Shown here: positions 1-47,343 of the stretch, piece by piece
How the letters are laid out: the number at the start of each line of letters is the position of its first letter
Position numbering within the stretch: position 1 is the first letter of the stretch
Source: an uncultured Candidatus Saccharibacteria bacterium
GTDB lineage: Bacteria > Patescibacteriota > Minisyncoccia > UBA6257 > 2-01-FULL-56-20
Direction of reading: 5' to 3'
Assembly: GCA_964374065.1 (NCBI GenBank)
Contig: CAYJWW010000004.1
Coordinates: 1 to 47,343, forward strand
Length of the DNA: 47,343 nt
Translations under genes and position numbers: made by a program
Notes under the pieces: model-generated
Told to the model about the DNA's origin: nothing
Databases searched by the model: none
Seen by the model: the letters and a program-made list of their open reading frames with translations, nothing else

Positions 1-71
1 GCTCTCGGAGGGATTCGAACCCCCAATAACTGCTTCGAAGGCAGTCGTGATATCCATTTCACCACGAGGGC
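1..71 (-). tRNA. tRNA-Arg (anticodon TCG), 3' end cut by window edge
   Basis: Reverse complement gives GCCCTCG-TG-GTGAAATGGATATCAC-G-ACTGC-CTTCGAA-GCAGT-TATTG-GGGGTTCGAATCCCTC-CGAGAGC. Cloverleaf has a GTTCGAATC T-loop and anticodon loop CTTCGAA, so anticodon TCG. There is one C·A mismatch in the acceptor stem. Confidence 0.75.
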
Positions 72-160
72 ATATTCGGGAGGAGCATATCATGGCGCGG
101 AGGCCATTTCCATTATACGGCTTTCCTGCGGCCTGAATTCATGTAGAATAGAGAGCGCAT

Positions 161-808
161 ATGGAAACCGCAATCCTCATCACGTTCCAGCTCGTCATCC
201 TCATATTTTCCGTCGTGATCCACGAGATTGCGCACGGGTATATGGCAGAGCGATTAGGCGATCCCACCGCGCGGCTTGCCGGCCGGCTGACGCTGAATCC
301 CGTAAAGCACTTGGATTTCTTCGGTTCATTCTTGTTTCCGGTCCTCTTAATCCTTTTTCGCTCGCCGGTCCTTTTGGGCTGGGCGAAACCGGTTCCCTAT
401 AATCCATTCCAGCTTACAAAAGACATGCGGTACGGATCCCTTAAAGTTGCGCTCGCCGGTCCCGCTTCGAATATTTTTTTGTTTCTTGTCTTTGGCCTGC
501 TTGCCAGGTTCTCGGTCGGAACCGTAAATCCTTTCGCGATCGCATTCTTTGCGATGATCGCCTACTTGAATATCTCGCTCGCGGTTTTGAATCTCGTGCC
601 GATCCCGCCGCTCGACGGGTCGCGCATCCTTACCGTGCTTCTCCCGCCGCGATATGCGCTTGCGCTGGAACGGGTCTCGATGAACGGCATTTTTTTGGTG
701 CTCATTTTCCTTTTCTTGTTCTCGCCGATCCTCTCGCGCATCATTTCGTTCGGATTTGCGAGCGTCGCGGGGGCCACGGTAAGCCGGCTCATGAGCGCGG
801 CATTTTAA
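161..808 (+). CDS. site-2 protease family zinc metalloprotease (peptidase M50-like), integral membrane
   Basis: 215-aa ORF with an HEIAH (HExxH) motif inside a hydrophobic helix and multiple TM segments. Typical of the small RseP/SpoIVFB-like M50 family. Confidence 0.75.
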   Translation: METAILITFQLVILIFSVVIHEIAHGYMAERLGDPTARLAGRLTLNPVKHLDFFGSFLFPVLLILFRSPVLLGWAKPVPYNPFQLTKDMRYGSLKVALAGPASNIFLFLVFGLLARFSVGTVNPFAIAFFAMIAYLNISLAVLNLVPIPPLDGSRILTVLLPPRYALALERVSMNGIFLVLIFLFLFSPILSRIISFGFASVAGATVSRLMSAAF

Positions 809-836
809 CCGGCGCCCCCCCGAGAAGAAGGAGGGA

Positions 837-866
837 TTGACACTCCATCCCGAAATCCCATAAAAT
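837..866 (+). promoter_or_regulatory. sigma70-like promoter upstream of rpsL (TTGACA-18-TAAAAT)
   Basis: TTGACA at 837-842, an 18-nt spacer, TAAAAT at 861-866. AAGGAG at 881-886 precedes the rpsL start. Confidence 0.5.
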
Positions 867-901
867 AAGGGCGTCTCCGCAAGGAGTTTTTTCTTCGCTT
901 G

Positions 902-1312
902 ATGCCCACAATCCATCAACTCGTAAAGAAGGGCAGGTCGCGCGTTAAGGCGAAAACCAAGTCGCCGGCTTTGTCATACTACTTCAATACGCTGAAGAAC
1001 CGGCCGGTCGACTCATCGTCTCCATTTAAGAGAGGGGTATGCCTCAAAGTTTTCACGACGACCCCCAAGAAGCCGAACTCCGCACTCCGCAAGGTGTGTC
1101 GTGTCCGTCTTACGAACGGGATGGAAGTGACCGCCTACATTCCCGGCGAAGGGCATAAGCTTCAGGAGCACTCAATCGTCATTATCCGCGGCGGCAGGGT
1201 GAGGGATTTGCCCGGAGTCCGCTATCATGTGGTACGCGGGGTTCTTGATGCGACGGGAGTCGAGAACCGAAAGCAACAGCGCTCCAAGTACGGAGCGAAA
1301 CGACCCAAATAA
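902..1312 (+). CDS. rpsL: 30S ribosomal protein S12
   Basis: [12 protein letters not shown]...[19 protein letters not shown]...[17 protein letters not shown] is a classic S12 sequence. The track ORF begins one codon earlier at TTG (899). Confidence 0.95.
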
Positions 1313-1357
1313 TCGCTACAAAATACAAACATGCGCGGATATACGATAACGAGCCGC

Positions 1358-1393
1358 ATTCATTCGTACATTCGTAAGTATTCGTAATTCGTA
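1358..1393 (+). repeat. four tandem copies of ATTCGTA in the rpsL–rpsG spacer, ending 9 nt before the rpsG ATG
   Basis: ATTCGTA at 1362-1368, 1370-1376, 1380-1386 and 1387-1393. A partial ATTC lies at 1358-1361. Confidence 0.8.
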
Positions 1394-1402
1394 GAGAAAA
1401 TC

Positions 1403-1870
1403 ATGCGTAAGAAACGAGTCTATCGGAAATTCCACAGGCCCGACGGCCGCCACGGGCGCGTCGATCTCGGCAGGTTCATCAACTACGTGATGCGCGACGG
1501 GAAGAAATCGACCGCGGAGCGGGTCGTGTACGACGCGTTCGCCCTGATCGAAAAAGAAACCAAGCAGGACCCTCTTTCGGTCTTCGAGAAGGCGATGGCG
1601 AACGTTTCCCCGATGCTCGAGGTGAGTTCGCGCCGCATCGGAGGGGCGAATTACCAGGTCCCCCGCGAAGTGCGTCCCGAGCGTAAGTTCATTTTAAGCG
1701 TGCGATGGATCATTCAGGCCGCGCGTTCGAGAAAGGGAAAGCCGATGGCGCAACGGCTCGCCGCGGAGCTTGTCGCCGCATCCAAGAATGAAGGAGCCGC
1801 GATAAAGAAGAAGCAGGATACCCACAAGATGGCCGAGTCGAACCGGGCATTCGCGCATTTCGCGAGGTAG
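1403..1870 (+). CDS. rpsG: 30S ribosomal protein S7
   Basis: 155 aa. MRKKRVYRKF...DGKKSTAERVVYDAF...GGANYQVP motifs are S7. Standard position after rpsL. Confidence 0.95.
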   Translation: MRKKRVYRKFHRPDGRHGRVDLGRFINYVMRDGKKSTAERVVYDAFALIEKETKQDPLSVFEKAMANVSPMLEVSSRRIGGANYQVPREVRPERKFILSVRWIIQAARSRKGKPMAQRLAAELVAASKNEGAAIKKKQDTHKMAESNRAFAHFAR

Positions 1871-1990
1871 CAAAGTTCGCACGCACCACACTCCAAGCAC
1901 CAAATCACAAACAAATCCCGATCATCAAAATTCCAAAAAGTTTGGTCATTGGAATTTAGAGCTTGTTTGTCATTTGTAATTCTATCGTTT

Positions 1991-4096
1991 ATGCCGCGTC
2001 AGTACCCCATCGAAAAGGTCAGGAATATCGGCATCATCGCCCATATCGATGCCGGCAAAACGACCGTGTCCGAGCGGGTGCTTTTTTATACCGGCGTTTC
2101 GCACAAGATCGGCGAGGTGCACGAAGGGAATACGGTGATGGATTGGATGGAGCAGGAACGCGAGCGAGGCATTACGATCACCTCCGCCGCAACGACCGCG
2201 TTCTGGATCCCGACGTACCATAACGGCAATAAGGAGCACGAGTACCGCATTAATCTGATCGACACCCCCGGGCACATCGACTTCACCGTCGAGGTGAAGC
2301 GTTCGCTTCGGGTTTTGGACGGAGCGGTCGTGGTATTCGACGGCGTTGCCGGCGTCGAACCGCAATCGGAGACGAATTGGCGCTATGCCGACGAATACCG
2401 CGTTCCCCGCATTTGTTTTATCAACAAGCTCGATCGCATGGGCGCGAGTTTTGAAAAGAGTTTGGCCTCCATTCATGAGCGGCTTACGCCTCGGGCGTTC
2501 CCGCTCCAGATTCCCATCGGCATCGAAGGCGGCTTTAGCGGGATGGTTGACCTCCTCACGGAGACGGCATACGGATCCCTCGGTGAACACGGGGAACAGA
2601 TCACCCTGAGCGCGGTCCCGGACGGGCTGAAGGACGAGGCCGCAAAGCGGCGCCATGCCCTCGTCGAAGCGATCGCGGAAACAGACGATGCGCTCATGGC
2701 CGAGTATCTGGAGGGCAAGACGCTCGCGCTCGACGCCCTGCGGCGCGCGCTTCGCAAGGCGACCATAGAGAACAAAATAGTTCCGGTGCTCTGCGGCTCG
2801 GCGCTGAAGAACAAGGGAGTCCAGTTCGTGCTCGATGCGGTAATTGATTACCTTCCGTCGCCGCTCGACGTGCCCGCGGTCAAAGGCATCGACCCGAAGA
2901 CCGGGGAAGAGGTGTTGCGGCGGGTGGCTGACGGGGAAAAGTTTTCAGGGCTGGCATTCAAAGTCGCGGCGGACCCTTATGTGGGCACCCTTACGTATTT
3001 CCGCAATTATTCCGGGGTCTTAAGGCGCGGATCGTATATATTGAATGCCACGAAGGGCACACAGGAGCGCATCGGCCGGGTGGTGCGGATGCACGCGAAC
3101 CAGCGCGAAGAGGTTGATGAAGTATACGCCGGAGAGATCGCGGCGATTGTGGGACTGAAGGACACGACGACCGGAGACACGCTTGCGGATCCGGACGCGC
3201 CGCTTATTTTGGAAAAGATCATCTTCCCCGAGCCCGTGATCGGCGTCCGGATCGAACCGAAGACGAAAGCGGACCAGGAAAAAATGGGGGTCGCCTTGCG
3301 GCGGCTCGCCGAAGAGGACCCGACGTTCCGCGTCGGGGGGAACGCGGAGACAGGGGAGACGATCATTCAGGGAATGGGCGAGCTCCATCTGGAGATCATC
3401 GTCGATCGGATGAAACGCGAGTTCAATGTGGAGGCGAATGTGGGCCGGCCGCAGGTCGCGTATAAGGAAACGGTCACCGCCGAATCCGATGGGGAAGGGA
3501 AATACATCCGCCAATCCGGCGGACGCGGACAGTACGGCCACGCAAAAATATCCGTGAAGCCGCTTGACCGCGGAGCGGGATTCGAGTTTGTCGACGCAAT
3601 TAAGGGAGGCATCATTCCCCAAGAGTTCATTCCCGCGATCGAGAAGGGAGTGAAAGAAGCGATTGACAAGGGGGTGGTTGCCGGCTACCCCATGGTGGAC
3701 GTAGAGGTGTCGCTCTATGACGGTTCCTTCCATGAGGTCGACTCCTCGGAAGCGGCGTTCAAGATCGCCGGGTCGATCGCGTTCCAGGATGCCGCCAAAA
3801 AGGCGAAGCCGGTCATCCTCGAGCCCATTATGAAGGTGCAGGCGCTCGCTCCGCTGGATTTCATGGGCGAGGTGACCGGCGATCTTAATTCTCGCCGCGG
3901 CAAGATAGAGGCCCTGGAGGATCGTCCCGGGATCAAGGTGATCGACGCCTCCGTCCCGCTTTCCGAGATGTTCGGCTACGCAACTCAGCTCCGCTCCATG
4001 ACGCAGGGGAGGGGCAGTTTCACGATGGAGTTCAGCCGGTACGAACCGGTTCCAAAAAACGTCGAGCAGTTGATAATAGAAGGCAAGAAGCGATAG
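1991..4096 (+). CDS. fusA: elongation factor G
   Basis: 701 aa from the internal ATG at 1991. The sequence [25 protein letters not shown] followed by [12 protein letters not shown] and later domains is canonical EF-G. The track ORF starts 14 codons upstream, which is not conserved. Confidence 0.95.
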
Positions 4097-4120
4097 AAGC
4101 GGCCCGTTGCGCACGCAGGA

Positions 4121-4148
4121 TTGACAATCTCCCGTCCGTCGGTACAAT
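4121..4148 (+). promoter_or_regulatory. sigma70-like promoter in the fusA–tuf spacer (TTGACA-16-TACAAT)
   Basis: TTGACA at 4121-4126 and TACAAT at 4143-4148, 25 nt after the fusA stop. A TTGAGG/CCTCAA hairpin at 4215-4236 lies in the tuf leader. Confidence 0.5.
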
Positions 4149-4271
4149 TCGGAATTGCCCAACCAATAATCATACAAACAGGTCGAAACTCAATTACGCG
4201 TTTCGCTGTAAGCTTTGAGGAGGGGTGAAACCTCAAGGCTCGAAGCGAAACGCAAAAACGCAAAGAAAAAC

Positions 4272-5471
<1,200 letters not shown>

Positions 5472-5511
5472 TCAGAATCTTAAAGAGCACTCCACAGCCC
5501 CGCACCTTCCC

Positions 5512-5847
5512 ATGACCGCCAAAAAGAAAGAAGCAGAGACCGTCCAGAAGCTGCGCCTGCGTTTGCGCGCATACGATCACAAGCTCATCGACACCTCCGC
5601 CCGCCAGATCATCGAGACGGCGGAGCGGAACGATGCGAAGATCGTGGGGCCTATCCCGCTTCCCACCGAAATCAAGCGGTATACGGTGAATCGTTCTCCG
5701 TTCGTGCATAAGGATTCACGGGAGCAGTTCGAGCTGCGGGTTCATAAGCGGCTGATCGACATCATGAATCCGAGCCAAAAGATCATCGAGTCCTTAAGCA
5801 GCTTGAATCTTCCCGCAGGCGTTGATATTGAGATCAGGATCGTATAG
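5512..5847 (+). CDS. rpsJ: 30S ribosomal protein S10
   Basis: 111 aa. ...[22 protein letters not shown]...[21 protein letters not shown] is S10. Confidence 0.95.
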
Positions 5848-5861
5848 GGAGCCCGCAAGAT

Positions 5862-5880
5862 CCCCGGAAACGGGGGTTTT
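5862..5880 (+). terminator. intrinsic terminator after rpsJ (CCCCG-GAAA-CGGGG + TTTT)
   Basis: 5-bp GC stem with a GNRA tetraloop, immediately followed by TTTTGCGTTT. Sits 15 nt after the rpsJ stop. Confidence 0.6.
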
Positions 5881-5899
5881 GCGTTTCGGCGGGTTTTGT

Positions 5900-5928
5900 T
5901 TGACAGGGCATGCGTTTTCGCCTAAGAT
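5900..5928 (+). promoter_or_regulatory. sigma70-like promoter for the rplC-led operon (TTGACA-17-TAAGAT)
   Basis: TTGACA at 5900-5905, a 17-nt spacer, TAAGAT at 5923-5928. Confidence 0.45.
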
Positions 5929-5993
5929 ACGGCTGTCGCTTTAATGGACGCTCACGCTTTCATATAGGGCGTTTCCACAAGGACGGACCGGAT

Positions 5994-6026
5994 CGCCCGG
6001 GCTGAGCCTTGGGCGGTTTTATTTTT
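5994..6026 (+). promoter_or_regulatory. GC hairpin plus U-tract in the rplC leader, ending 3 nt before the ATG (attenuator-like)
   Basis: CGCCC(5994-5998)...GGGCG(6011-6015) with an internal GGC/GCC stem, then GTTTTATTTTT. The rplC ATG is at 6030. Confidence 0.4.
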
Positions 6027-6029
6027 CAC

Positions 6030-6572
6030 ATGCCAGGCGCACTCGCCCGAAAAGTCAAAATGAGCCAGATCTGGGAAGGCAATGTGGTCCACCCGGTCAC
6101 GGTGCTTCGCGTTCCCGAAAACAAAGTTGTTTTGGTGCGCACGAAAGATCGCGACGGCTACGAAGCGGTGCAGATCGCGGCGCTGAAGACGAAGAGAGAG
6201 TTCCGCGGGGCATCTGGCGCAAAGCCGGGGGATACGGTGGATATCGCTCTTTTTAAGAGCGGAGATCGCGTGCGGGTGAGCGGCATTGCGAAGGGGAGAG
6301 GATTCCAAGGAGTCGTAAAGCGGCACGGATTCGGCGGAGGGCCCAAGACACACGGGCAAAAGAATCGTCTTCGCGCACCGGGCTCCATCGGCAGTACGGC
6401 GCCGCAGCGGGTTCACCCCGGCAGAAAAATGGCCGGGCGAATGGGAGGAAATCGAGTGACAGTGAAGAATCTCATCATCGTGAAAGTCGATCCGGAAACG
6501 CGAGAGCTTTTTGTGCGGGGGGCGGTTCCGGGACCGCGCGGTTCGCTGCTCGAAGTCGTAACGCAATCGTAA
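6030..6572 (+). CDS. rplC: 50S ribosomal protein L3
   Basis: MPGALARKVKMSQIWEG aligns to the L3 N-terminus (M.GL.GKK.GMTRIF). A GGGPKTHGQ-like motif is present. The track ORF starts 7 codons upstream. Confidence 0.93.
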   Translation: MPGALARKVKMSQIWEGNVVHPVTVLRVPENKVVLVRTKDRDGYEAVQIAALKTKREFRGASGAKPGDTVDIALFKSGDRVRVSGIAKGRGFQGVVKRHGFGGGPKTHGQKNRLRAPGSIGSTAPQRVHPGRKMAGRMGGNRVTVKNLIIVKVDPETRELFVRGAVPGPRGSLLEVVTQS

Positions 6573-6579
6573 ACAACAC

Positions 6580-7215
6580 ATGAAGGCAGCGCTCCAGAAT
6601 TGGAAAGGAGAAACAACCGGCGAGATCGAAATCCCGAAGGAGGTGTTCGGGGCGCCTTGGAGGCCCGCGCTCGTGCAGCAGGCGCTTTTGGCGCAGCTCG
6701 CGAATCGGAGAGACCCGATCGCGCACGCAAAGACGAGAGGAGAAGTCCGAGGCGGCGGCAAGAAGCCGTGGCGGCAAAAAGGCACCGGCCGAGCCCGCCA
6801 CGGTTCCATACGTTCGCCGCTCTGGGTGGGCGGCGGGAAGGCGCACGGGCCGAGCTCCCTGCGGGACTACGGGCAGAAACTCAACAAAAAAATGAGGTAC
6901 CGCGCGCTCACCTCAATCCTTTCAAAAAAGTTCGGGGAAGGACAGGTCCGTATTTTCGATACCCTGGAAACGGATTCGTGGAAAACAAAGCAGCTATGGC
7001 ATTCGCTCCATGCCGCATTAAAGACGGAGAAGGGCCGGAAAAGGATGGACGTGCTTCTCGTGCCTCGGGCGGAAAGCAAGAATTTGTTTCGGGCAGGGGC
7101 GAATTTGGAAAAAACTAAAGTACTTTCTCCGGAATCGCTGAATGTATACGATCTTTTGAATCATCGGTATGTGTGCATCGACCAGCGATCAATCCCCGCA
7201 CTGATTCGAAAATGA
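6580..7215 (+). CDS. rplD: 50S ribosomal protein L4
   Basis: 211 aa. ...GGGKKPWRQKGTGRARHGS...LWVGGGKAHGP is L4. Confidence 0.95.
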   Translation: MKAALQNWKGETTGEIEIPKEVFGAPWRPALVQQALLAQLANRRDPIAHAKTRGEVRGGGKKPWRQKGTGRARHGSIRSPLWVGGGKAHGPSSLRDYGQKLNKKMRYRALTSILSKKFGEGQVRIFDTLETDSWKTKQLWHSLHAALKTEKGRKRMDVLLVPRAESKNLFRAGANLEKTKVLSPESLNVYDLLNHRYVCIDQRSIPALIRK

Positions 7216-7487
7216 ACGACCCTCTCCTCATTACGCGACCCCATATAACCGAAAAATCCGGAGATTTGAACGCTCGCGGCAAATATGTATTTATGGTCAA
7301 ACTCTACGCGACAAAACCCGAGGTGAAAAAAGCCGTTAAGGATGTGTACGGCGTCGATGCGGTTTCAGTCCGTATTATCAGAACTCCGGGAAAGACCAAG
7401 CGCTTCCGGGGATTGCCGCACCGTACGGGCGGTTTGAAGAAGGCCATTGTGACGCTCAAGGAAGGACAGAAGATCGACCTGCGATGA
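7212..7487 (+). CDS. rplW: 50S ribosomal protein L23
   Basis: MNDPLLITRPHITEKS...YVFMV...KPEVKKAVKDVYGV is L23. ATGA overlap with the rplD stop. Confidence 0.9.
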   Translation: MNDPLLITRPHITEKSGDLNARGKYVFMVKLYATKPEVKKAVKDVYGVDAVSVRIIRTPGKTKRFRGLPHRTGGLKKAIVTLKEGQKIDLR

Positions 7488-8311
7488 CCATGAAATCATT
7501 TTCACCGACAAGTCCGGGCCGCCGGCAAATGCAGATCGTACGGTACGGTCTCTTGAGCAAGGTGCGGCCGCATAAGGCGCTCACCACGCGCCTTAAAACG
7601 CACGCGGGCAGAAACTCGGCGGGACGCATAACCGTGCGGCATCAGGGGGGCGGGAACAAGAAGCTCTATCGGCTCGTGGATTTCAAAATGAATCGCATCG
7701 GGGAAAAAGCGGTCGTCGAGACCATCGAATACGATCCATACCGCACCGCGTTCATCGCAAAGGTCAAATATTCTGATGGCGAACGGCGTTATATCCTGGC
7801 GCCCCATACCGTGCAGGTCGGTCGCGAGATAACGATCAACGACTCGGCTCCGCTTCAGCCGGGGAACAGGATGAGGATTAAGAACGTCCCGGTAGGGTAT
7901 CAGGTTCATAACGTCGAACTCTTCCCGATGAAGGGAGGCCAGCTTGGCCGGGGGGCGGGCGCCTCGCTCGAGGTGCTTGCGCATGCCGACGGACACAGCG
8001 ATTTAAAGCTCCGGTCGGGAGAAGTGCGTCGCGTACCCTGGGATTCGTTCGCGTCCGTCGGACAAGTATCGAATCCCGAGCACGGGCTAACCGTCTCCGG
8101 TAAGGCCGGGCGTTCCCGCTGGCTTGGCATTCGGCCCACTGTTCGCGGATCGGTGATGAACCCCGTCGATCATCCGTACGGTGGCGGCGAAGGGCGAACT
8201 CAACGCGGGACTCGGCGGCCAAAGACGCTTTGGGGGAAGGTGACCGGCGGAAGGAGAACGAGAAAGAAAGGGAAGTGGTCGAATCGATTGATCGTAAAGC
8301 GGAAGAAATAA
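7484..8311 (+). CDS. rplB: 50S ribosomal protein L2
   Basis: 275 aa with L2 motifs (GRNSAGRITVRHQGGG...; VMNPVDHPYGGGEGR). Confidence 0.95.
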   Translation: MTMKSFSPTSPGRRQMQIVRYGLLSKVRPHKALTTRLKTHAGRNSAGRITVRHQGGGNKKLYRLVDFKMNRIGEKAVVETIEYDPYRTAFIAKVKYSDGERRYILAPHTVQVGREITINDSAPLQPGNRMRIKNVPVGYQVHNVELFPMKGGQLGRGAGASLEVLAHADGHSDLKLRSGEVRRVPWDSFASVGQVSNPEHGLTVSGKAGRSRWLGIRPTVRGSVMNPVDHPYGGGEGRTQRGTRRPKTLWGKVTGGRRTRKKGKWSNRLIVKRKK

Positions 8312-8312
8312 C

Positions 8313-8627
8313 ATGTCCCGATCATCAAAGAAGGGTCCCTATGTAGACCCGAATATCCTGGAAAAGATATCAAAACGGAAGCCCGAAGACGGGGCGATTA
8401 AGACCTGGTCGCGCGCTTCCGAGATCGCACCGGAAATGGTGGGCTTCAGGTTCAGCATCCACAACGGGAAAAGCTTCATTGAGGTCAAGGTCACCGAAGA
8501 AATGGTCGGTCACCGGTTCGGGGAATTCGCTCCGACGAGGAAGTTCACGCGACACGGAGGCAAGATGCAGCGCGAAATCGAGCAGAAGCCCGCGGCGGGA
8601 CCGACGCCCGCTGCGGCAAATAAATAA
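8313..8627 (+). CDS. rpsS: 30S ribosomal protein S19
   Basis: MSRSSKKGPYVD...HNGKSFIEVKVTEEMVGHRFGEFAPTRKF is S19. Confidence 0.95.
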   Translation: MSRSSKKGPYVDPNILEKISKRKPEDGAIKTWSRASEIAPEMVGFRFSIHNGKSFIEVKVTEEMVGHRFGEFAPTRKFTRHGGKMQREIEQKPAAGPTPAAANK

Positions 8628-8628
8628 C

Positions 8629-9129
8629 ATGAAACAAGTTGCACGACTGCGATATTTGCGAATAGCTCCCCGAAAAGTGCGAAGCGTGGCGCGGCTCCTT
8701 GTCGGTCTCGGAGCGAACGAGGCCGAGGCGCAGCTACTTCACGTTCGGAGGCGAGCCGCCCAGCCGCTGCTCAAGCTTTTGCGCTCCGCGGTCGCGGGCG
8801 CCAAAGCAACGAAGCGGCTTGAGGCCGAGACGCTCTATATCCAGAACATCCGCGTTGACCAAGGCCCGATGCTGAAGCGCGCTCTGCCTCGCGCCAGGGG
8901 TATGGCTACGCCTATCCAGAAAAAGACCAGCCACGTCACGGTGGTTCTGGACGAACGAACCGGCGCCGTTCCGCGGTTCAAGATAGTGGTTCCCAAGAAG
9001 GTGAAGCTCCCGCCGGAATCCAAAGCGAAGCAGAAAAAGCCCAAAGCGGAACGCGCCCCGAAGGATGCGGGCCGGGAACGCGCACAGAAGGGTTTCTGGA
9101 GAAAAATGTTCCGGAGGAAATCGGTGTAA
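8629..9129 (+). CDS. rplV: 50S ribosomal protein L22 with a ~45-aa Lys/Arg-rich C-terminal extension
   Basis: Internal ATG at 8629 gives MKQVARLRYLRIAPRKVRSVARLL (the L22 N-terminus). The track ORF upstream part is S19-overlap noise. The C-terminal tail is KKVKLPPESKAKQKKPKAERAPK... Confidence 0.9.
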   Translation: MKQVARLRYLRIAPRKVRSVARLLVGLGANEAEAQLLHVRRRAAQPLLKLLRSAVAGAKATKRLEAETLYIQNIRVDQGPMLKRALPRARGMATPIQKKTSHVTVVLDERTGAVPRFKIVVPKKVKLPPESKAKQKKPKAERAPKDAGRERAQKGFWRKMFRRKSV

Positions 9130-9138
9130 TATAACATC

Positions 9139-9873
9139 ATGGGACAGAAAATCAATCCAATCTCATTGCGGATCCATATCGTGAAGCCGTGGACCGCGCG
9201 GTGGTTCTTCGCGCGCCAAGGAGCCGTGCTTCGGGCCGGGAAATATCCGTACGCGAAATTTCTCGAAGAAGACGAAACGATCCGGAGGATCATCCGGAAA
9301 AAAATTCTTCAAGCGGGTATCGCCGGGATTGATATTGAGCGCACCTCGAACAATCTTAAAATAATAGTCAAAGCGGCCCGGCCGGGATTTGTGATCGGAC
9401 AGGGCGGAAAAGGGATCGAAGAGCTCACGAAGATGATCGAGAAAGGCGTCCGCGCGTTGCGGGAGAAGAAGCCTTCCGGAAAAGGGTCCCATATCAGCGT
9501 GAACGTGGAGGAGCTGAAGCGCTCGGAAATATCCGCCCCGTATGTCGCCCAACAGATCGCGTGGGACTTCGAGCGGAGGCTGCCGTTCCGTCGGGTGATC
9601 AAGAAGCACCTTGAACAGATAGTTCAAAACAGAGAGGCGAAAGGAGGAAAGATCACCGTTGCGGGGAGGCTCGGCGGTGCGGAAATTGCCCGGCACGAAA
9701 CGCTTCACCAGGGCCCGATGCCGCTCCAAACGCTGCGGGCGAACATTGATTATGGGTACGCAACGGCCTTTACGACCTACGGAACGATAGGCGTAAAAGT
9801 CTGGATTTATAAGGGACAGGTATTCGCATCGCGGAACGGGCGCGATAAGAGGGATGACAAGAAAACGCAATAG
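9139..9873 (+). CDS. rpsC: 30S ribosomal protein S3
   Basis: MGQKINPISLRIHIVKPW... contains KH and S3-C domains. Confidence 0.95.
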   Translation: MGQKINPISLRIHIVKPWTARWFFARQGAVLRAGKYPYAKFLEEDETIRRIIRKKILQAGIAGIDIERTSNNLKIIVKAARPGFVIGQGGKGIEELTKMIEKGVRALREKKPSGKGSHISVNVEELKRSEISAPYVAQQIAWDFERRLPFRRVIKKHLEQIVQNREAKGGKITVAGRLGGAEIARHETLHQGPMPLQTLRANIDYGYATAFTTYGTIGVKVWIYKGQVFASRNGRDKRDDKKTQ

Positions 9874-9884
9874 GACTTTTATCC

Positions 9885-10298
9885 ATGCTTATCCCAAAAA
9901 AAGTAAAACACAGGAAGTGGCAAAAGGGGCGTTCGCGGAACCGGATGGTTGAAACACGCGGCCTCTCGTTGAGCTACGGGAAATTCGGACTCAAGGCCAT
10001 TGAGCCCGCTCGCTTGAACTCGCGCCAGATCGAATCGGCTCGCCGGACCATTACGAATTTCATTAAACGGGAAGGCAGGCTCTGGATCCGCGTGTTCCCC
10101 GATAAGCCGATTACGAAGCGGCCGCCCGAGACCACCATGGGGGGAGGGAAAGGGAGCGTCGATCATTATGTATTTCCCGTTCGCCCGGGGAGGATCATCT
10201 TCGAGCTTGACGCCGCGGATGCGGCAACTGCGCGCCGAGCGCTCACGCTCGCAGGATATAAGCTTCCATGCAAGACGAAAGTGATAGAAGAAGAATAG
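9885..10298 (+). CDS. rplP: 50S ribosomal protein L16
   Basis: MLIPKKVKHRKWQKGR...PDKPITKRPPETTMGGGKG is L16. Confidence 0.95.
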   Translation: MLIPKKVKHRKWQKGRSRNRMVETRGLSLSYGKFGLKAIEPARLNSRQIESARRTITNFIKREGRLWIRVFPDKPITKRPPETTMGGGKGSVDHYVFPVRPGRIIFELDAADAATARRALTLAGYKLPCKTKVIEEE

Positions 10299-10304
10299 CG
10301 TACG

Positions 10305-10502
10305 ATGAAAAAAGATCTCAGGAACACATTTAAAGATAAGCCGATCGCGGAGCTTCACAAGGCGTTTAAGGAAAGTCGCGAACGCCTCCGGACGCTTCAA
10401 TTCGATCTCGCTGCCGGCAAAGTAAAGAACGTAAGCGAGCGCCGGACCGTCCGGAAGGACATCGCGCGGATACTCACGGCATTGCGTGAGAAGCAGTCAT
10501 AA
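10305..10502 (+). CDS. rpmC: 50S ribosomal protein L29
   Basis: 65 aa, helical, ELHKAFKESRERLRTLQFDLAAGKVKN. Sits between L16 and S17. Confidence 0.9.
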   Translation: MKKDLRNTFKDKPIAELHKAFKESRERLRTLQFDLAAGKVKNVSERRTVRKDIARILTALREKQS

Positions 10503-10506
10503 CCAT

Positions 10507-10776
10507 ATGGAAAAGAAAACACACACCAGAACGCTCACCGGGGTCGTGGTTTCCGATAAAATGCAGAAGACCAGGGTAGTCGCGGTAGCCACCGTAAAAT
10601 TGCACCCGAAGTATCTGAGGCGGTATAAAGTTACCACCCGTTTTAAGGCGCACGACGAAGCGGACCAATACCATACCGGCGATGCGGTGATTATTGCGGA
10701 GACGCGGCCGCTCTCAAGGGAAAAGCGGTGGCAAATAATCGGAAAAGCCGAGAATGTTGGCGCAAAAAAGATATGA
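10507..10776 (+). CDS. rpsQ: 30S ribosomal protein S17
   Basis: Internal ATG gives MEKKTHTRTLTGVVVSDKMQKTRVV..., an S17 OB fold. Confidence 0.9.
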   Translation: MEKKTHTRTLTGVVVSDKMQKTRVVAVATVKLHPKYLRRYKVTTRFKAHDEADQYHTGDAVIIAETRPLSREKRWQIIGKAENVGAKKI

Positions 10777-11141
10777 TCCAGGAACGCTCCATACTAAAAG
10801 TAGCGGATAACAGCGGCGCGAAGGTCGTTCGCTGCTTTCGCATATTAGGCGGAACTCGGCATCGGTACGCAAGGATCGGGGATATTGTTATTGCGTCGGT
10901 GCAGGTTGCGGAGCCACGGAAGCAGCTCAAAAAAAAGGATATCGTGAAGGCTCTTTTAGTGCGGCAGCGAGAAGCGTTCCGGCGCGCCGACGGGTCGTAT
11001 GTCCGATTTGACGAGAATGCGGTCGTCATCGTTGACAATAAGAAAGAACCGATCGCAACCCGCATATTCGGTCCGTTGCCCCGAGAGCTCAAGGCAAAAG
11101 GGTTCGACAAATTGATGACAATGGCGGAAGAAATCGTATGA
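10773..11141 (+). CDS. rplN: 50S ribosomal protein L14
   Basis: MIQERSILKVADNSGAKVVRCFRILGG is the L14 N-terminus. ATGA overlap with rpsQ. Confidence 0.93.
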   Translation: MIQERSILKVADNSGAKVVRCFRILGGTRHRYARIGDIVIASVQVAEPRKQLKKKDIVKALLVRQREAFRRADGSYVRFDENAVVIVDNKKEPIATRIFGPLPRELKAKGFDKLMTMAEEIV

Positions 11142-11449
11142 GGATCAAAAAAGGCGACAATGTAATAGTATTGAGCGGCAAGGATCGCGGGAAAAGCGGG
11201 AAGGTGCTTACCGTTTTTCCTGATTCGGAGCGCATCTCCGTAGAAGGAGTGAACCTCTATAAGAAGCGCACCCGGCCCAAGCGGAAGGGCGAGAAGGGAG
11301 AAACAGTGCTTGTGGTCCGACCCTTACGCGCCTCGAACGTTCAGGTAATCTGCGGGAGCTGCAAGAACCCCGCCCGCCTTGGCGTGCGTACGGAGGGCAG
11401 CCGAAAAGTCCGGTTCTGTAAAAAATGCGAAACGGCGATCGAAAGATAA
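11138..11449 (+). CDS. rplX: 50S ribosomal protein L24 (KOW) with a C-terminal CxxC...CxxC motif
   Basis: MRIKKGDNVIVLSGKDRGKSGKV is the L24 KOW domain. Cys72/75/94/97 (ICGSCKNP...RFCKKCE) replace the residues found in E. coli L24. Confidence 0.9.
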   Translation: MRIKKGDNVIVLSGKDRGKSGKVLTVFPDSERISVEGVNLYKKRTRPKRKGEKGETVLVVRPLRASNVQVICGSCKNPARLGVRTEGSRKVRFCKKCETAIER

Positions 11450-11463
11450 CGGAGCGCAAAGAT

Positions 11464-11976
11464 ATGACTTCATCATCCGCAATAAAAAAGGAAGAAGGAA
11501 AGATCGCGCATTCCCTCGAGAAGATCGTGGTGAACGCCGGCGTCGGGCGGGCAAGCGGCCAGCCGGGATTCGAGGAAAAAGCGCTTCCGCAGATCCAGCG
11601 CGATCTATCGCTTGTCGCGGGCCAGTTGCCGCAGGTCCGGAAGGCGAGGAAGTCGATTGCGGGCTTCAAAATGAGGCAGGGGCAAGTGGTGGGCGTGCGC
11701 GTGACGCTCCGCGGGAAGAGAATGGTTGATTTTTTCGAGCGTCTCACTAGAATAGTGTTGCCTCGCGTGCGCGATTTTAGCGGCATCAATGCCGATTCGA
11801 TAGATGCCGGGGGCGCGCTCCACATCGGTTTTCGAGAACAGTTTGTTTTCCCGGAAATAAACCCGGAAGAATCGCCGTTCTCGTTTTCTCTGGGGATAAA
11901 TATCGTTCCCAAGAAAAAACGGCGCGAAGCGGCGATAGAGATCTATCGGAAGTTCGGAGTACCCCTCAAGAAATAA
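11464..11976 (+). CDS. rplE: 50S ribosomal protein L5
   Basis: Internal ATG at 11464. ...[10 protein letters not shown]...[21 protein letters not shown] is L5. Confidence 0.93.
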
Positions 11977-11977
11977 T

Positions 11978-12163
11978 ATGGCCCAAACGTCGTGGATCGC
12001 TCGCAGCAAAAAGGAGCCTAAATTCCGAACGAGAATCGTCCGGCGGTGTTTCCGATGCGGCAGAAAGCGCGGGTTCATGCGAACCTTCGGGATGTGCCGG
12101 ATCTGCTTCCGCGAGATGGCGAGCCGCGGAGAAATACCGGGCGTGCGAAAAGCCTCTTGGTAA
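11978..12163 (+). CDS. rpsN: 30S ribosomal protein S14, zinc-binding type Z
   Basis: 61 aa with [20 protein letters not shown]. Short C4 Zn-ribbon S14. Confidence 0.92.
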
Positions 12164-12167
12164 CGGC

Positions 12168-12548
12168 ATGCATTACGATTTTCTCATACAAATAAAGAAT
12201 GCGGCTCGAGCGAAGAAGGAGTCGCTCATCGCTCCATTTTCAAAGTTCGACCTGGAGATCGCCCGCTTGCTTGTCGGTGCGGGTTATCTTCACGATGCGC
12301 AAAAAAAGACGATAAATAAGAAACACTACATCGAAGTGAAGCTCCGGTATCGAGGGGGCGAGCCCGCATTCACGAATTTTCGCGTGATCAGCAAGCCCGG
12401 AAGAAGGGTATACGCCGGATACCGCGACATGAGATCCGTGAAGCAGGGATACGGTTTGGGTTTTTTCTCCACTCCCTCAGGAGTGCGTTCCAATCGGGAT
12501 GCCCGAAAGCAAAAAGTCGGTGGAGAATATTTATTCGAAGTGTGGTAA
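12168..12548 (+). CDS. rpsH: 30S ribosomal protein S8
   Basis: 126 aa. MHYDFLIQIKNA...GGEYLFEVW is S8. Confidence 0.93.
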   Translation: MHYDFLIQIKNAARAKKESLIAPFSKFDLEIARLLVGAGYLHDAQKKTINKKHYIEVKLRYRGGEPAFTNFRVISKPGRRVYAGYRDMRSVKQGYGLGFFSTPSGVRSNRDARKQKVGGEYLFEVW

Positions 12549-12552
12549 ACCC

Positions 12553-13095
12553 ATGTCGCGCCTAATACGAAAGCCCATAATCGTTCCGGCGGGAGTCACC
12601 GTGCAGTCGGAGGATTCGTTCGTGCGAATTCAGGGTTCCAAAGGGGAGCTCCGCGTCCCCGTGCTTTCCATGTGCAAGATCGAAGTCGAACCCGGGGGGG
12701 TTCGGGTCGTCGCAGATCTCGGGAGCAAGAAAAGCAGGAGTTTTGCGGGAACTATGGCCGCCAAGATCCGCAATGCGATACAAGGAGTGCAAGACGGGTT
12801 CACCAAGAAACTCGAGATCGAAGGAGTGGGATATCGGGCGATGATGGAGGGGGACCAGCTCGTGCTTTCCTTGGGATACGTCCATCCGGTTCGTTTCGGG
12901 GTTCCCGAGGGCGTTACGGTTCAGGTTGAGAAAAACGTCATCACTGTCTCCGGAACCGACCGGGACCTCGTGGGTCAGACTGCATCCAGCATCAAGATGC
13001 TCAAACGGCCGGAGCCTTACAAGGGCAAAGGCATTCGATATCAAGGAGAAGTTATTCGACGCAAGGCGGGAAAGAAGGCGGTCGCTTCCGGATAG
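12553..13095 (+). CDS. rplF: 50S ribosomal protein L6
   Basis: Internal ATG gives MSRLIRKPIIVPAGVTV..., the L6 two-domain pattern. Confidence 0.93.
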   Translation: MSRLIRKPIIVPAGVTVQSEDSFVRIQGSKGELRVPVLSMCKIEVEPGGVRVVADLGSKKSRSFAGTMAAKIRNAIQGVQDGFTKKLEIEGVGYRAMMEGDQLVLSLGYVHPVRFGVPEGVTVQVEKNVITVSGTDRDLVGQTASSIKMLKRPEPYKGKGIRYQGEVIRRKAGKKAVASG

Positions 13096-13126
13096 ACGAT
13101 GTTCTCATGCGTATAGAACCTAAAAT

Positions 13127-13480
13127 ATGAAGTACACCATTCAGAAGATCAGAATTCGGCGGAAGCGCCGCATCCGTGCGAGAATCGCGGGGGTTTCCGA
13201 CCGGCCGCGGCTTTCCGTATTCAGGAGCAACCAAGGAATCTATGCCCAGCTCATCGACGACAGGGAAGGAAGGACGCTTATTGCAGCTTCTTCCCGTGAA
13301 GTAAAAGCGGGCGACAAGGCGAAAAAGACGGATAAAGCCTTTTCGGTCGGTGAGTTGCTCGCGAAACGGGCGAAAGAAGCGGGGGTTGAGAAGGCCGTTT
13401 TCGACAGGGGCGCCTATAAGTTTCACGGCAGAGTGAAGGCGGTTGCCGAAGGCGCAAAAAAGGCAGGATTGGAAGTTTAG
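13127..13480 (+). CDS. rplR: 50S ribosomal protein L18
   Basis: ...[20 protein letters not shown]...[21 protein letters not shown] is L18. Confidence 0.93.
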
Positions 13481-13492
13481 TATTATATTCTT

Positions 13493-13960
13493 ATGCCGAG
13501 AGACCGATATATAAGAAAAGACGATTTTAAAGAGAAGGTGCTTGACCTTCGGCGCGTTACCCGCGTCGTTGCCGGCGGGAAACGATTCCGTTTCCGTGCG
13601 ACCGTTGTGGTGGGCGATGAAAAGGGAAGAGTCGGGGTCGGTGTCGCGAAGGGGATTGATGTCGCCTCGGCTGTTGCAAAGGCAAGGGCCATGGGAGTTG
13701 ACCGTGTGATCGCGGTCAAACTTAAAGACGGAAGGACGATACCCCATGAGGTCGGGGCCAAATACAGCGCCGCAAAAGTGCTCATAAAGCCATCGAAGGC
13801 CGGGCAGGGCCTCAAAGCGGGGGGTGCGCCGCGCGTGGTGCTCGCGCTTGCCGGGATTAAGGATGCTTCGGCGAAATGCCTCGGGCGGACCCCGAATAAG
13901 CTCACGAATGCGATGGCGACGCTTGAGGCGCTTAAGCAGCTCAAGAGCCGCAGCGTCTAA
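13493..13960 (+). CDS. rpsE: 30S ribosomal protein S5
   Basis: ...VLDLRRVTRVVAGGKRFRFRATVVVGD...GAPRVVLALAGIKD is S5. Confidence 0.95.
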   Translation: MPRDRYIRKDDFKEKVLDLRRVTRVVAGGKRFRFRATVVVGDEKGRVGVGVAKGIDVASAVAKARAMGVDRVIAVKLKDGRTIPHEVGAKYSAAKVLIKPSKAGQGLKAGGAPRVVLALAGIKDASAKCLGRTPNKLTNAMATLEALKQLKSRSV

Positions 13961-13983
13961 GCGTTCAGGCATAGAAACACAAC

Positions 13984-14418
13984 ATGCAACTGCATCAACT
14001 ACCCGGCTTAAAAAGGAAACGACCGCACCGTATCGGACGCGGAGGGAAGCGCGGCAGCTATTCCGGGAGAGGGATCAAAGGACAGCGCTCGCGAGCCGGC
14101 CGAAGAATCCGTCCGGCGATCCGGGATCTCATCATTCGGATTCCGAAGCGGCGCGGGTTCCGCAATAAAGTCAAAACGGCAAAATCGCACGCAATCGATA
14201 TCCGCCGATTACACCTTGCACTCACGCAGCGGTTCAAAGCGCAAACGCAGTTCGAGGTTACCCCCGCAATGCTTCGTGAACTGGGGTTACTCAAAGGCAG
14301 AGGGAGCGCAAAGCTCCTGGGGAAAGGAGCACTGAATGCGGCGCTTCACGTGAAGGGGGTTTCAATCTCCGCGCCCGCGAAACAGAGCGTCTTAAAGGCC
14401 GGAGGAACAGTTGAATAG
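13984..14418 (+). CDS. rplO: 50S ribosomal protein L15 (follows S5 directly, with no L30 gene between)
   Basis: MQLHQLPGLKRKRPHRIGRGGKRGSYSGRG is L15. The 23-nt gap from rpsE leaves no room for rpmD. Confidence 0.93.
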   Translation: MQLHQLPGLKRKRPHRIGRGGKRGSYSGRGIKGQRSRAGRRIRPAIRDLIIRIPKRRGFRNKVKTAKSHAIDIRRLHLALTQRFKAQTQFEVTPAMLRELGLLKGRGSAKLLGKGALNAALHVKGVSISAPAKQSVLKAGGTVE

Positions 14419-15690
14419 ATGAACCGCTTTCTCCAGATCTTCAGGGTTAAGGACCTTCGGAATAAGGTGCTCATCGTCATTGGGCTTCTCGTCGCATTCC
14501 GCCTGCTCGCTGCGATACCCATCCCCGGAGTGAACGCGCAAAAGCTCCAGGAATTCTTCGGATCGAACCAGCTCTTCGGTTTTTTGAACATTTTTTCCGG
14601 CGGCGGTCTCGAAAGCCTATCGGTCGTGATGTTGGGAGTCGGCCCATATATCACCGCTACCATCATCATGCAGCTCCTCACGATAATTTTCCCGAAATTC
14701 AAGCAGCTCTACTATGAAGAGGGGGAGCGTGGCAGAGCGAAGTTCAACCAATATTCGCGGATGCTTACGGTGCCGCTCGCGATTCTCCAGGCATACGGGT
14801 TCTTAAGCCTTCTCGCGCGACAGGGAGCGCTTGATCAGTTGGGTTTTTTCCAGATGACCACGAGCGTTCTCGCGATTACCGCAGGGTCGATGGTTTCGCT
14901 GTGGCTTGGCGAGCTCATCAGCGAACAGAAAGTCGGGAACGGCATCTCGCTCATCATTCTTGCCGGCATCGTCAGCCGGCTTCCTTCCGACGCCCAGCTT
15001 GCGCTCGCATCGTATACCCCCGGGCTGCTCCCCACGTATATCGGCTTCATTTTTATCACTGTTGTTCTGATCGGCGGCGTTGTGTATTTGAATGAGGGAG
15101 AGCGGAAGATACCGATTACCTACGCGCGGCGGGTTCGAGGCACGAAACTTTACGGCGGCGTCTCGAGTTACCTTCCGCTCAAAGTCAATCAAGCCGGCAT
15201 GATCCCGCTCATCTTTGCCATTTCGGTTCTTCTTTTTCCGCAGTTCGCCGCCCAGATCGTTTCGACGATATCCGTCGAGGTGGGAACCGCCATAAACGAA
15301 TTGGTGACGAGGTTCCTGAATAATCAAGTTTTTTACGGCGTGTTTTACTTCATGCTCGTGGTGCTCTTCACATACTTTTACACCGCAATTACGTTTAACC
15401 CCGAAGAGATCGCCAAGAACCTTCAGCGCAGCGGCGGGTTCGTTCCGGGCATCCGGCCGGGAGAGGCGACCGGTAAGTTTTTCTCCTCCATCATTCAGCG
15501 GGTCACGTTCTTCGGGGCGATTTTCCTGGGATTCATCGCGGTGCTTCCGATCATCGTCCAGAGCATCACGAAAGTTTCTGTGCTTACCGTGAGCGGTACG
15601 GCGCTCTTGATCGTGGTGGCGGTCGCTCTGGAGACCATGCGTCAGATCAATTCACAACTTACGGTGCGTGAATACGAAGGGATTCGGTGA
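14419..15690 (+). CDS. secY: preprotein translocase subunit SecY
   Basis: 423 aa, 10 TM. ...IFSGGGLESLSVVMLGVGPYITATIIMQLL... is SecY. Confidence 0.95.
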   Translation: MNRFLQIFRVKDLRNKVLIVIGLLVAFRLLAAIPIPGVNAQKLQEFFGSNQLFGFLNIFSGGGLESLSVVMLGVGPYITATIIMQLLTIIFPKFKQLYYEEGERGRAKFNQYSRMLTVPLAILQAYGFLSLLARQGALDQLGFFQMTTSVLAITAGSMVSLWLGELISEQKVGNGISLIILAGIVSRLPSDAQLALASYTPGLLPTYIGFIFITVVLIGGVVYLNEGERKIPITYARRVRGTKLYGGVSSYLPLKVNQAGMIPLIFAISVLLFPQFAAQIVSTISVEVGTAINELVTRFLNNQVFYGVFYFMLVVLFTYFYTAITFNPEEIAKNLQRSGGFVPGIRPGEATGKFFSSIIQRVTFFGAIFLGFIAVLPIIVQSITKVSVLTVSGTALLIVVAVALETMRQINSQLTVREYEGIR

Positions 15691-15838
15691 TCCCGAAACC
15701 CCTTGCAGGAGTGAGCTTTCTTGGTATTCTGGAAGAAGCAGAAACCGCGCAGGCAACGAGCATAGTGTGGAGGGGCAGATGGTTCCTATCCCTGCGAGTG
15801 AACGGACCGCGACGATGACAGCGAGGAGCCGATTCCTG

Positions 15839-16006
15839 ATGAGCGATTATGTGTGCCGCAAGTGTGACGCCCCCGCTTATTTTGATTTTCAAACGCTCAA
15901 GTGGGAGTGTTCGGGATCGAGCTGCGGGATTTCAGCCGGGCTCGGCGACGTCTCATATCTCTTCCACAGCCCCGTCAATCTGCGCGCTCAGACGTTCTTG
16001 TTCTAG
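15839..16006 (+). CDS. hypothetical small protein (55 aa) with a CxxC...Cx4C zinc-ribbon-like motif
   Basis: MSDYVCRKCDAPAYFDFQTLKWECSGSSCG... GAGGAG lies 10 nt upstream. Part of the track ORF 15668..16006, whose 5' part overlaps the secY end. Confidence 0.3.
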   Translation: MSDYVCRKCDAPAYFDFQTLKWECSGSSCGISAGLGDVSYLFHSPVNLRAQTFLF

Positions 16007-16020
16007 GGGCTTCGCACGCC

Positions 16021-16080
16021 GACCCTCGCGTCCTTCGGGCTCACACGGCCGCTCGAGTTAGCTTGCTCCGTGTGAGGGTC
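16021..16080 (+). other. GC-rich nested inverted-repeat element (GACCCTC/GAGGGTC and CTCACACGG/CCGTGTGAG arms), probably structured RNA
   Basis: Two complementary arm pairs enclose a CC-UUCG-GG mini-hairpin. Non-coding. Confidence 0.35.
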
Positions 16081-16108
16081 ACGGCTTGCGGGGTCTGCGA
16101 TCTAAAAG

Positions 16109-16134
16109 GGGGCGCGCGGAACGCCCCTTTGTTT
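16109..16134 (+). terminator. intrinsic terminator (GGGGCG-cgcggaa-CGCCCC + TTTGTTT) ending 4 nt before the next ATG
   Basis: 6-bp GC stem, 7-nt loop, T-rich tail. The ATG of the downstream methyltransferase is at 16138. Confidence 0.55.
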
Positions 16135-16137
16135 ATC

Positions 16138-16629
16138 ATGAGATCAATAGTGGTCATTTTACATAACGTGCGGAGCCTCCATAACGTAGGTTCCATCTTC
16201 CGGACCTCGGACGGGGCCGGGGTGGAGAATATATATCTGTGCGGGATCACTCCGCTTCCCCTTGACCGCCTCGGACGGGTCCGTCCCCAGATCGCCAAAG
16301 TCGCATTAGGAGCCGAACGTTCACTGCCATGGGAACACCGGCCGCGCACGTCCTCTCTTATCAAGGAACTGCGCGCCCGCGGATATCGGGTCATCGCCGT
16401 CGAACAGAATCACAATGCCGTGCCGTTGCGCGAGGGGATAAGAAGCGTCCCGAAGCACGCGCCGATCGCATTGGTATTCGGGAATGAGGTGCGCGGAATC
16501 CCTTCCCCTATCATCGCGAATGCCGATTTGGTGTGCAGTATTCCAATGTTCGGCGGAAAAGAGTCTCTCAACGTGAGCGTTGCGGTCGGCATCGCGCTTT
16601 TCGGTTTTCGCCAAAGCGAGGAAAAATGA
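16138..16629 (+). CDS. SpoU/TrmH-family RNA 2'-O-methyltransferase (small TrmL/TrmH-like)
   Basis: 163 aa from the internal ATG. HNVGSIFRTSDGAG...ALVFGNEVRGIP...SIPMFGGKESLNVSVAVGIALF are SPOUT knot motifs. Confidence 0.8.
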   Translation: MRSIVVILHNVRSLHNVGSIFRTSDGAGVENIYLCGITPLPLDRLGRVRPQIAKVALGAERSLPWEHRPRTSSLIKELRARGYRVIAVEQNHNAVPLREGIRSVPKHAPIALVFGNEVRGIPSPIIANADLVCSIPMFGGKESLNVSVAVGIALFGFRQSEEK

Positions 16630-16997
16630 TCGTTACGCTTCGCGGGGTTCCGCTTTCCGTTCGCCTTGCCGAGACCTCTTTTTCCCGCGCAAAAGGGTTA
16701 TTGGGAGAAAGAAGCATGGGGCACCATGACGGAATGCTCTTCCGTTTCCCGCGGGCGAGGCAATATTGCTTCTGGACGTTCGGGATGAGATTCCCGATCG
16801 ACATACTGTGGTTCAGAGAGCGCCGTCTTCTGGAGATTGAGCCCTCGGTTGCGCCATCGCGCATGCCATGGCGCGGACTTTTTCGACCGAGAGAAGACGT
16901 CGACATGGTACTCGAATTAGCCGCAGGAGCGGCAGCGCGGTGCGGCTTCGCGGTCGGCGATCTGCTTTCTTTCCCGGAGCACGATGGAACGGTATAA
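16626..16997 (+). CDS. DUF192 (COG1430) domain protein
   Basis: MIVTLRGVPLSVRLAETSFSRAKGLLG...GMLFRFP...IDILWF is the conserved DUF192 pattern. ATGA overlap with the upstream gene. Confidence 0.7.
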   Translation: MIVTLRGVPLSVRLAETSFSRAKGLLGERSMGHHDGMLFRFPRARQYCFWTFGMRFPIDILWFRERRLLEIEPSVAPSRMPWRGLFRPREDVDMVLELAAGAAARCGFAVGDLLSFPEHDGTV

Positions 16998-17004
16998 TAA
17001 AGGC

Positions 17005-18036
17005 ATGAAGCAGGTTCGGATCGCCTTGAACGGGTTCGGCCGGATCGGAAGGCTGTTTTTCCGGCAAGTTGCGGATCTTCCCGAATTTCGTATCGCGGCG
17101 ATAAACGACTTGGGCGATATTGAGAATCTCGCCTATCTCCTGAAATACGATACGGTGTACGGCAGGTTCCATGCCGATGTAAGGCCGGATACGCGAACGA
17201 ACTGTCTTCTTGTCGGGGGAGCTTCGATTCCGGTCTTTCAAATGAAGGACCCGGCGCAGCTTCCGTGGAAGAGCCTGGATATCGACGTGGTGATTGAGGC
17301 AACGGGCGTTTTCGATTCTTACTCTTCGGCGAAAGTCCATCTCCAAGCAGGAGGGAAGCGGGTCGTGATCACCGCTCCCGCAAAGGATCCCGACGGAGCC
17401 GAAGGGCAGACGGTTCTCGTGGGCGTGAATGAGGACAAATTGAACGCTTGCCCCATCACCTCGAACGGCTCGTGCACCACCAACTCCGCCTCGCCCGTGA
17501 TGCAGATCCTTTCCGAGAATCCAGGCATTTTGAAGGCAAGCCTCTCAACCGTCCACGCGTATACCGCCACCCAAAGCATCGTGGACGGCCCGGCGCGCGG
17601 AGGGCATGACTTTCGAAAGGGAAGGGCGGCGGCGCAGAACACCGTGCCGGAAACCACCGGCGCCGCCATTTCGGTCGCGCGTGCCATTCCCGGACTTCAG
17701 GGCCGTTTCGACGGGCTGGCGTTCCGCGTTCCCAACATCACCGGGTCCATTTCGGACATCACGTTCCTTGCAAAGAGGAAGACGAGCGTCGAGGAGATCA
17801 ACCAGGTTCTCACGGACGCCGCGAGTTCGCCGCGCTGGCAGGGGATTCTCAGGGTCACGCGGGACCAGCTTGTGTCTTCCGATATTATCGGCGAACCCTA
17901 CGGCGCGATCGTTCCCTTGGATCTCACGAAAGTGATCGACGGCGACCTCGTCAAAGTGCTTTCCTGGTACGACAATGAGTGGGGTTATGTGTCCACTCTG
18001 GTGAGGCACATTAAAGCAGCAGCGTTGCATCTATAG
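17005..18036 (+). CDS. gap: glyceraldehyde-3-phosphate dehydrogenase, type I
   Basis: MKQVRIALNGFGRIGR...SCTTNS...WYDNEWGY are GAPDH hallmarks. The track ORF starts 7 codons earlier. Confidence 0.93.
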   Translation: MKQVRIALNGFGRIGRLFFRQVADLPEFRIAAINDLGDIENLAYLLKYDTVYGRFHADVRPDTRTNCLLVGGASIPVFQMKDPAQLPWKSLDIDVVIEATGVFDSYSSAKVHLQAGGKRVVITAPAKDPDGAEGQTVLVGVNEDKLNACPITSNGSCTTNSASPVMQILSENPGILKASLSTVHAYTATQSIVDGPARGGHDFRKGRAAAQNTVPETTGAAISVARAIPGLQGRFDGLAFRVPNITGSISDITFLAKRKTSVEEINQVLTDAASSPRWQGILRVTRDQLVSSDIIGEPYGAIVPLDLTKVIDGDLVKVLSWYDNEWGYVSTLVRHIKAAALHL

Positions 18037-18128
18037 ATTCAGAGGATGGCGTAGCGGCGGCATGCGAGCGCGGCGTGTGTGGGGGGCGGTTTCTCGTATC
18101 CCCTCGCGAATGCGACGGAGATTCGGTG

Positions 18129-18137
18129 TGTTATAAT
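18129..18137 (+). promoter_or_regulatory. extended -10 promoter element (TGtTATAAT) upstream of rpiB
   Basis: TG at 18129-18130 and TATAAT at 18132-18137, 50 nt before the rpiB ATG. Confidence 0.45.
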
Positions 18138-18186
18138 GAACACCTGACTTGTTTGGGTCCCAAAATCAAAAATTAGACACCACTGA

Positions 18187-18642
18187 ATGGTCATCTATCT
18201 CGGCGCGGATCACCGCGGATTCAATCTCAAAGAAGCGCTCAAGAGCTTTCTCCGGGACGAAGGATATGAAGTGCACGACATGGGTGCGAGCGACTACAAC
18301 AAAGACGACGATTACGTGGATTTCGCCGTTCAAGTTGCGGGCGCCGTAGCGCGGGATTCTGAGCACGGGAGGGGAATTCTGATCTGTGGTTCCGGAACCG
18401 GGATGGACATTGCGGCGAACAAGTTTCGCGGGGTTCGCGCCACGTTGGGGGCCATGGCCGATCAGGTTTTCAGCGCGCGGCACGATGATAATGCGAACGT
18501 GCTTGCACTGGCAGCCGATTTTATGAGCGAGCTCGAAGCGAAAAAAATGGTAAAAGTATTTCTCCAGACCCCGTTTGGAGACGAGGAACGTTACCGAAGG
18601 CGGCTCGAAAAGATCGCAAATATCGAAAGCGGAAGCTGGTGA
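18187..18642 (+). CDS. rpiB: ribose-5-phosphate isomerase B (RpiB/LacAB family)
   Basis: MVIYLGADHRGFNLKEAL...GRGILICGSGTGMDIAANK... Confidence 0.88.
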   Translation: MVIYLGADHRGFNLKEALKSFLRDEGYEVHDMGASDYNKDDDYVDFAVQVAGAVARDSEHGRGILICGSGTGMDIAANKFRGVRATLGAMADQVFSARHDDNANVLALAADFMSELEAKKMVKVFLQTPFGDEERYRRRLEKIANIESGSW

Positions 18643-19295
18643 AGCCGATGATAGAAGTATTCCCCGTAATCAATTGTCCGGATCTGGAGTGTGTCATCAA
18701 AGAGCTCCATCAGTTCGAGAAATTTGCGACGTGGGTTCATTTGGACGTTGCGGACGGCAAGTTTACGTTCCACAAGACATGGAACGAACCTTCGCTATGG
18801 CCGGACCTCAAAAGCAGATTGTCGCTCGAGGTTCATTGCATGGTGGATGATCCCGAGACGCATGCCGCGGCTTGGCTCAAAGCCGGAGCGAAACGCGTGA
18901 TTGTGCATCACGAGGTTCTTTCCGCCGCTTCTGCCGGAAGGATCTTGGATGCGGCGCGAAAGAAGGGGGCGGCGGCGATGATCGCGATAAATCCGGAAAC
19001 GCCCGCAGAGCGGCTCCGTCCGTACTTCAAAGAGTGGCGGGCGTTCCAAGTGCTCTCCGTTCACCCGGGCCTTGCGGGACAGAACTTTCTCCCGCTTGTC
19101 GTGCCGAAGATTTCGTTTTTGCGCCGCGAGATGCCCGATGCGATAATCGAAGTCGACGGGGGTATGAACGAAAAAACCGCACGCCTCGTGCGGGAGGCGG
19201 GAGCAAACGTCATAACTTCTTCCAAGTATGTTCTCGAATCACCCGACTCGCGCAAGGCGTACGACGAATTGCGGAAGGCGCTTGCGCGCGCATGA
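18639..19295 (+). CDS. rpe: ribulose-phosphate 3-epimerase
   Basis: HLDVADGKF...SVHPGLAGQNF...VDGGMN are Rpe TIM-barrel motifs. ATGA overlap with rpiB. Confidence 0.85.
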   Translation: MKPMIEVFPVINCPDLECVIKELHQFEKFATWVHLDVADGKFTFHKTWNEPSLWPDLKSRLSLEVHCMVDDPETHAAAWLKAGAKRVIVHHEVLSAASAGRILDAARKKGAAAMIAINPETPAERLRPYFKEWRAFQVLSVHPGLAGQNFLPLVVPKISFLRREMPDAIIEVDGGMNEKTARLVREAGANVITSSKYVLESPDSRKAYDELRKALARA

Positions 19296-20158
19296 TCATG
19301 GAACCGTTGCACGAAAAAAAACTGCAATTCATCGAGGAGATGGCGAACCGGCTGCGCCGGGACGTGATCGAAATGGTGAAGACAGCCGGTTCCGGCCATA
19401 TCGCCGGACCGTTGGATATGGCGGATATTTTCGCCTCCCTCTATTTTCACGTATTGCAGCATGATCCCAAGAAGCCGGATTGGCCCGACCGCGACCGGGT
19501 CGTGCTCTCAAACGGGCACATTTGCCCCATCCTCTATGCAACGCTCGCCCGCGCGGGATATTTCCCGGTCGAAGAGCTGAAGACGCTTCGGAAGTTCGGC
19601 TCCCGCCTTCAGGGGCATCCGGAGCGAAATGCGCTTCCGGGAGTGGAGACCACCTCCGGGCCTTTGGGCTCCGGCCTTTCGCAGGCGTGCGGCATGGCTC
19701 TTGCCGCGCGGCTTGACGGAAAGAAACGCCGAATCTATTGTCTTATGTCCGATGCGGAGCATCAGGAAGGGAACCTATGGGAGGCGGCGATGTTCGCGGG
19801 GAAGTACCGGCTGAACAACGTGACCGCCGTTATAGACAGGAACAATATCCAAATCGACGGGTTCACCGAGAATGTAATGCCGCTCGAGCCCTTGCGTCAG
19901 AAATATGAAGCGTTCAATTGGCATGTGCTCGAAGTCGATGGGCACAGCCCGGCGGATTTTGTTGCCGCTGTCGCCGAAGCGCACGCGATTTACGAAAAGC
20001 CGACCGCGATCATCGCGCATACGATCGCGGGCAAGGGAGTGAAGTTCATAGAGCGGGATTATCTGTGGCACTCGAAGCCCTTCAAGCCCGGAGAAGCGGA
20101 AAAGGCGCTTGCGGAACTCCGTACGCTTCAGGGGAAGATCGAATCAGAACACCAATAA
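19292..20158 (+). CDS. transketolase, N-terminal (TPP-binding) subunit
   Basis: Internal ATG at 19292 overlaps the rpe stop. ...GSGHIAGPLDMADIF...LSNGH...RLQGHPE...SGPLGSGL are N-terminal transketolase motifs. The track ORF upstream part is out-of-context. Confidence 0.88.
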   Translation: MIMEPLHEKKLQFIEEMANRLRRDVIEMVKTAGSGHIAGPLDMADIFASLYFHVLQHDPKKPDWPDRDRVVLSNGHICPILYATLARAGYFPVEELKTLRKFGSRLQGHPERNALPGVETTSGPLGSGLSQACGMALAARLDGKKRRIYCLMSDAEHQEGNLWEAAMFAGKYRLNNVTAVIDRNNIQIDGFTENVMPLEPLRQKYEAFNWHVLEVDGHSPADFVAAVAEAHAIYEKPTAIIAHTIAGKGVKFIERDYLWHSKPFKPGEAEKALAELRTLQGKIESEHQ

Positions 20159-20195
20159 GTCGAGAAAAAAAGTGAATGGAAGGTCAATAGAAACG

Positions 20196-21155
20196 ATGAC
20201 AGACCAACCGCCCGCACAGGCACCAGCGCAAGCCCCGAAAAGTTCCCCGAAGGACGTCTTTCTCCACCTCTTTGCCATCGGCGCGCTCTATTTTTGCGCG
20301 GGGAGCATTATTGCGCTCGCGTTCTACTATATTGAGGCGGCATTTCCGGATCCGCTGGAATATTCATACCGTCCCGAGAGCCGCATCCGTTGGTCGCTCG
20401 CGCTCTTAACCGTGGTTTTCCCGGCCTATCTGTGGGTTTCCCGTTTTCTCTTTAAGGATCGAGCGGCGAGTCCGGAAAAGAACGAGCTTCGCGTCAGGAA
20501 ATGGCTGGCGTATCTTACGCTGTTCCTCGCCGCGCTTCTCATCATCGGCGACCTTGTTGCGCTTCTCTACAACTTCCTTGAAGGCGAGCTCACCTCGCGA
20601 TTCCTCCTAAAGGTGCTCGCGGTATTCGCGGTGGCGCTTACGGTGTTCTCCTATTACCTCTACGATCTTCGCCGCGGCGCGCAGCCGTTCTCTCCGCGGG
20701 CGCGGTGGGGCATCCGCGCCGCGACCGTTGCGGTATGTATCGTGATCGTCTTCGGATTTATAAGCGCTGGTTCGCCGTTTACACAGCGACTGATCCGCTT
20801 CGACGATCGAAGGGTGAGCGATTTGAGCGAGCTTCAAAGCCGGATCGTGAACTATTGGCGGCAGAAGGGGATGCTTCCGACATCCCTCGATGATCTGAAA
20901 GACAGCATTTCCGGATTTACGCCGCCTGCGGATCCGGAGACGAAGGTTCCGTACGGATATCGCCGCACCGGTGAACTTTCGTTCGAACTGTGCGCCGTGT
21001 TCAATCTGCCCATGGAAGGCGGAAGCGAGCGAGCCCCCGTATACTACGGCGGCTTGAGCGGCAATTGGGAGCACGGATCCGGAATGACATGCTTCTCGCG
21101 CGCGATCGACCCCGAACTGTACGGTTTGCCCGAGAAACCGATGTCGCTGCCGTAA
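20196..21155 (+). CDS. hypothetical integral membrane protein (4-5 TM at the N-terminus plus a Cys-containing C-terminal domain), inserted between the two transketolase subunit genes
   Basis: 319 aa from the ATG at 20196 (the track ORF starts at 20109, overlapping the tkt-N end). Hydrophobic helices at the N-terminus. No recognisable catalytic motif. Confidence 0.55.
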   Translation: MTDQPPAQAPAQAPKSSPKDVFLHLFAIGALYFCAGSIIALAFYYIEAAFPDPLEYSYRPESRIRWSLALLTVVFPAYLWVSRFLFKDRAASPEKNELRVRKWLAYLTLFLAALLIIGDLVALLYNFLEGELTSRFLLKVLAVFAVALTVFSYYLYDLRRGAQPFSPRARWGIRAATVAVCIVIVFGFISAGSPFTQRLIRFDDRRVSDLSELQSRIVNYWRQKGMLPTSLDDLKDSISGFTPPADPETKVPYGYRRTGELSFELCAVFNLPMEGGSERAPVYYGGLSGNWEHGSGMTCFSRAIDPELYGLPEKPMSLP

Positions 21156-21194
21156 CGGCGGGAGAGTCCGTTGTGGTAGACTGAACGCATATCA

Positions 21195-22187
21195 ATGCCG
21201 CTCGTACCGGAAGCAAAACTGTCGGATAAGCTTTTTGCCGGAGATGTCGAAGAGCGCCCCACGCGCGACGGCTACGGTGAAGGGCTGGTTCAGGCCGGAG
21301 AGGAAAATCCGAACGTTGTGGCGCTGTGCGCCGATCTTGTCGAATCCACCCGCGCCGAAGCGTTCGCGAAAAAGTTTCCCGACCGGTTTTTCGAATGCGG
21401 CGTGGCGGAGCAGAATATGGCGACCGTGGCTGCGGGCTTGGGCATCTCGGGAAAGATCCCGTTCATTTCCTCATATGCGAACTTTTCGCCCGGCAGGAGC
21501 TGGGAGCAGGTGAGAACCACGATCTGCGTCAACGATTCCAACGTGAAAGTAGCCGGGCACCATGCGGGAATTTCCGTGGGACCAGATGGCGCGACGCACC
21601 AGGCGACCGAAGACATCGCCATCATGCGCGTCCTGCCGAACATGAAGGTTGTGGTGCCGTGCGATGCGGTGGAAGCGCGGAAGGCGACGGTTGCGGCGGC
21701 CCGCATCTGGGGGCCGGTGTATCTTCGTTTCGCCCGCGAGAAATCGCCGGTTATGACGACCGCAGAAACTCCGTTTACGCCGGGGAAGGCGGAAGTGTTT
21801 TGGAGGTCGCCGAAACCGGGGGTATTGCTCGTGGGGTGCGGACCGGTCCTCCACCAAGCGCTTCTTGCGGCTCGTGAATTGGAGAAGGAAAAAATCGGCA
21901 GCGTGGTTTTGAATTGCCATACGGTAAAACCAATAGACGAGGAAACCGTTTCCATGTGGGCCGGGAAAGCCGGCGCCGTAGTTTCCGTGGAAGAGCATCA
22001 AATTTTTGGAGGCCTAGGAGGGGCGTTAGCCGAGCTTCTTGCCTCGGTGAATCCGATGCCCGTCGAGTTCGTCGGTCTTCGGGACACGTACGGGAAGTCG
22101 GGCCCGCCCGCGGTGCTTGCGGCGGCATTCGGCATGACCGCGAAGGAAATCGTCCGTGCGGCAAAGAAGGCGATCAGGAGAAAGTAA
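21195..22187 (+). CDS. transketolase, C-terminal (pyrimidine-binding/C-terminal domain) subunit
   Basis: ...FFECGVAEQNM...GPDGATHQATEDIAIMRVLPNM... matches the transketolase central and C-terminal domains. Confidence 0.88.
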   Translation: MPLVPEAKLSDKLFAGDVEERPTRDGYGEGLVQAGEENPNVVALCADLVESTRAEAFAKKFPDRFFECGVAEQNMATVAAGLGISGKIPFISSYANFSPGRSWEQVRTTICVNDSNVKVAGHHAGISVGPDGATHQATEDIAIMRVLPNMKVVVPCDAVEARKATVAAARIWGPVYLRFAREKSPVMTTAETPFTPGKAEVFWRSPKPGVLLVGCGPVLHQALLAARELEKEKIGSVVLNCHTVKPIDEETVSMWAGKAGAVVSVEEHQIFGGLGGALAELLASVNPMPVEFVGLRDTYGKSGPPAVLAAAFGMTAKEIVRAAKKAIRRK

Positions 22188-22198
22188 CCGAAAAATCC

Positions 22199-23185
22199 AT
22201 GAGCTACGACTTTCTGGCGATAGGGGATATCGTGACCGATGCGTTCATCCGCCTCAAAGAGGCATCGGTGCACTGCAATATCAAAAAGGAGACATGCGAG
22301 ATATGCATGAAATTCAAGGAAAAGATTCCCTATGAAGCGGCGCATATCGTTCCCGCAGTGGGGAATAGCGCAAATGCGGCAGCGTCGGTCTCCCGGCTCG
22401 GGCTTTCGAGCGCGCTTGTGTCGAACCTTGGAGACGATCGGTACGGGACCGAGTGCATGGAAGTTCTCGTGAAGGAGGGCGTTGCCACGGAATTCATGCG
22501 CATGCATCCCGGGGCATCCACGAATTATCACTATGTGCTCTGGTACGACGATGACCGGACAATCCTGGTAAAGCACGAAGCATACGACTATGTATTGCCG
22601 GAACTCGGGGAGCCGCGATGGGTGTACCTCTCGTCGCTCGGCGAGAACACCCTTGCGTACCACAAGGACATCTCCGAGTATTTGAGGAAAAACTCGCGCT
22701 CGAAGCTGGCGTTTCAGCCGGGAACGTTCCAGATGAAATTCGGCCATGAAGCGCTTGCGGAAATCTATGAACGGACGGAAGTTTTTTTCTGCAACAAAGA
22801 GGAAGCGCAGCGCATCCTTCGCACCGACGAGCATGCGGTCGGGAAGCTGCTTCGCGCCATACAGAAGCTTGGACCCCGCATCACAGTCATCACGGACGGC
22901 AAGGCCGGCGCGTATGCGAGTGAGGGGAGAGAGGCGTGGTTCATGCCGAGCTATCCCGATCCGAAGCCGCCCTACGAGCGTACCGGAGCGGGCGACGCGT
23001 TCGCATCAACCGTCGTAGCGGCCTTGGCGCTGGACATGCCGCTTCGCGAAGCGCTCCGATGGGGGCCGGTCAACTCGATGTCCGTAGTGCAATACGTGGG
23101 GGCGAGGGAAGGGCTTCTCACGCGGGCAAGATTAGAGAGTTATTTGGAGAAAGCCCCGGCATCCTACGAACCCCAAAAATTATGA
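22199..23185 (+). CDS. pfkB-family carbohydrate/nucleoside kinase (ribokinase-like)
   Basis: 328 aa from the internal ATG. N-terminal AIGDIVTD, C-terminal TGAGDAFASTVVAAL (anion hole/GAGD motif). The track ORF upstream part overlaps the tkt-C end. Confidence 0.8.
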   Translation: MSYDFLAIGDIVTDAFIRLKEASVHCNIKKETCEICMKFKEKIPYEAAHIVPAVGNSANAAASVSRLGLSSALVSNLGDDRYGTECMEVLVKEGVATEFMRMHPGASTNYHYVLWYDDDRTILVKHEAYDYVLPELGEPRWVYLSSLGENTLAYHKDISEYLRKNSRSKLAFQPGTFQMKFGHEALAEIYERTEVFFCNKEEAQRILRTDEHAVGKLLRAIQKLGPRITVITDGKAGAYASEGREAWFMPSYPDPKPPYERTGAGDAFASTVVAALALDMPLREALRWGPVNSMSVVQYVGAREGLLTRARLESYLEKAPASYEPQKL

Positions 23186-24054
23186 GATCGCTCCGCGAGG
23201 TCATTAAGGACGCCGACGAGAAAGGAATCGCGATCGGGCACTTTAACGTCTCCGATCTTGTGACGCTGAAAGCCATCGTAGAGGTCAGCCGAGGACTCGG
23301 AATGCCAGTCATCGTGGGCGTCTCCGAGGGTGAGCGGGAATTCGTCGGTGTCGGCGAGATTGTGTCGCTTGTAATGTATTATCGGGAAAAGGAAAGGTTG
23401 CCGCTCTACCTGAACGCCGATCACACCCACTCTTTTGAAAAAGCGAAAGAAGCGATCGCGTGCGGCTTTGATGCGGTACTTTTTGACGGAGGGAGGCTGC
23501 CGTTCAGCGAGAACGCGAAAGAGACCCGCGCGGTCGTAGAATATGCTCATGCAACAGGGAGGGATATTGTGGTAGAAGGCGAATTGGGATACATCGGATC
23601 TTCTTCGGAGATGCTGAAAGAAGCGCCTCGCGGAGCGGCGATACGTTCGGAAGAATTCACCAAACCGGACGAAGCGGCGGAATTCGTAACACGCACGGGA
23701 GTCGACCTCCTCGCCCCCGCGGTGGGGAACATCCATGGCATGTTCGCGAATGCCCCCGAGCCCGCACTCGATATCCTTCGCGTTGAGGCGATCCGAGGCG
23801 CGGCAGGAGTGCCGCTTGTCCTCCACGGTGCGTCGGGGAACAGCAGGGGAGAGATACGCGCCGCTATCATGGCGGGTGTTCGGATCGTTCATATCAATAC
23901 GGAAGTGCGGCTGGCGTGGAGAGAGGGAGTGAGAGACTTCATCCGCGGGAATCCGGATGAGATCGCCCCATACAAGATCCTTCATCCTGCCGAGGAGAAG
24001 GTCCGGGCCGTTATCGAGGCGCATGTACTGAATTTTAGCGGGCGCGCCGGCTAG
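23182..24054 (+). CDS. fba: class II fructose/tagatose-bisphosphate aldolase
   Basis: MRSLREVIKDADEKGIAIGHFNV...LYLNADHTHSF...LVLHGASG are class II aldolase motifs. ATGA overlap with the pfkB gene. Confidence 0.85.
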   Translation: MRSLREVIKDADEKGIAIGHFNVSDLVTLKAIVEVSRGLGMPVIVGVSEGEREFVGVGEIVSLVMYYREKERLPLYLNADHTHSFEKAKEAIACGFDAVLFDGGRLPFSENAKETRAVVEYAHATGRDIVVEGELGYIGSSSEMLKEAPRGAAIRSEEFTKPDEAAEFVTRTGVDLLAPAVGNIHGMFANAPEPALDILRVEAIRGAAGVPLVLHGASGNSRGEIRAAIMAGVRIVHINTEVRLAWREGVRDFIRGNPDEIAPYKILHPAEEKVRAVIEAHVLNFSGRAG

Positions 24055-24095
24055 GCGATTGCTAAAAAAAGCCGGTTTTGTTATGCTGGCTCCCT

Positions 24096-24752
24096 ATGGA
24101 ACTCGCGGTAAAGACACGGGAGATGATGGGGAAATCGGTCAAGGCTTTGCGGGCGCAAGGCATTATTCCTGCAGAACTGTACGGGCGGGGCATTCCAAAT
24201 GTCCATCTTGCGGTAGGGGAGCGGGAATTCGCCAAGGTTTTCAGCGAGGCCGGGGAGAACACCGTTATTCAGTTGGTGGCAGAAGAAGGCAAGCTCCCCG
24301 CCATCGTTCACGACGTTCAAAGGGACCCGATTTCGCTCAAAGTGCGGCATATCGATTTCTATCAGGTGCGGATGGATGAGAAGATAAAGGCATATATTCC
24401 CATCGAGTTCGCCGGCGAAGCTCCCGCGGTCAAAAGCGCAGGCGGCATTCTAAATAAGACTCTCTTTGAAATAGAAGTTGAAGCGTTGCCCGGCGACCTG
24501 CCTCACCGCATCCCCGTGGACCTCGCCGTGCTTCAGGAGGTGGACCAGAGTATTTACATAAAGGACATCGCGGTACCGAAAGGAGTTCACGTGATCGTTG
24601 ATCCCGAGACGGTGGTTGTGACCGTAACTCCGCAACTCAAGGAGGAGGAGCCTCAACCGGCCGCTGTCGACGTTTCCGCGGTCAAAGTCGAGACGGAAGA
24701 GAAAAAAGCGGATCGGGAGAAAGAGAAAACAGAATCGGAGCCGGCAGGATAA
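24096..24752 (+). CDS. rplY: 50S ribosomal protein L25 / general stress protein Ctc
   Basis: MELAVKTREMMGKSVKALRAQGIIPAELYG is the L25 N-domain. There is a C-terminal Ctc-type extension with an acidic tail. Confidence 0.85.
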   Translation: MELAVKTREMMGKSVKALRAQGIIPAELYGRGIPNVHLAVGEREFAKVFSEAGENTVIQLVAEEGKLPAIVHDVQRDPISLKVRHIDFYQVRMDEKIKAYIPIEFAGEAPAVKSAGGILNKTLFEIEVEALPGDLPHRIPVDLAVLQEVDQSIYIKDIAVPKGVHVIVDPETVVVTVTPQLKEEEPQPAAVDVSAVKVETEEKKADREKEKTESEPAG

Positions 24753-24796
24753 CGAGGGAGGCAGAACCCCGTTTTCCATAATCAGAGTCACGCGCG

Positions 24797-26218
24797 ATGC
24801 CACCGAAGCCCCAAATACTCGCGGACATCAAATCCGCAAAAAAGAACCTTTTTCGTTCCGTTTCGCGCCGCGTTAATCTATATAGTTCTGATGTGATAAC
24901 GGTTCCCGTGATAAAGGCGTGTAAGGGCGCGTTCCTTTTTTGCGCGGCATGGATGCTCGTGCTTGGTTCCGCGGCGGCGCCGACATACGTTGAAACGTTC
25001 GCGGCAGGCGTGATAGACGAAAACGAGCGCCAACAACTCGAAATCCAGCTCCGCGAACTCGAGACTCAGATAGATCAATACGAAGATCAGGTGCAAAGTT
25101 ATCAGAAACAGGGTTCCACGCTAAAAGGCGAAATCTCGCGCTTAAACAGCAAGATTGCAAAATTAAATCTTCAGATCCAGGCGATTAACTTGACGCTCAC
25201 CCAGCTCGACAGAAAGATAGGAGAAACCGAAGTGCAAATCGCGGCTACCGAAACTTCGCTCGCCGAGAAACGGGAGGCGCTCGCCACGCTTGTCAGGAAT
25301 ATCTACCAGGCCGACCGCGTGAACCTCGTGGAAATTTTTTTGAAGAATCCGAAACTCTCCGATTTCTTCGGGGACCTCAACAATATCATGCTTCTACAGG
25401 GCGAGTTGCGCGTTACGATCGAAAAAATAGCAGGCCTGCGCGATGAACTTACGGATCAGAAAGAGCAATATGCGCTCGCACGGGCCGACGCGCAGACGCT
25501 CCAAGATTATCAGGCGGCGCAGCGCAAGGAAAACGATTCCGCAAAAAAGCAGAAGAGCCAGTTGCTGGCCGTAACGAAAGGACAGGAGGTAAAATACCAA
25601 GCGCTCCTGAAGCAGACGCAAGCGACGGCGGCGCAGATCCGGAACCGCATTTTCCAATTGCTCGGCGGCGGACAGTTAAGTTTCGAACAAGCGTACGAGT
25701 ACGCCAAGTTCGCCTCGAATGTATCGGGCGTGAGGCCGGCGCTTATCCTCGCGGTTCTTGACAGGGAGTCCGCGCTGGGGAGAAACGTTGGGAAGTGCAG
25801 CTATAAGACTGCAATGAGTCCCAAGAACCAGGAGATCTACCTCCGGATCGTGGCGGAACTGGGGATCGCGCCCGATACGGTATACGTTTCATGCCCCAAC
25901 GCGGACGGCGTCTACGGCGGCGCAATGGGCCCCGCGCAATTCATTCCTTCCACATGGGAAACGTATAAAGCTCAAATTGCCAAAGTTACCGGCAACAATT
26001 CTCCGTCGCCGTGGAATAACGGCGATGCGTTCGTCGCGACCGCCCTCTATCTCCGCGACGCCGGAGCCGCGAATACCTCGAGCGTTGCGAAAGAGCGCGA
26101 GGCGGCCGCCAAGTATTATGCCGGCGGGAGGTGGCGAGGCTATTTATGGACATACGGCGAAGCCGTGGTGAGCCGGGCAAGTTCATTCCAGCGCGATATC
26201 GATACGATTACGGGATAA
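24797..26218 (+). CDS. coiled-coil protein with a C-terminal MltB-like lytic transglycosylase domain (start codon uncertain)
   Basis: Hydrophobic N-terminal segment, ~250 aa of heptad-rich coiled coil, and a C-terminal GAMGPAQFIPSTWETY motif as in MltB/SLT_2 lytic transglycosylases. Confidence 0.7.
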   Translation: MPPKPQILADIKSAKKNLFRSVSRRVNLYSSDVITVPVIKACKGAFLFCAAWMLVLGSAAAPTYVETFAAGVIDENERQQLEIQLRELETQIDQYEDQVQSYQKQGSTLKGEISRLNSKIAKLNLQIQAINLTLTQLDRKIGETEVQIAATETSLAEKREALATLVRNIYQADRVNLVEIFLKNPKLSDFFGDLNNIMLLQGELRVTIEKIAGLRDELTDQKEQYALARADAQTLQDYQAAQRKENDSAKKQKSQLLAVTKGQEVKYQALLKQTQATAAQIRNRIFQLLGGGQLSFEQAYEYAKFASNVSGVRPALILAVLDRESALGRNVGKCSYKTAMSPKNQEIYLRIVAELGIAPDTVYVSCPNADGVYGGAMGPAQFIPSTWETYKAQIAKVTGNNSPSPWNNGDAFVATALYLRDAGAANTSSVAKEREAAAKYYAGGRWRGYLWTYGEAVVSRASSFQRDIDTITG

Positions 26219-26226
26219 GATAAATT

Positions 26227-27492
26227 ATGTTCAAGAAACTCATTCTTTCCAACGGTCTCCGCGTGGTTCTTGCGCCGCAGCCCGGAGGGCTTGCGGCAAC
26301 GGTGCTCGTGCTTGTGGAGGCGGGCTCGGAATACGAGACGAAATCGGTGAACGGCATATCCCATTTCCTTGAGCACCTTGTGTTCAAAGGGACCGAGCGG
26401 CGCCCGAAACCGGGGATGATCTCCCAGGAACTCGATGCGCTGGGCGCGGAATACAATGCATTCACGTCCCAAGAATACACGGGATATTGGGCGAAGGCGG
26501 AGCGGAGTAAAACCCCGAATATCCTGGAGCTCGTTTCCGACTTCTATCTCCACCCGATCTTCGACGAGAAGGAGATCGATAAGGAGCGAGGGGTCATTAT
26601 CGAGGAGATTAATATGTACGAAGATACCCCGATGCGGAGAGTGCAGGAGCTTTTTATGACTCTCCTTTACGGGGACCAGCCTGCGGGGTGGGATATCGCC
26701 GGGAGGAAAGAGATTATACGGCGGTTGAAGCGGGATGATTTCATTCAATACCGCTCGAGCCGGTATCTTGCTCCCGGAACCGCGGTCATCGTAGCGGGTT
26801 CTTTTAATGAGAGGAGCGTGATCTCCCAAATAAAAGGGTTATGGAGCGGACTTCCGAAGCGGAAGGCGTCTCCGAAACCGAAAACCGTCGAGACGCAACG
26901 GCATCCTCGAGTTCTGGTGAAGTGGAAAGATTCCGACCAGGCCCACCTTGTGTTGGGTATGAGAGCCTTCTCCGTATTTGATAAGCGCCGGTATGCGCTT
27001 CAGGTGCTGTCGGAGGTCTTAGGAGGAGGAATGAGCTCGCGCCTTTTTCATCGCGTCAGAGAAGAACTCGGCGCCGCGTACTATGTCCGGTCGGCCGCCG
27101 ATCTCTTTCTTGACCACGGATTTCTGGAAATTTCCGCGGGGGTGGACACGAACCGGATCCATGTGGTGATTGAGGCTCTCCTAGACGAGCTTCGGAGGCT
27201 TGCCCGAGACCTGGTTCCGGCCGCGGAGTTGCAGAAATCAAAGGATCACATGATCGGAACCCTTATGCTTGCGCTGGAAACTTCGGACCAGATAGCCAGC
27301 TTTTACGGTGGCCAAGAAATCACTACGGGCACGCTGGTCGGCCCGGAGAGCCTTATCCGGCGCATCCGGCGGGTCCGGGCAGAGGATATCCGGGCAGTCG
27401 CCCGTTCGTGCGTTAAGGACGACAAGCTCAATCTTGCCGTCATCGGTCCCCATAAGAAAGAAGAAACTTTCCGCAAGATACTCGCGTTCTAG
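26227..27492 (+). CDS. M16-family zinc peptidase (insulinase/pitrilysin-like)
   Basis: Inverted zinc motif HFLEH near the N-terminus. 421 aa. Confidence 0.85.
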   Translation: MFKKLILSNGLRVVLAPQPGGLAATVLVLVEAGSEYETKSVNGISHFLEHLVFKGTERRPKPGMISQELDALGAEYNAFTSQEYTGYWAKAERSKTPNILELVSDFYLHPIFDEKEIDKERGVIIEEINMYEDTPMRRVQELFMTLLYGDQPAGWDIAGRKEIIRRLKRDDFIQYRSSRYLAPGTAVIVAGSFNERSVISQIKGLWSGLPKRKASPKPKTVETQRHPRVLVKWKDSDQAHLVLGMRAFSVFDKRRYALQVLSEVLGGGMSSRLFHRVREELGAAYYVRSAADLFLDHGFLEISAGVDTNRIHVVIEALLDELRRLARDLVPAAELQKSKDHMIGTLMLALETSDQIASFYGGQEITTGTLVGPESLIRRIRRVRAEDIRAVARSCVKDDKLNLAVIGPHKKEETFRKILAF

Positions 27493-27597
27493 TAACAGGA
27501 GGCGCGGTTGTTCGTCCCCATCGCAAGGAGTATAACTAGGGCATAGTCATCGCGCGGCGTTCCCTGGTCATAGGCGAGTCGAATTCTACCATCAGAT

Positions 27598-28614
27598 ATG
27601 CAGAGACAAGCGCTCGAAATCTCGTGGGTGAGCCTCTGGCGAGTGCTGTTTTTTGTGGTCTTTGCGATCCTCCTCTATACCGGCAGGAACGTGCTCTTGG
27701 GGCTTTTCCTCGCGATCGTCATCTCTTCGGGCTTCGAGGCGATGGTGAACTTCTTGGAACGCCGCGGCTTGCCCCGAGTGCTCGGCGTCATATTGGTGTT
27801 CCTTGTAAGCGCCTTTATTGTGGTACTCACGGTCTATACCGCGATCCCTTTGATCGTCATTGACCTGAATACGATACTTGTAAGCATCGATGAGCTTGCG
27901 AACACGACGCCCCTCGGCCCCTTGATCGGTCCGGAAACCACCCGATCGTTAGGGGAATATGTAAACCGCCTTTCCATGCAATTTTTTGCGACCGGAAGGT
28001 CTCCGATCGTTGCATTTTCGGATATCGTTGGCGGACTGGTGCTCGCGGCATCAATTATTATGAGTTCGTTCTATTTAAGCCTTACCCCCGACGGAGTCGA
28101 GCGTTTCATCCGGGCGATCTTCCCCGCCACCCATGAGGAGATGGCGCTCCGGATCTACGAGCGGACCCGCAAACGCATCGGGCTATGGTTCCGCAGCCAG
28201 ATACTATTAAGCGCGATCATCGCCATTCTCGTGTTCGGCGCGCTGTTTTTCCTGGGCGTGAGGCACGCGTTTCTTCTTGCCGTGCTCGCCGGCATATTCG
28301 AGCTCATCCCGTTTCTGGGGCCGATCCTCGCCGGCGCCGCTGCGGTCCTTTCCGCGCTTATCACCTCCCCGTCCTTGGCATTCGTTACGCTCATCGTGTT
28401 CCTTTTCATTCACCAAGTGGAGAATCACCTGCTCGTGCCGGTCTTAGTCGGGCGGAAGGTGGGGCTTCACCCGGTGACCGTGATCGTCGCGCTTTTGATC
28501 GGAGTGGAAGCCGGAGGCATGCTCGGTATTCTCATTTCTGTTCCCGCAGTCGTGCTGCTTCAGGAAATCATGGAAGATTTCTCTCCCAAGCGGCACATGC
28601 CGCAGACGGCCTAA
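27598..28614 (+). CDS. AI-2E family transporter (PerM/UPF0118)
   Basis: 338 aa, multi-TM, ...LAGIFELIPFLGPILAGAAAV... typical of AI-2E. Confidence 0.8.
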   Translation: MQRQALEISWVSLWRVLFFVVFAILLYTGRNVLLGLFLAIVISSGFEAMVNFLERRGLPRVLGVILVFLVSAFIVVLTVYTAIPLIVIDLNTILVSIDELANTTPLGPLIGPETTRSLGEYVNRLSMQFFATGRSPIVAFSDIVGGLVLAASIIMSSFYLSLTPDGVERFIRAIFPATHEEMALRIYERTRKRIGLWFRSQILLSAIIAILVFGALFFLGVRHAFLLAVLAGIFELIPFLGPILAGAAAVLSALITSPSLAFVTLIVFLFIHQVENHLLVPVLVGRKVGLHPVTVIVALLIGVEAGGMLGILISVPAVVLLQEIMEDFSPKRHMPQTA

Positions 28615-28617
28615 CGC

Positions 28618-30033
28618 ATGAAATACTACCTCACCGCCGCGATTCCTTACGTGAACGCGAAGCCGCATCTCGGGCATGCGCTGGAATTCATTCAAGCGGA
28701 TGTGGTCGCGCGCTATCACAAAGCGTTAGGAGAAGACGTTTTTTTTGTCTCCGGCGCGGACGAGAACTCCCTGAAGAACGTCCAGGCAGCGGAGCAGGCT
28801 GGAATTTCCGTCCAAGAGCTGTGCGATAAGAACACGGAAGCCTTTATTGCGCTCGCCGCGGCTCTTCATATTGGCTTCAGCGGGTTCATGCGGTCGTCGA
28901 GCGATGAACATATCCGCTCGAGTCAAGAACTTTGGGAGCGGTGCGACAACGCAGGGGATATCTATAAAAAGGCGTACCGGGGGCTCTACTGCGTGGGGTG
29001 CGAAGCTTTTTATACGAAAGATGAATTAAGCGAGGCAGGCGAGTGTTTCGAGCATCCCGGGAAAAAACTGGAAGAAGTGGAGGAAGAGAACTACTTCTTC
29101 CGTCTCTCCAAGTACCAATCGCGCCTCGAGGCGCTCATTCGCGCCGACGGGTACCGGATCCTGCCTGAAGGGAGAAAAAAGGAGGCGCTCGAATTCATTA
29201 AGCGGGGGCTCGAGGACTTCAGCATCTCCCGCTCGAAAGCTCGCTCGCACGGTTGGGGGGTGCCGGTCCCGAAGGACCCCACCCAGATCATGTATGTGTG
29301 GTTCGACGCCTTAAATGTGTACCGTTCCGCCGCTCGGGACCGGTGGCCCGCGGATCTCCACATCATCGGCAAGGGCATCCTCCGTTTCCATGCCGTCTAC
29401 TGGCCGGCGATCCTTCTTTCTGCCGGAATCCCGCTGCCGAAGGAGCTTTTCGTGCACGGCTACGTGACCGCTGACGGCCAAAAGATGTCGAAGACGGTGG
29501 GGAATGTGGTGGACCCGATGGATCTTATCTCGCGCTACGGCGCGGACGCGGTGCGCTACTACTTTCTGCGCGAAATCCCGCCGTACGACGACGGTGATTT
29601 TTCGGAAAAGAAGTTTAAGGATCGGTACAACGCCGACCTTGCGAACGGGCTGGGGAATTTAGTCAGCCGCACGCTCAAGATGGCGGCGGATTACAGGGTT
29701 CGGCTGGAAGTCGACAAAGGGTATGCCGAGTCGGTTCTACGAATGAATTCGGACACGTATGCGAAATGCCTTCGCGCATATGATTTTCAGAAAGCGATCG
29801 AACTCGTATGGTGGCAGATCGGAGCGTGTGACGCATACATCGATCGAACACAACCATTTAAAGTCGCCAAAACCGATCGGGATACCGCCGGAGAATACGT
29901 GAAAAAGGTGCTCGCAGATCTGTATCTCATCGGATTATGGCTTCGTCCGTTCTTGCCCGGGACGAGCGAGGTCATCCTCGCGTCCATCGAGCAAGGCGCT
30001 GTGTCGCAGCCGCTTTTCCCGCGGGTTTCATAG
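28618..30033 (+). CDS. metG: methionine--tRNA ligase (short form, no C-terminal tRNA-binding domain)
   Basis: Class I aaRS with PYVNAKPHLGHA (HIGH) and KMSKT. A CVGCEAF...CFEHPG zinc knuckle is present. 471 aa. Confidence 0.9.
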   Translation: MKYYLTAAIPYVNAKPHLGHALEFIQADVVARYHKALGEDVFFVSGADENSLKNVQAAEQAGISVQELCDKNTEAFIALAAALHIGFSGFMRSSSDEHIRSSQELWERCDNAGDIYKKAYRGLYCVGCEAFYTKDELSEAGECFEHPGKKLEEVEEENYFFRLSKYQSRLEALIRADGYRILPEGRKKEALEFIKRGLEDFSISRSKARSHGWGVPVPKDPTQIMYVWFDALNVYRSAARDRWPADLHIIGKGILRFHAVYWPAILLSAGIPLPKELFVHGYVTADGQKMSKTVGNVVDPMDLISRYGADAVRYYFLREIPPYDDGDFSEKKFKDRYNADLANGLGNLVSRTLKMAADYRVRLEVDKGYAESVLRMNSDTYAKCLRAYDFQKAIELVWWQIGACDAYIDRTQPFKVAKTDRDTAGEYVKKVLADLYLIGLWLRPFLPGTSEVILASIEQGAVSQPLFPRVS

Positions 30034-30058
30034 CTAAGTCCCAAAGTCTAAGTCCCAA
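30034..30058 (+). repeat. tandem direct repeat CTAAGTCCCAA x2 (3-nt spacer) filling the metG–tatD gap; the second copy abuts the tatD ATG
   Basis: Copies at 30034-30044 and 30048-30058. The tatD ATG is at 30058-30060. Confidence 0.8.
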
Positions 30059-30936
30059 TGTCCACTCCCTTCTTCGACGCGCACACCCATGTACAATTCG
30101 CGGCCTACGATGCCGATCGCGAAGAGGTCATTCGGCGCGCGCAGGATGCCAATGTATGGATGATGAATGTCGGAACGAGTCTTAAGACGTCCGAGGCGGC
30201 GGTCTCTCTCGCGAACCGCTTTGAGAAGGGGATATATGCGGCGGCCGGCATCCATCCGGTGCACGCCACGCGTTCTTTCTATGACATGGAAGAGCTTGGT
30301 GCGTCGGACGATGCAAAAGCGCTCTCGGAACATGGCGAAGTATTCGCCCCCGCGTCATACCGCACGCTTGCGGGGGACCCAAAGACGGTGGCAATAGGCG
30401 AGTGCGGCCTCGACTACTTCCGGCTCGAAGGGGATCTGGAAGAGATAAAAGCGAAGCAGCGCGCGATGTTTGAGGCGCAAATCGAATTCGCACACGAGGT
30501 CCGGAAGCCATTGATGATCCACTGCCGCGCCGCATTCCGCGATTTGATCGACACACTAAAAGAGAATAGATCAAAGCTCAAAACTAGCTCCCCCGGCGTG
30601 ATCCATTTCTTTTCCGGCTCTCTCGAAGAAGCGAAACAGCTCCTTGAGATGGGCTTCGCATTCACGTTCGGGGGGGCGATCACGTTCCCGCCGAGAAAAG
30701 GGGAATCCATAGGGACTTACGATGAGGTCGTCCGCTATCTGCCGCTCGAGGCGATCCTTTCCGAAACCGACGCGCCGTATGTGGCGCCTGTTCCGTATCG
30801 CGGCAAACGGAACGAGCCGGCGTATGTGGTCGAAGTCGTGCGCAGGCTCGCCGAGCTCAAGGCAATCGAGGCGGAAGAAATGGAAAAGCGTATTTTCGAG
30901 AACGCGAGACACATCTTCGGGATCGCGCCGGCCTAG
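30058..30936 (+). CDS. tatD: TatD-family metal-dependent hydrolase/DNase
   Basis: DAHTHV...IGECGLDY...MIHCR... are TatD motifs. metG–tatD adjacency is conserved in several bacteria (metS–yabD in Bacillus). Confidence 0.88.
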   Translation: MSTPFFDAHTHVQFAAYDADREEVIRRAQDANVWMMNVGTSLKTSEAAVSLANRFEKGIYAAAGIHPVHATRSFYDMEELGASDDAKALSEHGEVFAPASYRTLAGDPKTVAIGECGLDYFRLEGDLEEIKAKQRAMFEAQIEFAHEVRKPLMIHCRAAFRDLIDTLKENRSKLKTSSPGVIHFFSGSLEEAKQLLEMGFAFTFGGAITFPPRKGESIGTYDEVVRYLPLEAILSETDAPYVAPVPYRGKRNEPAYVVEVVRRLAELKAIEAEEMEKRIFENARHIFGIAPA

Positions 30937-30937
30937 T

Positions 30938-31615
30938 ATGCAAGCGGTTATCCTTGCCGCGGGGCTCGGGACGCGGATGAGAGAGCTCACGAAGCATACC
31001 CCCAAGCCGCTGCTTACGATCGGGGGTATCACGCTGCTGCACCACAAGATCAAGCGCCTGCCGGCGGCCGTTCAGGAGATCGTCATTGTCGTAGGGTACT
31101 TGGGCCGGAAGATCCGCGATGCATTGGGGACGGAGATCGCGGGAACGCCTGTTCGCTACGCCGAGCAGCATGAGCTCAAAGGAAGCGGACACGCGCTTCG
31201 GTTATGCGAACCGCTGCTCCGGGGGAAGTTCCTTGTGCTCAACGGGGACGACTTATATGCCCAGGAAGACCTCGAGCGTTTGATAAGCAATCCGCTTGCG
31301 ATGCTCGCCTGGGAATTGCCGGAGCACGTCCCCGGGAAAGTCATGGGGGAGATCGCGGCTGATCATGGGGGATTTCTCGCGGGCGTGCTGGAGAATCGTC
31401 CTGCCGCCAAGGGAGCCCTTATGAATGCGGGCGGCTACATTCTGGACAAGCGCTTTTTCGAGTGGCCGCTCGTTCCCGTGGCGCCGGGGGCGAGGGAATT
31501 CGGGCTCCCGCAGATGATGGCGAAGGCGGCCCGCAAAGGGGAGCGGATACGCGTGGAGCGGGCTACGTGGTGGCGAAACGTCACCGCGCCAGAGGACCTT
31601 ATGAGCGCTCTCTGA
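30938..31615 (+). CDS. sugar-phosphate nucleotidyltransferase (NTP_transferase family)
   Basis: MQAVILAAGLGTRM...KPLL is the G-x-G-T-R glycine-rich loop. 225 aa from the internal ATG; the track ORF starts inside tatD. Confidence 0.8.
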   Translation: MQAVILAAGLGTRMRELTKHTPKPLLTIGGITLLHHKIKRLPAAVQEIVIVVGYLGRKIRDALGTEIAGTPVRYAEQHELKGSGHALRLCEPLLRGKFLVLNGDDLYAQEDLERLISNPLAMLAWELPEHVPGKVMGEIAADHGGFLAGVLENRPAAKGALMNAGGYILDKRFFEWPLVPVAPGAREFGLPQMMAKAARKGERIRVERATWWRNVTAPEDLMSAL

Positions 31616-31693
31616 TTTGACAAAGGCTGCGCTCGCGACGCCTTCCCATTTAAGCAGCCTTTCATTAGAATCAAGAAACCCCGCCTTCGCCGA

Positions 31694-31733
31694 CCTGCCT
31701 GCCGGCGGGCAGGGGCTGCGGCGGGCAGGCAGG
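31694..31733 (+). promoter_or_regulatory. GC hairpin in the leuS leader (CCTGCCTGCC ... GGCAGGCAGG, 10-bp perfect stem) ending 10 nt before the ATG
   Basis: The arms at 31694-31703 and 31724-31733 are exact reverse complements. The loop contains two GGCGGGCAGG copies. Confidence 0.4.
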
Positions 31734-31743
31734 GAAATGAAGA

Positions 31744-34584
31744 ATGAAGTATCACTTCCGTCAAATAGAGCAGAAGTGGCAGAAAAGATGGCTTGAAGAA
31801 AAGTCGTTTCAGGCGCGCGAAGATTCGGGAAAGCCGAAGTACTACCAGCTTGAGACGTTTCCGTATCCTTCCGCCGAAGGACTGCATGTGGGGCACCCGA
31901 AGGGATATATCGCCGAAGACATTCACGCGCGTTATATGCGCATGAACGGCCGCGAAGTGCTCTACACGATGGGGTGGGATGCGTTCGGTCTCCCTACGGA
32001 AAACTACGCCTTAAAAATAGGAAAGACACCGAACGAGGTTGCCAAAGCGAATGTGGCAAACTTTAAGCGACAAGTGCGCATGTTCGGGCTTTCGTACGAC
32101 TGGGACCGCGAGATCAACACTTCAACCCCCGAGTATTACAAGTGGACCCAGTGGCTTTTTATCCAATTTTTCAAGAAAGGCCTTGCGTATCAAGCGAGTG
32201 CGAACGTAAATTGGTGCCCGAACTGCGAAACGGTGCTCGCGAACGAGCAGGTGGAAGGCGGCGCGTGCTGGCGCTGCAACACCCCCGTCGTGCAGAAGCA
32301 GATGGAGCAGTGGTTCTTGAAGATCACCGACTACGCAGAGCGCCTTCAGGCCGACCTCAAGGGGCTCGATTGGCCGGAGGCGACGATCAAACGCCAAAGA
32401 GATTGGATAGGAAAATCAGAGGGAGCCCTTCTTGAGTTCCCGATTCAAGATTCAAGTTTCAGGGTTCGGGTATTCACCACGCGGCCGGACACGCTTTTCG
32501 GCGCGACGTTCATGGTCTTGGCGCCCGAGCATCCCTTAATCGAAAATTTGAAATTGAAAATTGAAAATTGGGGCGAAATCCAGAAGTACATCGAACAAGC
32601 GCGGCATAAAACCGAGCTTATGCGGAAGGAGGAACGGGAGAAAACGGGATTGGAGCTCAAGGGGGTCAAAGCGATGAATCCGGCCACGAAAGAAGAGATT
32701 CCTATTTTCATCGCCGATTACGTGCTCATGGGCTACGGCACGGGAGCGGTCATGGGCGTGCCCGCGCACGACGAGCGGGACTACGAGTTCGCGAAAAGGC
32801 ATGAGCTCCCGATGCGGACCGTCGTAGAGCCCCTCTATACACAAAGCAGGGAGCCGGGAAAGATCGCGGAGGGAGTGCCGTTTGATGAACGCGATGCCAT
32901 CATTGCGATCGTGAAGCACTGGTCCGAGGAGAAGTATATGGCGCTTAAGTGGAAGAAAGTCGCGTGGGGAACCTTCCTCACGGGCGGCGTTGAGAAAGGT
33001 CAGACGGCGGAAGAGGCGGCCAAGGCGGAGATCAAGGAAGAAACGGGGTACCTCAATCCCGCGCTCGTGAAGGATTTCGGCATCATTCATGGTAAATTTT
33101 ACCACGTCCCGAAGAACGTGAACCGGTTCGCTCATGCCCGCGTGCTTTATTTTGAACTGCGCGATGATGCGCAAGGGGATATCTCGGACGAGGAGCGGCA
33201 GATTCACGAGATATTGTGGCTCTCGACCGAAGAACTCGCGAAATTTCTGACCCCCGATACCCACCAGCATGCGTTGCGGATGTTTCTCGGCACGCAGGGA
33301 GCGTATGAGGGCGAAGGGGTTTTGACGAACTCCGGCGAGTTCAACGGAATGGACACCGGAACAGGGAGGTGGGAGATTGCGAAATTCGTCGGCGGCGCGC
33401 GGAGAATCCAATATAAAATCCGCGATTGGTCCGTCTCGCGGCAGCGGTACTGGGGCGTGCCGATCCCGATGATCCACTGCGCGACCTGCGGCGCGGTTCC
33501 GGTGCCCGAGAGCGACCTCCCGGTGCTTCTTCCCAAAGATGTGGATTATCGTCCGAAGGGCAAGCCGCCGCTTGCGAGCTCGGAAAAATTCATGAACGTG
33601 AAGTGTCCGAAATGCGGCGGCGAAGCGCGCCGGGATCCGGAGACGCTCGATACGTTCGTTGATTCTTCTTGGTATTACCTGCGCTACACGGATCCGAAGA
33701 ACGAAAAGGAGATCTTCAATAAGGATAGCGCGGCCCACTGGCTGCCGGTTGACCTTTACGTGATCGGCGCGGAGCATACCGTGCTCCATCTGCTGTATTC
33801 CCGGTTTATCACGAAATTCTTGTACGACGAAGGATACGTGAGTTTCACGGAGCCGTTCACAACGCTTCGGCATCAAGGGCTCGTGTTGGGCGCGGACGGG
33901 CAGAAGATGTCCAAATCGAAGGGAAACGTGGTGAACCCCGACGACCTTATCGCGGAGTTCGGGGCGGATACCGTGCGCCTTTATGAGATGTTCATGGGGC
34001 CCTTCGAGAACGGCCAGCCGTGGGATCCGCAGGGAGTTTTGGGCACGCACCGGTTCCTCCATCGTTTTTGGAGTTTTATGAGAGAGCGGATCTCGAGTTC
34101 TGATTTCGCGAGTGCGGAGACGCCGCGAATTCAGCGGGCCGCGGTTCATAAGGGTATCAAGAAAGTGGGGGAGGATATCGCCGGCTTCAAATTCAACACG
34201 GCCGTTTCGTCTTTGATGATACTTTTAAACGAGCTGGAAGGAGCGGCGATCGGGAAAAGAGACGTCGAAGCGGTGCTAAAGCTCCTGCATCCGTTCGCGC
34301 CGCATGTCGCTCAAGAACTCTGGGAAATGGCCGGGTACAATACCATTCTCGATTTCGAAGCGTGGCCGGCGCATGATCCGGACCTTATCGTCAAAGCGAC
34401 ATTCCGGCTCGTCATTCAGATAAACGGAAAAGTCCGCGATACTGTCGAAGCGCCCGCGGGCGTTTCCGAGGAGGAAGCCGCACGCCTCTCGCTTCAAAGT
34501 GCGCGTGTGACGCGCGCACTGGGAGGGATAAAGCCCCGCAAGGTGATTTACGTCAAAGATCGCCTTATCAACTTTGTTCTGTGA
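31744..34584 (+). CDS. leuS: leucine--tRNA ligase carrying an inserted Nudix-fold domain after the CP1 editing domain
   Basis: HVGH, TTRPDTLFGATF, GTGAVMGVPAHDERDYEFA, NSGEFNG, RDWSVSRQRYWGVPIP and KMSKSKGN are in LeuRS order. 946 aa, with ~155 extra aa between EFA and NSGEFNG. Confidence 0.93.
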   Translation: MKYHFRQIEQKWQKRWLEEKSFQAREDSGKPKYYQLETFPYPSAEGLHVGHPKGYIAEDIHARYMRMNGREVLYTMGWDAFGLPTENYALKIGKTPNEVAKANVANFKRQVRMFGLSYDWDREINTSTPEYYKWTQWLFIQFFKKGLAYQASANVNWCPNCETVLANEQVEGGACWRCNTPVVQKQMEQWFLKITDYAERLQADLKGLDWPEATIKRQRDWIGKSEGALLEFPIQDSSFRVRVFTTRPDTLFGATFMVLAPEHPLIENLKLKIENWGEIQKYIEQARHKTELMRKEEREKTGLELKGVKAMNPATKEEIPIFIADYVLMGYGTGAVMGVPAHDERDYEFAKRHELPMRTVVEPLYTQSREPGKIAEGVPFDERDAIIAIVKHWSEEKYMALKWKKVAWGTFLTGGVEKGQTAEEAAKAEIKEETGYLNPALVKDFGIIHGKFYHVPKNVNRFAHARVLYFELRDDAQGDISDEERQIHEILWLSTEELAKFLTPDTHQHALRMFLGTQGAYEGEGVLTNSGEFNGMDTGTGRWEIAKFVGGARRIQYKIRDWSVSRQRYWGVPIPMIHCATCGAVPVPESDLPVLLPKDVDYRPKGKPPLASSEKFMNVKCPKCGGEARRDPETLDTFVDSSWYYLRYTDPKNEKEIFNKDSAAHWLPVDLYVIGAEHTVLHLLYSRFITKFLYDEGYVSFTEPFTTLRHQGLVLGADGQKMSKSKGNVVNPDDLIAEFGADTVRLYEMFMGPFENGQPWDPQGVLGTHRFLHRFWSFMRERISSSDFASAETPRIQRAAVHKGIKKVGEDIAGFKFNTAVSSLMILLNELEGAAIGKRDVEAVLKLLHPFAPHVAQELWEMAGYNTILDFEAWPAHDPDLIVKATFRLVIQINGKVRDTVEAPAGVSEEEAARLSLQSARVTRALGGIKPRKVIYVKDRLINFVL

Positions 34585-34611
34585 TTGCTATAAGAGGTGT
34601 AGAATGAATTT

Positions 34612-35499
34612 ATGCAAGGAGCATTCGTGATTTTAGGGATACTCGCGCTCCTCATTGTCGGCGGTTTAGTTATCGGTGTGCAGGGCCCAGCTCCTCGGGA
34701 GCCCGTTTTCGTTTCCACGAGCACCATTCCCGCGGCGCAGGGGGGCCAGCCAAGACAGTTGGCGGCGCCCTCGGCGCCCGCCGCGCAGCCGCCGTCAGAT
34801 CCGCCTCCGACGGATATTCCGCCGGGATTTACCGCGTCGCAAATCTCAACCCATTGGCGCAAGGTTCGCGTCGGAAACCCATATCGGTATGGAACGGGAA
34901 TCGATGCGTACCGCCACATGACTCTCTCTTCACTGGTTCCGCAAGGTGAAACCTTGTCGCTCGGGGGATGGAAGCTCAAGGGAGGCGGAGGAGAAGCGAC
35001 GATCCCCGCCGCCATTGCAACATACTCCCCGACCGGGTCGGGAGAGGAACGGCCGATCGCTCTGGGAGCAGGGGATACGGTCTTCATCTATTCATCTCGG
35101 AGCCCCTTGGCGAAAGGTTTTCGGATGAATAAGTGCATGGGGTACCTTGAAAAGGTATACCAGTTCAAGCCGGCGCTTCCGCTCGCGTGCCCCGCGCCGT
35201 ATCGCGACCGTTCGGAGGTCGCAAAGTTCCCCCTAAAATGCCAGGATCATATTCTCTCGCTTCAGGCCTGCGGGCTACCCTCCATACAAACGGACGACAG
35301 TGCGTGCGCCTCGTTCTTGGCGAAGATCAACTATGGCGGTTGTTTTGAAAAATATCGCGGCGACGCCGATTTCTTTTCCAAAGAGTGGCGCGTTTTTCTT
35401 GGAGATCAAAGCGGCGAGCGGGATATCGCAAGCCCTGCCCGCGGGTTTTTGGAACTCTACGACGCGGAGGGGAAACTCGTGGATCAGTACGTATATTAG
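34612..35499 (+). CDS. hypothetical secreted/membrane-anchored protein with a lamin-tail-like (LTD) domain and a Cys-rich C-terminal region
   Basis: N-terminal TM/signal region, a Pro-rich linker, GETLSLGGWKL...DTVFIYSS as in LTD domains, and a C-terminal region with 8 Cys. Confidence 0.55.
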   Translation: MQGAFVILGILALLIVGGLVIGVQGPAPREPVFVSTSTIPAAQGGQPRQLAAPSAPAAQPPSDPPPTDIPPGFTASQISTHWRKVRVGNPYRYGTGIDAYRHMTLSSLVPQGETLSLGGWKLKGGGGEATIPAAIATYSPTGSGEERPIALGAGDTVFIYSSRSPLAKGFRMNKCMGYLEKVYQFKPALPLACPAPYRDRSEVAKFPLKCQDHILSLQACGLPSIQTDDSACASFLAKINYGGCFEKYRGDADFFSKEWRVFLGDQSGERDIASPARGFLELYDAEGKLVDQYVY

Positions 35500-36558
35500 C
35501 TACTTTCGTTCCGCAAGCGCCACTTTCGCCCTGAACTGCTTTGTGCCGCGCATGACGACGAGCTCCATTACGTCTCCCACGTTCATCTCGTCCAGATAGT
35601 CTTGGATCGGATGCTCCGCGGTGACCCGCTTCCCGTTGCATTCGAGGATTATGTCTTTCTCTCGCAAGCCGGCTTTATCGGCGGGGCTCTCCGCCACGAC
35701 CGCCGGATCGCGCGTTCCTTCAGGAATCAGATAAGCGCCGTAGTTCACCGAAAGCCCCATTTTCTCCTTCAGATTGTCGTCCAGAACAAGATACCGAACA
35801 CCGAGAAGCGGCCGGCGGATACGGCCGTATTTTTGGAGGTCTTGGAGGTCGCGTTTCGCCGCGTTGATCGGGATCGCGAACCCGATGTTCTGCGCGCCGG
35901 AGACGATCGCGGCATTTACGCCGACCGCTTCGCCGTCAAGGTTCACGAGCGGTCCTCCGGAGTTCCCGGGGTTGATCGCCGCGTCGGTTTGGATAAGCCC
36001 CCGCAGTTCCTGCGAAGGCGCATGGGGATTTTCCCGCGCCGTAATCGCCCGCGAAAGTCCGGAAACGATTCCCAAAGACACCGTATTTTTGAATATTCCC
36101 AGTGCGTTTCCGATGGCGATAACGCTTTGGCCTAGCTCGATCTTCGTCGCGTCTCCCAGGGGAACTATGGGGAGATCCATCACCCCGATCTTCAGTATCG
36201 CGATGTCGTTTATGGGGTCCAGGCTCAGAAGCACTGCGCTGCACTTGCGGCCGTCGTTTAGGATTACGGAATACTCCGCCTTAGGGTCAGAAATTACATG
36301 CTTATCGGTGATTACGAGCCCGTTCTGGTCGACGATGAATCCGGAGCCGCCGCCGACCTGGACCATCCCCCGCGGGTCGATGACAAGGCCGGGAATTGAG
36401 AATTTCTTTTCTTTCTTGGGATGCTCGCCGGGCAGGAAAGGATAGATCTGGTGGCCGACCTCCTTTTCGAGGTCGTGGAGATTTTTCGTGATCATGATCG
36501 AGACCACTGCCGGCATCACCCGTTTGATGGTTTCGATCACGCGCCCGTCGTCGTTCAT
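35500..36558 (-). CDS. htrA: HtrA/DegP-family serine protease with a PDZ domain
   Basis: Trypsin-like domain with GNSGGPL and a C-terminal PDZ domain. The ATG at 36558 is chosen because the track ORF upstream part overlaps the next gene. The stop codon abuts the stop of the convergent gene (TAGCTA). Confidence 0.85.
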   Translation of the reverse strand: MNDDGRVIETIKRVMPAVVSIMITKNLHDLEKEVGHQIYPFLPGEHPKKEKKFSIPGLVIDPRGMVQVGGGSGFIVDQNGLVITDKHVISDPKAEYSVILNDGRKCSAVLLSLDPINDIAILKIGVMDLPIVPLGDATKIELGQSVIAIGNALGIFKNTVSLGIVSGLSRAITARENPHAPSQELRGLIQTDAAINPGNSGGPLVNLDGEAVGVNAAIVSGAQNIGFAIPINAAKRDLQDLQKYGRIRRPLLGVRYLVLDDNLKEKMGLSVNYGAYLIPEGTRDPAVVAESPADKAGLREKDIILECNGKRVTAEHPIQDYLDEMNVGDVMELVVMRGTKQFRAKVALAERK

Positions 36559-36593
36559 ATGCGTAATTGTAGCATGCTCCGCCGTTGGCTCCC

Positions 36594-37151
36594 CTAGTTC
36601 CGTTTTCGGGGAGGCATTACGGAGGGGATCAATCCGCCCAAGACCGTCATGATAATATCCTCGGTCGTGTCCCAGCGGTCGGCAAGGGCCGCGGTTCCCA
36701 GAAACCAATCGGAAAAATACTCCATCATTTCGTAAAGCACCGCGGTCGAGGCCACGGCGGTGAGTATCAGATAAAACCGAACTGTAAAAGGCGCGGTTTT
36801 TCCCGCCGACTCTTCCTTCATGCCGACGAACCATCGTACGGCAATTCCGGTCGCGAGCCCTCCGGTGAAATGCGTCAGATTGTCATACCACGGAAAACGG
36901 GCGTAGAGATGCATGATATCGCCGCCGGCATCGAGGACTATCGCGGCAATTACGGTGATCCACAGATAGAGCGGGGGTCGATATCTGCCTCCAAGACGGT
37001 TCTCCATATATCCAAGCGCGCCGAGGGAAAACAGGGCGGTCAGAACAAGGCCGGCCCACGAGAATTGAGGGGTAAGCGGGAGGATGCCGAGAAGACCCAA
37101 GAGTTCGAGTCCTATGATCGCGATGAATAACAGACGGGCGAAGAGGATCAT
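36594..37151 (-). CDS. hypothetical integral membrane protein
   Basis: 186 aa from the ATG at 37151 with ~6 TM helices. The upstream part of the track ORF is the tRNA-Ser sequence. Confidence 0.55.
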   Translation of the reverse strand: MILFARLLFIAIIGLELLGLLGILPLTPQFSWAGLVLTALFSLGALGYMENRLGGRYRPPLYLWITVIAAIVLDAGGDIMHLYARFPWYDNLTHFTGGLATGIAVRWFVGMKEESAGKTAPFTVRFYLILTAVASTAVLYEMMEYFSDWFLGTAALADRWDTTEDIIMTVLGGLIPSVMPPRKRN

Positions 37152-37153
37152 GG

Positions 37154-37243
37154 TGGCGGAAGCGGGAGGATTCGAACCTCCGATACCCTTTCGGGCATAC
37201 CGCATTTCGAGTGCGGCCCATTCAACCGCTCTGGCACGCTTCC
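37154..37243 (-). tRNA. tRNA-Ser (anticodon CGA), long variable arm, CCA encoded
   Basis: Reverse complement gives GGAAGCG-TG-CCAGAGCGGTTGAATGG-G-CCGCA-CTCGAAA-TGCGG-TATGCCCGAAAGGGTATC-GGAGGTTCGAATCCTCC-CGCTTCC-G-CCA. Type II tRNA with a perfect acceptor stem. Confidence 0.9.
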
Positions 37244-37294
37244 TCTGAGCTATTACCTTATCAGATTCTATACCGAAGCGACAAGTGCGGAGAT

Positions 37295-37323
37295 TTGACA
37301 CCCACATCACTATCCGGTATAAT
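37295..37323 (+). promoter_or_regulatory. consensus sigma70 promoter TTGACA-17-TATAAT
   Basis: TTGACA at 37295-37300, exactly 17 nt, then TATAAT at 37318-37323. Both hexamers match the consensus perfectly. Confidence 0.65.
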
Positions 37324-37329
37324 CATCCG

Positions 37330-37602
37330 GCAATGAAACGCTATTGCCACGGCTTCAATACGGCCGATATGAACACCCTTCCGCAGGGCGTGATTTCCTT
37401 CGTTTGGAAGTCGTATCGGTTGTTTAGCCAAGGCGATAGATTCATGGGAGCATCATAAACCATACAAACCATTAATCTACTTTTCATCAATTTCATTTGT
37501 TATTGAAGAACGCCTCGGCTAAACGGTCGGGGCGTTTTCCGTCCAGGGGCCGTTTAGGACGTTCTTTGACAACCGGAGTTCACCGGGAGGAGATGGGAGC
37601 AC
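37330..37602 (+). ncRNA. ~270-nt untranslated leader or sRNA downstream of the consensus promoter, upstream of the MFS gene
   Basis: No ORF of 60 aa or more. Hairpin GGCAAT/ATTGCC at 37329-37348. A terminator-like CGCC...GGCG-TTTT at 37511-37538. GGGAGGAG RBS at 37586-37593. An optional leaderless 41-codon ORF spans 37333-37458. Confidence 0.35.
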
Positions 37603-38775
37603 ATGAGAGAAAATATCTGGAAGTTGTACGTCGTACAAGCCTTGCCGGAGGCGATGTTCCTCATCCCGGTCGCGGTGCCTTTCTTCAGGGAGAATGGCCT
37701 CTCGCTCCAGGAGATATTCGTTCTCCAGGGCATCTTCGCGGCCGTGATCCTGATCCTCGAGGTGCCTACGGGGTACATCGCGGACGCGTGGGGGCGCAGG
37801 AACGCCCTTCTCCTCTCGGCTTCCTTTGGCGTCTTAGGGGTCGTGGTCTACGCGACGGGATTCACGTTCGAGCAGTTCGTCGTATCGGAGATCCTTCTCG
37901 CGGTCTGTTTCAGCCTGCGGTCGGGGACCATGGACGCAATGCTCTTCGAATCGCTTGCCGCGCTCGGGCGCGAATCGGAATACCGAAAGCGCGCGGGAGA
38001 GATGCGTTTCTCGGGAAGCATAATGCAGGCCTCTGCGAGCATCGCGGGAGGATTCATCGCGATCGTCGCTCTTCGCCTCACGCTCTGGGCGACCGCCGTT
38101 TCCTACGCGGTCTACTGCATCTTCGTACTGCTTTTAAGGGAACCGCCGCGGAAGACGTCGACAGATGGATCGCACTGGGCTCGGATCGTCCGCATCACCA
38201 AGGAGGCGCTCGGGAGAAACAGCGCGATACGCGACATCGCCATGCTCTACGCGGTTTTGGCCACGCTCACGCTTTCGCTTGTGTGGTTTACGCAGGCGTA
38301 CGGCGTGGAGGTTAAGGCGCCGCTATGGCTCTTCGGCGCCGTGCACGCGATAACCATGGTCGCTTCCGGATTCGCGGCGAAATCCGCCCACAAGCTCCAG
38401 TCGCTCATGGACGATCGGGTGCTTCTTCTCTGCGTTGCGGGGATTGTGGCGGGAAGCTATCTCGCACTGGGGTTTGTCGCATCGCTCTGGGGGCTCGCGC
38501 TCTTCGTTCTGGGCCGCGCGATGTACGGGCTTGTGGGCGTGATCATCACCGACATGGTGAATCGCTTGACGACGTCCGACGTGCGCGCGACCGTGCTCTC
38601 GATCCAGGCCTTGGGGTACCGTGCGCTTTTTGTGCTTCTCTCGCCGATTCTGGGATTTTTGGGCGACACAAGAGGCGTACATAGCGCGCTGCTCTTCGCG
38701 GGCATTGGCGGGAGCATCGCGATCGTCGCGGTGTTCCTCGCGATGCGCCGCGTGTGGGCGCGGATCCCAACGTAA
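37603..38775 (+). CDS. MFS transporter
   Basis: 390 aa, 12 predicted TM, MFS-like D/R-rich loop motifs (e.g. ADAWGRRN). Confidence 0.8.
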   Translation: MRENIWKLYVVQALPEAMFLIPVAVPFFRENGLSLQEIFVLQGIFAAVILILEVPTGYIADAWGRRNALLLSASFGVLGVVVYATGFTFEQFVVSEILLAVCFSLRSGTMDAMLFESLAALGRESEYRKRAGEMRFSGSIMQASASIAGGFIAIVALRLTLWATAVSYAVYCIFVLLLREPPRKTSTDGSHWARIVRITKEALGRNSAIRDIAMLYAVLATLTLSLVWFTQAYGVEVKAPLWLFGAVHAITMVASGFAAKSAHKLQSLMDDRVLLLCVAGIVAGSYLALGFVASLWGLALFVLGRAMYGLVGVIITDMVNRLTTSDVRATVLSIQALGYRALFVLLSPILGFLGDTRGVHSALLFAGIGGSIAIVAVFLAMRRVWARIPT

Positions 38776-38781
38776 CGCATC

Positions 38782-38817
38782 CCCCCGCCTTTCGGAGTGC
38801 GAAAGGCGGGGGATTTT
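38782..38817 (+). terminator. intrinsic terminator with a 13-bp perfect stem (CCCCCGCCTTTCG-gagtg-CGAAAGGCGGGGG) followed by ATTTT
   Basis: The arms at 38782-38794 and 38800-38812 are exact reverse complements. Located 7 nt after the MFS stop. Confidence 0.7.
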
Positions 38818-38823
38818 CATATA

Positions 38824-39741
38824 ATGGACTCTATGCGCCACAGCCGAAGCGGGAAGTTAAGCTCCAAAAAGCGTTATCTGCAGGTCGCGCTGAACGGCAC
38901 CATTTCCGATGCGCGGGAGATCATTTGGTCGCTCCCCGTAAGCGACCGGATCCTCATTGAAGCGGGCACCCCGCTCATCAAGCGGTACGGGGAAGAGGGG
39001 ATACGGGAAATACGGGAACTCTACGAAGCGCACGTTTCGGGCGAGCGCGCCGCCGTTCGAGCTCCGTCGCCCGGCGTTCTCCATCGAACGTTCATATTCA
39101 CCGCGCTCGAGAAACTTGCGGCCCAAGCAGAGGCGCGCAAGGAGGGAGATTTCGAAGAAGAATCCGGGCCCTCTCCGGAGGAGGAGTTGGGAGGGCAAAG
39201 CTACGAAAGCAGCGAAGGGGACTTCGGCCCGCAGAGACAAGGCGGCGAAGAAGCGCGGGAGATCCACCCATATGTGGTCGCCGACTTGAAGACGATGGAC
39301 CGCGCGGAAACCGAGGTCGCAATGGCGGCCCGCGCAGGCGCCTCTGCCGCGATCGCGCTCGGGAGCGCTCCCGTTGAAACCTTGGATTCTTTCATTGAGC
39401 AGTGCGAGGCGCACGGCATGGATGCCATGGTGGACATGATGAACGTGGAATTCCCGCTCGGCGTTTTGGGCGCCCTGAAGCGCGCGCCGCCCGTCGTAAT
39501 CCTTCACCGCGGTGTGGATGAGGAAAAATTCAATAGGGAAAAACAGATCCCGCTCCATGAGATCAGGCGGATCAAAGGAAGGTACGACGTCATGATCTCT
39601 ATCGCGGGAGGAGATACGCTCCGCGAGGTTCAGCGTTCCGTGTTCAACGACGCCGACATCGTGGTGGTATGGAAATCCGTATTTCAAAAGACCGCCGAAA
39701 CCGCCGCGCTTGTCGAGGGATTCCTTCGGGAAATCAAATAG
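38824..39741 (+). CDS. 3-hexulose-6-phosphate synthase-like (OMP-decarboxylase-fold) protein with an internal acidic low-complexity insertion; start uncertain (38824 or 38833)
   Basis: KRYLQVALNGT...ILIEAGTPLIK...VVADLKTMD...LHRGVDEE...SIAGG aligns to HPS/KGPDC family motifs. A ~75-aa Glu/Ser/Pro-rich insertion is present. The track GTG start at 38797 lies inside the terminator stem. Confidence 0.7.
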   Translation: MDSMRHSRSGKLSSKKRYLQVALNGTISDAREIIWSLPVSDRILIEAGTPLIKRYGEEGIREIRELYEAHVSGERAAVRAPSPGVLHRTFIFTALEKLAAQAEARKEGDFEEESGPSPEEELGGQSYESSEGDFGPQRQGGEEAREIHPYVVADLKTMDRAETEVAMAARAGASAAIALGSAPVETLDSFIEQCEAHGMDAMVDMMNVEFPLGVLGALKRAPPVVILHRGVDEEKFNREKQIPLHEIRRIKGRYDVMISIAGGDTLREVQRSVFNDADIVVVWKSVFQKTAETAALVEGFLREIK

Positions 39742-39767
39742 GAGGGATGATTGCCAGCCGAACCTCC

Positions 39768-39803
39768 ATATTACCTTTCCTACGATCGTAGGAAAGGTAA
39801 TAT
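39768..39803. terminator. 36-bp perfect palindrome (ATATTACCTTTCCTACGA|TCGTAGGAAAGGTAATAT) between convergent genes; probable bidirectional terminator
   Basis: Every base pairs with its mirror partner. Flanked by the stop at 39741 (+) and the stop at 39829 (-). Confidence 0.6.
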
Positions 39804-39828
39804 CTCGAAGCGGAGAGCGGAAAATCCG

Positions 39829-40704
39829 TTATGAATGGCTCTTGCCTCGCAAGTGTTCGGAGAGCGACTTGACGCCTTCGAAGAATTCCACGGGCAACGC
39901 GAAAATCACCGTTTTTGAGGGATCGGGGTTGATCTTTTCGATCGTCTGGAGCGTCCGCATCGCGATGCCGCCCGGGGCTCCGGAGAGCACCTGCGCCGCC
40001 TGCGCCAGACGTTCGGCTGCCGCGTATTCTCCCTCCGCCCGAATGATCACCGCGCGGCGCTCGCGTTCGGATTCCGCCTGCTTCGCCATGATGCGCTTCA
40101 TGTCGGCCGGGAGTTCGATGTCTTGGATCTTCACGTCCGTTACGTTTATCCCCCAGGTCTTTGTCGCTTCGTCCACGATTTTTTTGATCTCCTGCGCGAT
40201 CTTCTCGCGCTCGGAAAGCAGGGGGTCGAGTTCGATGCCGCCGATCACGTCGCGGAGCGCCGCCTGCGCGTACTGGGATACCGCGACCGTGAAGTTCTTG
40301 ATATTCAGTATCGCGGCCTCAGCCGTCTCGACGTTGAAGTAAACGACTGCGTTGATGCCGACGGGGACGTTGTCCTTCGTGATCACTTCCTGCTGGGGAA
40401 TGTCCACGGTCGTGATGCGGAGGTCCACTTTGATCATCCGCTGGACGCCGATCAGGACCCACGTGAGGCCGGGACCGCGCGTGCCGGTGTATTTGCCGAG
40501 CGTGAGCACCACGCCCCGTTCGAATTGGTCCACGATCCGGAGCCCGCCGATGACGAGAAAGACGACTACAAGGCCCAGAATCCATATGAGCACCGAGGAT
40601 CCGGAGATCAAACCTGCCTGCGTGAGGAACCAAACGACCGCGCCCGCGAATATGAACAAACTGATAAACGAACTCGCCGGATTACCGGAAGGTTTTTGGT
40701 TCAT
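39829..40704 (-). CDS. SPFH/band-7 (stomatin/prohibitin-like) membrane protein
   Basis: 292 aa from the ATG at 40704. N-terminal TM, then an SPFH domain and a coiled-coil/Ala-rich tail. The track ORF upstream part overlaps the tRNA-Arg. Confidence 0.8.
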   Translation of the reverse strand: MNQKPSGNPASSFISLFIFAGAVVWFLTQAGLISGSSVLIWILGLVVVFLVIGGLRIVDQFERGVVLTLGKYTGTRGPGLTWVLIGVQRMIKVDLRITTVDIPQQEVITKDNVPVGINAVVYFNVETAEAAILNIKNFTVAVSQYAQAALRDVIGGIELDPLLSEREKIAQEIKKIVDEATKTWGINVTDVKIQDIELPADMKRIMAKQAESERERRAVIIRAEGEYAAAERLAQAAQVLSGAPGGIAMRTLQTIEKINPDPSKTVIFALPVEFFEGVKSLSEHLRGKSHS

Positions 40705-40932
40705 AGGGAAATTATAGCATATCTCTACGCCCCGTATCGGAAGCAACCTCGAATCGAGTGCGCCCCCGGAGGGAAGCTCACAGCGACCGCGATAGCGGTC
40801 TCTTTTAAAACCCTCGGTTTTTAACCCGTTCGCTTTCGCGAACTCTTTCCAACACGGAGGGAGCCCGGCGGCTCTCCCTCCGGCCCACCCTTCGTTCGAT
40901 TCCCTCCTTCGCGCGCAAAAACTCGGCTTTTG

Positions 40933-41004
40933 CGCCCTCGGAGGGAATCGAACCCCCATTTCATCCTTAGGACGGATTCGTTCTGTCCATTGAACTACGA
41001 GGGC
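40933..41004 (-). tRNA. tRNA-Arg (anticodon CCT)
   Basis: Reverse complement gives GCCCTCG-TA-GTTCAATGGACAGAAC-G-AATCC-GTCCTAA-GGATG-AAAT-GGGGGTTCGATTCCCTC-CGAGGGC-G. Perfect acceptor stem. CCA is not encoded. Confidence 0.85.
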
Positions 41005-41070
41005 AATCTCTTGAGATGGTTCAAGCTTTCAGCTAGAATATACGGGAAATAAGAGAAATCGGCAATAACC

Positions 41071-41331
41071 ATGCATTTTTTCGGCAATGAGCTGTGGTCG
41101 TGGGGGATGCCGTTCGGCATTTCGCCGTGGTTCGGCGGGTCGTTTTTCGCGCTCCTTATTCTGTGGTCCTTGGCTTGGAAGGGGGCGGCGCTCTGGAGAG
41201 CGGCGCGGGAGGGAAGCAAGGGCTGGTTTGCCGCTATCCTTATCACGAACACCTTGGGTGTCCTGGAGATCCTTTATCTCTACGCGTTTAGCAGGAAGGC
41301 GGAGCCGGTCGCGAAAGAAAATAGTCAATAG
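41071..41331 (+). CDS. hypothetical small membrane protein (2 TM, Trp-rich)
   Basis: 86 aa with two hydrophobic helices (FFALLILWSLAW / WFAAILITNTLGVLEILYLYAF). Confidence 0.45.
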   Translation: MHFFGNELWSWGMPFGISPWFGGSFFALLILWSLAWKGAALWRAAREGSKGWFAAILITNTLGVLEILYLYAFSRKAEPVAKENSQ

Positions 41332-41361
41332 AAAAGAAAAAGCAGGAAGAAACAGTAGCGC

Positions 41362-41432
41362 GGGCCTATAGTTCAATGGCAGAACACCTCGATGGCATCG
41401 AGGAGGCGGGAGTCCGATTCTCCCTAGGTCCA
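41362..41432 (+). tRNA. tRNA-Ala (anticodon GGC) with G3:U70
   Basis: GGGCCTA-TA-GTTCAATGGCAGAAC-A-CCTCG-ATGGCAT-CGAGG-AGGC-GGGAGTCCGATTCTCCC-TAGGTCC-A. The G3·U70 Ala identity pair is present. Confidence 0.85.
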
Positions 41433-41542
41433 CAACACAAGTGAAAACGGCGGGGCGAGCGTCACCGCTACATTTTCGCCCGCTTGACGGATTTACTTGG
41501 GCTAGACTCGACAGATGGCTCAAAATATTGTAATTACACGAG

Positions 41543-42178
41543 ATGCCCTATCTGTTAGAATTTCTGACCGTCGCGCTCGTGCATCTCCTTGCCGTCATGA
41601 GCCCGGGGCCCGATTTTGCGATGGTAAGCAGGAATGCGTTGCTTCAGAGCCGGCGGGCCGGAATTCTTTCGGCGGCAGGGTTGGCAATCGGGATACTTGT
41701 CCATGTGATGTATTCCCTCTTGGGCATCGGGCTTCTCATCGCGCAGTCGGTCCTGCTTTTCAATGCCATAAAATGGGCAGGTGCCGCCTACTTGATATAT
41801 GTCGGCTGGCAATCGTTGCGCGCAAAGTCGTTTCATGCGCATGCCGCCGATGAAAGAGACGGATCCACACATGCCATGACTGATATCGCGGCGGTTCGCA
41901 TGGGATTTCTCACAAACGTGACGAACCCCAAAGTGACGCTTTTCTTTCTGGCGCTTTTCACTCAAGTTGTCGATCCGACGACGCCGCTTGCCATTCAGGT
42001 TCTCTACGGGCTCGAGATGTCTTTCGCGACGTTCCTTTGGTTCTCGTTTGTCGCGGCGATCCTCTCGCACGGTTCTATAAAGCGCCGATTCGTTCCCATC
42101 CAGCACCGGGTTGAGCGGGTTTTCGGGGCAGTTCTCATCGCTTTGGGCATCCGGGTCGCTCTTTCGGGGAAAGGTTAA
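41543..42178 (+). CDS. LysE/RhtB-family amino-acid exporter
   Basis: 211 aa, 6 TM. N-terminal ...LLAVMSPGPDFAMV... is typical of the LysE superfamily. Confidence 0.8.
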   Translation: MPYLLEFLTVALVHLLAVMSPGPDFAMVSRNALLQSRRAGILSAAGLAIGILVHVMYSLLGIGLLIAQSVLLFNAIKWAGAAYLIYVGWQSLRAKSFHAHAADERDGSTHAMTDIAAVRMGFLTNVTNPKVTLFFLALFTQVVDPTTPLAIQVLYGLEMSFATFLWFSFVAAILSHGSIKRRFVPIQHRVERVFGAVLIALGIRVALSGKG

Positions 42179-42213
42179 TTATCCACAGCTACCGCATTGA
42201 ACGTCTTTGCGCG

Positions 42214-42222
42214 TGATATAAT
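42214..42222 (+). promoter_or_regulatory. extended -10 element TGaTATAAT ending 6 nt before the ATG at 42229
   Basis: TG at 42214-42215 and TATAAT at 42217-42222. TTGAAC at 42197-42202 could serve as a -35. Confidence 0.45.
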
Positions 42223-42228
42223 GAATGC

Positions 42229-42729
42229 ATGAACAAAAATATGTGGGTGCTCGTGGCGGTGGCTCTCGCGATAGTCCTTATTGCGCTTATAGTTGCCAAT
42301 CAGTGGAGTTCCAGCCCGACTGTTCCGACCGCTTCGCGCCCGAACGGGGCCGCGCCTGCCGGGCAGGAGCAGGAGGGGACCTCTACTCCGCCGAGTGCAG
42401 GCGCGGTTAATGAGATCCTTGTGGAAAGCCAAGGGCCGGCCTCTTCGGTCAGGGTGGCTTTTGTTTCATTACTGGAGAACGGTTTTGTGGTGGTTCACGA
42501 AGAGACGGACGGAATCCCCGGTGCCATACTCGGCGTTTCCGGGTTTGTTCGCGCCGGAGCCAACAAAGACATCTCTGTGTCGCTTTCTCGGTCATCGAAA
42601 TCCGGCGAAAAACTTCTTGCGATCCTTCACGGTGATGATGGCAATGAGCGGTTTGACGAGAGGAAGGACGAGGCGATAAAAGTTGCGGGAGGCGGGCTTG
42701 TGGTGTTCCCGTTCACGATTGGAAAATAG
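42229..42729 (+). CDS. hypothetical secreted/membrane-anchored protein
   Basis: 166 aa with an N-terminal hydrophobic anchor (WVLVAVALAIVLIALIV) and a beta-rich C-terminal region. No recognisable motif. Confidence 0.5.
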   Translation: MNKNMWVLVAVALAIVLIALIVANQWSSSPTVPTASRPNGAAPAGQEQEGTSTPPSAGAVNEILVESQGPASSVRVAFVSLLENGFVVVHEETDGIPGAILGVSGFVRAGANKDISVSLSRSSKSGEKLLAILHGDDGNERFDERKDEAIKVAGGGLVVFPFTIGK

Positions 42730-42744
42730 ATCCAATACGATACG

Positions 42745-42784
42745 AAACATGAAACGCTCCGCACATGCGGAGCGTTTCATGTTT
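42745..42784. terminator. 40-nt near-perfect palindrome (19-bp stem, 2-nt loop; AAACATGAAACGCTCCGCA ca TGCGGAGCGTTTCATGTTT) between convergent genes; bidirectional terminator
   Basis: The arms at 42745-42763 and 42766-42784 are exact reverse complements. A-tract on one side and T-tract on the other. Overlaps the last codons of the minus-strand sortase gene. Confidence 0.65.
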
Positions 42785-43469
42785 GAGAGCGGTACTGTAT
42801 GTCCTGGATACCAATAAGCGATGCTCGGATCACCGTTCGTTTCGAAGCGCCTCCGATCGGATAGCACGTGATAAGATTTAGTTCGTGCTCGGCGGACTGA
42901 ACGGCGAGCGCTTTATTCGTATCGGCGGGAGTGAGGATGTCGTTTGTAAGGACGCGGTAATGGTATTTCTTTCCTCCGCCGATAATATAGATTTCATCCC
43001 CCGGTTCCAGTTTCCCGAGCAGCGAGAAGACCGTGGCGTAACCGCCGCGATACCAGCTTGCGCGGGAGCTGTGTCCCAGCGCGATGAGGCGTCCGTTATC
43101 TCCCGCAGGAACTGATCCGGGGTATATGCCCACTCCTTCTTCGAGACTCGCAAGAATCGCTTGCTTGCTGTGGTCGCGCGGGACTACGAGCGGCGTCTCT
43201 ACTTCGATCCTAGGAATAAGGAGCGTGTACGGTTTCTCTCCCGCGGCAAGCCCGACCGACTGAGGTTTCCCGGCCGCGGCTTCTTGGACTTCAAGCAGAT
43301 TTCCGATCCGGAGCTCCTGACTCGCGAACGGCGACGAGAGAAACACTTGATAGCGGATCTCGCGCCAATAGGCGCCGCCGTTCAGAAAAAAGTAAACAAG
43401 GGAGCTTGTGCCGAAGAAGAGGATCAGGAAGAGATTGATCTTCCGAAATGTGCGGAGCGGGATCGGCAT
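42777..43469 (-). CDS. sortase-family transpeptidase
   Basis: 231 aa from the ATG at 43469. N-terminal TM, LIALGHSS (His) and LNLITCYP (TLxTC catalytic Cys) motifs. Confidence 0.75.
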   Translation of the reverse strand: MPIPLRTFRKINLFLILFFGTSSLVYFFLNGGAYWREIRYQVFLSSPFASQELRIGNLLEVQEAAAGKPQSVGLAAGEKPYTLLIPRIEVETPLVVPRDHSKQAILASLEEGVGIYPGSVPAGDNGRLIALGHSSRASWYRGGYATVFSLLGKLEPGDEIYIIGGGKKYHYRVLTNDILTPADTNKALAVQSAEHELNLITCYPIGGASKRTVIRASLIGIQDIQYRSQT

Positions 43470-43470
43470 G

Positions 43471-44523
43471 TTATACGCCCGAGGGGGGCGCCGAGAATGC
43501 CGCAGGAGTAATCTCGGCCACGGGAATATCCCCTGTGGGCGCCGCAAGAATATATCCGAAGACAACGAGGACGAGGAGCGTCCGAATGGCAACCGGCTGC
43601 GTTATTTTCCCCGTGCGGAAAGCGAGAAACGCAAGCGCGACCCCGATGAGCGCCAATACTCCGGCAGCCGCGCTTTGCGCGAGCGGTTCCGCGATTCCGA
43701 TGAGCTTTGTTCGGGCAAGGCGCATGCGCCGTGCCGTTTGTGTCGCCGCCGTCGCCACCGATGTCGTTTCCGCCCCTGCGGAGGCTTCGATCGCGGCGCG
43801 TGAGGTCGGTGCGGTTCCAATGCTCGATGTGCGCAGGGATGGGATGGCTGATGCTGAAGTCGCCTGGACTATTGGCGCAGGCCGCGTGAGCGGAGCAGGC
43901 TTGGGAGGTGCAGATTCCGACGCATTGGCTCGGGCGATCGCTTGGGTTGCCGCCCGGGGACGCCCAAAGAATTGGACGACAAGGATCGCAGGCCTTCCTT
44001 CAAAATCTCCCTGAGTCACCGCAACGCCCAATTCCGTATAGGCTCGGCCAAGGATATTTGCTCGGTGCGAAGCGGAATTCATGAACCCATCATGCGCTTC
44101 CTGGGCGGTAGAATAATCGAGCGCAAGATTTTCGCCCGCGGCGGCGTACCGATAATTCCTCGCGCTCAAGAAATCCCACGGAGTTTTCGCCTGGGGCGAA
44201 ATATGCGCGAAATACCGGTTGGCGAGCATGTCCGCCGCCTTGTCTACGGCAACTTGATCGAGCACGACGCTCGTTTTGAGCGGGGGGAGCCCGGCCGCGC
44301 CGCGCGATTTATTCACAAGTTGGATGATGTCGCTCGAGCTGAAAACAAGAGGAGCCGTGAGCGTGGCAAGTTGGAGATTGCGGAGATAGATCGGAGAGAG
44401 GACCGTGATTGCTGCGATAAAGAGGTAAACGACAAAAGACTGCGGCGACAAAAGCCACGGCGTCATTCCGTTTACGGGAGTCGGAGTAAAGAGATTCTCG
44501 AACGCCGTGCGAATTCTATCCAT
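43471..44523 (-). CDS. CAP/SCP/PR-1-like domain protein with N- and C-terminal hydrophobic segments
   Basis: ...GENLA...HDGFMNSASHRANILG..YTELGVA matches CAP-domain signature motifs. An Ala/Thr/Ser-rich linker follows, then a C-terminal TM. The stop abuts the sortase start (1-nt gap). Confidence 0.7.
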   Translation of the reverse strand: MDRIRTAFENLFTPTPVNGMTPWLLSPQSFVVYLFIAAITVLSPIYLRNLQLATLTAPLVFSSSDIIQLVNKSRGAAGLPPLKTSVVLDQVAVDKAADMLANRYFAHISPQAKTPWDFLSARNYRYAAAGENLALDYSTAQEAHDGFMNSASHRANILGRAYTELGVAVTQGDFEGRPAILVVQFFGRPRAATQAIARANASESAPPKPAPLTRPAPIVQATSASAIPSLRTSSIGTAPTSRAAIEASAGAETTSVATAATQTARRMRLARTKLIGIAEPLAQSAAAGVLALIGVALAFLAFRTGKITQPVAIRTLLVLVVFGYILAAPTGDIPVAEITPAAFSAPPSGV

Positions 44524-44552
44524 GCGGGTGTTCGGGAGAATGGCTCCCGGTG

Positions 44553-47343
44553 CTATGGGCGTTTGGTTCCGGATTCGGTATCGGGCAGTGTTTCATCCCT
44601 CCGGATTGCGGCGAGCGTCCGATTGAATTGGGTTTCCGGATCCGGACCGAGGCCGCCCACCAGGCCGTACTTGAAGATGATGAAATATGAAGCGATCGAG
44701 CTCACGAAGCCGATGAGGAAGATCCACGGGAGCGCGTCTTCGGGTCCGGTCACGATATCCGCGACGCCCAAGACTTGCCCGCGAGGCCGGACGTTCACCG
44801 TTGCGAATGCGTTTGACACGCCCGCATTCATAGTAGCACTTATCTGGTTCGTGGTAGTGCGCGGCGTCGTCCCCGTAAGCACGGTCGCGCGGAAGCGGAT
44901 CGCCTTTTCTTCATTCGAAGCGACGGTTCCCAAGGAAAGCCCCGAGGCGGCGATGCCGTCAGGAGCCACGTTGTTGTTTATCGTCGTCGAACCGGGGACG
45001 TATGAGAGTTCCTGCGGGAGAATATCCCGAACGATGATCTGGCCGGCGGATGTGTCGGTGTTCCGCACGCGGATCTCGAACTCAACGGTATCTCCGCCCT
45101 GTGCCTCGATCGAGTTCGAATACGCGGTTTGGTTCAATGTCCGGTTCAATCCGGCTTTCGTGATAAGAAGTCTGGCGGGCGTCCCAACGGTCGTAGTCAC
45201 GAACACCGTTTCCGAGTCATTCGCTACGCCGTTTTGATTTGAGCAGGTGATGCTATAGGTGGTGGTGAGGCTCGGAGAGGTCTGTTCCGACCCCGAGAGC
45301 GCTTTAGACCCGGACCATCCGCCCGATGCGGTGCACTGAGCTGCGTTCGCAGACGTCCATGTGAGTATCGAGGATTGCCCCTGCGCAATGCTCGAAGGCG
45401 AAGTCGCGAGATTCACCGTCGGCTGGAACGCGCTCACGAACACCGTTGCTTGCGCGGAGACGGAGCCTCCGGAGCCGCTGCAATTCATGGAATATGTCGT
45501 TGTCTGCGCGGGGAACACGGTTTCGTTGCCGGAGACGTTTCGTGATCCAGACCAGCCGCCGGAGGCGGTGCAGGAAGTCGTGTTCGTCGAAGTCCATGTA
45601 AGGATCGACGAGCCGCCCTGCGAGATACTTGTCGGATTCGCGTTCAGCGTAAGCGTCGGCTGATTCTGAACCACGCTCACCGTGACGGTGGCGTTCGCCT
45701 GCACCTGCTGGCCGGTCTGGTTCTGGCAGACGATGGTATAGGCGGTCGTTGAAAAGGGATTTATCGTTTCGCTGCCGGATAGATTTTTCGTTCCGGACCA
45801 GCCGCCCGCCGCGCTGCAGGTCGTGGCGTTCGTCGAGCTCCACGTCAAGACCGAGGATTGTCCCTGGGTGATCGTGGTCGGACTTGCGGCGAGCGTGACC
45901 GTCGGAGCCGGCGGTTGATTGACGTTAATGGTTACCGAATCGGTCCCGCTGCCTCCCGCACCGGCGCACTGAACCGTATAGGTCCGCGAAGAGGTGAGCG
46001 CCCCGGTCGATTGCGAGCCGGACGTACCCGTGAATCCCGAGGGGAATACGGTGCACGAGGTCGCATTTTGCGAAGTCCACGTGAGCGTTGCCGACGCATT
46101 GTGGTCGATATTTACGGGGCCATCGGAGCCGTTCGCTTTGATGTCCGCCGTCACCTGGGGAACATTTCCCACGTTCACGACGACCGAGTCCGTCGCTGTT
46201 CCGCCCTGCCCGCTGCAATTGAGGAAATATGTTTGCGAGAACGTCAGATTCCCCGTCGACTGCGACCCCGAGGCGCCCGTCCACCCGGTGGGCGAGACGC
46301 TGCAGGTCGTGGCGTTCGTGGAGGTCCATGTGATCGTGGCGAAAGCGTTGAAATTGATGGTTATCGGACCATCTTGGTTGTTCGCTTTGATGTCAGCCGT
46401 CACCTGTGGGGCATTGCTTACATTTACCGTCACCGAATCGGTAGCCGAACCGCCCGGGCCGTTGCAGGTCAGGGTGTACGTTTGCGAGCTTGCGAGATTC
46501 CCCGTGGACTGCGAACCGGAAGTACCCGTCCAGCCGGTGGGCGAGACGCTGCAGGTGGTCGCGTTCTGCGAGGTCCAGCTTATCGTCGCCGAAGAGTTGA
46601 AGGTGACGGTCACGGGGCCGTCCTGGCCATTGGCTTTGATATCGGCGGTTACATTTCCTGCCTGCACGTTTATCGTCACCGAGTCAGTCGCGTTACCGCC
46701 CGGGCCGGTGCAATTTACCGTATAGGTCTGCGAGTTTGTGAGATTTCCAGTAGACTGCGAGCCGCTCGTACCCGACCAGCTGCCTGGAGTGACCATGCAC
46801 GAAGTCGCGTTCTGCGAGGTCCACGAGATGGTCGCGGATTGCCCCGACTGGATCGTGACGGGCCCGTCCTGGCCGTTCGCCTTGATGTCGGCGGTTATAT
46901 TGCCCGCCTGCACGTTTACCGTCACCGAGTCAGTCGCGTTACCGCCCGGACCAGTGCAGTTCAAGGTGTATGTCTGTGAACTTGTGAGGCCTCCGGTCGA
47001 CTGCGAGCCCGATGTGCCTGACCAGCCGGTCGGCGAGACGGAACACGATGTCGCGTTCGAGGAGATCCAGCTTATGGTCGCTGAAGTCCCCGATTGAATC
47101 GTGATCGGCCCGTCTTGCCCATTCGCCTTAATGTCGGCAGTTACGTTCCCTGCCTGAATATTCACCGTTACCGAATCCACCGCCGACCCTCCTGGGCCGC
47201 TGCAGTTTAAGGTGTACGTTTGCGATGCCGTGAGGTTCCCCGTGGACTGCGAACCGCTCGTGCCCGTCCACCCGGTGGGCGAGACGGAGCACGAAGTCGC
47301 GTTCTGCGAGGTCCACGAGATGGTCGCGGATTGCCCCGACTGG
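44553..47343 (-). CDS. giant repetitive surface protein (5' end beyond window): five or more ~82-aa Ig-like repeats, three ~80-aa variant repeats, a DUF11/'conserved repeat domain', and a C-terminal TM
   Basis: The reading frame stays open to the window edge; the track ORF starts at an internal GTG at 47180. Repeats share ...ATISWTSQNATSCxVSPTGWSGTSGSQSTGNLTSSQTYTLNCTGPGG. GDTVEFEIRVRNTDTSAGQIIVRDILPQELSYVPGST is DUF11-like. A TM helix sits near the C-terminus. Confidence 0.75.
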   Translation of the reverse strand, partial: QSGQSATISWTSQNATSCSVSPTGWTGTSGSQSTGNLTASQTYTLNCSGPGGSAVDSVTVNIQAGNVTADIKANGQDGPITIQSGTSATISWISSNATSCSVSPTGWSGTSGSQSTGGLTSSQTYTLNCTGPGGNATDSVTVNVQAGNITADIKANGQDGPVTIQSGQSATISWTSQNATSCMVTPGSWSGTSGSQSTGNLTNSQTYTVNCTGPGGNATDSVTINVQAGNVTADIKANGQDGPVTVTFNSSATISWTSQNATTCSVSPTGWTGTSGSQSTGNLASSQTYTLTCNGPGGSATDSVTVNVSNAPQVTADIKANNQDGPITINFNAFATITWTSTNATTCSVSPTGWTGASGSQSTGNLTFSQTYFLNCSGQGGTATDSVVVNVGNVPQVTADIKANGSDGPVNIDHNASATLTWTSQNATSCTVFPSGFTGTSGSQSTGALTSSRTYTVQCAGAGGSGTDSVTINVNQPPAPTVTLAASPTTITQGQSSVLTWSSTNATTCSAAGGWSGTKNLSGSETINPFSTTAYTIVCQNQTGQQVQANATVTVSVVQNQPTLTLNANPTSISQGGSSILTWTSTNTTSCTASGGWSGSRNVSGNETVFPAQTTTYSMNCSGSGGSVSAQATVFVSAFQPTVNLATSPSSIAQGQSSILTWTSANAAQCTASGGWSGSKALSGSEQTSPSLTTTYSITCSNQNGVANDSETVFVTTTVGTPARLLITKAGLNRTLNQTAYSNSIEAQGGDTVEFEIRVRNTDTSAGQIIVRDILPQELSYVPGSTTINNNVAPDGIAASGLSLGTVASNEEKAIRFRATVLTGTTPRTTTNQISATMNAGVSNAFATVNVRPRGQVLGVADIVTGPEDALPWIFLIGFVSSIASYFIIFKYGLVGGLGPDPETQFNRTLAAIRRDETLPDTESGTKRP
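45180..47343 (-). repeat. in-frame tandem coding repeats, period 246 nt (type A) and ~240 nt (type B)
   Basis: Example: 46798-46851 and 47290-47343 are 54/54 identical (two periods apart). Repeated protein motifs are listed in the CDS entry. Confidence 0.85.

Follow-up and report, generated by a model that had tools for sequence, protein, structure and literature searches.

Aminoacyl-tRNA synthetases (aaRSs) are among the most conserved enzymes. To our knowledge, an extra catalytic domain within a bacterial aaRS is rare, and the cases studied led to editing, signalling, or resistance biology. The window analyzed in the present study, a stretch of 47,343 nucleotides from an uncultured Candidatus Saccharibacteria bacterium, contains a leucyl-tRNA synthetase (LeuRS) gene in which the original prediction placed a Nudix-fold domain between the end of the CP1 editing domain and the conserved VLTNSGEFNG block. 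The locus raises the questions of whether this insertion is genuine, whether the inserted domain is catalytic, and why it resides in a synthetase.

The leuS gene and its inserted domain

The leuS ORF (31744..34584, + strand, as are all features described below) encodes 946 aa plus a stop and is uninterrupted in the ORF list. In an NCBIfam profile scan, the ORF matched TIGR00396 (leuS_bact) with 983.2 bits (cutoff 548.4; E 1e-295), and the match was broken into two stretches near aa ~368. The class I catalytic site carries the HIGH-type signature HVGH (31885..31896, aa 48-51), the KMSKS signature lies at 33904..33918 (aa 721-725), and the LeuRS block RDW.VSRQRYWG is present as RDWSVSRQRYWG (aa 560-571); all three were invariant in alignment A1 (75 sequences). 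The pre-insert part of CP1 (32398..32814, aa ~219-357) was recognized by PF13603 of Pfam with 203 bits, aa 219-367 corresponding to profile positions 1-146 of 185. It contains the T-rich motif TTRPDT (32476-32493, aa 245-250) and the motif GTG...AHDERD (32737-32781, aa 332-346), of which T245, T246, R247, T250, D343, R345, and D346 were invariant across the 75 sequences of A1, with inserts present or absent. After the insert, the protein completes CP1 and passes back into the catalytic core (GVLTNSGEF ... RDWSVSRQRYWG; 33310..33456, aa 523-571), and this part formed the second PF13603/TIGR00396 stretch. The full-length AlphaFold model (pLDDT 91.3, pTM 0.81) matched the LeuRS of Thermus thermophilus and Escherichia coli in Foldseek with E values of 1e-81 to 1e-76, among them the structures 2BTE (E 1.5e-81) and 4AQ7 (TM 0.77/0.85). 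Judged from its motifs, the LeuRS of the window is functional-looking, with the synthetic site and the editing site both intact.

The inserted domain occupies 32815..33309 (aa 358-522), as delimited by an alignment to insert-free relatives and by the AlphaFold model. It begins 12 residues past the editing aspartate D346, and the junctions read ...HELPM|RTVVEP... and ...AYEGEG|VLTNSG.... The spacing from HDxRD to NSGxF is 192 aa in the LeuRS of the window versus 32-78 aa in insert-free relatives. The segment originally proposed, 32839-33309, had the correct end; however, its start lay 8 codons inside the true domain. PF00293 (NUDIX) matched that segment (aa 366-522) with 48.6 bits (E=1e-12, gathering cutoff 21.1) over profile positions 12-125 of 134, and the predicted model and structure comparison confirmed an α/β/α sandwich of the Nudix type. 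The nearest structural neighbor was 2AZW, followed by ApnA hydrolases (Rv2985, Ndx1, and aq_158), DIPP/DDP1, and decapping-type Nudix proteins. The Pfam and AlphaFold checks suggested with the original prediction thus both upheld it. A six-frame motif scan of the window matched the Nudix box of leuS and no second one. We concluded that a complete, autonomous Nudix domain sits in a variable surface loop of the CP1 editing domain.

The unusual architecture and its patchy distribution would be the only hints of an artefact, whether a chimeric assembly, an intein, or a mobile element that interrupts leuS. However, a search of homologous LeuRS covered the 120 closest clusters, which derive from many samples and assemblers, and 76 of them had a Nudix domain at the identical junction; the same junction was seen in three GTDB genomes. 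The reading frame is continuous, the composition of the insert matches that of the rest of leuS (GC 0.562 vs 0.555; GC3 0.703 vs 0.695), and the AlphaFold confidence is high over both junctions (pLDDT 89-94). The recurrence in independent assemblies and the host-like GC and GC3 ruled out an assembly chimera or recent foreign DNA. An intein or mobile element was rejected because the junctions are without splice motifs (an N-terminal Cys/Ser and a C-terminal His-Asn plus Cys/Ser/Thr) and the fold is Nudix, not Hint. We regard the probability of an artefact as negligible, and the chimera is a genuine, in-frame insertion within an otherwise complete LeuRS.

A conserved variant of the Nudix box

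The Nudix box, GGVEKGQTAEEAAKAEIKEETGY, is located at 32983..33051 (aa 414-436; six-frame motif scan) and reads G414-GVEKG-Q420-TAEEAAK-A428-E429-IK-E432-E433-TG-Y436. It fails the strict GX5EX7REUXEEXGU consensus at two positions, Q420 (canonical E) and A428 (canonical R), and keeps the REUXEE glutamates E429, E432, and E433, exactly as the original prediction had read it. That prediction also called the box degenerate, and in this respect it did not hold. Among free-standing homologues gathered by a profile search (n=116), Q was found in 116 of the 116 retrieved, and the Arg position was filled by A, M, V, or other residues, a pattern indicative of purifying selection on this form of the box. 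We therefore rejected a decaying box: the covarying Q420/A428 pair is a conserved signature of a clade, here called Q-type, to which the insert belongs. At the junction of the window, 49 of the 76 LeuRS inserts have a fully canonical box.

The columns E72 and E76 of alignment A3 (E429 and E433 in the window) were invariant in its 95 sequences, as were Q63, K100, N103, R104, E127, and H131. Since the catalytic glutamates are invariant, the inserted domain is probably active. In approximately 15% of Q-type members, the EE pair has also lost its first Glu (EQETG), a variant that hints at relaxed metal binding. Downstream of the box, KFYHVPKNVNRFAH (aa 451-464) and E484...H488...W492 (together 33094..33219) were invariant or nearly so in alignments A2 and A3, and these columns are common to the Q-type and canonical-type consensus. 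They are candidate substrate-binding or second catalytic-acid positions.

Distribution in LeuRS and as free-standing genes

The Nudix family of the insert is small: an exhaustive HMM search over 1.84 billion cluster representatives retrieved 305 clusters at E<=1e-10. Hosts were assigned for the best 150 of these 305 clusters (50%-identity), with at least 37% identity to the LeuRS core as the criterion for LeuRS. In this set, at least 101 clusters were within LeuRS, at least 5 more were LeuRS editing-domain fragments, and 36 were free-standing; one member was within a class II ProRS. By identity to the LeuRS core, none of the best 150 of 305 clusters had an IleRS- or ValRS-like host. IleRS and ValRS possess a homologous CP1.

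LeuRS–Nudix chimeras are widespread in Patescibacteria (CPR bacteria), and such entries already stand unremarked in public protein databases. Four insertion sites were found in LeuRS in all: the Nudix junction of the window and three others with Ham1/ITPase, HAD, α/β-hydrolase (Ser_hydrolase), or ASCH domains. A single LeuRS has up to three Nudix copies, and the largest stacks in related LeuRS comprise four extra hydrolase domains (three Nudix with HAD, or three Nudix with α/β-hydrolase). LeuRS cores 67-70% identical to that of the window show every state, with no insert, a Q-type or a canonical domain, and with or without Ser_hydrolase. Automated annotation was misled by these genes: free Nudix proteins were labelled 'leuS', and LeuRS proteins appear under the names 'class I tRNA ligase family protein' or 'NTP pyrophosphatase'. 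The confusion of automated annotation is thus a practical consequence of these chimeras. We found no paper describing a LeuRS–Nudix chimera, in agreement with the original prediction, and the chimera is apparently undescribed in the literature.

The Q-type clade occurs in four arrangements with respect to leuS. As a separate gene, it lies either upstream of leuS at a distance of 46-60 bp (P0002/L004 and P0003/L006-8) or in the chromosomal slot that leuS::Nudix occupies in other genomes (P0004). The other two arrangements are insertions in LeuRS, one at site ~208 and one at site B. On long contigs, the free-standing members examined are mostly unlinked to leuS (e.g., L012 and L014), and the many unlinked members indicate that the enzyme clearly works without LeuRS. 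At the loci of two other Q-type chimeric leuS genes, no partner Nudix or hydrolase gene was found beside leuS, and only the gene order DUF5671 - leuS - Sigma70_r4 was kept. The loci L002, L004, and L006 have a Q-type Nudix, free or embedded, and a separate Nudix ~1 kb from leuS. The separate protein carries a W.PKGH.E.GE motif and matches aq_158, Ndx1, CT771, and NUDT2 with E values of 1e-14 to 3e-7.

Possible functions and relation to known systems

Our preferred explanation, which we hold with slightly better than even confidence, is that a Patescibacteria-specific, active Nudix pyrophosphohydrolase has been inserted into an intact LeuRS, that it acts on a polyphosphate-bearing nucleotide, and that its association with the synthetase is selected. 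The domain would be a metal-dependent pyrophosphohydrolase using E429, E432, E433, and the downstream conserved E484, and its substrate may be an NTP, an NpnN, or a 5' end that is polyphosphorylated or capped. We propose this class of substrate because the structural neighbors include ApnA hydrolases, DIPP/DDP1, and decapping-type proteins, and the weak sequence neighbors are RppH, NudI, and NudB. The physical tie to an aaRS would be selected rather than accidental because the family is concentrated in LeuRS, the clade lies at or near leuS in four arrangements, one host is ProRS, and no host is IleRS- or ValRS-like among the clusters assigned. Such a tether may equip the aaRS with nucleotide clean-up and ensure co-expression and 1:1 stoichiometry. 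Several observations speak against the explanation: the closest solved structure, 2AZW, is uncharacterized, the EQETG variant occurs in the Q-type clade, many free copies are unlinked to leuS, LeuRS of this lineage have taken up unrelated hydrolases at other sites, and the insert states are patchy among LeuRS cores equally (67-70%) identical to that of the window.

The same family may instead be an ordinary house-cleaning Nudix that hitch-hikes on a permissive scaffold, has no mechanistic link to leucylation, and gains only co-expression; we consider this possible, but doubtful. Small hydrolase genes of the streamlined Patescibacterial genomes would have been fused repeatedly into tolerant surface loops of LeuRS, an enzyme expressed constitutively and at a high level. 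That the four insertion sites accommodate five hydrolases of unrelated fold (Nudix, Ham1, HAD, α/β Ser_hydrolase, and ASCH) fits such a history, as do the lack of linkage to leuS in most free-standing members examined on long contigs and the mixture of all architectures among closely similar LeuRS cores. Nudix, Ham1, and HAD are reportedly classical house-cleaning families. The unrelated hydrolases at other sites and the patchy insert states are both compatible with a merely permissive scaffold. However, approximately two-thirds of the Nudix family clusters are in LeuRS (best 150 of 305) and no IleRS- or ValRS-like host was seen among them, the Q-type clade adjoins leuS and occupies two LeuRS sites and one ProRS, and the inserted folds are non-random, being small hydrolases that are mostly nucleotide-directed. 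A bolder view, which we regard as distinctly unlikely, is that the LeuRS of Patescibacteria (and occasionally ProRS) is a modular platform on which nucleotide or ester hydrolases mounted near the editing site extend the quality control of the synthetase itself. The Nudix domain would then act in cis on species generated by the synthetase, such as mis-activated aminoacyl-adenylates, Np4N by-products, or non-canonical analogues of ATP, and may provide an extra, previously unknown proofreading or clean-up step within an aaRS. This speculation draws on the seemingly selected association with aaRSs, the attachment of the domain 12 residues away from the editing Asp, and the conserved catalytic glutamates.

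One proposal of the original prediction, a coupling to Ap4A, would make the domain a hydrolase that destroys the dinucleoside polyphosphates arising in the synthetase side reaction of aa-AMP with ATP. ProRS is among the aaRSs reported as efficient Ap4A makers, and ApnA hydrolases are said to carry a Tyr 16-18 residues after the box; in the window, Y453 lies at +17. The best PDB sequence match of the insert was CT771, which is given as an asymmetric Ap4A hydrolase where PMC5526541 cites it (Barta 2014). However, the similarity is marginal (CT771 E 0.014, aq_158 E 0.39) and the structural similarity second-tier, an A3 profile search matched only NudI and NudB, and many Q-type and most canonical-type members have Phe at position 453. 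Moreover, the separate Nudix ~1 kb from leuS in L002, L004, and L006 is a far better Ap4A-hydrolase match, with E values of 1e-14 to 1e-11 to Ap4A/Ap6A hydrolases, so an Ap4A hydrolase candidate is already there and the specific Ap4A idea is weakened. We found no specific support for the coupling, and that the domain is dedicated to Ap4A hydrolysis is less likely than originally held; we judge it unlikely. A non-catalytic sensor, in which the domain only binds a nucleotide ligand in the manner of NrtR and allosterically tunes editing or aminoacylation, would account for the replaced box residues (E→Q, R→A) and for EQ in place of EE in ~15% of Q-type members, which remove metal-site residues, and for the location 12 residues from the editing Asp. 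We consider a sensor very unlikely since the equivalents of MutT-E53 and MutT-E57 (E429 and E433) are invariant across 95 family members, canonical boxes occur in 49 of the 76 inserts at this junction, and stand-alone 160-aa proteins of the clade, which have no partner domain to regulate, are abundant. Activity on RNA ends, resembling RppH or decapping enzymes and directed at the 5' end (triphosphate, NAD, or Np4N cap) of bound tRNA-Leu or other RNA, is in our estimation scarcely probable. CP1 handles the tRNA acceptor end, RppH and decapping-type Nudix effectors were among the structural matches, and RppH models were the best NCBIfam neighbors (the canonical LeuRS insert of L004 matched at 8e-10 and P0153 at 2.6e-6). 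However, the RppH scores were far under the cutoffs (at most 39 bits versus 116-259 over the family models); with the PRK00714 models, the window insert scored 19.8 bits against cutoffs of 118-139 and the canonical insert of L004 38.8 bits. Free-standing copies are also common, and the retention of 5' triphosphates on tRNAs in these organisms is unsupported.

If the association is functional, it newly connects tRNA charging with the quality control of nucleotides in minimal-genome organisms reliant on salvaged nucleotides. If the domain is only hitch-hiking, the chimera is still a clear natural domain insertion in an essential enzyme and maps insertion-tolerant loops of LeuRS.

The closest relatives of the insert are free-standing Patescibacterial Q-type proteins of ~160 aa, such as P0002, P0003, P0004, and P0153, which are 52-57% identical to the whole insert, including the N-terminal strand (EP.[FY].Q..EPG) and the C-terminal helix. 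They share the GQT...[A/M]E..EETGY box and the K..NR and E...H...W motifs; however, they are separate genes, and 'NUDIX hydrolase / MutT family' is their only annotation. Among solved structures, the closest is 2AZW, a MutT/Nudix protein of Enterococcus faecalis from structural genomics, which differs from the insert in being a stand-alone protein with 18-19% identity that the sequence search missed. Unlike the insert, aq_158 (3I7U, Aquifex aeolicus), Ndx1 (1VC8, T. thermophilus), Rv2985 (9CXX, Mycobacterium tuberculosis), and CT771 (4ILQ/4MPO, Chlamydia trachomatis) have a canonical box. Their sequences show no significant similarity to that of the insert, and the separate Nudix in related loci is far closer to them. 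The family NF040702 of NCBIfam (isoleucine--tRNA ligase, N-acetyltransferase domain-containing) similarly joins a bacterial class Ia synthetase to an unrelated enzyme domain. However, its host is IleRS and its passenger GNAT, it matched the window protein only via the shared synthetase core, and it is an analogy by model name, not a relative. In animals, Ap4A made by LysRS is degraded in trans by the Nudix enzyme NUDT2. This axis resembles the LeuRS–Nudix chimera in that an aaRS is functionally paired with a Nudix hydrolase, whereas it involves separate proteins, a different aaRS, and eukaryotic signalling.

The leuS gene and its inserted Nudix domain

The leuS ORF (31744-34584, + strand) is uninterrupted in the ORF list and encodes 946 aa. 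Its product scored 983 bits on the NCBIfam bacterial leucine-tRNA ligase equivalog model (cutoff 548), with the match broken into two stretches at approximately residue 368. The full set of LeuRS signatures was found in the expected order: HVGH (aa 48-51), the T-rich editing motif TTRPDT (aa 245-250), the GTG...AHDERD editing motif (aa 332-346), the LeuRS signature RDWSVSRQRYWG (aa 560-571), and KMSKS (aa 721-725). Residues 366-522 (window 32839-33309) matched Pfam NUDIX (PF00293; 48.6 bits, E=1e-12, gathering threshold 21.1) and no other Pfam family, which bore out the original prediction of a Nudix insert in LeuRS. An alignment to insert-free relatives placed the domain from R358 to ~G522 (window 32815-33309, + strand). 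The predicted end of the insert was correct, whereas its predicted start was 8 codons inside the domain. We concluded that LeuRS is intact and that a complete Nudix domain is anchored 12 residues past the editing Asp346. GC was 0.562 in the insert vs 0.555 in the remaining gene, and GC3 was 0.703 vs 0.695. Intein motifs were not present at the insert junctions.

The AlphaFold2 model of the full-length protein, generated from a 75-sequence alignment, had a mean pLDDT of 91.3 and a pTM of 0.81. As a whole, it matched the LeuRSs of T. thermophilus (2BTE, E 1.5e-81) and E. coli (4AQ7, TM 0.77/0.85). Residues 360-525 had pLDDT values of 89-96, and the order of their strands and helices was that of a Nudix sandwich, in agreement with the predicted fold. 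The structural neighbours of the insert were the diadenosine-polyphosphate hydrolases Rv2985, Ndx1, and aq_158, as well as DIPP/DDP1, decapping-type Nudix effectors, MutT1, NudI, NudB, and RppH. These solved relatives are distant by sequence; the top single-sequence match to the insert was CT771 (E 0.014), and the Nudix family profile detected only NudI and NudB among solved structures (~5e-5 to 1e-4).

The window is an ordinary segment of Patescibacterial chromosome. Its genes are ordered fusA, tuf, secY, gap, a split transketolase, DUF5671, pfkB, fba, an SLT-domain protein, an M16 peptidase, an AI-2E transporter, metG (28618-30033), tatD (30058-30936), an NTP-transferase, and leuS, followed by a 295-aa ORF (34612-35499, + strand) directly downstream of leuS and then by htrA on the minus strand; three tRNA genes are also present. 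A motif scan of the window did not reveal a Nudix box other than that of leuS. The N- and C-terminal transketolase genes (18872-20158 and 21195-22187, + strand) are separated by the DUF5671 gene (20109-21155), and DUF5671 is also located directly upstream of the leuS-Nudix fusion in the related loci L017 and L018. The 295-aa ORF and an 875-aa ORF (44553-47180, - strand) did not match any Pfam family at E<=1e-4. A 537-aa antisense ORF (32536-34149, - strand) lies wholly within leuS; it most likely arises from the high GC3 (0.70) of the sense strand and is not a gene. The Pfam match of an OMP-decarboxylase-family protein (38797-39741, + strand) covers aa 151-300 only, leaving ~150 N-terminal residues outside; the listed start codon, GTG, may have been placed too far upstream.

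Distribution of the insertion and variation of the Nudix box

A search with the full protein returned an identical NCBI sequence (P0006) and thousands of LeuRSs, and the top matches, where named, were from Patescibacteria, Paceibacterota, or Parcubacteria MAGs. We aligned the 120 top LeuRS matches to an insert-free LeuRS of 831 aa (P0069), in which the insertion junction, site B, corresponds to positions ~370-390. A Nudix domain was found at exactly this junction in 76 of the 120. The same insert also occupies the same position in three GTDB genomes (one labelled Parcubacteria and two labelled Saccharimonadales/Saccharibacteria). Since the junction recurs in these relatives and genomes, an assembly chimera was ruled out. 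In one of the 120 matches, P0125 (1137 aa), Ham1 is inserted, and site B, which houses Nudix in other relatives, contains a remnant of 63 aa that may be a decayed insert.

The window box reads G414-GVEKG-Q420-TAEEAAK-A428-E429-IK-E432-E433-TG-Y436. The box is fully canonical (E...RE..EE) in 49 of the 76 site-B inserts. In 25 others, Q replaces the first Glu, and the Arg position is occupied by A, M, Q, or, in a single case, R. Of the remaining two, one carries a D/K box and the other was unreadable by the search pattern. Searching with a profile built from Q-type domains, namely, the clade with Gln for the first box Glu, yielded at least 156 proteins at E<=1e-10. Those listed as new, 116 in number, were without exception free-standing (151-227 aa) and had Q at the first-Glu position; the Arg position was A in 79 and M in 16, with V, E, R, T, I, or S in the rest. 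In a 95-sequence alignment of the family, the invariant residues were E429 and E433 (E72 and E76 of the alignment, equivalent to MutT E53 and E57), Q420 (Q63), K457, N460, and R461 (K100, N103, and R104), and E484 and H488 (E127 and H131). Approximately 15% of Q-type members have EQETG in place of EEETG. In an NJ tree of 94 domains, the Q-type sequences formed one clade nested among the canonical LeuRS inserts. The conservation of the Q-type box and its single clade indicate that the Q/A pair is a conserved variant under selection, and a decaying box was ruled out by the Q in 116/116 free-standing homologues and this clade. The original prediction was correct regarding the E-to-Q and R-to-A changes and the retained EIKEETG, but not regarding degeneracy; the pair is a clade signature.

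Related LeuRSs also carry other domains. Site ~236 holds an α/β Ser_hydrolase (PF06821), Ham1/ITPase (PF01725), or ASCH (PF04266), site ~208 one or two additional Nudix domains, and site ~496 HAD (PF13419), with up to four extra hydrolase domains in some LeuRSs (1518-1558 aa). Relatives with further inserts include P0007, P0010, P0016, P0044, P0046, P0109, and P0125. In LeuRSs of 1164-1558 aa, a Q-type domain is located at site ~208, mostly in tandem with a canonical Nudix, and site B is canonical, so that one protein can contain as many as three Nudix domains. In the 75-sequence alignment, the editing and synthetic motifs were invariant with or without inserts.

Free-standing relatives and other hosts

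The three closest free-standing relatives, P0002, P0003, and P0004, are 52-57% identical to the insert across its whole length, N-terminal strand and C-terminal helix included, and all three show a connection to leuS. P0002 is 60 bp upstream of a leuS with its own canonical site-B Nudix (L004), and P0003 precedes, by 46 bp, a leuS that lacks a site-B insert (L006-L008). P0004 (L009:247-744) is upstream of a Sigma70_r4/HARE-HTH gene (L009:819-1670). The orthologue of the latter, with 51% identity (E 1e-101), comes next after the leuS-Nudix fusion in the large Q-type LeuRS clade (L017:8001-11919 and L018:8001-11962); because these downstream genes are orthologous, P0004 fills the slot held elsewhere by leuS. 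Among the remaining free-standing Q-type members, those on long contigs lie away from leuS. In L012 (4400-4996 and 5001-5486; also L013), only 4 bp separate a HAD-family hydrolase gene from the free-standing Q-type gene directly downstream of it, P0153, and HAD is also a domain type inserted in LeuRS. The LeuRS of L006 (L006:914-3763, 949 aa), which lacks a site-B Nudix, has a ~130-aa insert near site ~236, and its editing motif lies in an altered context (GDIHDERD); this insert had no match among precomputed Pfam assignments.

The Nudix family profile was run as an HMM exhaustively against 1.84 billion cluster representatives and detected 926 clusters at E<=1e-3, of which 305 reached E<=1e-10 and 98 reached E<=1e-30. 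Among the best 150, 101 were LeuRSs or LeuRS fragments (all but a few short fragments aligned with the LeuRS core over >400 aa at an identity of at least 37%), 36 were free-standing (<=230 aa), and 13 were classified as other, with at least five more LeuRS editing-domain fragments and one tandem-Nudix fragment. Another of these 13, P0379 (643 aa; L016:2906-4837, on an AT-rich metagenome contig), is a class II prolyl-tRNA synthetase in which a Nudix from this family separates the anticodon-binding and C-terminal domains; the Nudix box, GGQDNLDIKEAAQKEIIEETGY, is a D/K variant. The CP1 of IleRS and ValRS is homologous to that of LeuRS. Judged by identity to the LeuRS core, no IleRS- or ValRS-like host was seen among the best 150 clusters.

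Possible function and novelty

We infer that the Nudix insert is an active pyrophosphohydrolase because its catalytic glutamates are invariant and the clade is kept as a stand-alone protein. Its substrate may be a nucleotide with a polyphosphate chain, as suggested by the structural neighbours and the conserved basic cluster (K457, R461, and H488). The original prediction suggested that the insert could hydrolyse Ap4A or related dinucleotides made by the synthetase. This coupling is possible, but is weakened by the Saccharimonadia-type loci L002, L004, and L006, in which a Q-type Nudix is present and a separate Nudix is encoded ~1 kb away from leuS (L006:4528-5025, L004:12698-13201, and L002 near 8794); the genes there run leuS, small ORF, nusB, Nudix, and rnc. 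The separate Nudix has the motif W.PKGH.E.GE (W.IPKGHIEEGE...RE..EETGL) and matches aq_158, Ndx1, CT771, and human NUDT2 with E values of 1.4e-14 to 3e-7, which places it much nearer to known ApnA hydrolases than the insert family is. With E values of 1e-14 to 1e-11 against solved Ap4A/Ap6A hydrolases, the nusB-rnc Nudix is a better candidate for the Ap4A hydrolase than the LeuRS insert.

The association of this Nudix with aminoacyl-tRNA synthetases appears to have been selected: approximately two-thirds of the cluster diversity of the family is in LeuRS, and the clade adjoins leuS, occupies two LeuRS sites, and has a ProRS host. Under the main alternative, LeuRS would simply be a permissive scaffold with constitutive expression, and house-cleaning hydrolases would hitch-hike on it. 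Such a scaffold would account for the variety of inserted folds and for their patchy states; LeuRS cores with 67-70% identity to that of the window protein have no insert, Ser_hydrolase only, a Q-type Nudix, or a canonical Nudix. However, it leaves the strong LeuRS bias of the Nudix family and the ProRS host unexplained. NJ trees of the Nudix domain and the LeuRS core disagree on the placement of the window protein, which hints at the gain, loss, or exchange of inserts.

Public databases already list chimeric proteins together with precomputed Pfam matches, and LeuRS-Nudix chimeras give rise to annotation errors. Two free Nudix proteins of 157 aa carry the name 'leuS' in NCBI records, and misnaming was noted among the database names of P0147, P0152, P0036, P0020, and P0030. 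The name 'non-canonical purine NTP pyrophosphatase' is attached to one chimeric LeuRS, and many are simply 'class I tRNA ligase family protein'. A full-text literature search of incomplete coverage found no paper on a LeuRS-Nudix chimera or on insertions in CPR LeuRS, in keeping with the original prediction, which knew of no described chimera. The chimera is real and widespread, would surprise a specialist in aminoacyl-tRNA synthetases, and is directly testable. LeuRS and Nudix as components, and aminoacyl-tRNA synthetases with accessory domains, were already known; the insertion of a hydrolase inside CP1 and the use of LeuRS as a multi-hydrolase scaffold appear to be a new variant.

Follow-up and report, generated by a model that had tools for sequence, protein, structure and literature searches.

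What is the function of the roughly 270 nucleotides that separate a perfect consensus promoter from the start of an MFS transporter gene? A sequence-only reading of this locus took the spacer for a structured untranslated region and left the choice between a riboswitch, a leader-peptide attenuator and a small RNA. The question is of some general interest: as Patescibacteria (candidate phyla radiation) are seldom grown in culture, to our knowledge next to nothing is known of how they regulate their genes. In what follows, the window is the whole stretch of 47,343 nucleotides that was analysed, and the leader is the part of it that lies between the promoter and the MFS gene.

The promoter, the MFS gene and their recurrence at other loci

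The elements that frame the leader are the following.

37154-37243, minus strand: tRNA-Ser(CGA), divergent from the promoter of the MFS leader
37295-37300, plus strand: -35 hexamer TTGACA, read directly from the sequence
37318-37323, plus strand: -10 hexamer TATAAT, read directly, with a 17-nt spacer to the -35 hexamer
about 37330, plus strand: predicted transcription start (G), the seventh nucleotide past the -10 hexamer, from promoter geometry only
37585-37592, plus strand: Shine-Dalgarno sequence GGGAGGAG of the MFS gene, 10 nt before the ATG at 37603
37603-38775, plus strand: MFS transporter gene (390 aa, Pfam MFS_1 at 2e-17), the proposed regulated gene
38782-38812, plus strand: terminator-like hairpin closing the transcription unit, a 13-bp stem followed by AUUUUCAU

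The promoter pointed out in the sequence-only reading is indeed there, both hexamers being perfect, and TTGACA-17-TATAAT is the sole site to match at 12 of 12 positions in the 17 kb that were scanned. Promoter-like sites in general are not enriched in those 17 kb (6 seen against 7.0 expected), and about 0.02 perfect sites would be expected by chance in 47 kb, counting both strands and spacers of 16-18 nt; this last figure is our own arithmetic and assumes equal base frequencies. At the other loci described below, the -10 boxes read TATATA, TATACA or TTACAT, frequently with an extended TG, and TTGAC(A/T/G) stands at the equivalent -35 position in 11 of 12 leader types. Another TTGACA, at 37566-37571, was considered as a second promoter and rejected: there is no -10 box at 16-18 nt from it, and in most loci the motif differs from TTGACA.

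The strong ribosome-binding site and the MFS gene, also part of the earlier reading, are likewise in place. The hairpin at 38782-38812 closes the MFS gene, so that promoter, leader, MFS gene and terminator form one unit. The best NCBIfam scores of the protein (19-37 bits, against cutoffs of 131-870) are with the HP1165 family, TetA(P), Tet(A/B/C) and 2_A_01_02; no score lies above a curated NCBIfam cutoff that would place it in a named efflux family of the Drug:H+ antiporter type, and no sequence relative was found in the PDB. Given these below-cutoff similarities, we speak of a putative efflux pump.

Orthologues of the MFS gene were searched first by protein, and the closest relatives (42-56% identity) were located on their contigs. 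The layout of the leader recurs before the orthologues in L001, L002 (identical to L004, a record labelled Saccharibacteria), L005, L084, L085 (identical to L086 and L230) and L231, always in the same order: a -35/-10 promoter, a nearby ATG, a short ORF, a conserved hairpin and the MFS gene. Since these loci were found via the protein, the RNA features are not a search artefact. Scanning metagenome contigs with a pattern of the hairpin added L215, L216, L217, L226, L220 and a variant (L212/L214/L228), about half of the 21 metagenome matches being false positives in unrelated coding sequences; a relaxed version of the pattern gave more than 120 matches in viral contigs, which were discarded as generic terminators or a phage coding repeat. 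The layout is known from 10 further distinct metagenome-assembly sequences besides the window, and every readable instance lies directly upstream of an orthologous MFS or membrane-protein gene. This conservation of the whole layout at orthologous loci is the strongest argument against chance. The element is absent before the more distant homologues that were inspected (Peribacteria, Bacteroidales, other loci, P0008-P0013), and a covariance model built from 12 sequences and applied to 658 kb of loci, those of about 80 more distant homologues among them, recovered the known instances and no others.

No conserved regulator or partner gene was seen near the MFS loci. A Peptidase_C39 gene (1687-2151) stands beside the MFS gene in L084, and in that locus only; L002 carries genes for MacB-type ABC efflux and an Arr-ms (rifampin ADP-ribosyltransferase-like) gene (931-2854 and 12371-13141), and L001 has a tmRNA gene (1925-2228, 49.4 bits) on the same contig as smpB (6497-6940). 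In the variant L212/L214/L228, the leader precedes a 125-aa membrane protein and not an MFS gene, and has neither the TTGAC -35 nor a start-site AUG; its ORF, 48 codons long, uses another frame, yet spans the antiterminator strand discussed below (the copy in L214 is on the minus strand, at about 7877-8110 of the reversed locus).

Alternative helices and the leader reading frame

Within the transcribed spacer, the following elements can be distinguished, all on the plus strand.

37333-37458, plus strand: leader ORF of 41 codons, MKRYCHGFNTADMNTLPQGVISFVWKSYRLFSQGDRFMGAS, with ATG at 37333 and TAA at 37456-37458
37333-37348, plus strand: segment 1, the 5' strand of the anti-antiterminator (AUGAA followed by CUAUUGCC), paired with 37432-37445 in the MFE fold
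37349-37419, plus strand: central folded domain within the leader ORF, from the MFE fold
37420-37445, plus strand: segment 2, comprising the antiterminator strand and the strand that pairs with segment 1
37420-37435, plus strand: antiterminator strand UUGUUUAGCCAAGGCG in segment 2
37432-37445, plus strand: part of segment 2, GGCGAUAGAUUCAU, partner of segment 1
37459-37505, plus strand: A/U-rich linker between the leader stop and the terminator, unstructured according to folding
37506-37538, plus strand: T1, intrinsic-terminator-like hairpin (5' strand 37506-37520, loop AAAC 37521-37524, 3' strand 37525-37538)
37548-37557, plus strand: segment D (GGCCGUUUAG), complementary to the T1 apex at 37519-37528
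37560-37572, plus strand: pyrimidine-rich motif CGTTCTTTGACAA past segment D, conserved in most loci, not in L001 and L220

The sequence from 37330 to 37545 folds at -72.5 kcal/mol (z = -4.6), and none of 200 shuffles (0/200) did as well. When the homologous spacers of the relatives are aligned, as had been suggested for this region, the layout proves conserved, with three mutually exclusive and covarying helices: T1, the antiterminator and the anti-antiterminator formed by segments 1 and 2. T1 is GC-rich and its 3' strand ends in UUUU; its 12 bp are paired in each of the 12 sequences (100%), 4 of these pairs covary, and RNAalifold predicted the hairpin independently. A simple terminator scan of the window did not call T1, because the U run has only four residues and is partly taken into the stem. 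The hairpin had been described before as a CGCC…GGCG-UUUU element some 65 nt ahead of the ribosome-binding site, and only the distance needs correction, to 47 nt. The competing antiterminator joins 37420-37435 to 37511-37526 over 18 bp, again with 4 covarying pairs; it is 88.8% paired, against 30-50% in controls with a slid register, and has one mismatch in most sequences. In every locus the 5' half of T1 has its best partner at the same position of the leader ORF, and the antiterminator strand corresponds to codons 30-35 of that ORF.

A helix between segments 1 and 2 is found in the MFE folds of most instances. Its complementarity is specific to each lineage (ACCGCC/GGCGGU, GCAGCC/GGCUGC, CUAUUGCC/GGCGAUAG and GAAGAUUGCC/GGCGGUCUUU), and individual shuffle p values are modest (0.01-0.3). 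The hairpin GGCAAT/ATTGCC, previously noticed right at the predicted 5' end, is present (37329-37334 with 37343-37348) but is not itself a conserved element; its 3' arm, ATTGCC, pairs with 37432-37439 as part of the conserved long-range helix. In the window the central domain folds into a three-way junction of about 75 nt, whereas most other loci have one hairpin in its place; this hairpin covaries, as seen in the L002-type loci, and its loops are variable. The linker between stop and terminator is 53 nt long in the window versus 23-33 nt at the other loci, and this single-stranded stretch is not conserved.

An Rfam scan of the leader gave no family at gathering threshold or at E<=10, no T-box matched in the window at E<=10, and the scan of five other leaders gave no family matching the leader. 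Rfam otherwise returned tRNA, one tmRNA and sub-threshold matches driven by terminators, the weak ones to RsaE, PsrR1 and Spot42 being driven by the T1 hairpin. The further idea of an unrecognised riboswitch class is not supported, as the interior of the domain has neither conserved sequence nor a common architecture between lineages: what the central domain keeps from one lineage to another is only pairing potential and the reading frame. No conserved sequence was found in it between lineages, which argues against a ligand-binding aptamer. The leader element represents a family missing from the Rfam catalogue but belonging to a well-known kind of regulation, and so far it has been encountered in uncultured bacteria.

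The reading frame is the other constant of these leaders. At the other loci the corresponding position is taken by an ORF of 32-44 codons (48 in the L214 variant), and gene callers overlooked the leader ORF. In 11 of 12 sequence types the ATG sits 6-9 nt past the -10 hexamer, so that the predicted start of transcription is at most about 3 nt from the AUG and no space is left for a Shine-Dalgarno sequence; with the start predicted from the promoter, the 5' UTR has 0-3 nt and contains none. By promoter geometry only, this implies that the leader mRNA is leaderless; a literature search found no paper on leaderless translation in Patescibacteria. The frame that begins at the leader ATG contains 0 stops at any locus, whereas the two alternative frames have 33 and 31; shuffled sequences keep the leader frame open with a probability of 0.02-0.34 per locus. 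Between the AUG and the GGC of segment 2 there are, depending on the locus, 73, 79, 82, 100 or 109 nt, five distances that all keep the GGC in frame, and the stop codon constantly lies 6-7 codons past this GGC.

The peptide itself shows no such constancy. Variation at the three codon positions is 0.159/0.211/0.138, with no excess at the third; the residues that seem conserved (NRQ, RGSN, LGGLS) coincide with RNA pairing segments, and they change radically where the helices covary, for instance from GG to GC together with NRQ to MQP in L005. From the even variation by codon position and these radical changes, we infer that it is the translation of the leader that matters, not its product. No run of more than two identical codons or residues was found in the leader ORFs, and no residue of the sensitive region is common to all lineages. 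An amino-acid-specific attenuator was rejected for want of codon runs; a general sensor of translation stress needs neither regulatory codons nor an arrest motif.

The 41-codon ORF had been placed exactly at the start of transcription in the sequence-only reading; it is found at 37333-37458 and begins about 3 nt after the predicted start. Its interpretation as a leaderless regulatory leader peptide is the best-supported one, considering the placement of the AUG in 11 of 12 types and a frame that remains open through the antiterminator strand. The proposed succession of promoter, conditional terminator and ribosome-binding site also stands, being conserved and now provided with a covarying antiterminator; the term untranslated region, on the other hand, is not supported.

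A candidate ribosome-dependent attenuator and competing explanations

We think that the leader probably regulates the MFS gene as a ribosome-dependent (leader-peptide) transcription attenuator, a reading drawn from comparison and folding of sequences. Transcription would start about 3 nt before the AUG and produce an effectively leaderless mRNA, so that a ribosome may bind immediately once the 5' end is exposed. This ribosome would traverse segment 1, the central domain and segment 2 along the 41-codon frame. If segment 2 (37420-37435) pairs with 37511-37526, T1 is blocked; if segment 1 and the central domain engage it instead, T1 should be free to form. A ribosome that stays abreast of the polymerase would cover segment 2, or would have just unwound it, and T1 would form and stop transcription near 37538. 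A ribosome lagging in the first two thirds of the frame, through translation stress (a ribosome-targeting antibiotic, for example) or slow decoding, would let segment 2 capture the nascent 5' half of T1, and this pairing would allow the polymerase to read through into the MFS gene. What the sequences show are the elements themselves, their conservation, the covariation of the helices and a frame that is kept open; we infer where transcription starts, that the frame is translated and that T1 terminates, as well as in which direction the switch responds and to what kind of signal.

This scheme was explored by thermodynamic folding, with the ribosome modelled as an unpaired mask of 27 nt. Before the 3' half of T1 is made, its 5' half pairs upstream with a probability of 0.75-0.98 in 13 of 13 modelled sequences, and this pairing drops once the P site reaches the last third of the ORF, clearly at most loci but slightly in L220 and L214. 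At full length, the probability of T1 in the window is 0.93 without a ribosome, together with the helix between segments 1 and 2; it sinks to about 0 for P-site positions at codons 7-17 and recovers to about 0.7-1.0 from codon 27 onward. The other loci follow the same trend but do not all behave alike in this equilibrium model, T1 winning at nearly every ribosome position in L002, L216 and L226, and the antiterminator winning without a ribosome in L001, L084 and L214. With such uneven equilibrium defaults among loci, the outcome must be kinetic. As for the signal, the weak similarity of the MFS protein to Tet and multidrug efflux families makes induction by ribosome-targeting compounds a reasonable guess.

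It is unlikely, in our opinion, that the leader senses a specific small molecule rather than translation stress in general. Such a sensor may take the form of a nascent-peptide arrest, as in TnaC, SpeFL and ErmCL, occurring in the region 6-7 codons before the stop and responding to the MFS substrate. It may also be a five-segment switch, in which segment D and the GUUCUUU motif act as a second conditional terminator; we know of no description of such two-step logic for attenuators. Segment D is complementary to the T1 apex over 8-14 bp in 12 of 12 instances, the pairing covaries when the window type is compared with the other types, and in sequence the segment nearly duplicates the 5' extension of the antiterminator strand. 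It is transcribed only past the point of termination, and the attenuator model, to whose textbook design it is a small unexplained addition, gives it no role. Segment D with the CGTTCTTTnACAA motif is listed for the window, L001, L002, L005, L084, L085, L215-L217, L220, L226 and L231. Two other functions were considered and set aside. Complementarity of segment D or of the CGUUCUUU motif to the Shine-Dalgarno sequence of the MFS gene is no better than in shuffles (p 0.08-0.96), and an H-type pseudoknot between the T1 loop and segment D is sterically unlikely because the entire loop pairs and the linkers measure just 0-2 nt, a judgement reached by reasoning rather than computation.

One may ask whether the ORF is incidental to a switch made of RNA only, either a riboswitch or an RNA recognised by a protein or some other trans-acting factor. 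Binding of the ligand or factor would then stabilise the domain that segments 1 and 2 close and thereby select the terminator. A closing helix around a folded domain, facing a competing antiterminator, is the usual riboswitch layout; the unusual stability of the fold (z = -4.6), the covariation of the central hairpin in L002-type loci and the lack of a codon run that would indicate an amino-acid signal all go in this direction. However, the domain has no sequence in common between lineages and is a junction of about 75 nt in the window but a single hairpin elsewhere, no Rfam family recognises it, and no conserved regulator gene lies nearby. This hypothesis also leaves unexplained the fixed AUG, a frame kept open at five lengths and the constant distance to the stop, and we give it a rather small chance of being correct. 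The same ORF invites the opposite view, in which it is an ordinary small-protein gene followed by a partial terminator, read-through being leaky and constitutive and the peptide functional, for instance as something that the MFS protein handles. The tight linkage of a conserved short ORF to a transporter would fit, as would a G-G/D/C motif 6-7 residues before the C terminus and the Peptidase_C39 gene that adjoins the MFS gene in L084. But that neighbour occurs at one locus only, the codon positions are equally variable, the conserved residues are RNA pairing segments that undergo radical changes where the helices covary, and a covarying antiterminator of 18 bp would have no role in a plain terminator; we regard this explanation as quite improbable.

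Finally, the stretch from the promoter to T1 could be an independent trans-acting sRNA of about 210 nt that lies upstream of the MFS gene by chance. A strong promoter and a terminator do bound a discrete short transcript, the weak Rfam matches are sRNAs, and there is a precedent in other bacteria, where terminated attenuator RNAs are able to act in trans (PMC7968998). Those matches are nevertheless far below threshold and concern the terminator only, the single-stranded linker is not conserved, and the readable instances all adjoin an MFS or membrane-protein gene with no intervening promoter: reading the sequence by eye, we saw no promoter-like site between T1 and the start of the MFS gene. 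We consider an independent sRNA the most improbable of these explanations.

Comparison with known systems and further features of the window

The ribosome-dependent attenuator that we favour has obvious relatives. With the attenuators of trp, his, leu, thr and pheA it shares a short leader ORF and a set of 1:2, 2:3 and 3:4 helices of which 3:4 is an intrinsic terminator, as well as, in the proposed model, the principle that the position of the ribosome on the leader picks the fold. Unlike them, it has no runs of regulatory codons, its ORF spans segment 2 instead of ending before it, it is leaderless by prediction, it possesses the additional segment D, and it precedes a transporter gene and not a biosynthetic operon. 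Another parallel is the ribosome-mediated attenuation of resistance genes, which is documented for hflXr (PMC6310831) and for the toiL uORF (PMC12121999). In hflXr, toiL and the msrD leader (bioRxiv 10.1101/2021.11.29.470318), a uORF senses slowed or stalled ribosomes, and premature termination before a gene of the resistance or efflux type is relieved, as we propose here; the sequence of the peptide need not be conserved between such systems. The MFS leader differs from these by its longer ORF (32-44 codons), its predicted leaderless start and its uncultured, Patescibacteria-like hosts, and by being known from sequence alone; the MFS protein also differs from their targets, in that its similarity to Tet and multidrug families is weak and below NCBIfam cutoffs.

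Mycobacteria provide documented cases of attenuation by leaderless short ORFs (bioRxiv 10.1101/834739), in which an ORF with a 5'-terminal AUG controls downstream genes (see also PMC4633059), much as we suggest for the MFS leader. However, the mycobacterial polycysteine uORFs rely on runs of cysteine codons and sense cysteine, no set of terminator and antiterminator is implied for them, and the lineage is a different one. Transcriptional riboswitches share with the MFS leader a closing helix that competes with an antiterminator/terminator platform before a transporter gene; unlike them, the MFS leader has no ligand core or Rfam match, and maintains a reading frame from its 5' end.

If the leader is truly an attenuator, at least some Patescibacteria couple transcription with translation, use leaderless initiation, and switch on a transporter when translation falters. 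If, in addition, the MFS protein is an efflux pump, these episymbiotic bacteria, which live amid antibiotic producers, would possess an inducible circuit for resistance or detoxification. Should either the arrest sensor or the five-segment form turn out to be true, it would be among the first characterised cis-regulatory mechanisms in Patescibacteria.

The surroundings of the leader call for a few more remarks. The promoter had been described as back-to-back with a tRNA-Ser gene on the other strand, and the divergent tRNA-Ser(CGA) is present, but the link is specific to this genome; a functional tie between the two was rejected, as the adjacency is not kept at other loci. The tRNA gene encodes its CCA, with the 3' end at 37154, and 2 nt past it comes an ORF for a DUF2238-like membrane protein of 185 aa (36597-37151, minus strand, ATG 37151-37149). 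The pair looks like a tRNA-mRNA co-transcript, in which 3' processing of the tRNA would leave the DUF2238-like mRNA nearly leaderless, which would be a second hint of leaderless translation in this organism. A -10-like hexamer, TAGAAT, repeats in the window at 37265-37270 (minus strand), 31666-31671, 41034-41039 and 41556-41561; one copy, about 22 nt upstream of the 5' end of tRNA-Ser, would give divergent promoters back-to-back with that of the MFS leader.

Elsewhere in the window, two ORFs have no Pfam match (34612-35499, plus strand, 295 aa, and 44553-47180, minus strand, 875 aa), and a fourth tRNA gene (1-71, minus strand), cut by the window edge, is detected by Rfam and missed by ARAGORN. 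The leucyl-tRNA synthetase (31744-34584, plus strand) places the organism among the Patescibacteria (Paceibacteria/Parcubacteria-like); it carries a NUDIX domain inserted at residues 403-505; this insertion is common to most Patescibacteria homologues, some of which add PF01725 (Ham1-like) and PF06821 domains.

Follow-up and report, generated by a model that had tools for sequence, protein, structure and literature searches.

A conserved gene trio of Patescibacteria encoding a probable sortase substrate, a CAP-domain membrane protein and a sortase

The gene cassette and its products

The window, by which we mean the whole stretch of 47,343 nucleotides analyzed, comes from an uncultivated ultrasmall bacterium of the Patescibacteria/CPR with Paceibacteria-like affinity, and the segment bearing the cassette is core chromosome. 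Three genes run in the same direction on the minus strand, in the order giant surface protein, CAP-domain protein and sortase, as an earlier note on this DNA had described. The giant gene is separated from the CAP gene by 29 nt, and the CAP stop codon from the sortase ATG by 1 nt; no promoter-like site was found in either gap. The features are located as follows.

44553..>47343, minus strand: giant surface protein gene, the candidate substrate (ORF and translation; 929 codons plus stop visible, 5'-truncated at the window edge)
45192..47342, minus strand: nine tandem beta-sandwich repeats (repeat alignment, TRF period, AF2, Foldseek)
44787..45170, minus strand: membrane-proximal DUF11/CLIPPER domain (TIGR01451, PF01345, AF2)
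44736..44759, minus strand: putative non-canonical sorting motif D-I-V-T-G-P-E-D (conservation in homologues)
44745..44750, minus strand: predicted scissile bond T865/G866 (invariance of TG)
44673..44735, minus strand: hydrophobic stop-transfer TM segment ALPWIFLIGFVSSIASYFIIF of the giant protein (sequence, AF2 helix)
44580..44627, minus strand: conserved helix FNRTLAAIRRDETLPD in the long cytoplasmic tail of the giant protein (homologues, AF2)
43471..44523, minus strand: CAP-domain membrane protein gene, 350 aa, three TM (PF00188; architecture in 18 orthologues)
44470..44490, minus strand: CAP protein, cytoplasmic N-terminal motif F-x-P-T-x-x-N
44383..44436, minus strand: CAP protein, TM1
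43993..44322, minus strand: CAP domain (PF00188)
43618..43671, minus strand: CAP protein, TM2
43540..43587, minus strand: CAP protein, TM3
43495..43515, minus strand: CAP protein, C-terminal ITP motif
42777..43469, minus strand: sortase gene, 230 aa (PF04203, homologue alignment)
43383..43439, minus strand: sortase N-terminal TM
43320..43334, minus strand: sortase conserved SPFAS
42816..43220, minus strand: sortase catalytic domain (PF04203)
43071..43073, minus strand: sortase His133 (invariant in 31 homologues)
42864..42866, minus strand: sortase Cys202 (invariant in 31 homologues)
42837..42839, minus strand: sortase Arg211 (invariant in 31 homologues)

The giant protein exceeds 929 aa and its N-terminus lies beyond the window end; full-length homologues measure 230–1379 aa and begin with a signal peptide. 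The earlier note had counted at least eight Ig-like repeats of about 82 aa. Nine units were found, of two subtypes rather than one: type A has six units of 82–83 aa, the first of them interrupted where the window ends, and type B has three, of 79–82 aa. Type A carries the signature ADIKANGxDGP...ISWTS.NATSC...Y.L.C, and the repeat DNA has a period of 246 nt (TRF). In the repeat alignment each unit has two conserved Cys residues, and every type-A repeat a conserved Lys. One type-B repeat was modelled by AF2 as all-beta (pLDDT 81–93), and Foldseek found the model to resemble tandem Ig-like or macroglobulin-type sandwiches, so that "Ig-like" is apt only as a general term for a beta-sandwich. The repeats gave no Pfam and no PDB sequence match.

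A DUF11 domain and a C-terminal TM segment, both noticed earlier, are present. The domain matches TIGR01451 (E 2.9e-11, 43.2 bits vs a cutoff of 24) and is modelled with a pLDDT of about 90. PF01345 was reached with the C-terminal 215 aa alone (E 3.9e-8, 34 bits vs a cutoff of 24.6); a Pfam scan of the full-length ORF returned nothing, PF01345 included. CLIPPER domains contain a Lys-Asp-Asn isopeptide triad (PMC12617251). K729, D773 and N832 are candidates for such a triad and are spaced similarly to Lys715, Asp748 and Asn806 of 9IFR; K, D and N are kept in A3.

The CAP protein matches PF00188 (E 8.6e-14, 52.8 bits vs a cutoff of 21.1) and the SCP domain of PDB 4ifa (6e-18). All 18 orthologues compared share its cleft residues H107, E131 and H153. 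The YkwD model TIGR02909 gave E 3e-32 and 111.2 bits, under its cutoff of 171, and the DalA model NF052539 gave E 7.6e-9 and 35.6 bits, far under its cutoff of 200. Both ends of the protein had been described as hydrophobic. The N-terminal TM was indeed found, and the C-terminal end proved to hold two TM segments, not one (hydrophobic segments at residues 30–47, 285–302 and 313–328). This architecture of three TM segments, CAP domain and Pro/Thr/Ala-rich linker is kept in the 18 orthologues. An orthologue, L015, carries a PG_binding_1 insert.

The sortase ORF was called from a TTG at 43592, which would make it overlap the CAP gene. Since the alignment with 31 homologues begins at the ATG at 43469 (MPIPL...), we consider the sortase to be 230 aa long and to start 1 nt after the CAP stop. 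It belongs to the sortase superfamily (PF04203/MEROPS C60) by domain score, fold and triad alike: it scores 68.9 bits with PF04203 (E 4.3e-19, cutoff 26.6) and 51.8 bits with TIGR01076 (cutoff 39.35), its AF2 model has a pLDDT of 84, and His133 (LGHSS), Cys202 (LITCYP) and Arg211 are invariant across the 31 homologues. The first two motifs are those pointed out in the earlier note. No class-specific NCBIfam cutoff (classes A–F and GN models) was reached; scores were 55.4 vs 140 for the SrtD exception model, 51.9 vs 165 for class D, 51.1 vs 160 for class C, 36.2 vs 160 for class E, 31.1 vs 166 for class F and 28.7 vs 158 for class GN. In Foldseek, class A, C, D and E structures were matched almost equally (E 1e-11 to 1e-13), with E values for solved sortases going down to 9e-14, and the top PDB sequence matches were pilus-specific class C enzymes (5k9a at 2.8e-14, 2xwg and 24rr).

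The sorting signal and the C-terminal tail

The giant protein ends in ...DIVTGPED, the segment ALPWIFLIGFVSSIASYFIIF and a 39-aa tail. The predicted T/G cleavage point falls within GVADIVTGPEDA, with a conserved GQVLG ahead of the motif and the TM starting 4 residues past TG. AF2 models this linker as disordered and exposed (pLDDT <50). The consensus of the signal is G-x-VLG-x-x-[DST]-[IV]-x-T-G, with a TM segment behind it. The DIVTG-type motif is kept in all close homologues, and 30 cassette-adjacent proteins carry G-x-VLG-x3-[IV]-x-TG ahead of a TM. A profile search with the signal found only 88 proteins at E<=0.001 among 1.84 billion representatives; about 70 of them match as one stretch, and each such stretch lies at most ~130 residues from the C-terminus. 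When 53 cluster representatives of these proteins were compared, the sole invariant columns were T and G. The residues ahead of TG vary with the sortase clade, DIVTGPE being paired with TCYP, [IV]KTG with SCWP and LPETG with TCTP. Within +/-10 kb of the loci there is no further ORF with a TG signal, and the neighbouring TM-anchored surface proteins in cassette loci have no TG.

Neither LPXTG nor a class-variant pentapeptide (Pro or Ala at position 2) is present in the giant protein, which retains T-G alone, and the curated sorting-signal models gave no match to it at E<=1. From its sequence, the giant protein appears to be the substrate of a sortase, with a signal that departs from the standard one. 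This is what had been suspected earlier of VTGPED, which contains, just ahead of the TM, the T-G invariant in the 53 representatives. We found no description of this TG signal in the literature searched.

The tail is also unusual. It contains Lys and Arg and, instead of forming a short basic stub, spans 39 aa with a conserved helix. AF2 places helices at residues 240–261 (TM) and 272–288 (tail) of a 299-aa C-terminal model, and the tail-helix consensus h-h-x-x-[IL]-R-x-x-E-x-x-P-D is shared by about 14 of the 17 close homologues. Homologues extend 36–105 aa beyond TG. Classical sorting signals have no long tail or conserved tail helix, so that the tail gives a hint of some additional or other role.

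Conservation of the trio across genomes

The order substrate-CAP-sortase was found in 17 of 19 GTDB species representatives reached via the sortase, and a search from the CAP side, independent of the sortase, placed a sortase directly downstream of CAP in 13 of 13 close orthologues and in 28 of 41 full-length family members; these counts are not fully independent, because the two sets share contigs (e.g., L002 = L023 and L015 = L029). No gene family other than those of the DUF11 protein, CAP and sortase is conserved across the sortase-found loci. Searching from the substrate side led to the P0121 locus, which has the same trio. More diverged Patescibacteria have two other orders, CAP followed by an SCWP-type sortase and the substrate, or an LPETG substrate followed by a TCTP-type sortase and CAP.

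The earlier note had named two findings that would speak against its reading, a sortase-like ORF lacking the Cys/His/Arg triad and homologous loci in which the genes are never together. With the synteny strongly kept and the triad present, neither was encountered. Its remark that the CAP-sortase pairing was undescribed agrees with the literature searched, where we found no description of it for any sortase system. The association has exceptions. No adjacent sortase was found for 13 of the 41 full-length CAP family members, so CAP is not strictly a sortase cofactor; some of these CAP genes adjoin surface proteins ending in PG_binding_1. Conversely, a sortase lies close to more distant DUF11-xxTGP proteins where no CAP gene was called in the vicinity.

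Proposed function and relation to known systems

We propose that the trio is probably a dedicated sortase-substrate system of Patescibacteria (CPR), in which the sortase anchors the large repeat protein to the wall with CAP as an accessory. An SLT_2 lytic transglycosylase encoded within the window indicates that a cell wall exists. The giant protein would be exported through Sec, as the signal peptides of full-length homologues suggest, and would be retained in the membrane by its C-terminal TM segment, which is evident in the sequence. The N-terminally anchored sortase would then recognize the exposed linker ...GQVLG-VA-D-I-V-T/G-PED and, judging from the sortase mechanism and the invariance of TG, cut the Thr865-Gly866 bond, forming a thioester. 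Transfer to an amine of a peptidoglycan precursor may follow; it is in this sense that we infer covalent anchoring. The product would be a stalk of disulfide-bearing beta-sandwich repeats atop a wall-proximal DUF11/CLIPPER domain. The weakest step concerns the co-translated three-TM CAP protein, whose most likely role is that of an accessory factor at the wall, where it may act as a peptidoglycan-associated scaffold positioning sortase, substrate or acceptor. The PG_binding_1 insert of L015 and the peptidoglycan binding of the CAP-family protein DalA speak for such a link to the wall.

It is quite unlikely that the giant protein stays unprocessed, as a type-I protein held by its C-terminal TM with a tail of its own function, while the sortase acts elsewhere or otherwise. 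Its long and conserved cytoplasmic tail is atypical of sortase substrates, it has no LPXTG and no match to the curated signal models, and other surface proteins of cassette loci are held by a TM alone. However, TG ahead of the TM is invariant in 53 diverged representatives in which all else varies, and the motif covaries with the sortase clade. Strict adjacency is preserved through changes of gene order, and no second TG-signal ORF lies within 10 kb on either side of any locus. Another possibility, also unlikely, is that the nucleophile is a protein instead of peptidoglycan, giving either a pilus-like polymer or a substrate joined covalently to the extracellular part of CAP as a membrane-bound base. 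The class C sequence matches point this way, as do the SPFAS between TM and catalytic domain, which could be lid-like, the extracellular ITP motif and long exposed linker of CAP, and the conserved Lys of the type-A repeats. In a sortase-assembled pilus locus one expects more than one pilin gene, a Lys within the pilin motif and a class C sortase whose lid bears DP[FWY]. Here the class C model gave 51 bits vs a cutoff of 160 and Foldseek scores were near equal for class C, D, A and E structures. Each cassette has one substrate gene, whose product varies widely in size (230–1379 aa), with no minor or basal pilin genes and no identified pilin-motif Lys. The pilus-like polymerization suggested in the earlier note finds no support in this single-substrate layout.

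The same note had taken CAP for a second candidate substrate, since its gene lies immediately upstream of the sortase and its C-terminal segments are hydrophobic. We rejected this reading, which appears extremely improbable: CAP is a polytopic protein with an N-terminal TM and two C-terminal TM segments in a hairpin, and it has no conserved TG signal. Its sole TG, in an RTG loop of some orthologues, varies (RTG, RLG, RSA, KMK...) and is predicted to be cytoplasmic, and the identical architecture is also found with no sortase neighbour. A more ambitious role for CAP is conceivable, and we offer it tentatively. It might be an obligatory third component of Patescibacteria-specific sorting, capturing the TM and cytoplasmic tail of the substrate via F-x-P-T-x-x-N and the TM hairpin and binding peptidoglycan by its CAP ectodomain. 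In this way it would offer the [IV]-x-TG linker for cleavage by the sortase and select the acceptor. If true, this would be the first mechanistic role of the bacterial CAP/SCP fold in surface-protein anchoring.

A life attached to host cells is assumed for CPR/Patescibacteria, and to our knowledge the building and decoration of their envelope is largely uncharacterized; the giant protein family provides candidate adhesins for host attachment. We know of no CPR sortase with defined substrates, signals or partners. Sortases are enriched in CPR (PMC6744442). The cassette provides a testable signal, G-x-VLG-x3-[IV]-x-T/G, that standard LPXTG predictors would miss, and a sortase of new specificity could serve protein ligation. 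Bacterial CAP proteins have, as far as we know, almost no assigned function, and the conserved genomic partnership of a CAP/SCP/PR-1 domain protein with a transpeptidase is thus one of few functional leads.

Dedicated sortase-substrate pairs include class B SrtB with IsdC, the "marine" or class GN enzymes (TIGR03784) with a single vWFA target, and class D/E enzymes with neighbouring substrates. As in these pairs, the gene of a membrane-anchored His/Cys/Arg Cys transpeptidase adjoins that of an apparent single substrate, whose C-terminus consists of a short motif, then a hydrophobic stretch, then a charged tail, and the motif departs from LPXTG by clade. Unlike in these pairs, the motif is [DST]-[IV]-x-T-G with G-x-VLG ahead and Ile/Val where Pro (Ala in class E) stands at position 2, the tail is long with a conserved helix, a CAP membrane protein is the third conserved gene of the unit, and the sortase reaches no class-specific NCBIfam cutoff. 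The giant protein family also resembles the DUF11/CLIPPER fibrillar adhesins in having a signal peptide, tandem beta-sandwich stalk repeats, a CLIPPER domain bearing the Lys-Asp-Asn signature residues and a C-terminal sorting region (PMC12617251). It differs in that its stalk repeats match no Pfam family, its single CLIPPER domain lies immediately before the sorting signal, and that signal is non-canonical.

The SipA/LepA-like protein of Streptococcus pyogenes is required for pilus polymerization (PMC4049620). Like SipA, the CAP protein is neither sortase nor substrate, and it is encoded within a sortase operon and membrane-anchored with an extracytoplasmic domain; it has a CAP/SCP/PR-1 fold and three TM segments where SipA has a signal-peptidase fold, and the role of SipA was shown by experiment whereas that of CAP is deduced. 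DalA of Rhodobacter sphaeroides, a CAP-family protein, binds peptidoglycan, and L,D-transpeptidases co-precipitate with it (PMC10470522). DalA comes from a diderm and is a lipoprotein of the outer membrane, whereas the cassette protein comes from a CPR bacterium and has three TM segments and a putative peptidoglycan role. Both have a CAP domain, and just as DalA partners Cys-dependent L,D-transpeptidases, the CAP gene here adjoins the gene of a Cys transpeptidase.

A three-gene sortase cassette and its surroundings

The cassette is a conserved Patescibacteria sortase unit with a non-canonical [IV]-x-TG sorting signal and a CAP-domain membrane partner. It consists of three minus-strand ORFs arranged head to tail, and the earlier description of co-directional genes for a DUF11 protein, a CAP protein and a sortase is confirmed. 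The cassette genes and their neighbours are as follows:

window edge to stop at 44553, minus strand: giant-protein ORF, 929 codons visible, 5' end outside the window
43471..44523, minus strand: CAP gene, 350 aa (PF00188, E 8.6e-14)
start ATG at 43469, minus strand: sortase gene (PF04203, E 4.3e-19)
42229..42729, plus strand: DUF7282 secreted protein, cassette neighbour, convergent with the sortase gene
41071..41331, plus strand: small DUF5652 membrane protein, cassette neighbour
39829..40959, minus strand: SPFH/Band 7 protein, cassette neighbour

The sortase start is placed at ATG 43469 and not at TTG 43592, on the ground that the alignment with 31 homologues begins at MPIPL. With this start, a single nucleotide separates the CAP stop codon from the sortase ATG (TAAcATG), and 29 nt lie between the giant gene and the CAP gene. 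A promoter scan returned no promoter-like sites, and terminator-like sites did not exceed the level of shuffled sequence. The 5.3-kb Logan contig of the sortase locus also stops within the giant gene, and NCBI has a 56,468-nt contig that encodes exactly this sortase.

Core chromosomal genes of a CPR bacterium fill the remainder of the window, encoding EF-G, EF-Tu, ribosomal proteins, SecY, glycolytic and pentose-phosphate enzymes, DUF5671 and DUF5652 proteins, aminoacyl-tRNA synthetases, three tRNAs and an SLT_2 lytic transglycosylase. Relatives nearest to the sortase carry the names Liptonbacteria, Wolfebacteria, Paceibacterota and Patescibacteria, among others. None of the DUF7282, DUF5652 and SPFH/Band 7 genes is kept beside the cassette in other genomes.

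Elsewhere in the window, the leucyl-tRNA synthetase (31744..34584, plus strand, 946 aa) matches a NUDIX domain over residues 403-505 (E 1.6e-11); the domain seems to be an insertion behind the editing domain. Transketolase is split into two genes (18872..22187, plus strand), an N-terminal part at 18872-20158 and a Pyr/C-terminal part at 21195-22187, with a DUF5671 membrane-protein ORF (20109-21155) between them.

The sortase, the giant protein and its proposed sorting signal

As far as sequence can tell, the sortase is a real enzyme. Its putative catalytic residues H133, C202 and R211 are unchanged across 31 homologues (41-62% identity); the His and Cys motifs had been noticed earlier. By domain, fold and triad the protein belongs to the sortase superfamily. 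Its AF2 model (pLDDT 84) resembles known class C, A, D and E structures with near-equal significance, and a profile search of PDB sequences placed class C pilus sortases on top (2.8e-14), with a marginal lead. No class-specific NCBIfam model came near its cutoff (best 55 bits versus 140); assignment to class C, D or E was rejected on these cutoffs, and the sortase therefore stands outside every defined class. Pilus-like polymerisation, proposed in the earlier note as one way in which the enzyme might act differently, is not supported. Two features mark the clade, an insertion behind the catalytic His (SWYRGxYATVF) and a conserved segment that might be lid-like by analogy with class C sortases:

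SPFAS at 43320..43334, minus strand: end of the conserved juxtamembrane segment LNGGAYWR.LRY.LFL.SPFAS, between the sortase TM segment and a variable linker in the sortase alignment

In the giant protein, nine units repeat in tandem; six are 82-83 aa long and three are 79-82 aa long. Every unit has two conserved Cys, and the gene shows a 246-nt repeat period in its DNA. Behind the repeats lies a DUF11 domain (TIGR01451, E 2.9e-11; PF01345, 3.9e-8, only with the C-terminal 215 aa). The Pfam scan of the full-length protein was empty, DUF11 being seen only by TIGR01451 and the sub-sequence scan, and a PDB sequence search gave no match. Searching a protein database with the C-terminus returned only proteins of at most 520 aa, many of which matched the repeats alone; full-length homologues measure 230-1379 aa and have signal peptides. 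AF2 (pLDDT 79) models both the repeat and the DUF11 domain as all-beta. The earlier label of Ig-like repeats holds only in a broad sense, because the Foldseek matches are generic tandem Ig-like sandwiches (integrin legs, macroglobulins, pilins, titin). Recent work describes DUF11 as CLIPPER, an isopeptide domain whose triad is Lys-Asp-Asn (PMC12617251), and K729, D773 and N832 of the giant protein, conserved and compatibly spaced, are a candidate triad of this kind.

The C-terminus of the giant protein reads ...RGQVLGVADIVTGPED-ALPWIFLIGFVSSIASYFIIF, followed by 39 residues. This tail after the TM segment is unusually long, and about 14 of 17 close homologues have a conserved helix at its end, h-h-x-x-[IL]-R-x-x-E-x-x-P-D. 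Substrates of an AT-rich clade have a different conserved tail, YCR[IV]RE[ED]K[LI]LE. The two features of this region are:

peptide across the predicted T|G site of the giant protein: RGQVLGVADIVTGPEDAL
44580..44627, minus strand: conserved tail helix, also present in the homologues at loci L002-L018

The earlier suspicion of a non-standard sorting signal is supported: the probable signal is [IV]-x-TG, and the first two positions of LPXTG are not matched in the giant protein. All close homologues end in G-x-VLG-x-x-[DST]-[IV]-x-T-G-[PAS]-[ED]-[DNS]-x-x-P-W and a TM segment, and the core common to 30 cassette-adjacent proteins is G-x-VLG-x3-[IV]-x-TG with a hydrophobic segment behind it. A 51-column profile of this signal, run against 1.84 billion representative proteins, gave 88 matches at E<=0.001, about 70 of them as a single stretch, and every single-stretch match falls in the last 130 or so residues of its protein. 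When 53 of these proteins were aligned, T and G were the sole invariant columns, and in the GxVLG before them the four named residues were almost invariant. Their N-terminal passengers vary (fn3, PKD, PhoD_N-like, BiPBP_C and the unclassified repeats of the window), and the DUF11 domain beside the signal is mostly retained.

Residues before TG differ by sortase clade: D-I-V-TG-P-E is paired with TCYP sortases, [TS]-[IV]-K-TG with SCWP sortases and L-P-E-TG with TCTP sortases. Such covariation is the pattern expected of an enzyme and its substrate. In addition, TG is absent from the other TM-anchored surface proteins of the loci, and in the AF2 model DIVTG is part of a disordered stretch that joins the DUF11 domain to the TM helix. 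From conservation, we infer that DIVTG is a non-canonical sortase recognition site, with cleavage predicted between T865 and G866. More distant CPR DUF11 proteins have related x-x-TG-P/A signals with sortases nearby and without an annotated CAP protein.

The CAP protein and its linkage to the sortase

The CAP protein matches TIGR02909 (YkwD) at 3e-32, below cutoff, and 18 orthologues have one architecture in common. The N-terminus is short and cytoplasmic and bears the motif F-x-P-[TS]-x-x-N-x-x-x-P; it leads into TM1 and the CAP domain, in which H107, E131 and H153 are invariant. Behind the CAP domain follow a spacer that is rich in Pro/Thr/Ala and varies between orthologues, then TM2, a basic loop, TM3 and a short external I-T-P tail. 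The earlier note had counted this protein as a second candidate substrate. That role is rejected, since no TG signal is conserved among the 18 orthologues; with this and pilus-like polymerisation set aside, the earlier interpretation was largely right.

The synteny of the three genes was examined from three sides. In the sortase-side scan (one genome per GTDB species), 17 of 19 loci keep a DUF11-C-terminus protein, CAP and sortase in this order and orientation; CAP is missing at L018, and at L020, where sortase identity is only 33%, neither CAP nor the DUF11 protein is present. Clustering of all neighbouring ORFs left the three cassette families as the only ones common to the loci. With the whole CAP protein as query, a protein database gave only 19 matches, dominated by low-complexity words, and a locus-derived alignment was used instead to scan metagenomes. 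This CAP-side scan gave 80 loci (64 with at least 700 nt downstream of the CAP gene), some of them on the same contigs as sortase-scan loci (e.g. L002 = L023, L015 = L029), and a sortase lies directly 3' of CAP in every one of the 13 close orthologues (290 bits or more), in 28 of 41 proteins with the full three-TM architecture and in 32 of the 64 loci overall. From the substrate side, locus P0121 again reads substrate, CAP, sortase. As the chance adjacency of two given genes is inferred to be about 0.2% in a genome of about 1000 genes, the linkage is far above chance.

The CAP-sortase pairing outlasts changes of gene order. In AT-rich Patescibacteria, CAP is followed by a sortase whose active site reads SCWP and then by a DUF11 protein of 700-1200 aa; other loci have an LPETG protein (PKD/TSP1 domains), a TCTP-type sortase and then CAP.

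Extra secreted repeat proteins with a plain C-terminal TM anchor and no TG occur near the cassette at L002 (5593-7578), L010 (10682-12676), L004 (2781-4169, minus strand) and L007 (1535-2980, minus strand), some TG-less proteins lying directly 3' of the sortase. L101, a 650-kb contig of distant Patescibacteria, has a multi-substrate variant at 84-6981: V-D/S/E-TGPGE signals occur in three or four DUF11/CLIPPER proteins that surround one sortase, and no CAP gene was called within 6 kb on either side.

Some CAP proteins offer clues to their role. The orthologue of a Sungbacteria locus (L015) carries a PG_binding_1 domain within its spacer (E 1.9e-7). Sortase-less members stand beside large surface proteins ending in PG_binding_1 (L064 2921-5854; L090 7300-11247), one of which has SpaA-like domains, or adjoin dTDP-rhamnose biosynthesis-like genes (L053 and L078, ~5.9-10 kb). 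The sortase-less members suggest a general envelope or surface-protein role for the three-TM CAP family. The only functionally studied bacterial CAP relative that we found is DalA, a peptidoglycan-binding protein that co-precipitates with L,D-transpeptidases and is a proposed transpeptidase scaffold (PMC10470522). The most economical reading, and the least secure part of our account, is that the CAP protein may be a wall-associated scaffold or adaptor acting with surface-protein attachment. In this lineage, the scaffold would be tied to a sortase.

Comparison with described sortase systems

In the open-access literature we found only the general statement that a sortase family is enriched in CPR (PMC6744442), and a search of this scope does not prove newness. 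The comparative signal is strong; the mechanism is conventional in its known part, and its novel part, the CAP role, is inferential. The signal of the giant protein keeps the T-G and the hydrophobic segment of an LPXTG signal. Its tail has basic residues but is long, with a conserved helix at its end, whereas classical sortase substrates have short basic tails. The cassette would operate in the manner of dedicated sortase-substrate pairs, as in Gram-positive bacteria and the 'marine' sortase system. Among sortase loci described in the open-access literature we found no counterpart of the CAP-domain partner; its nearest analogue is an operon-encoded accessory protein such as SipA of S. pyogenes (PMC4049620).
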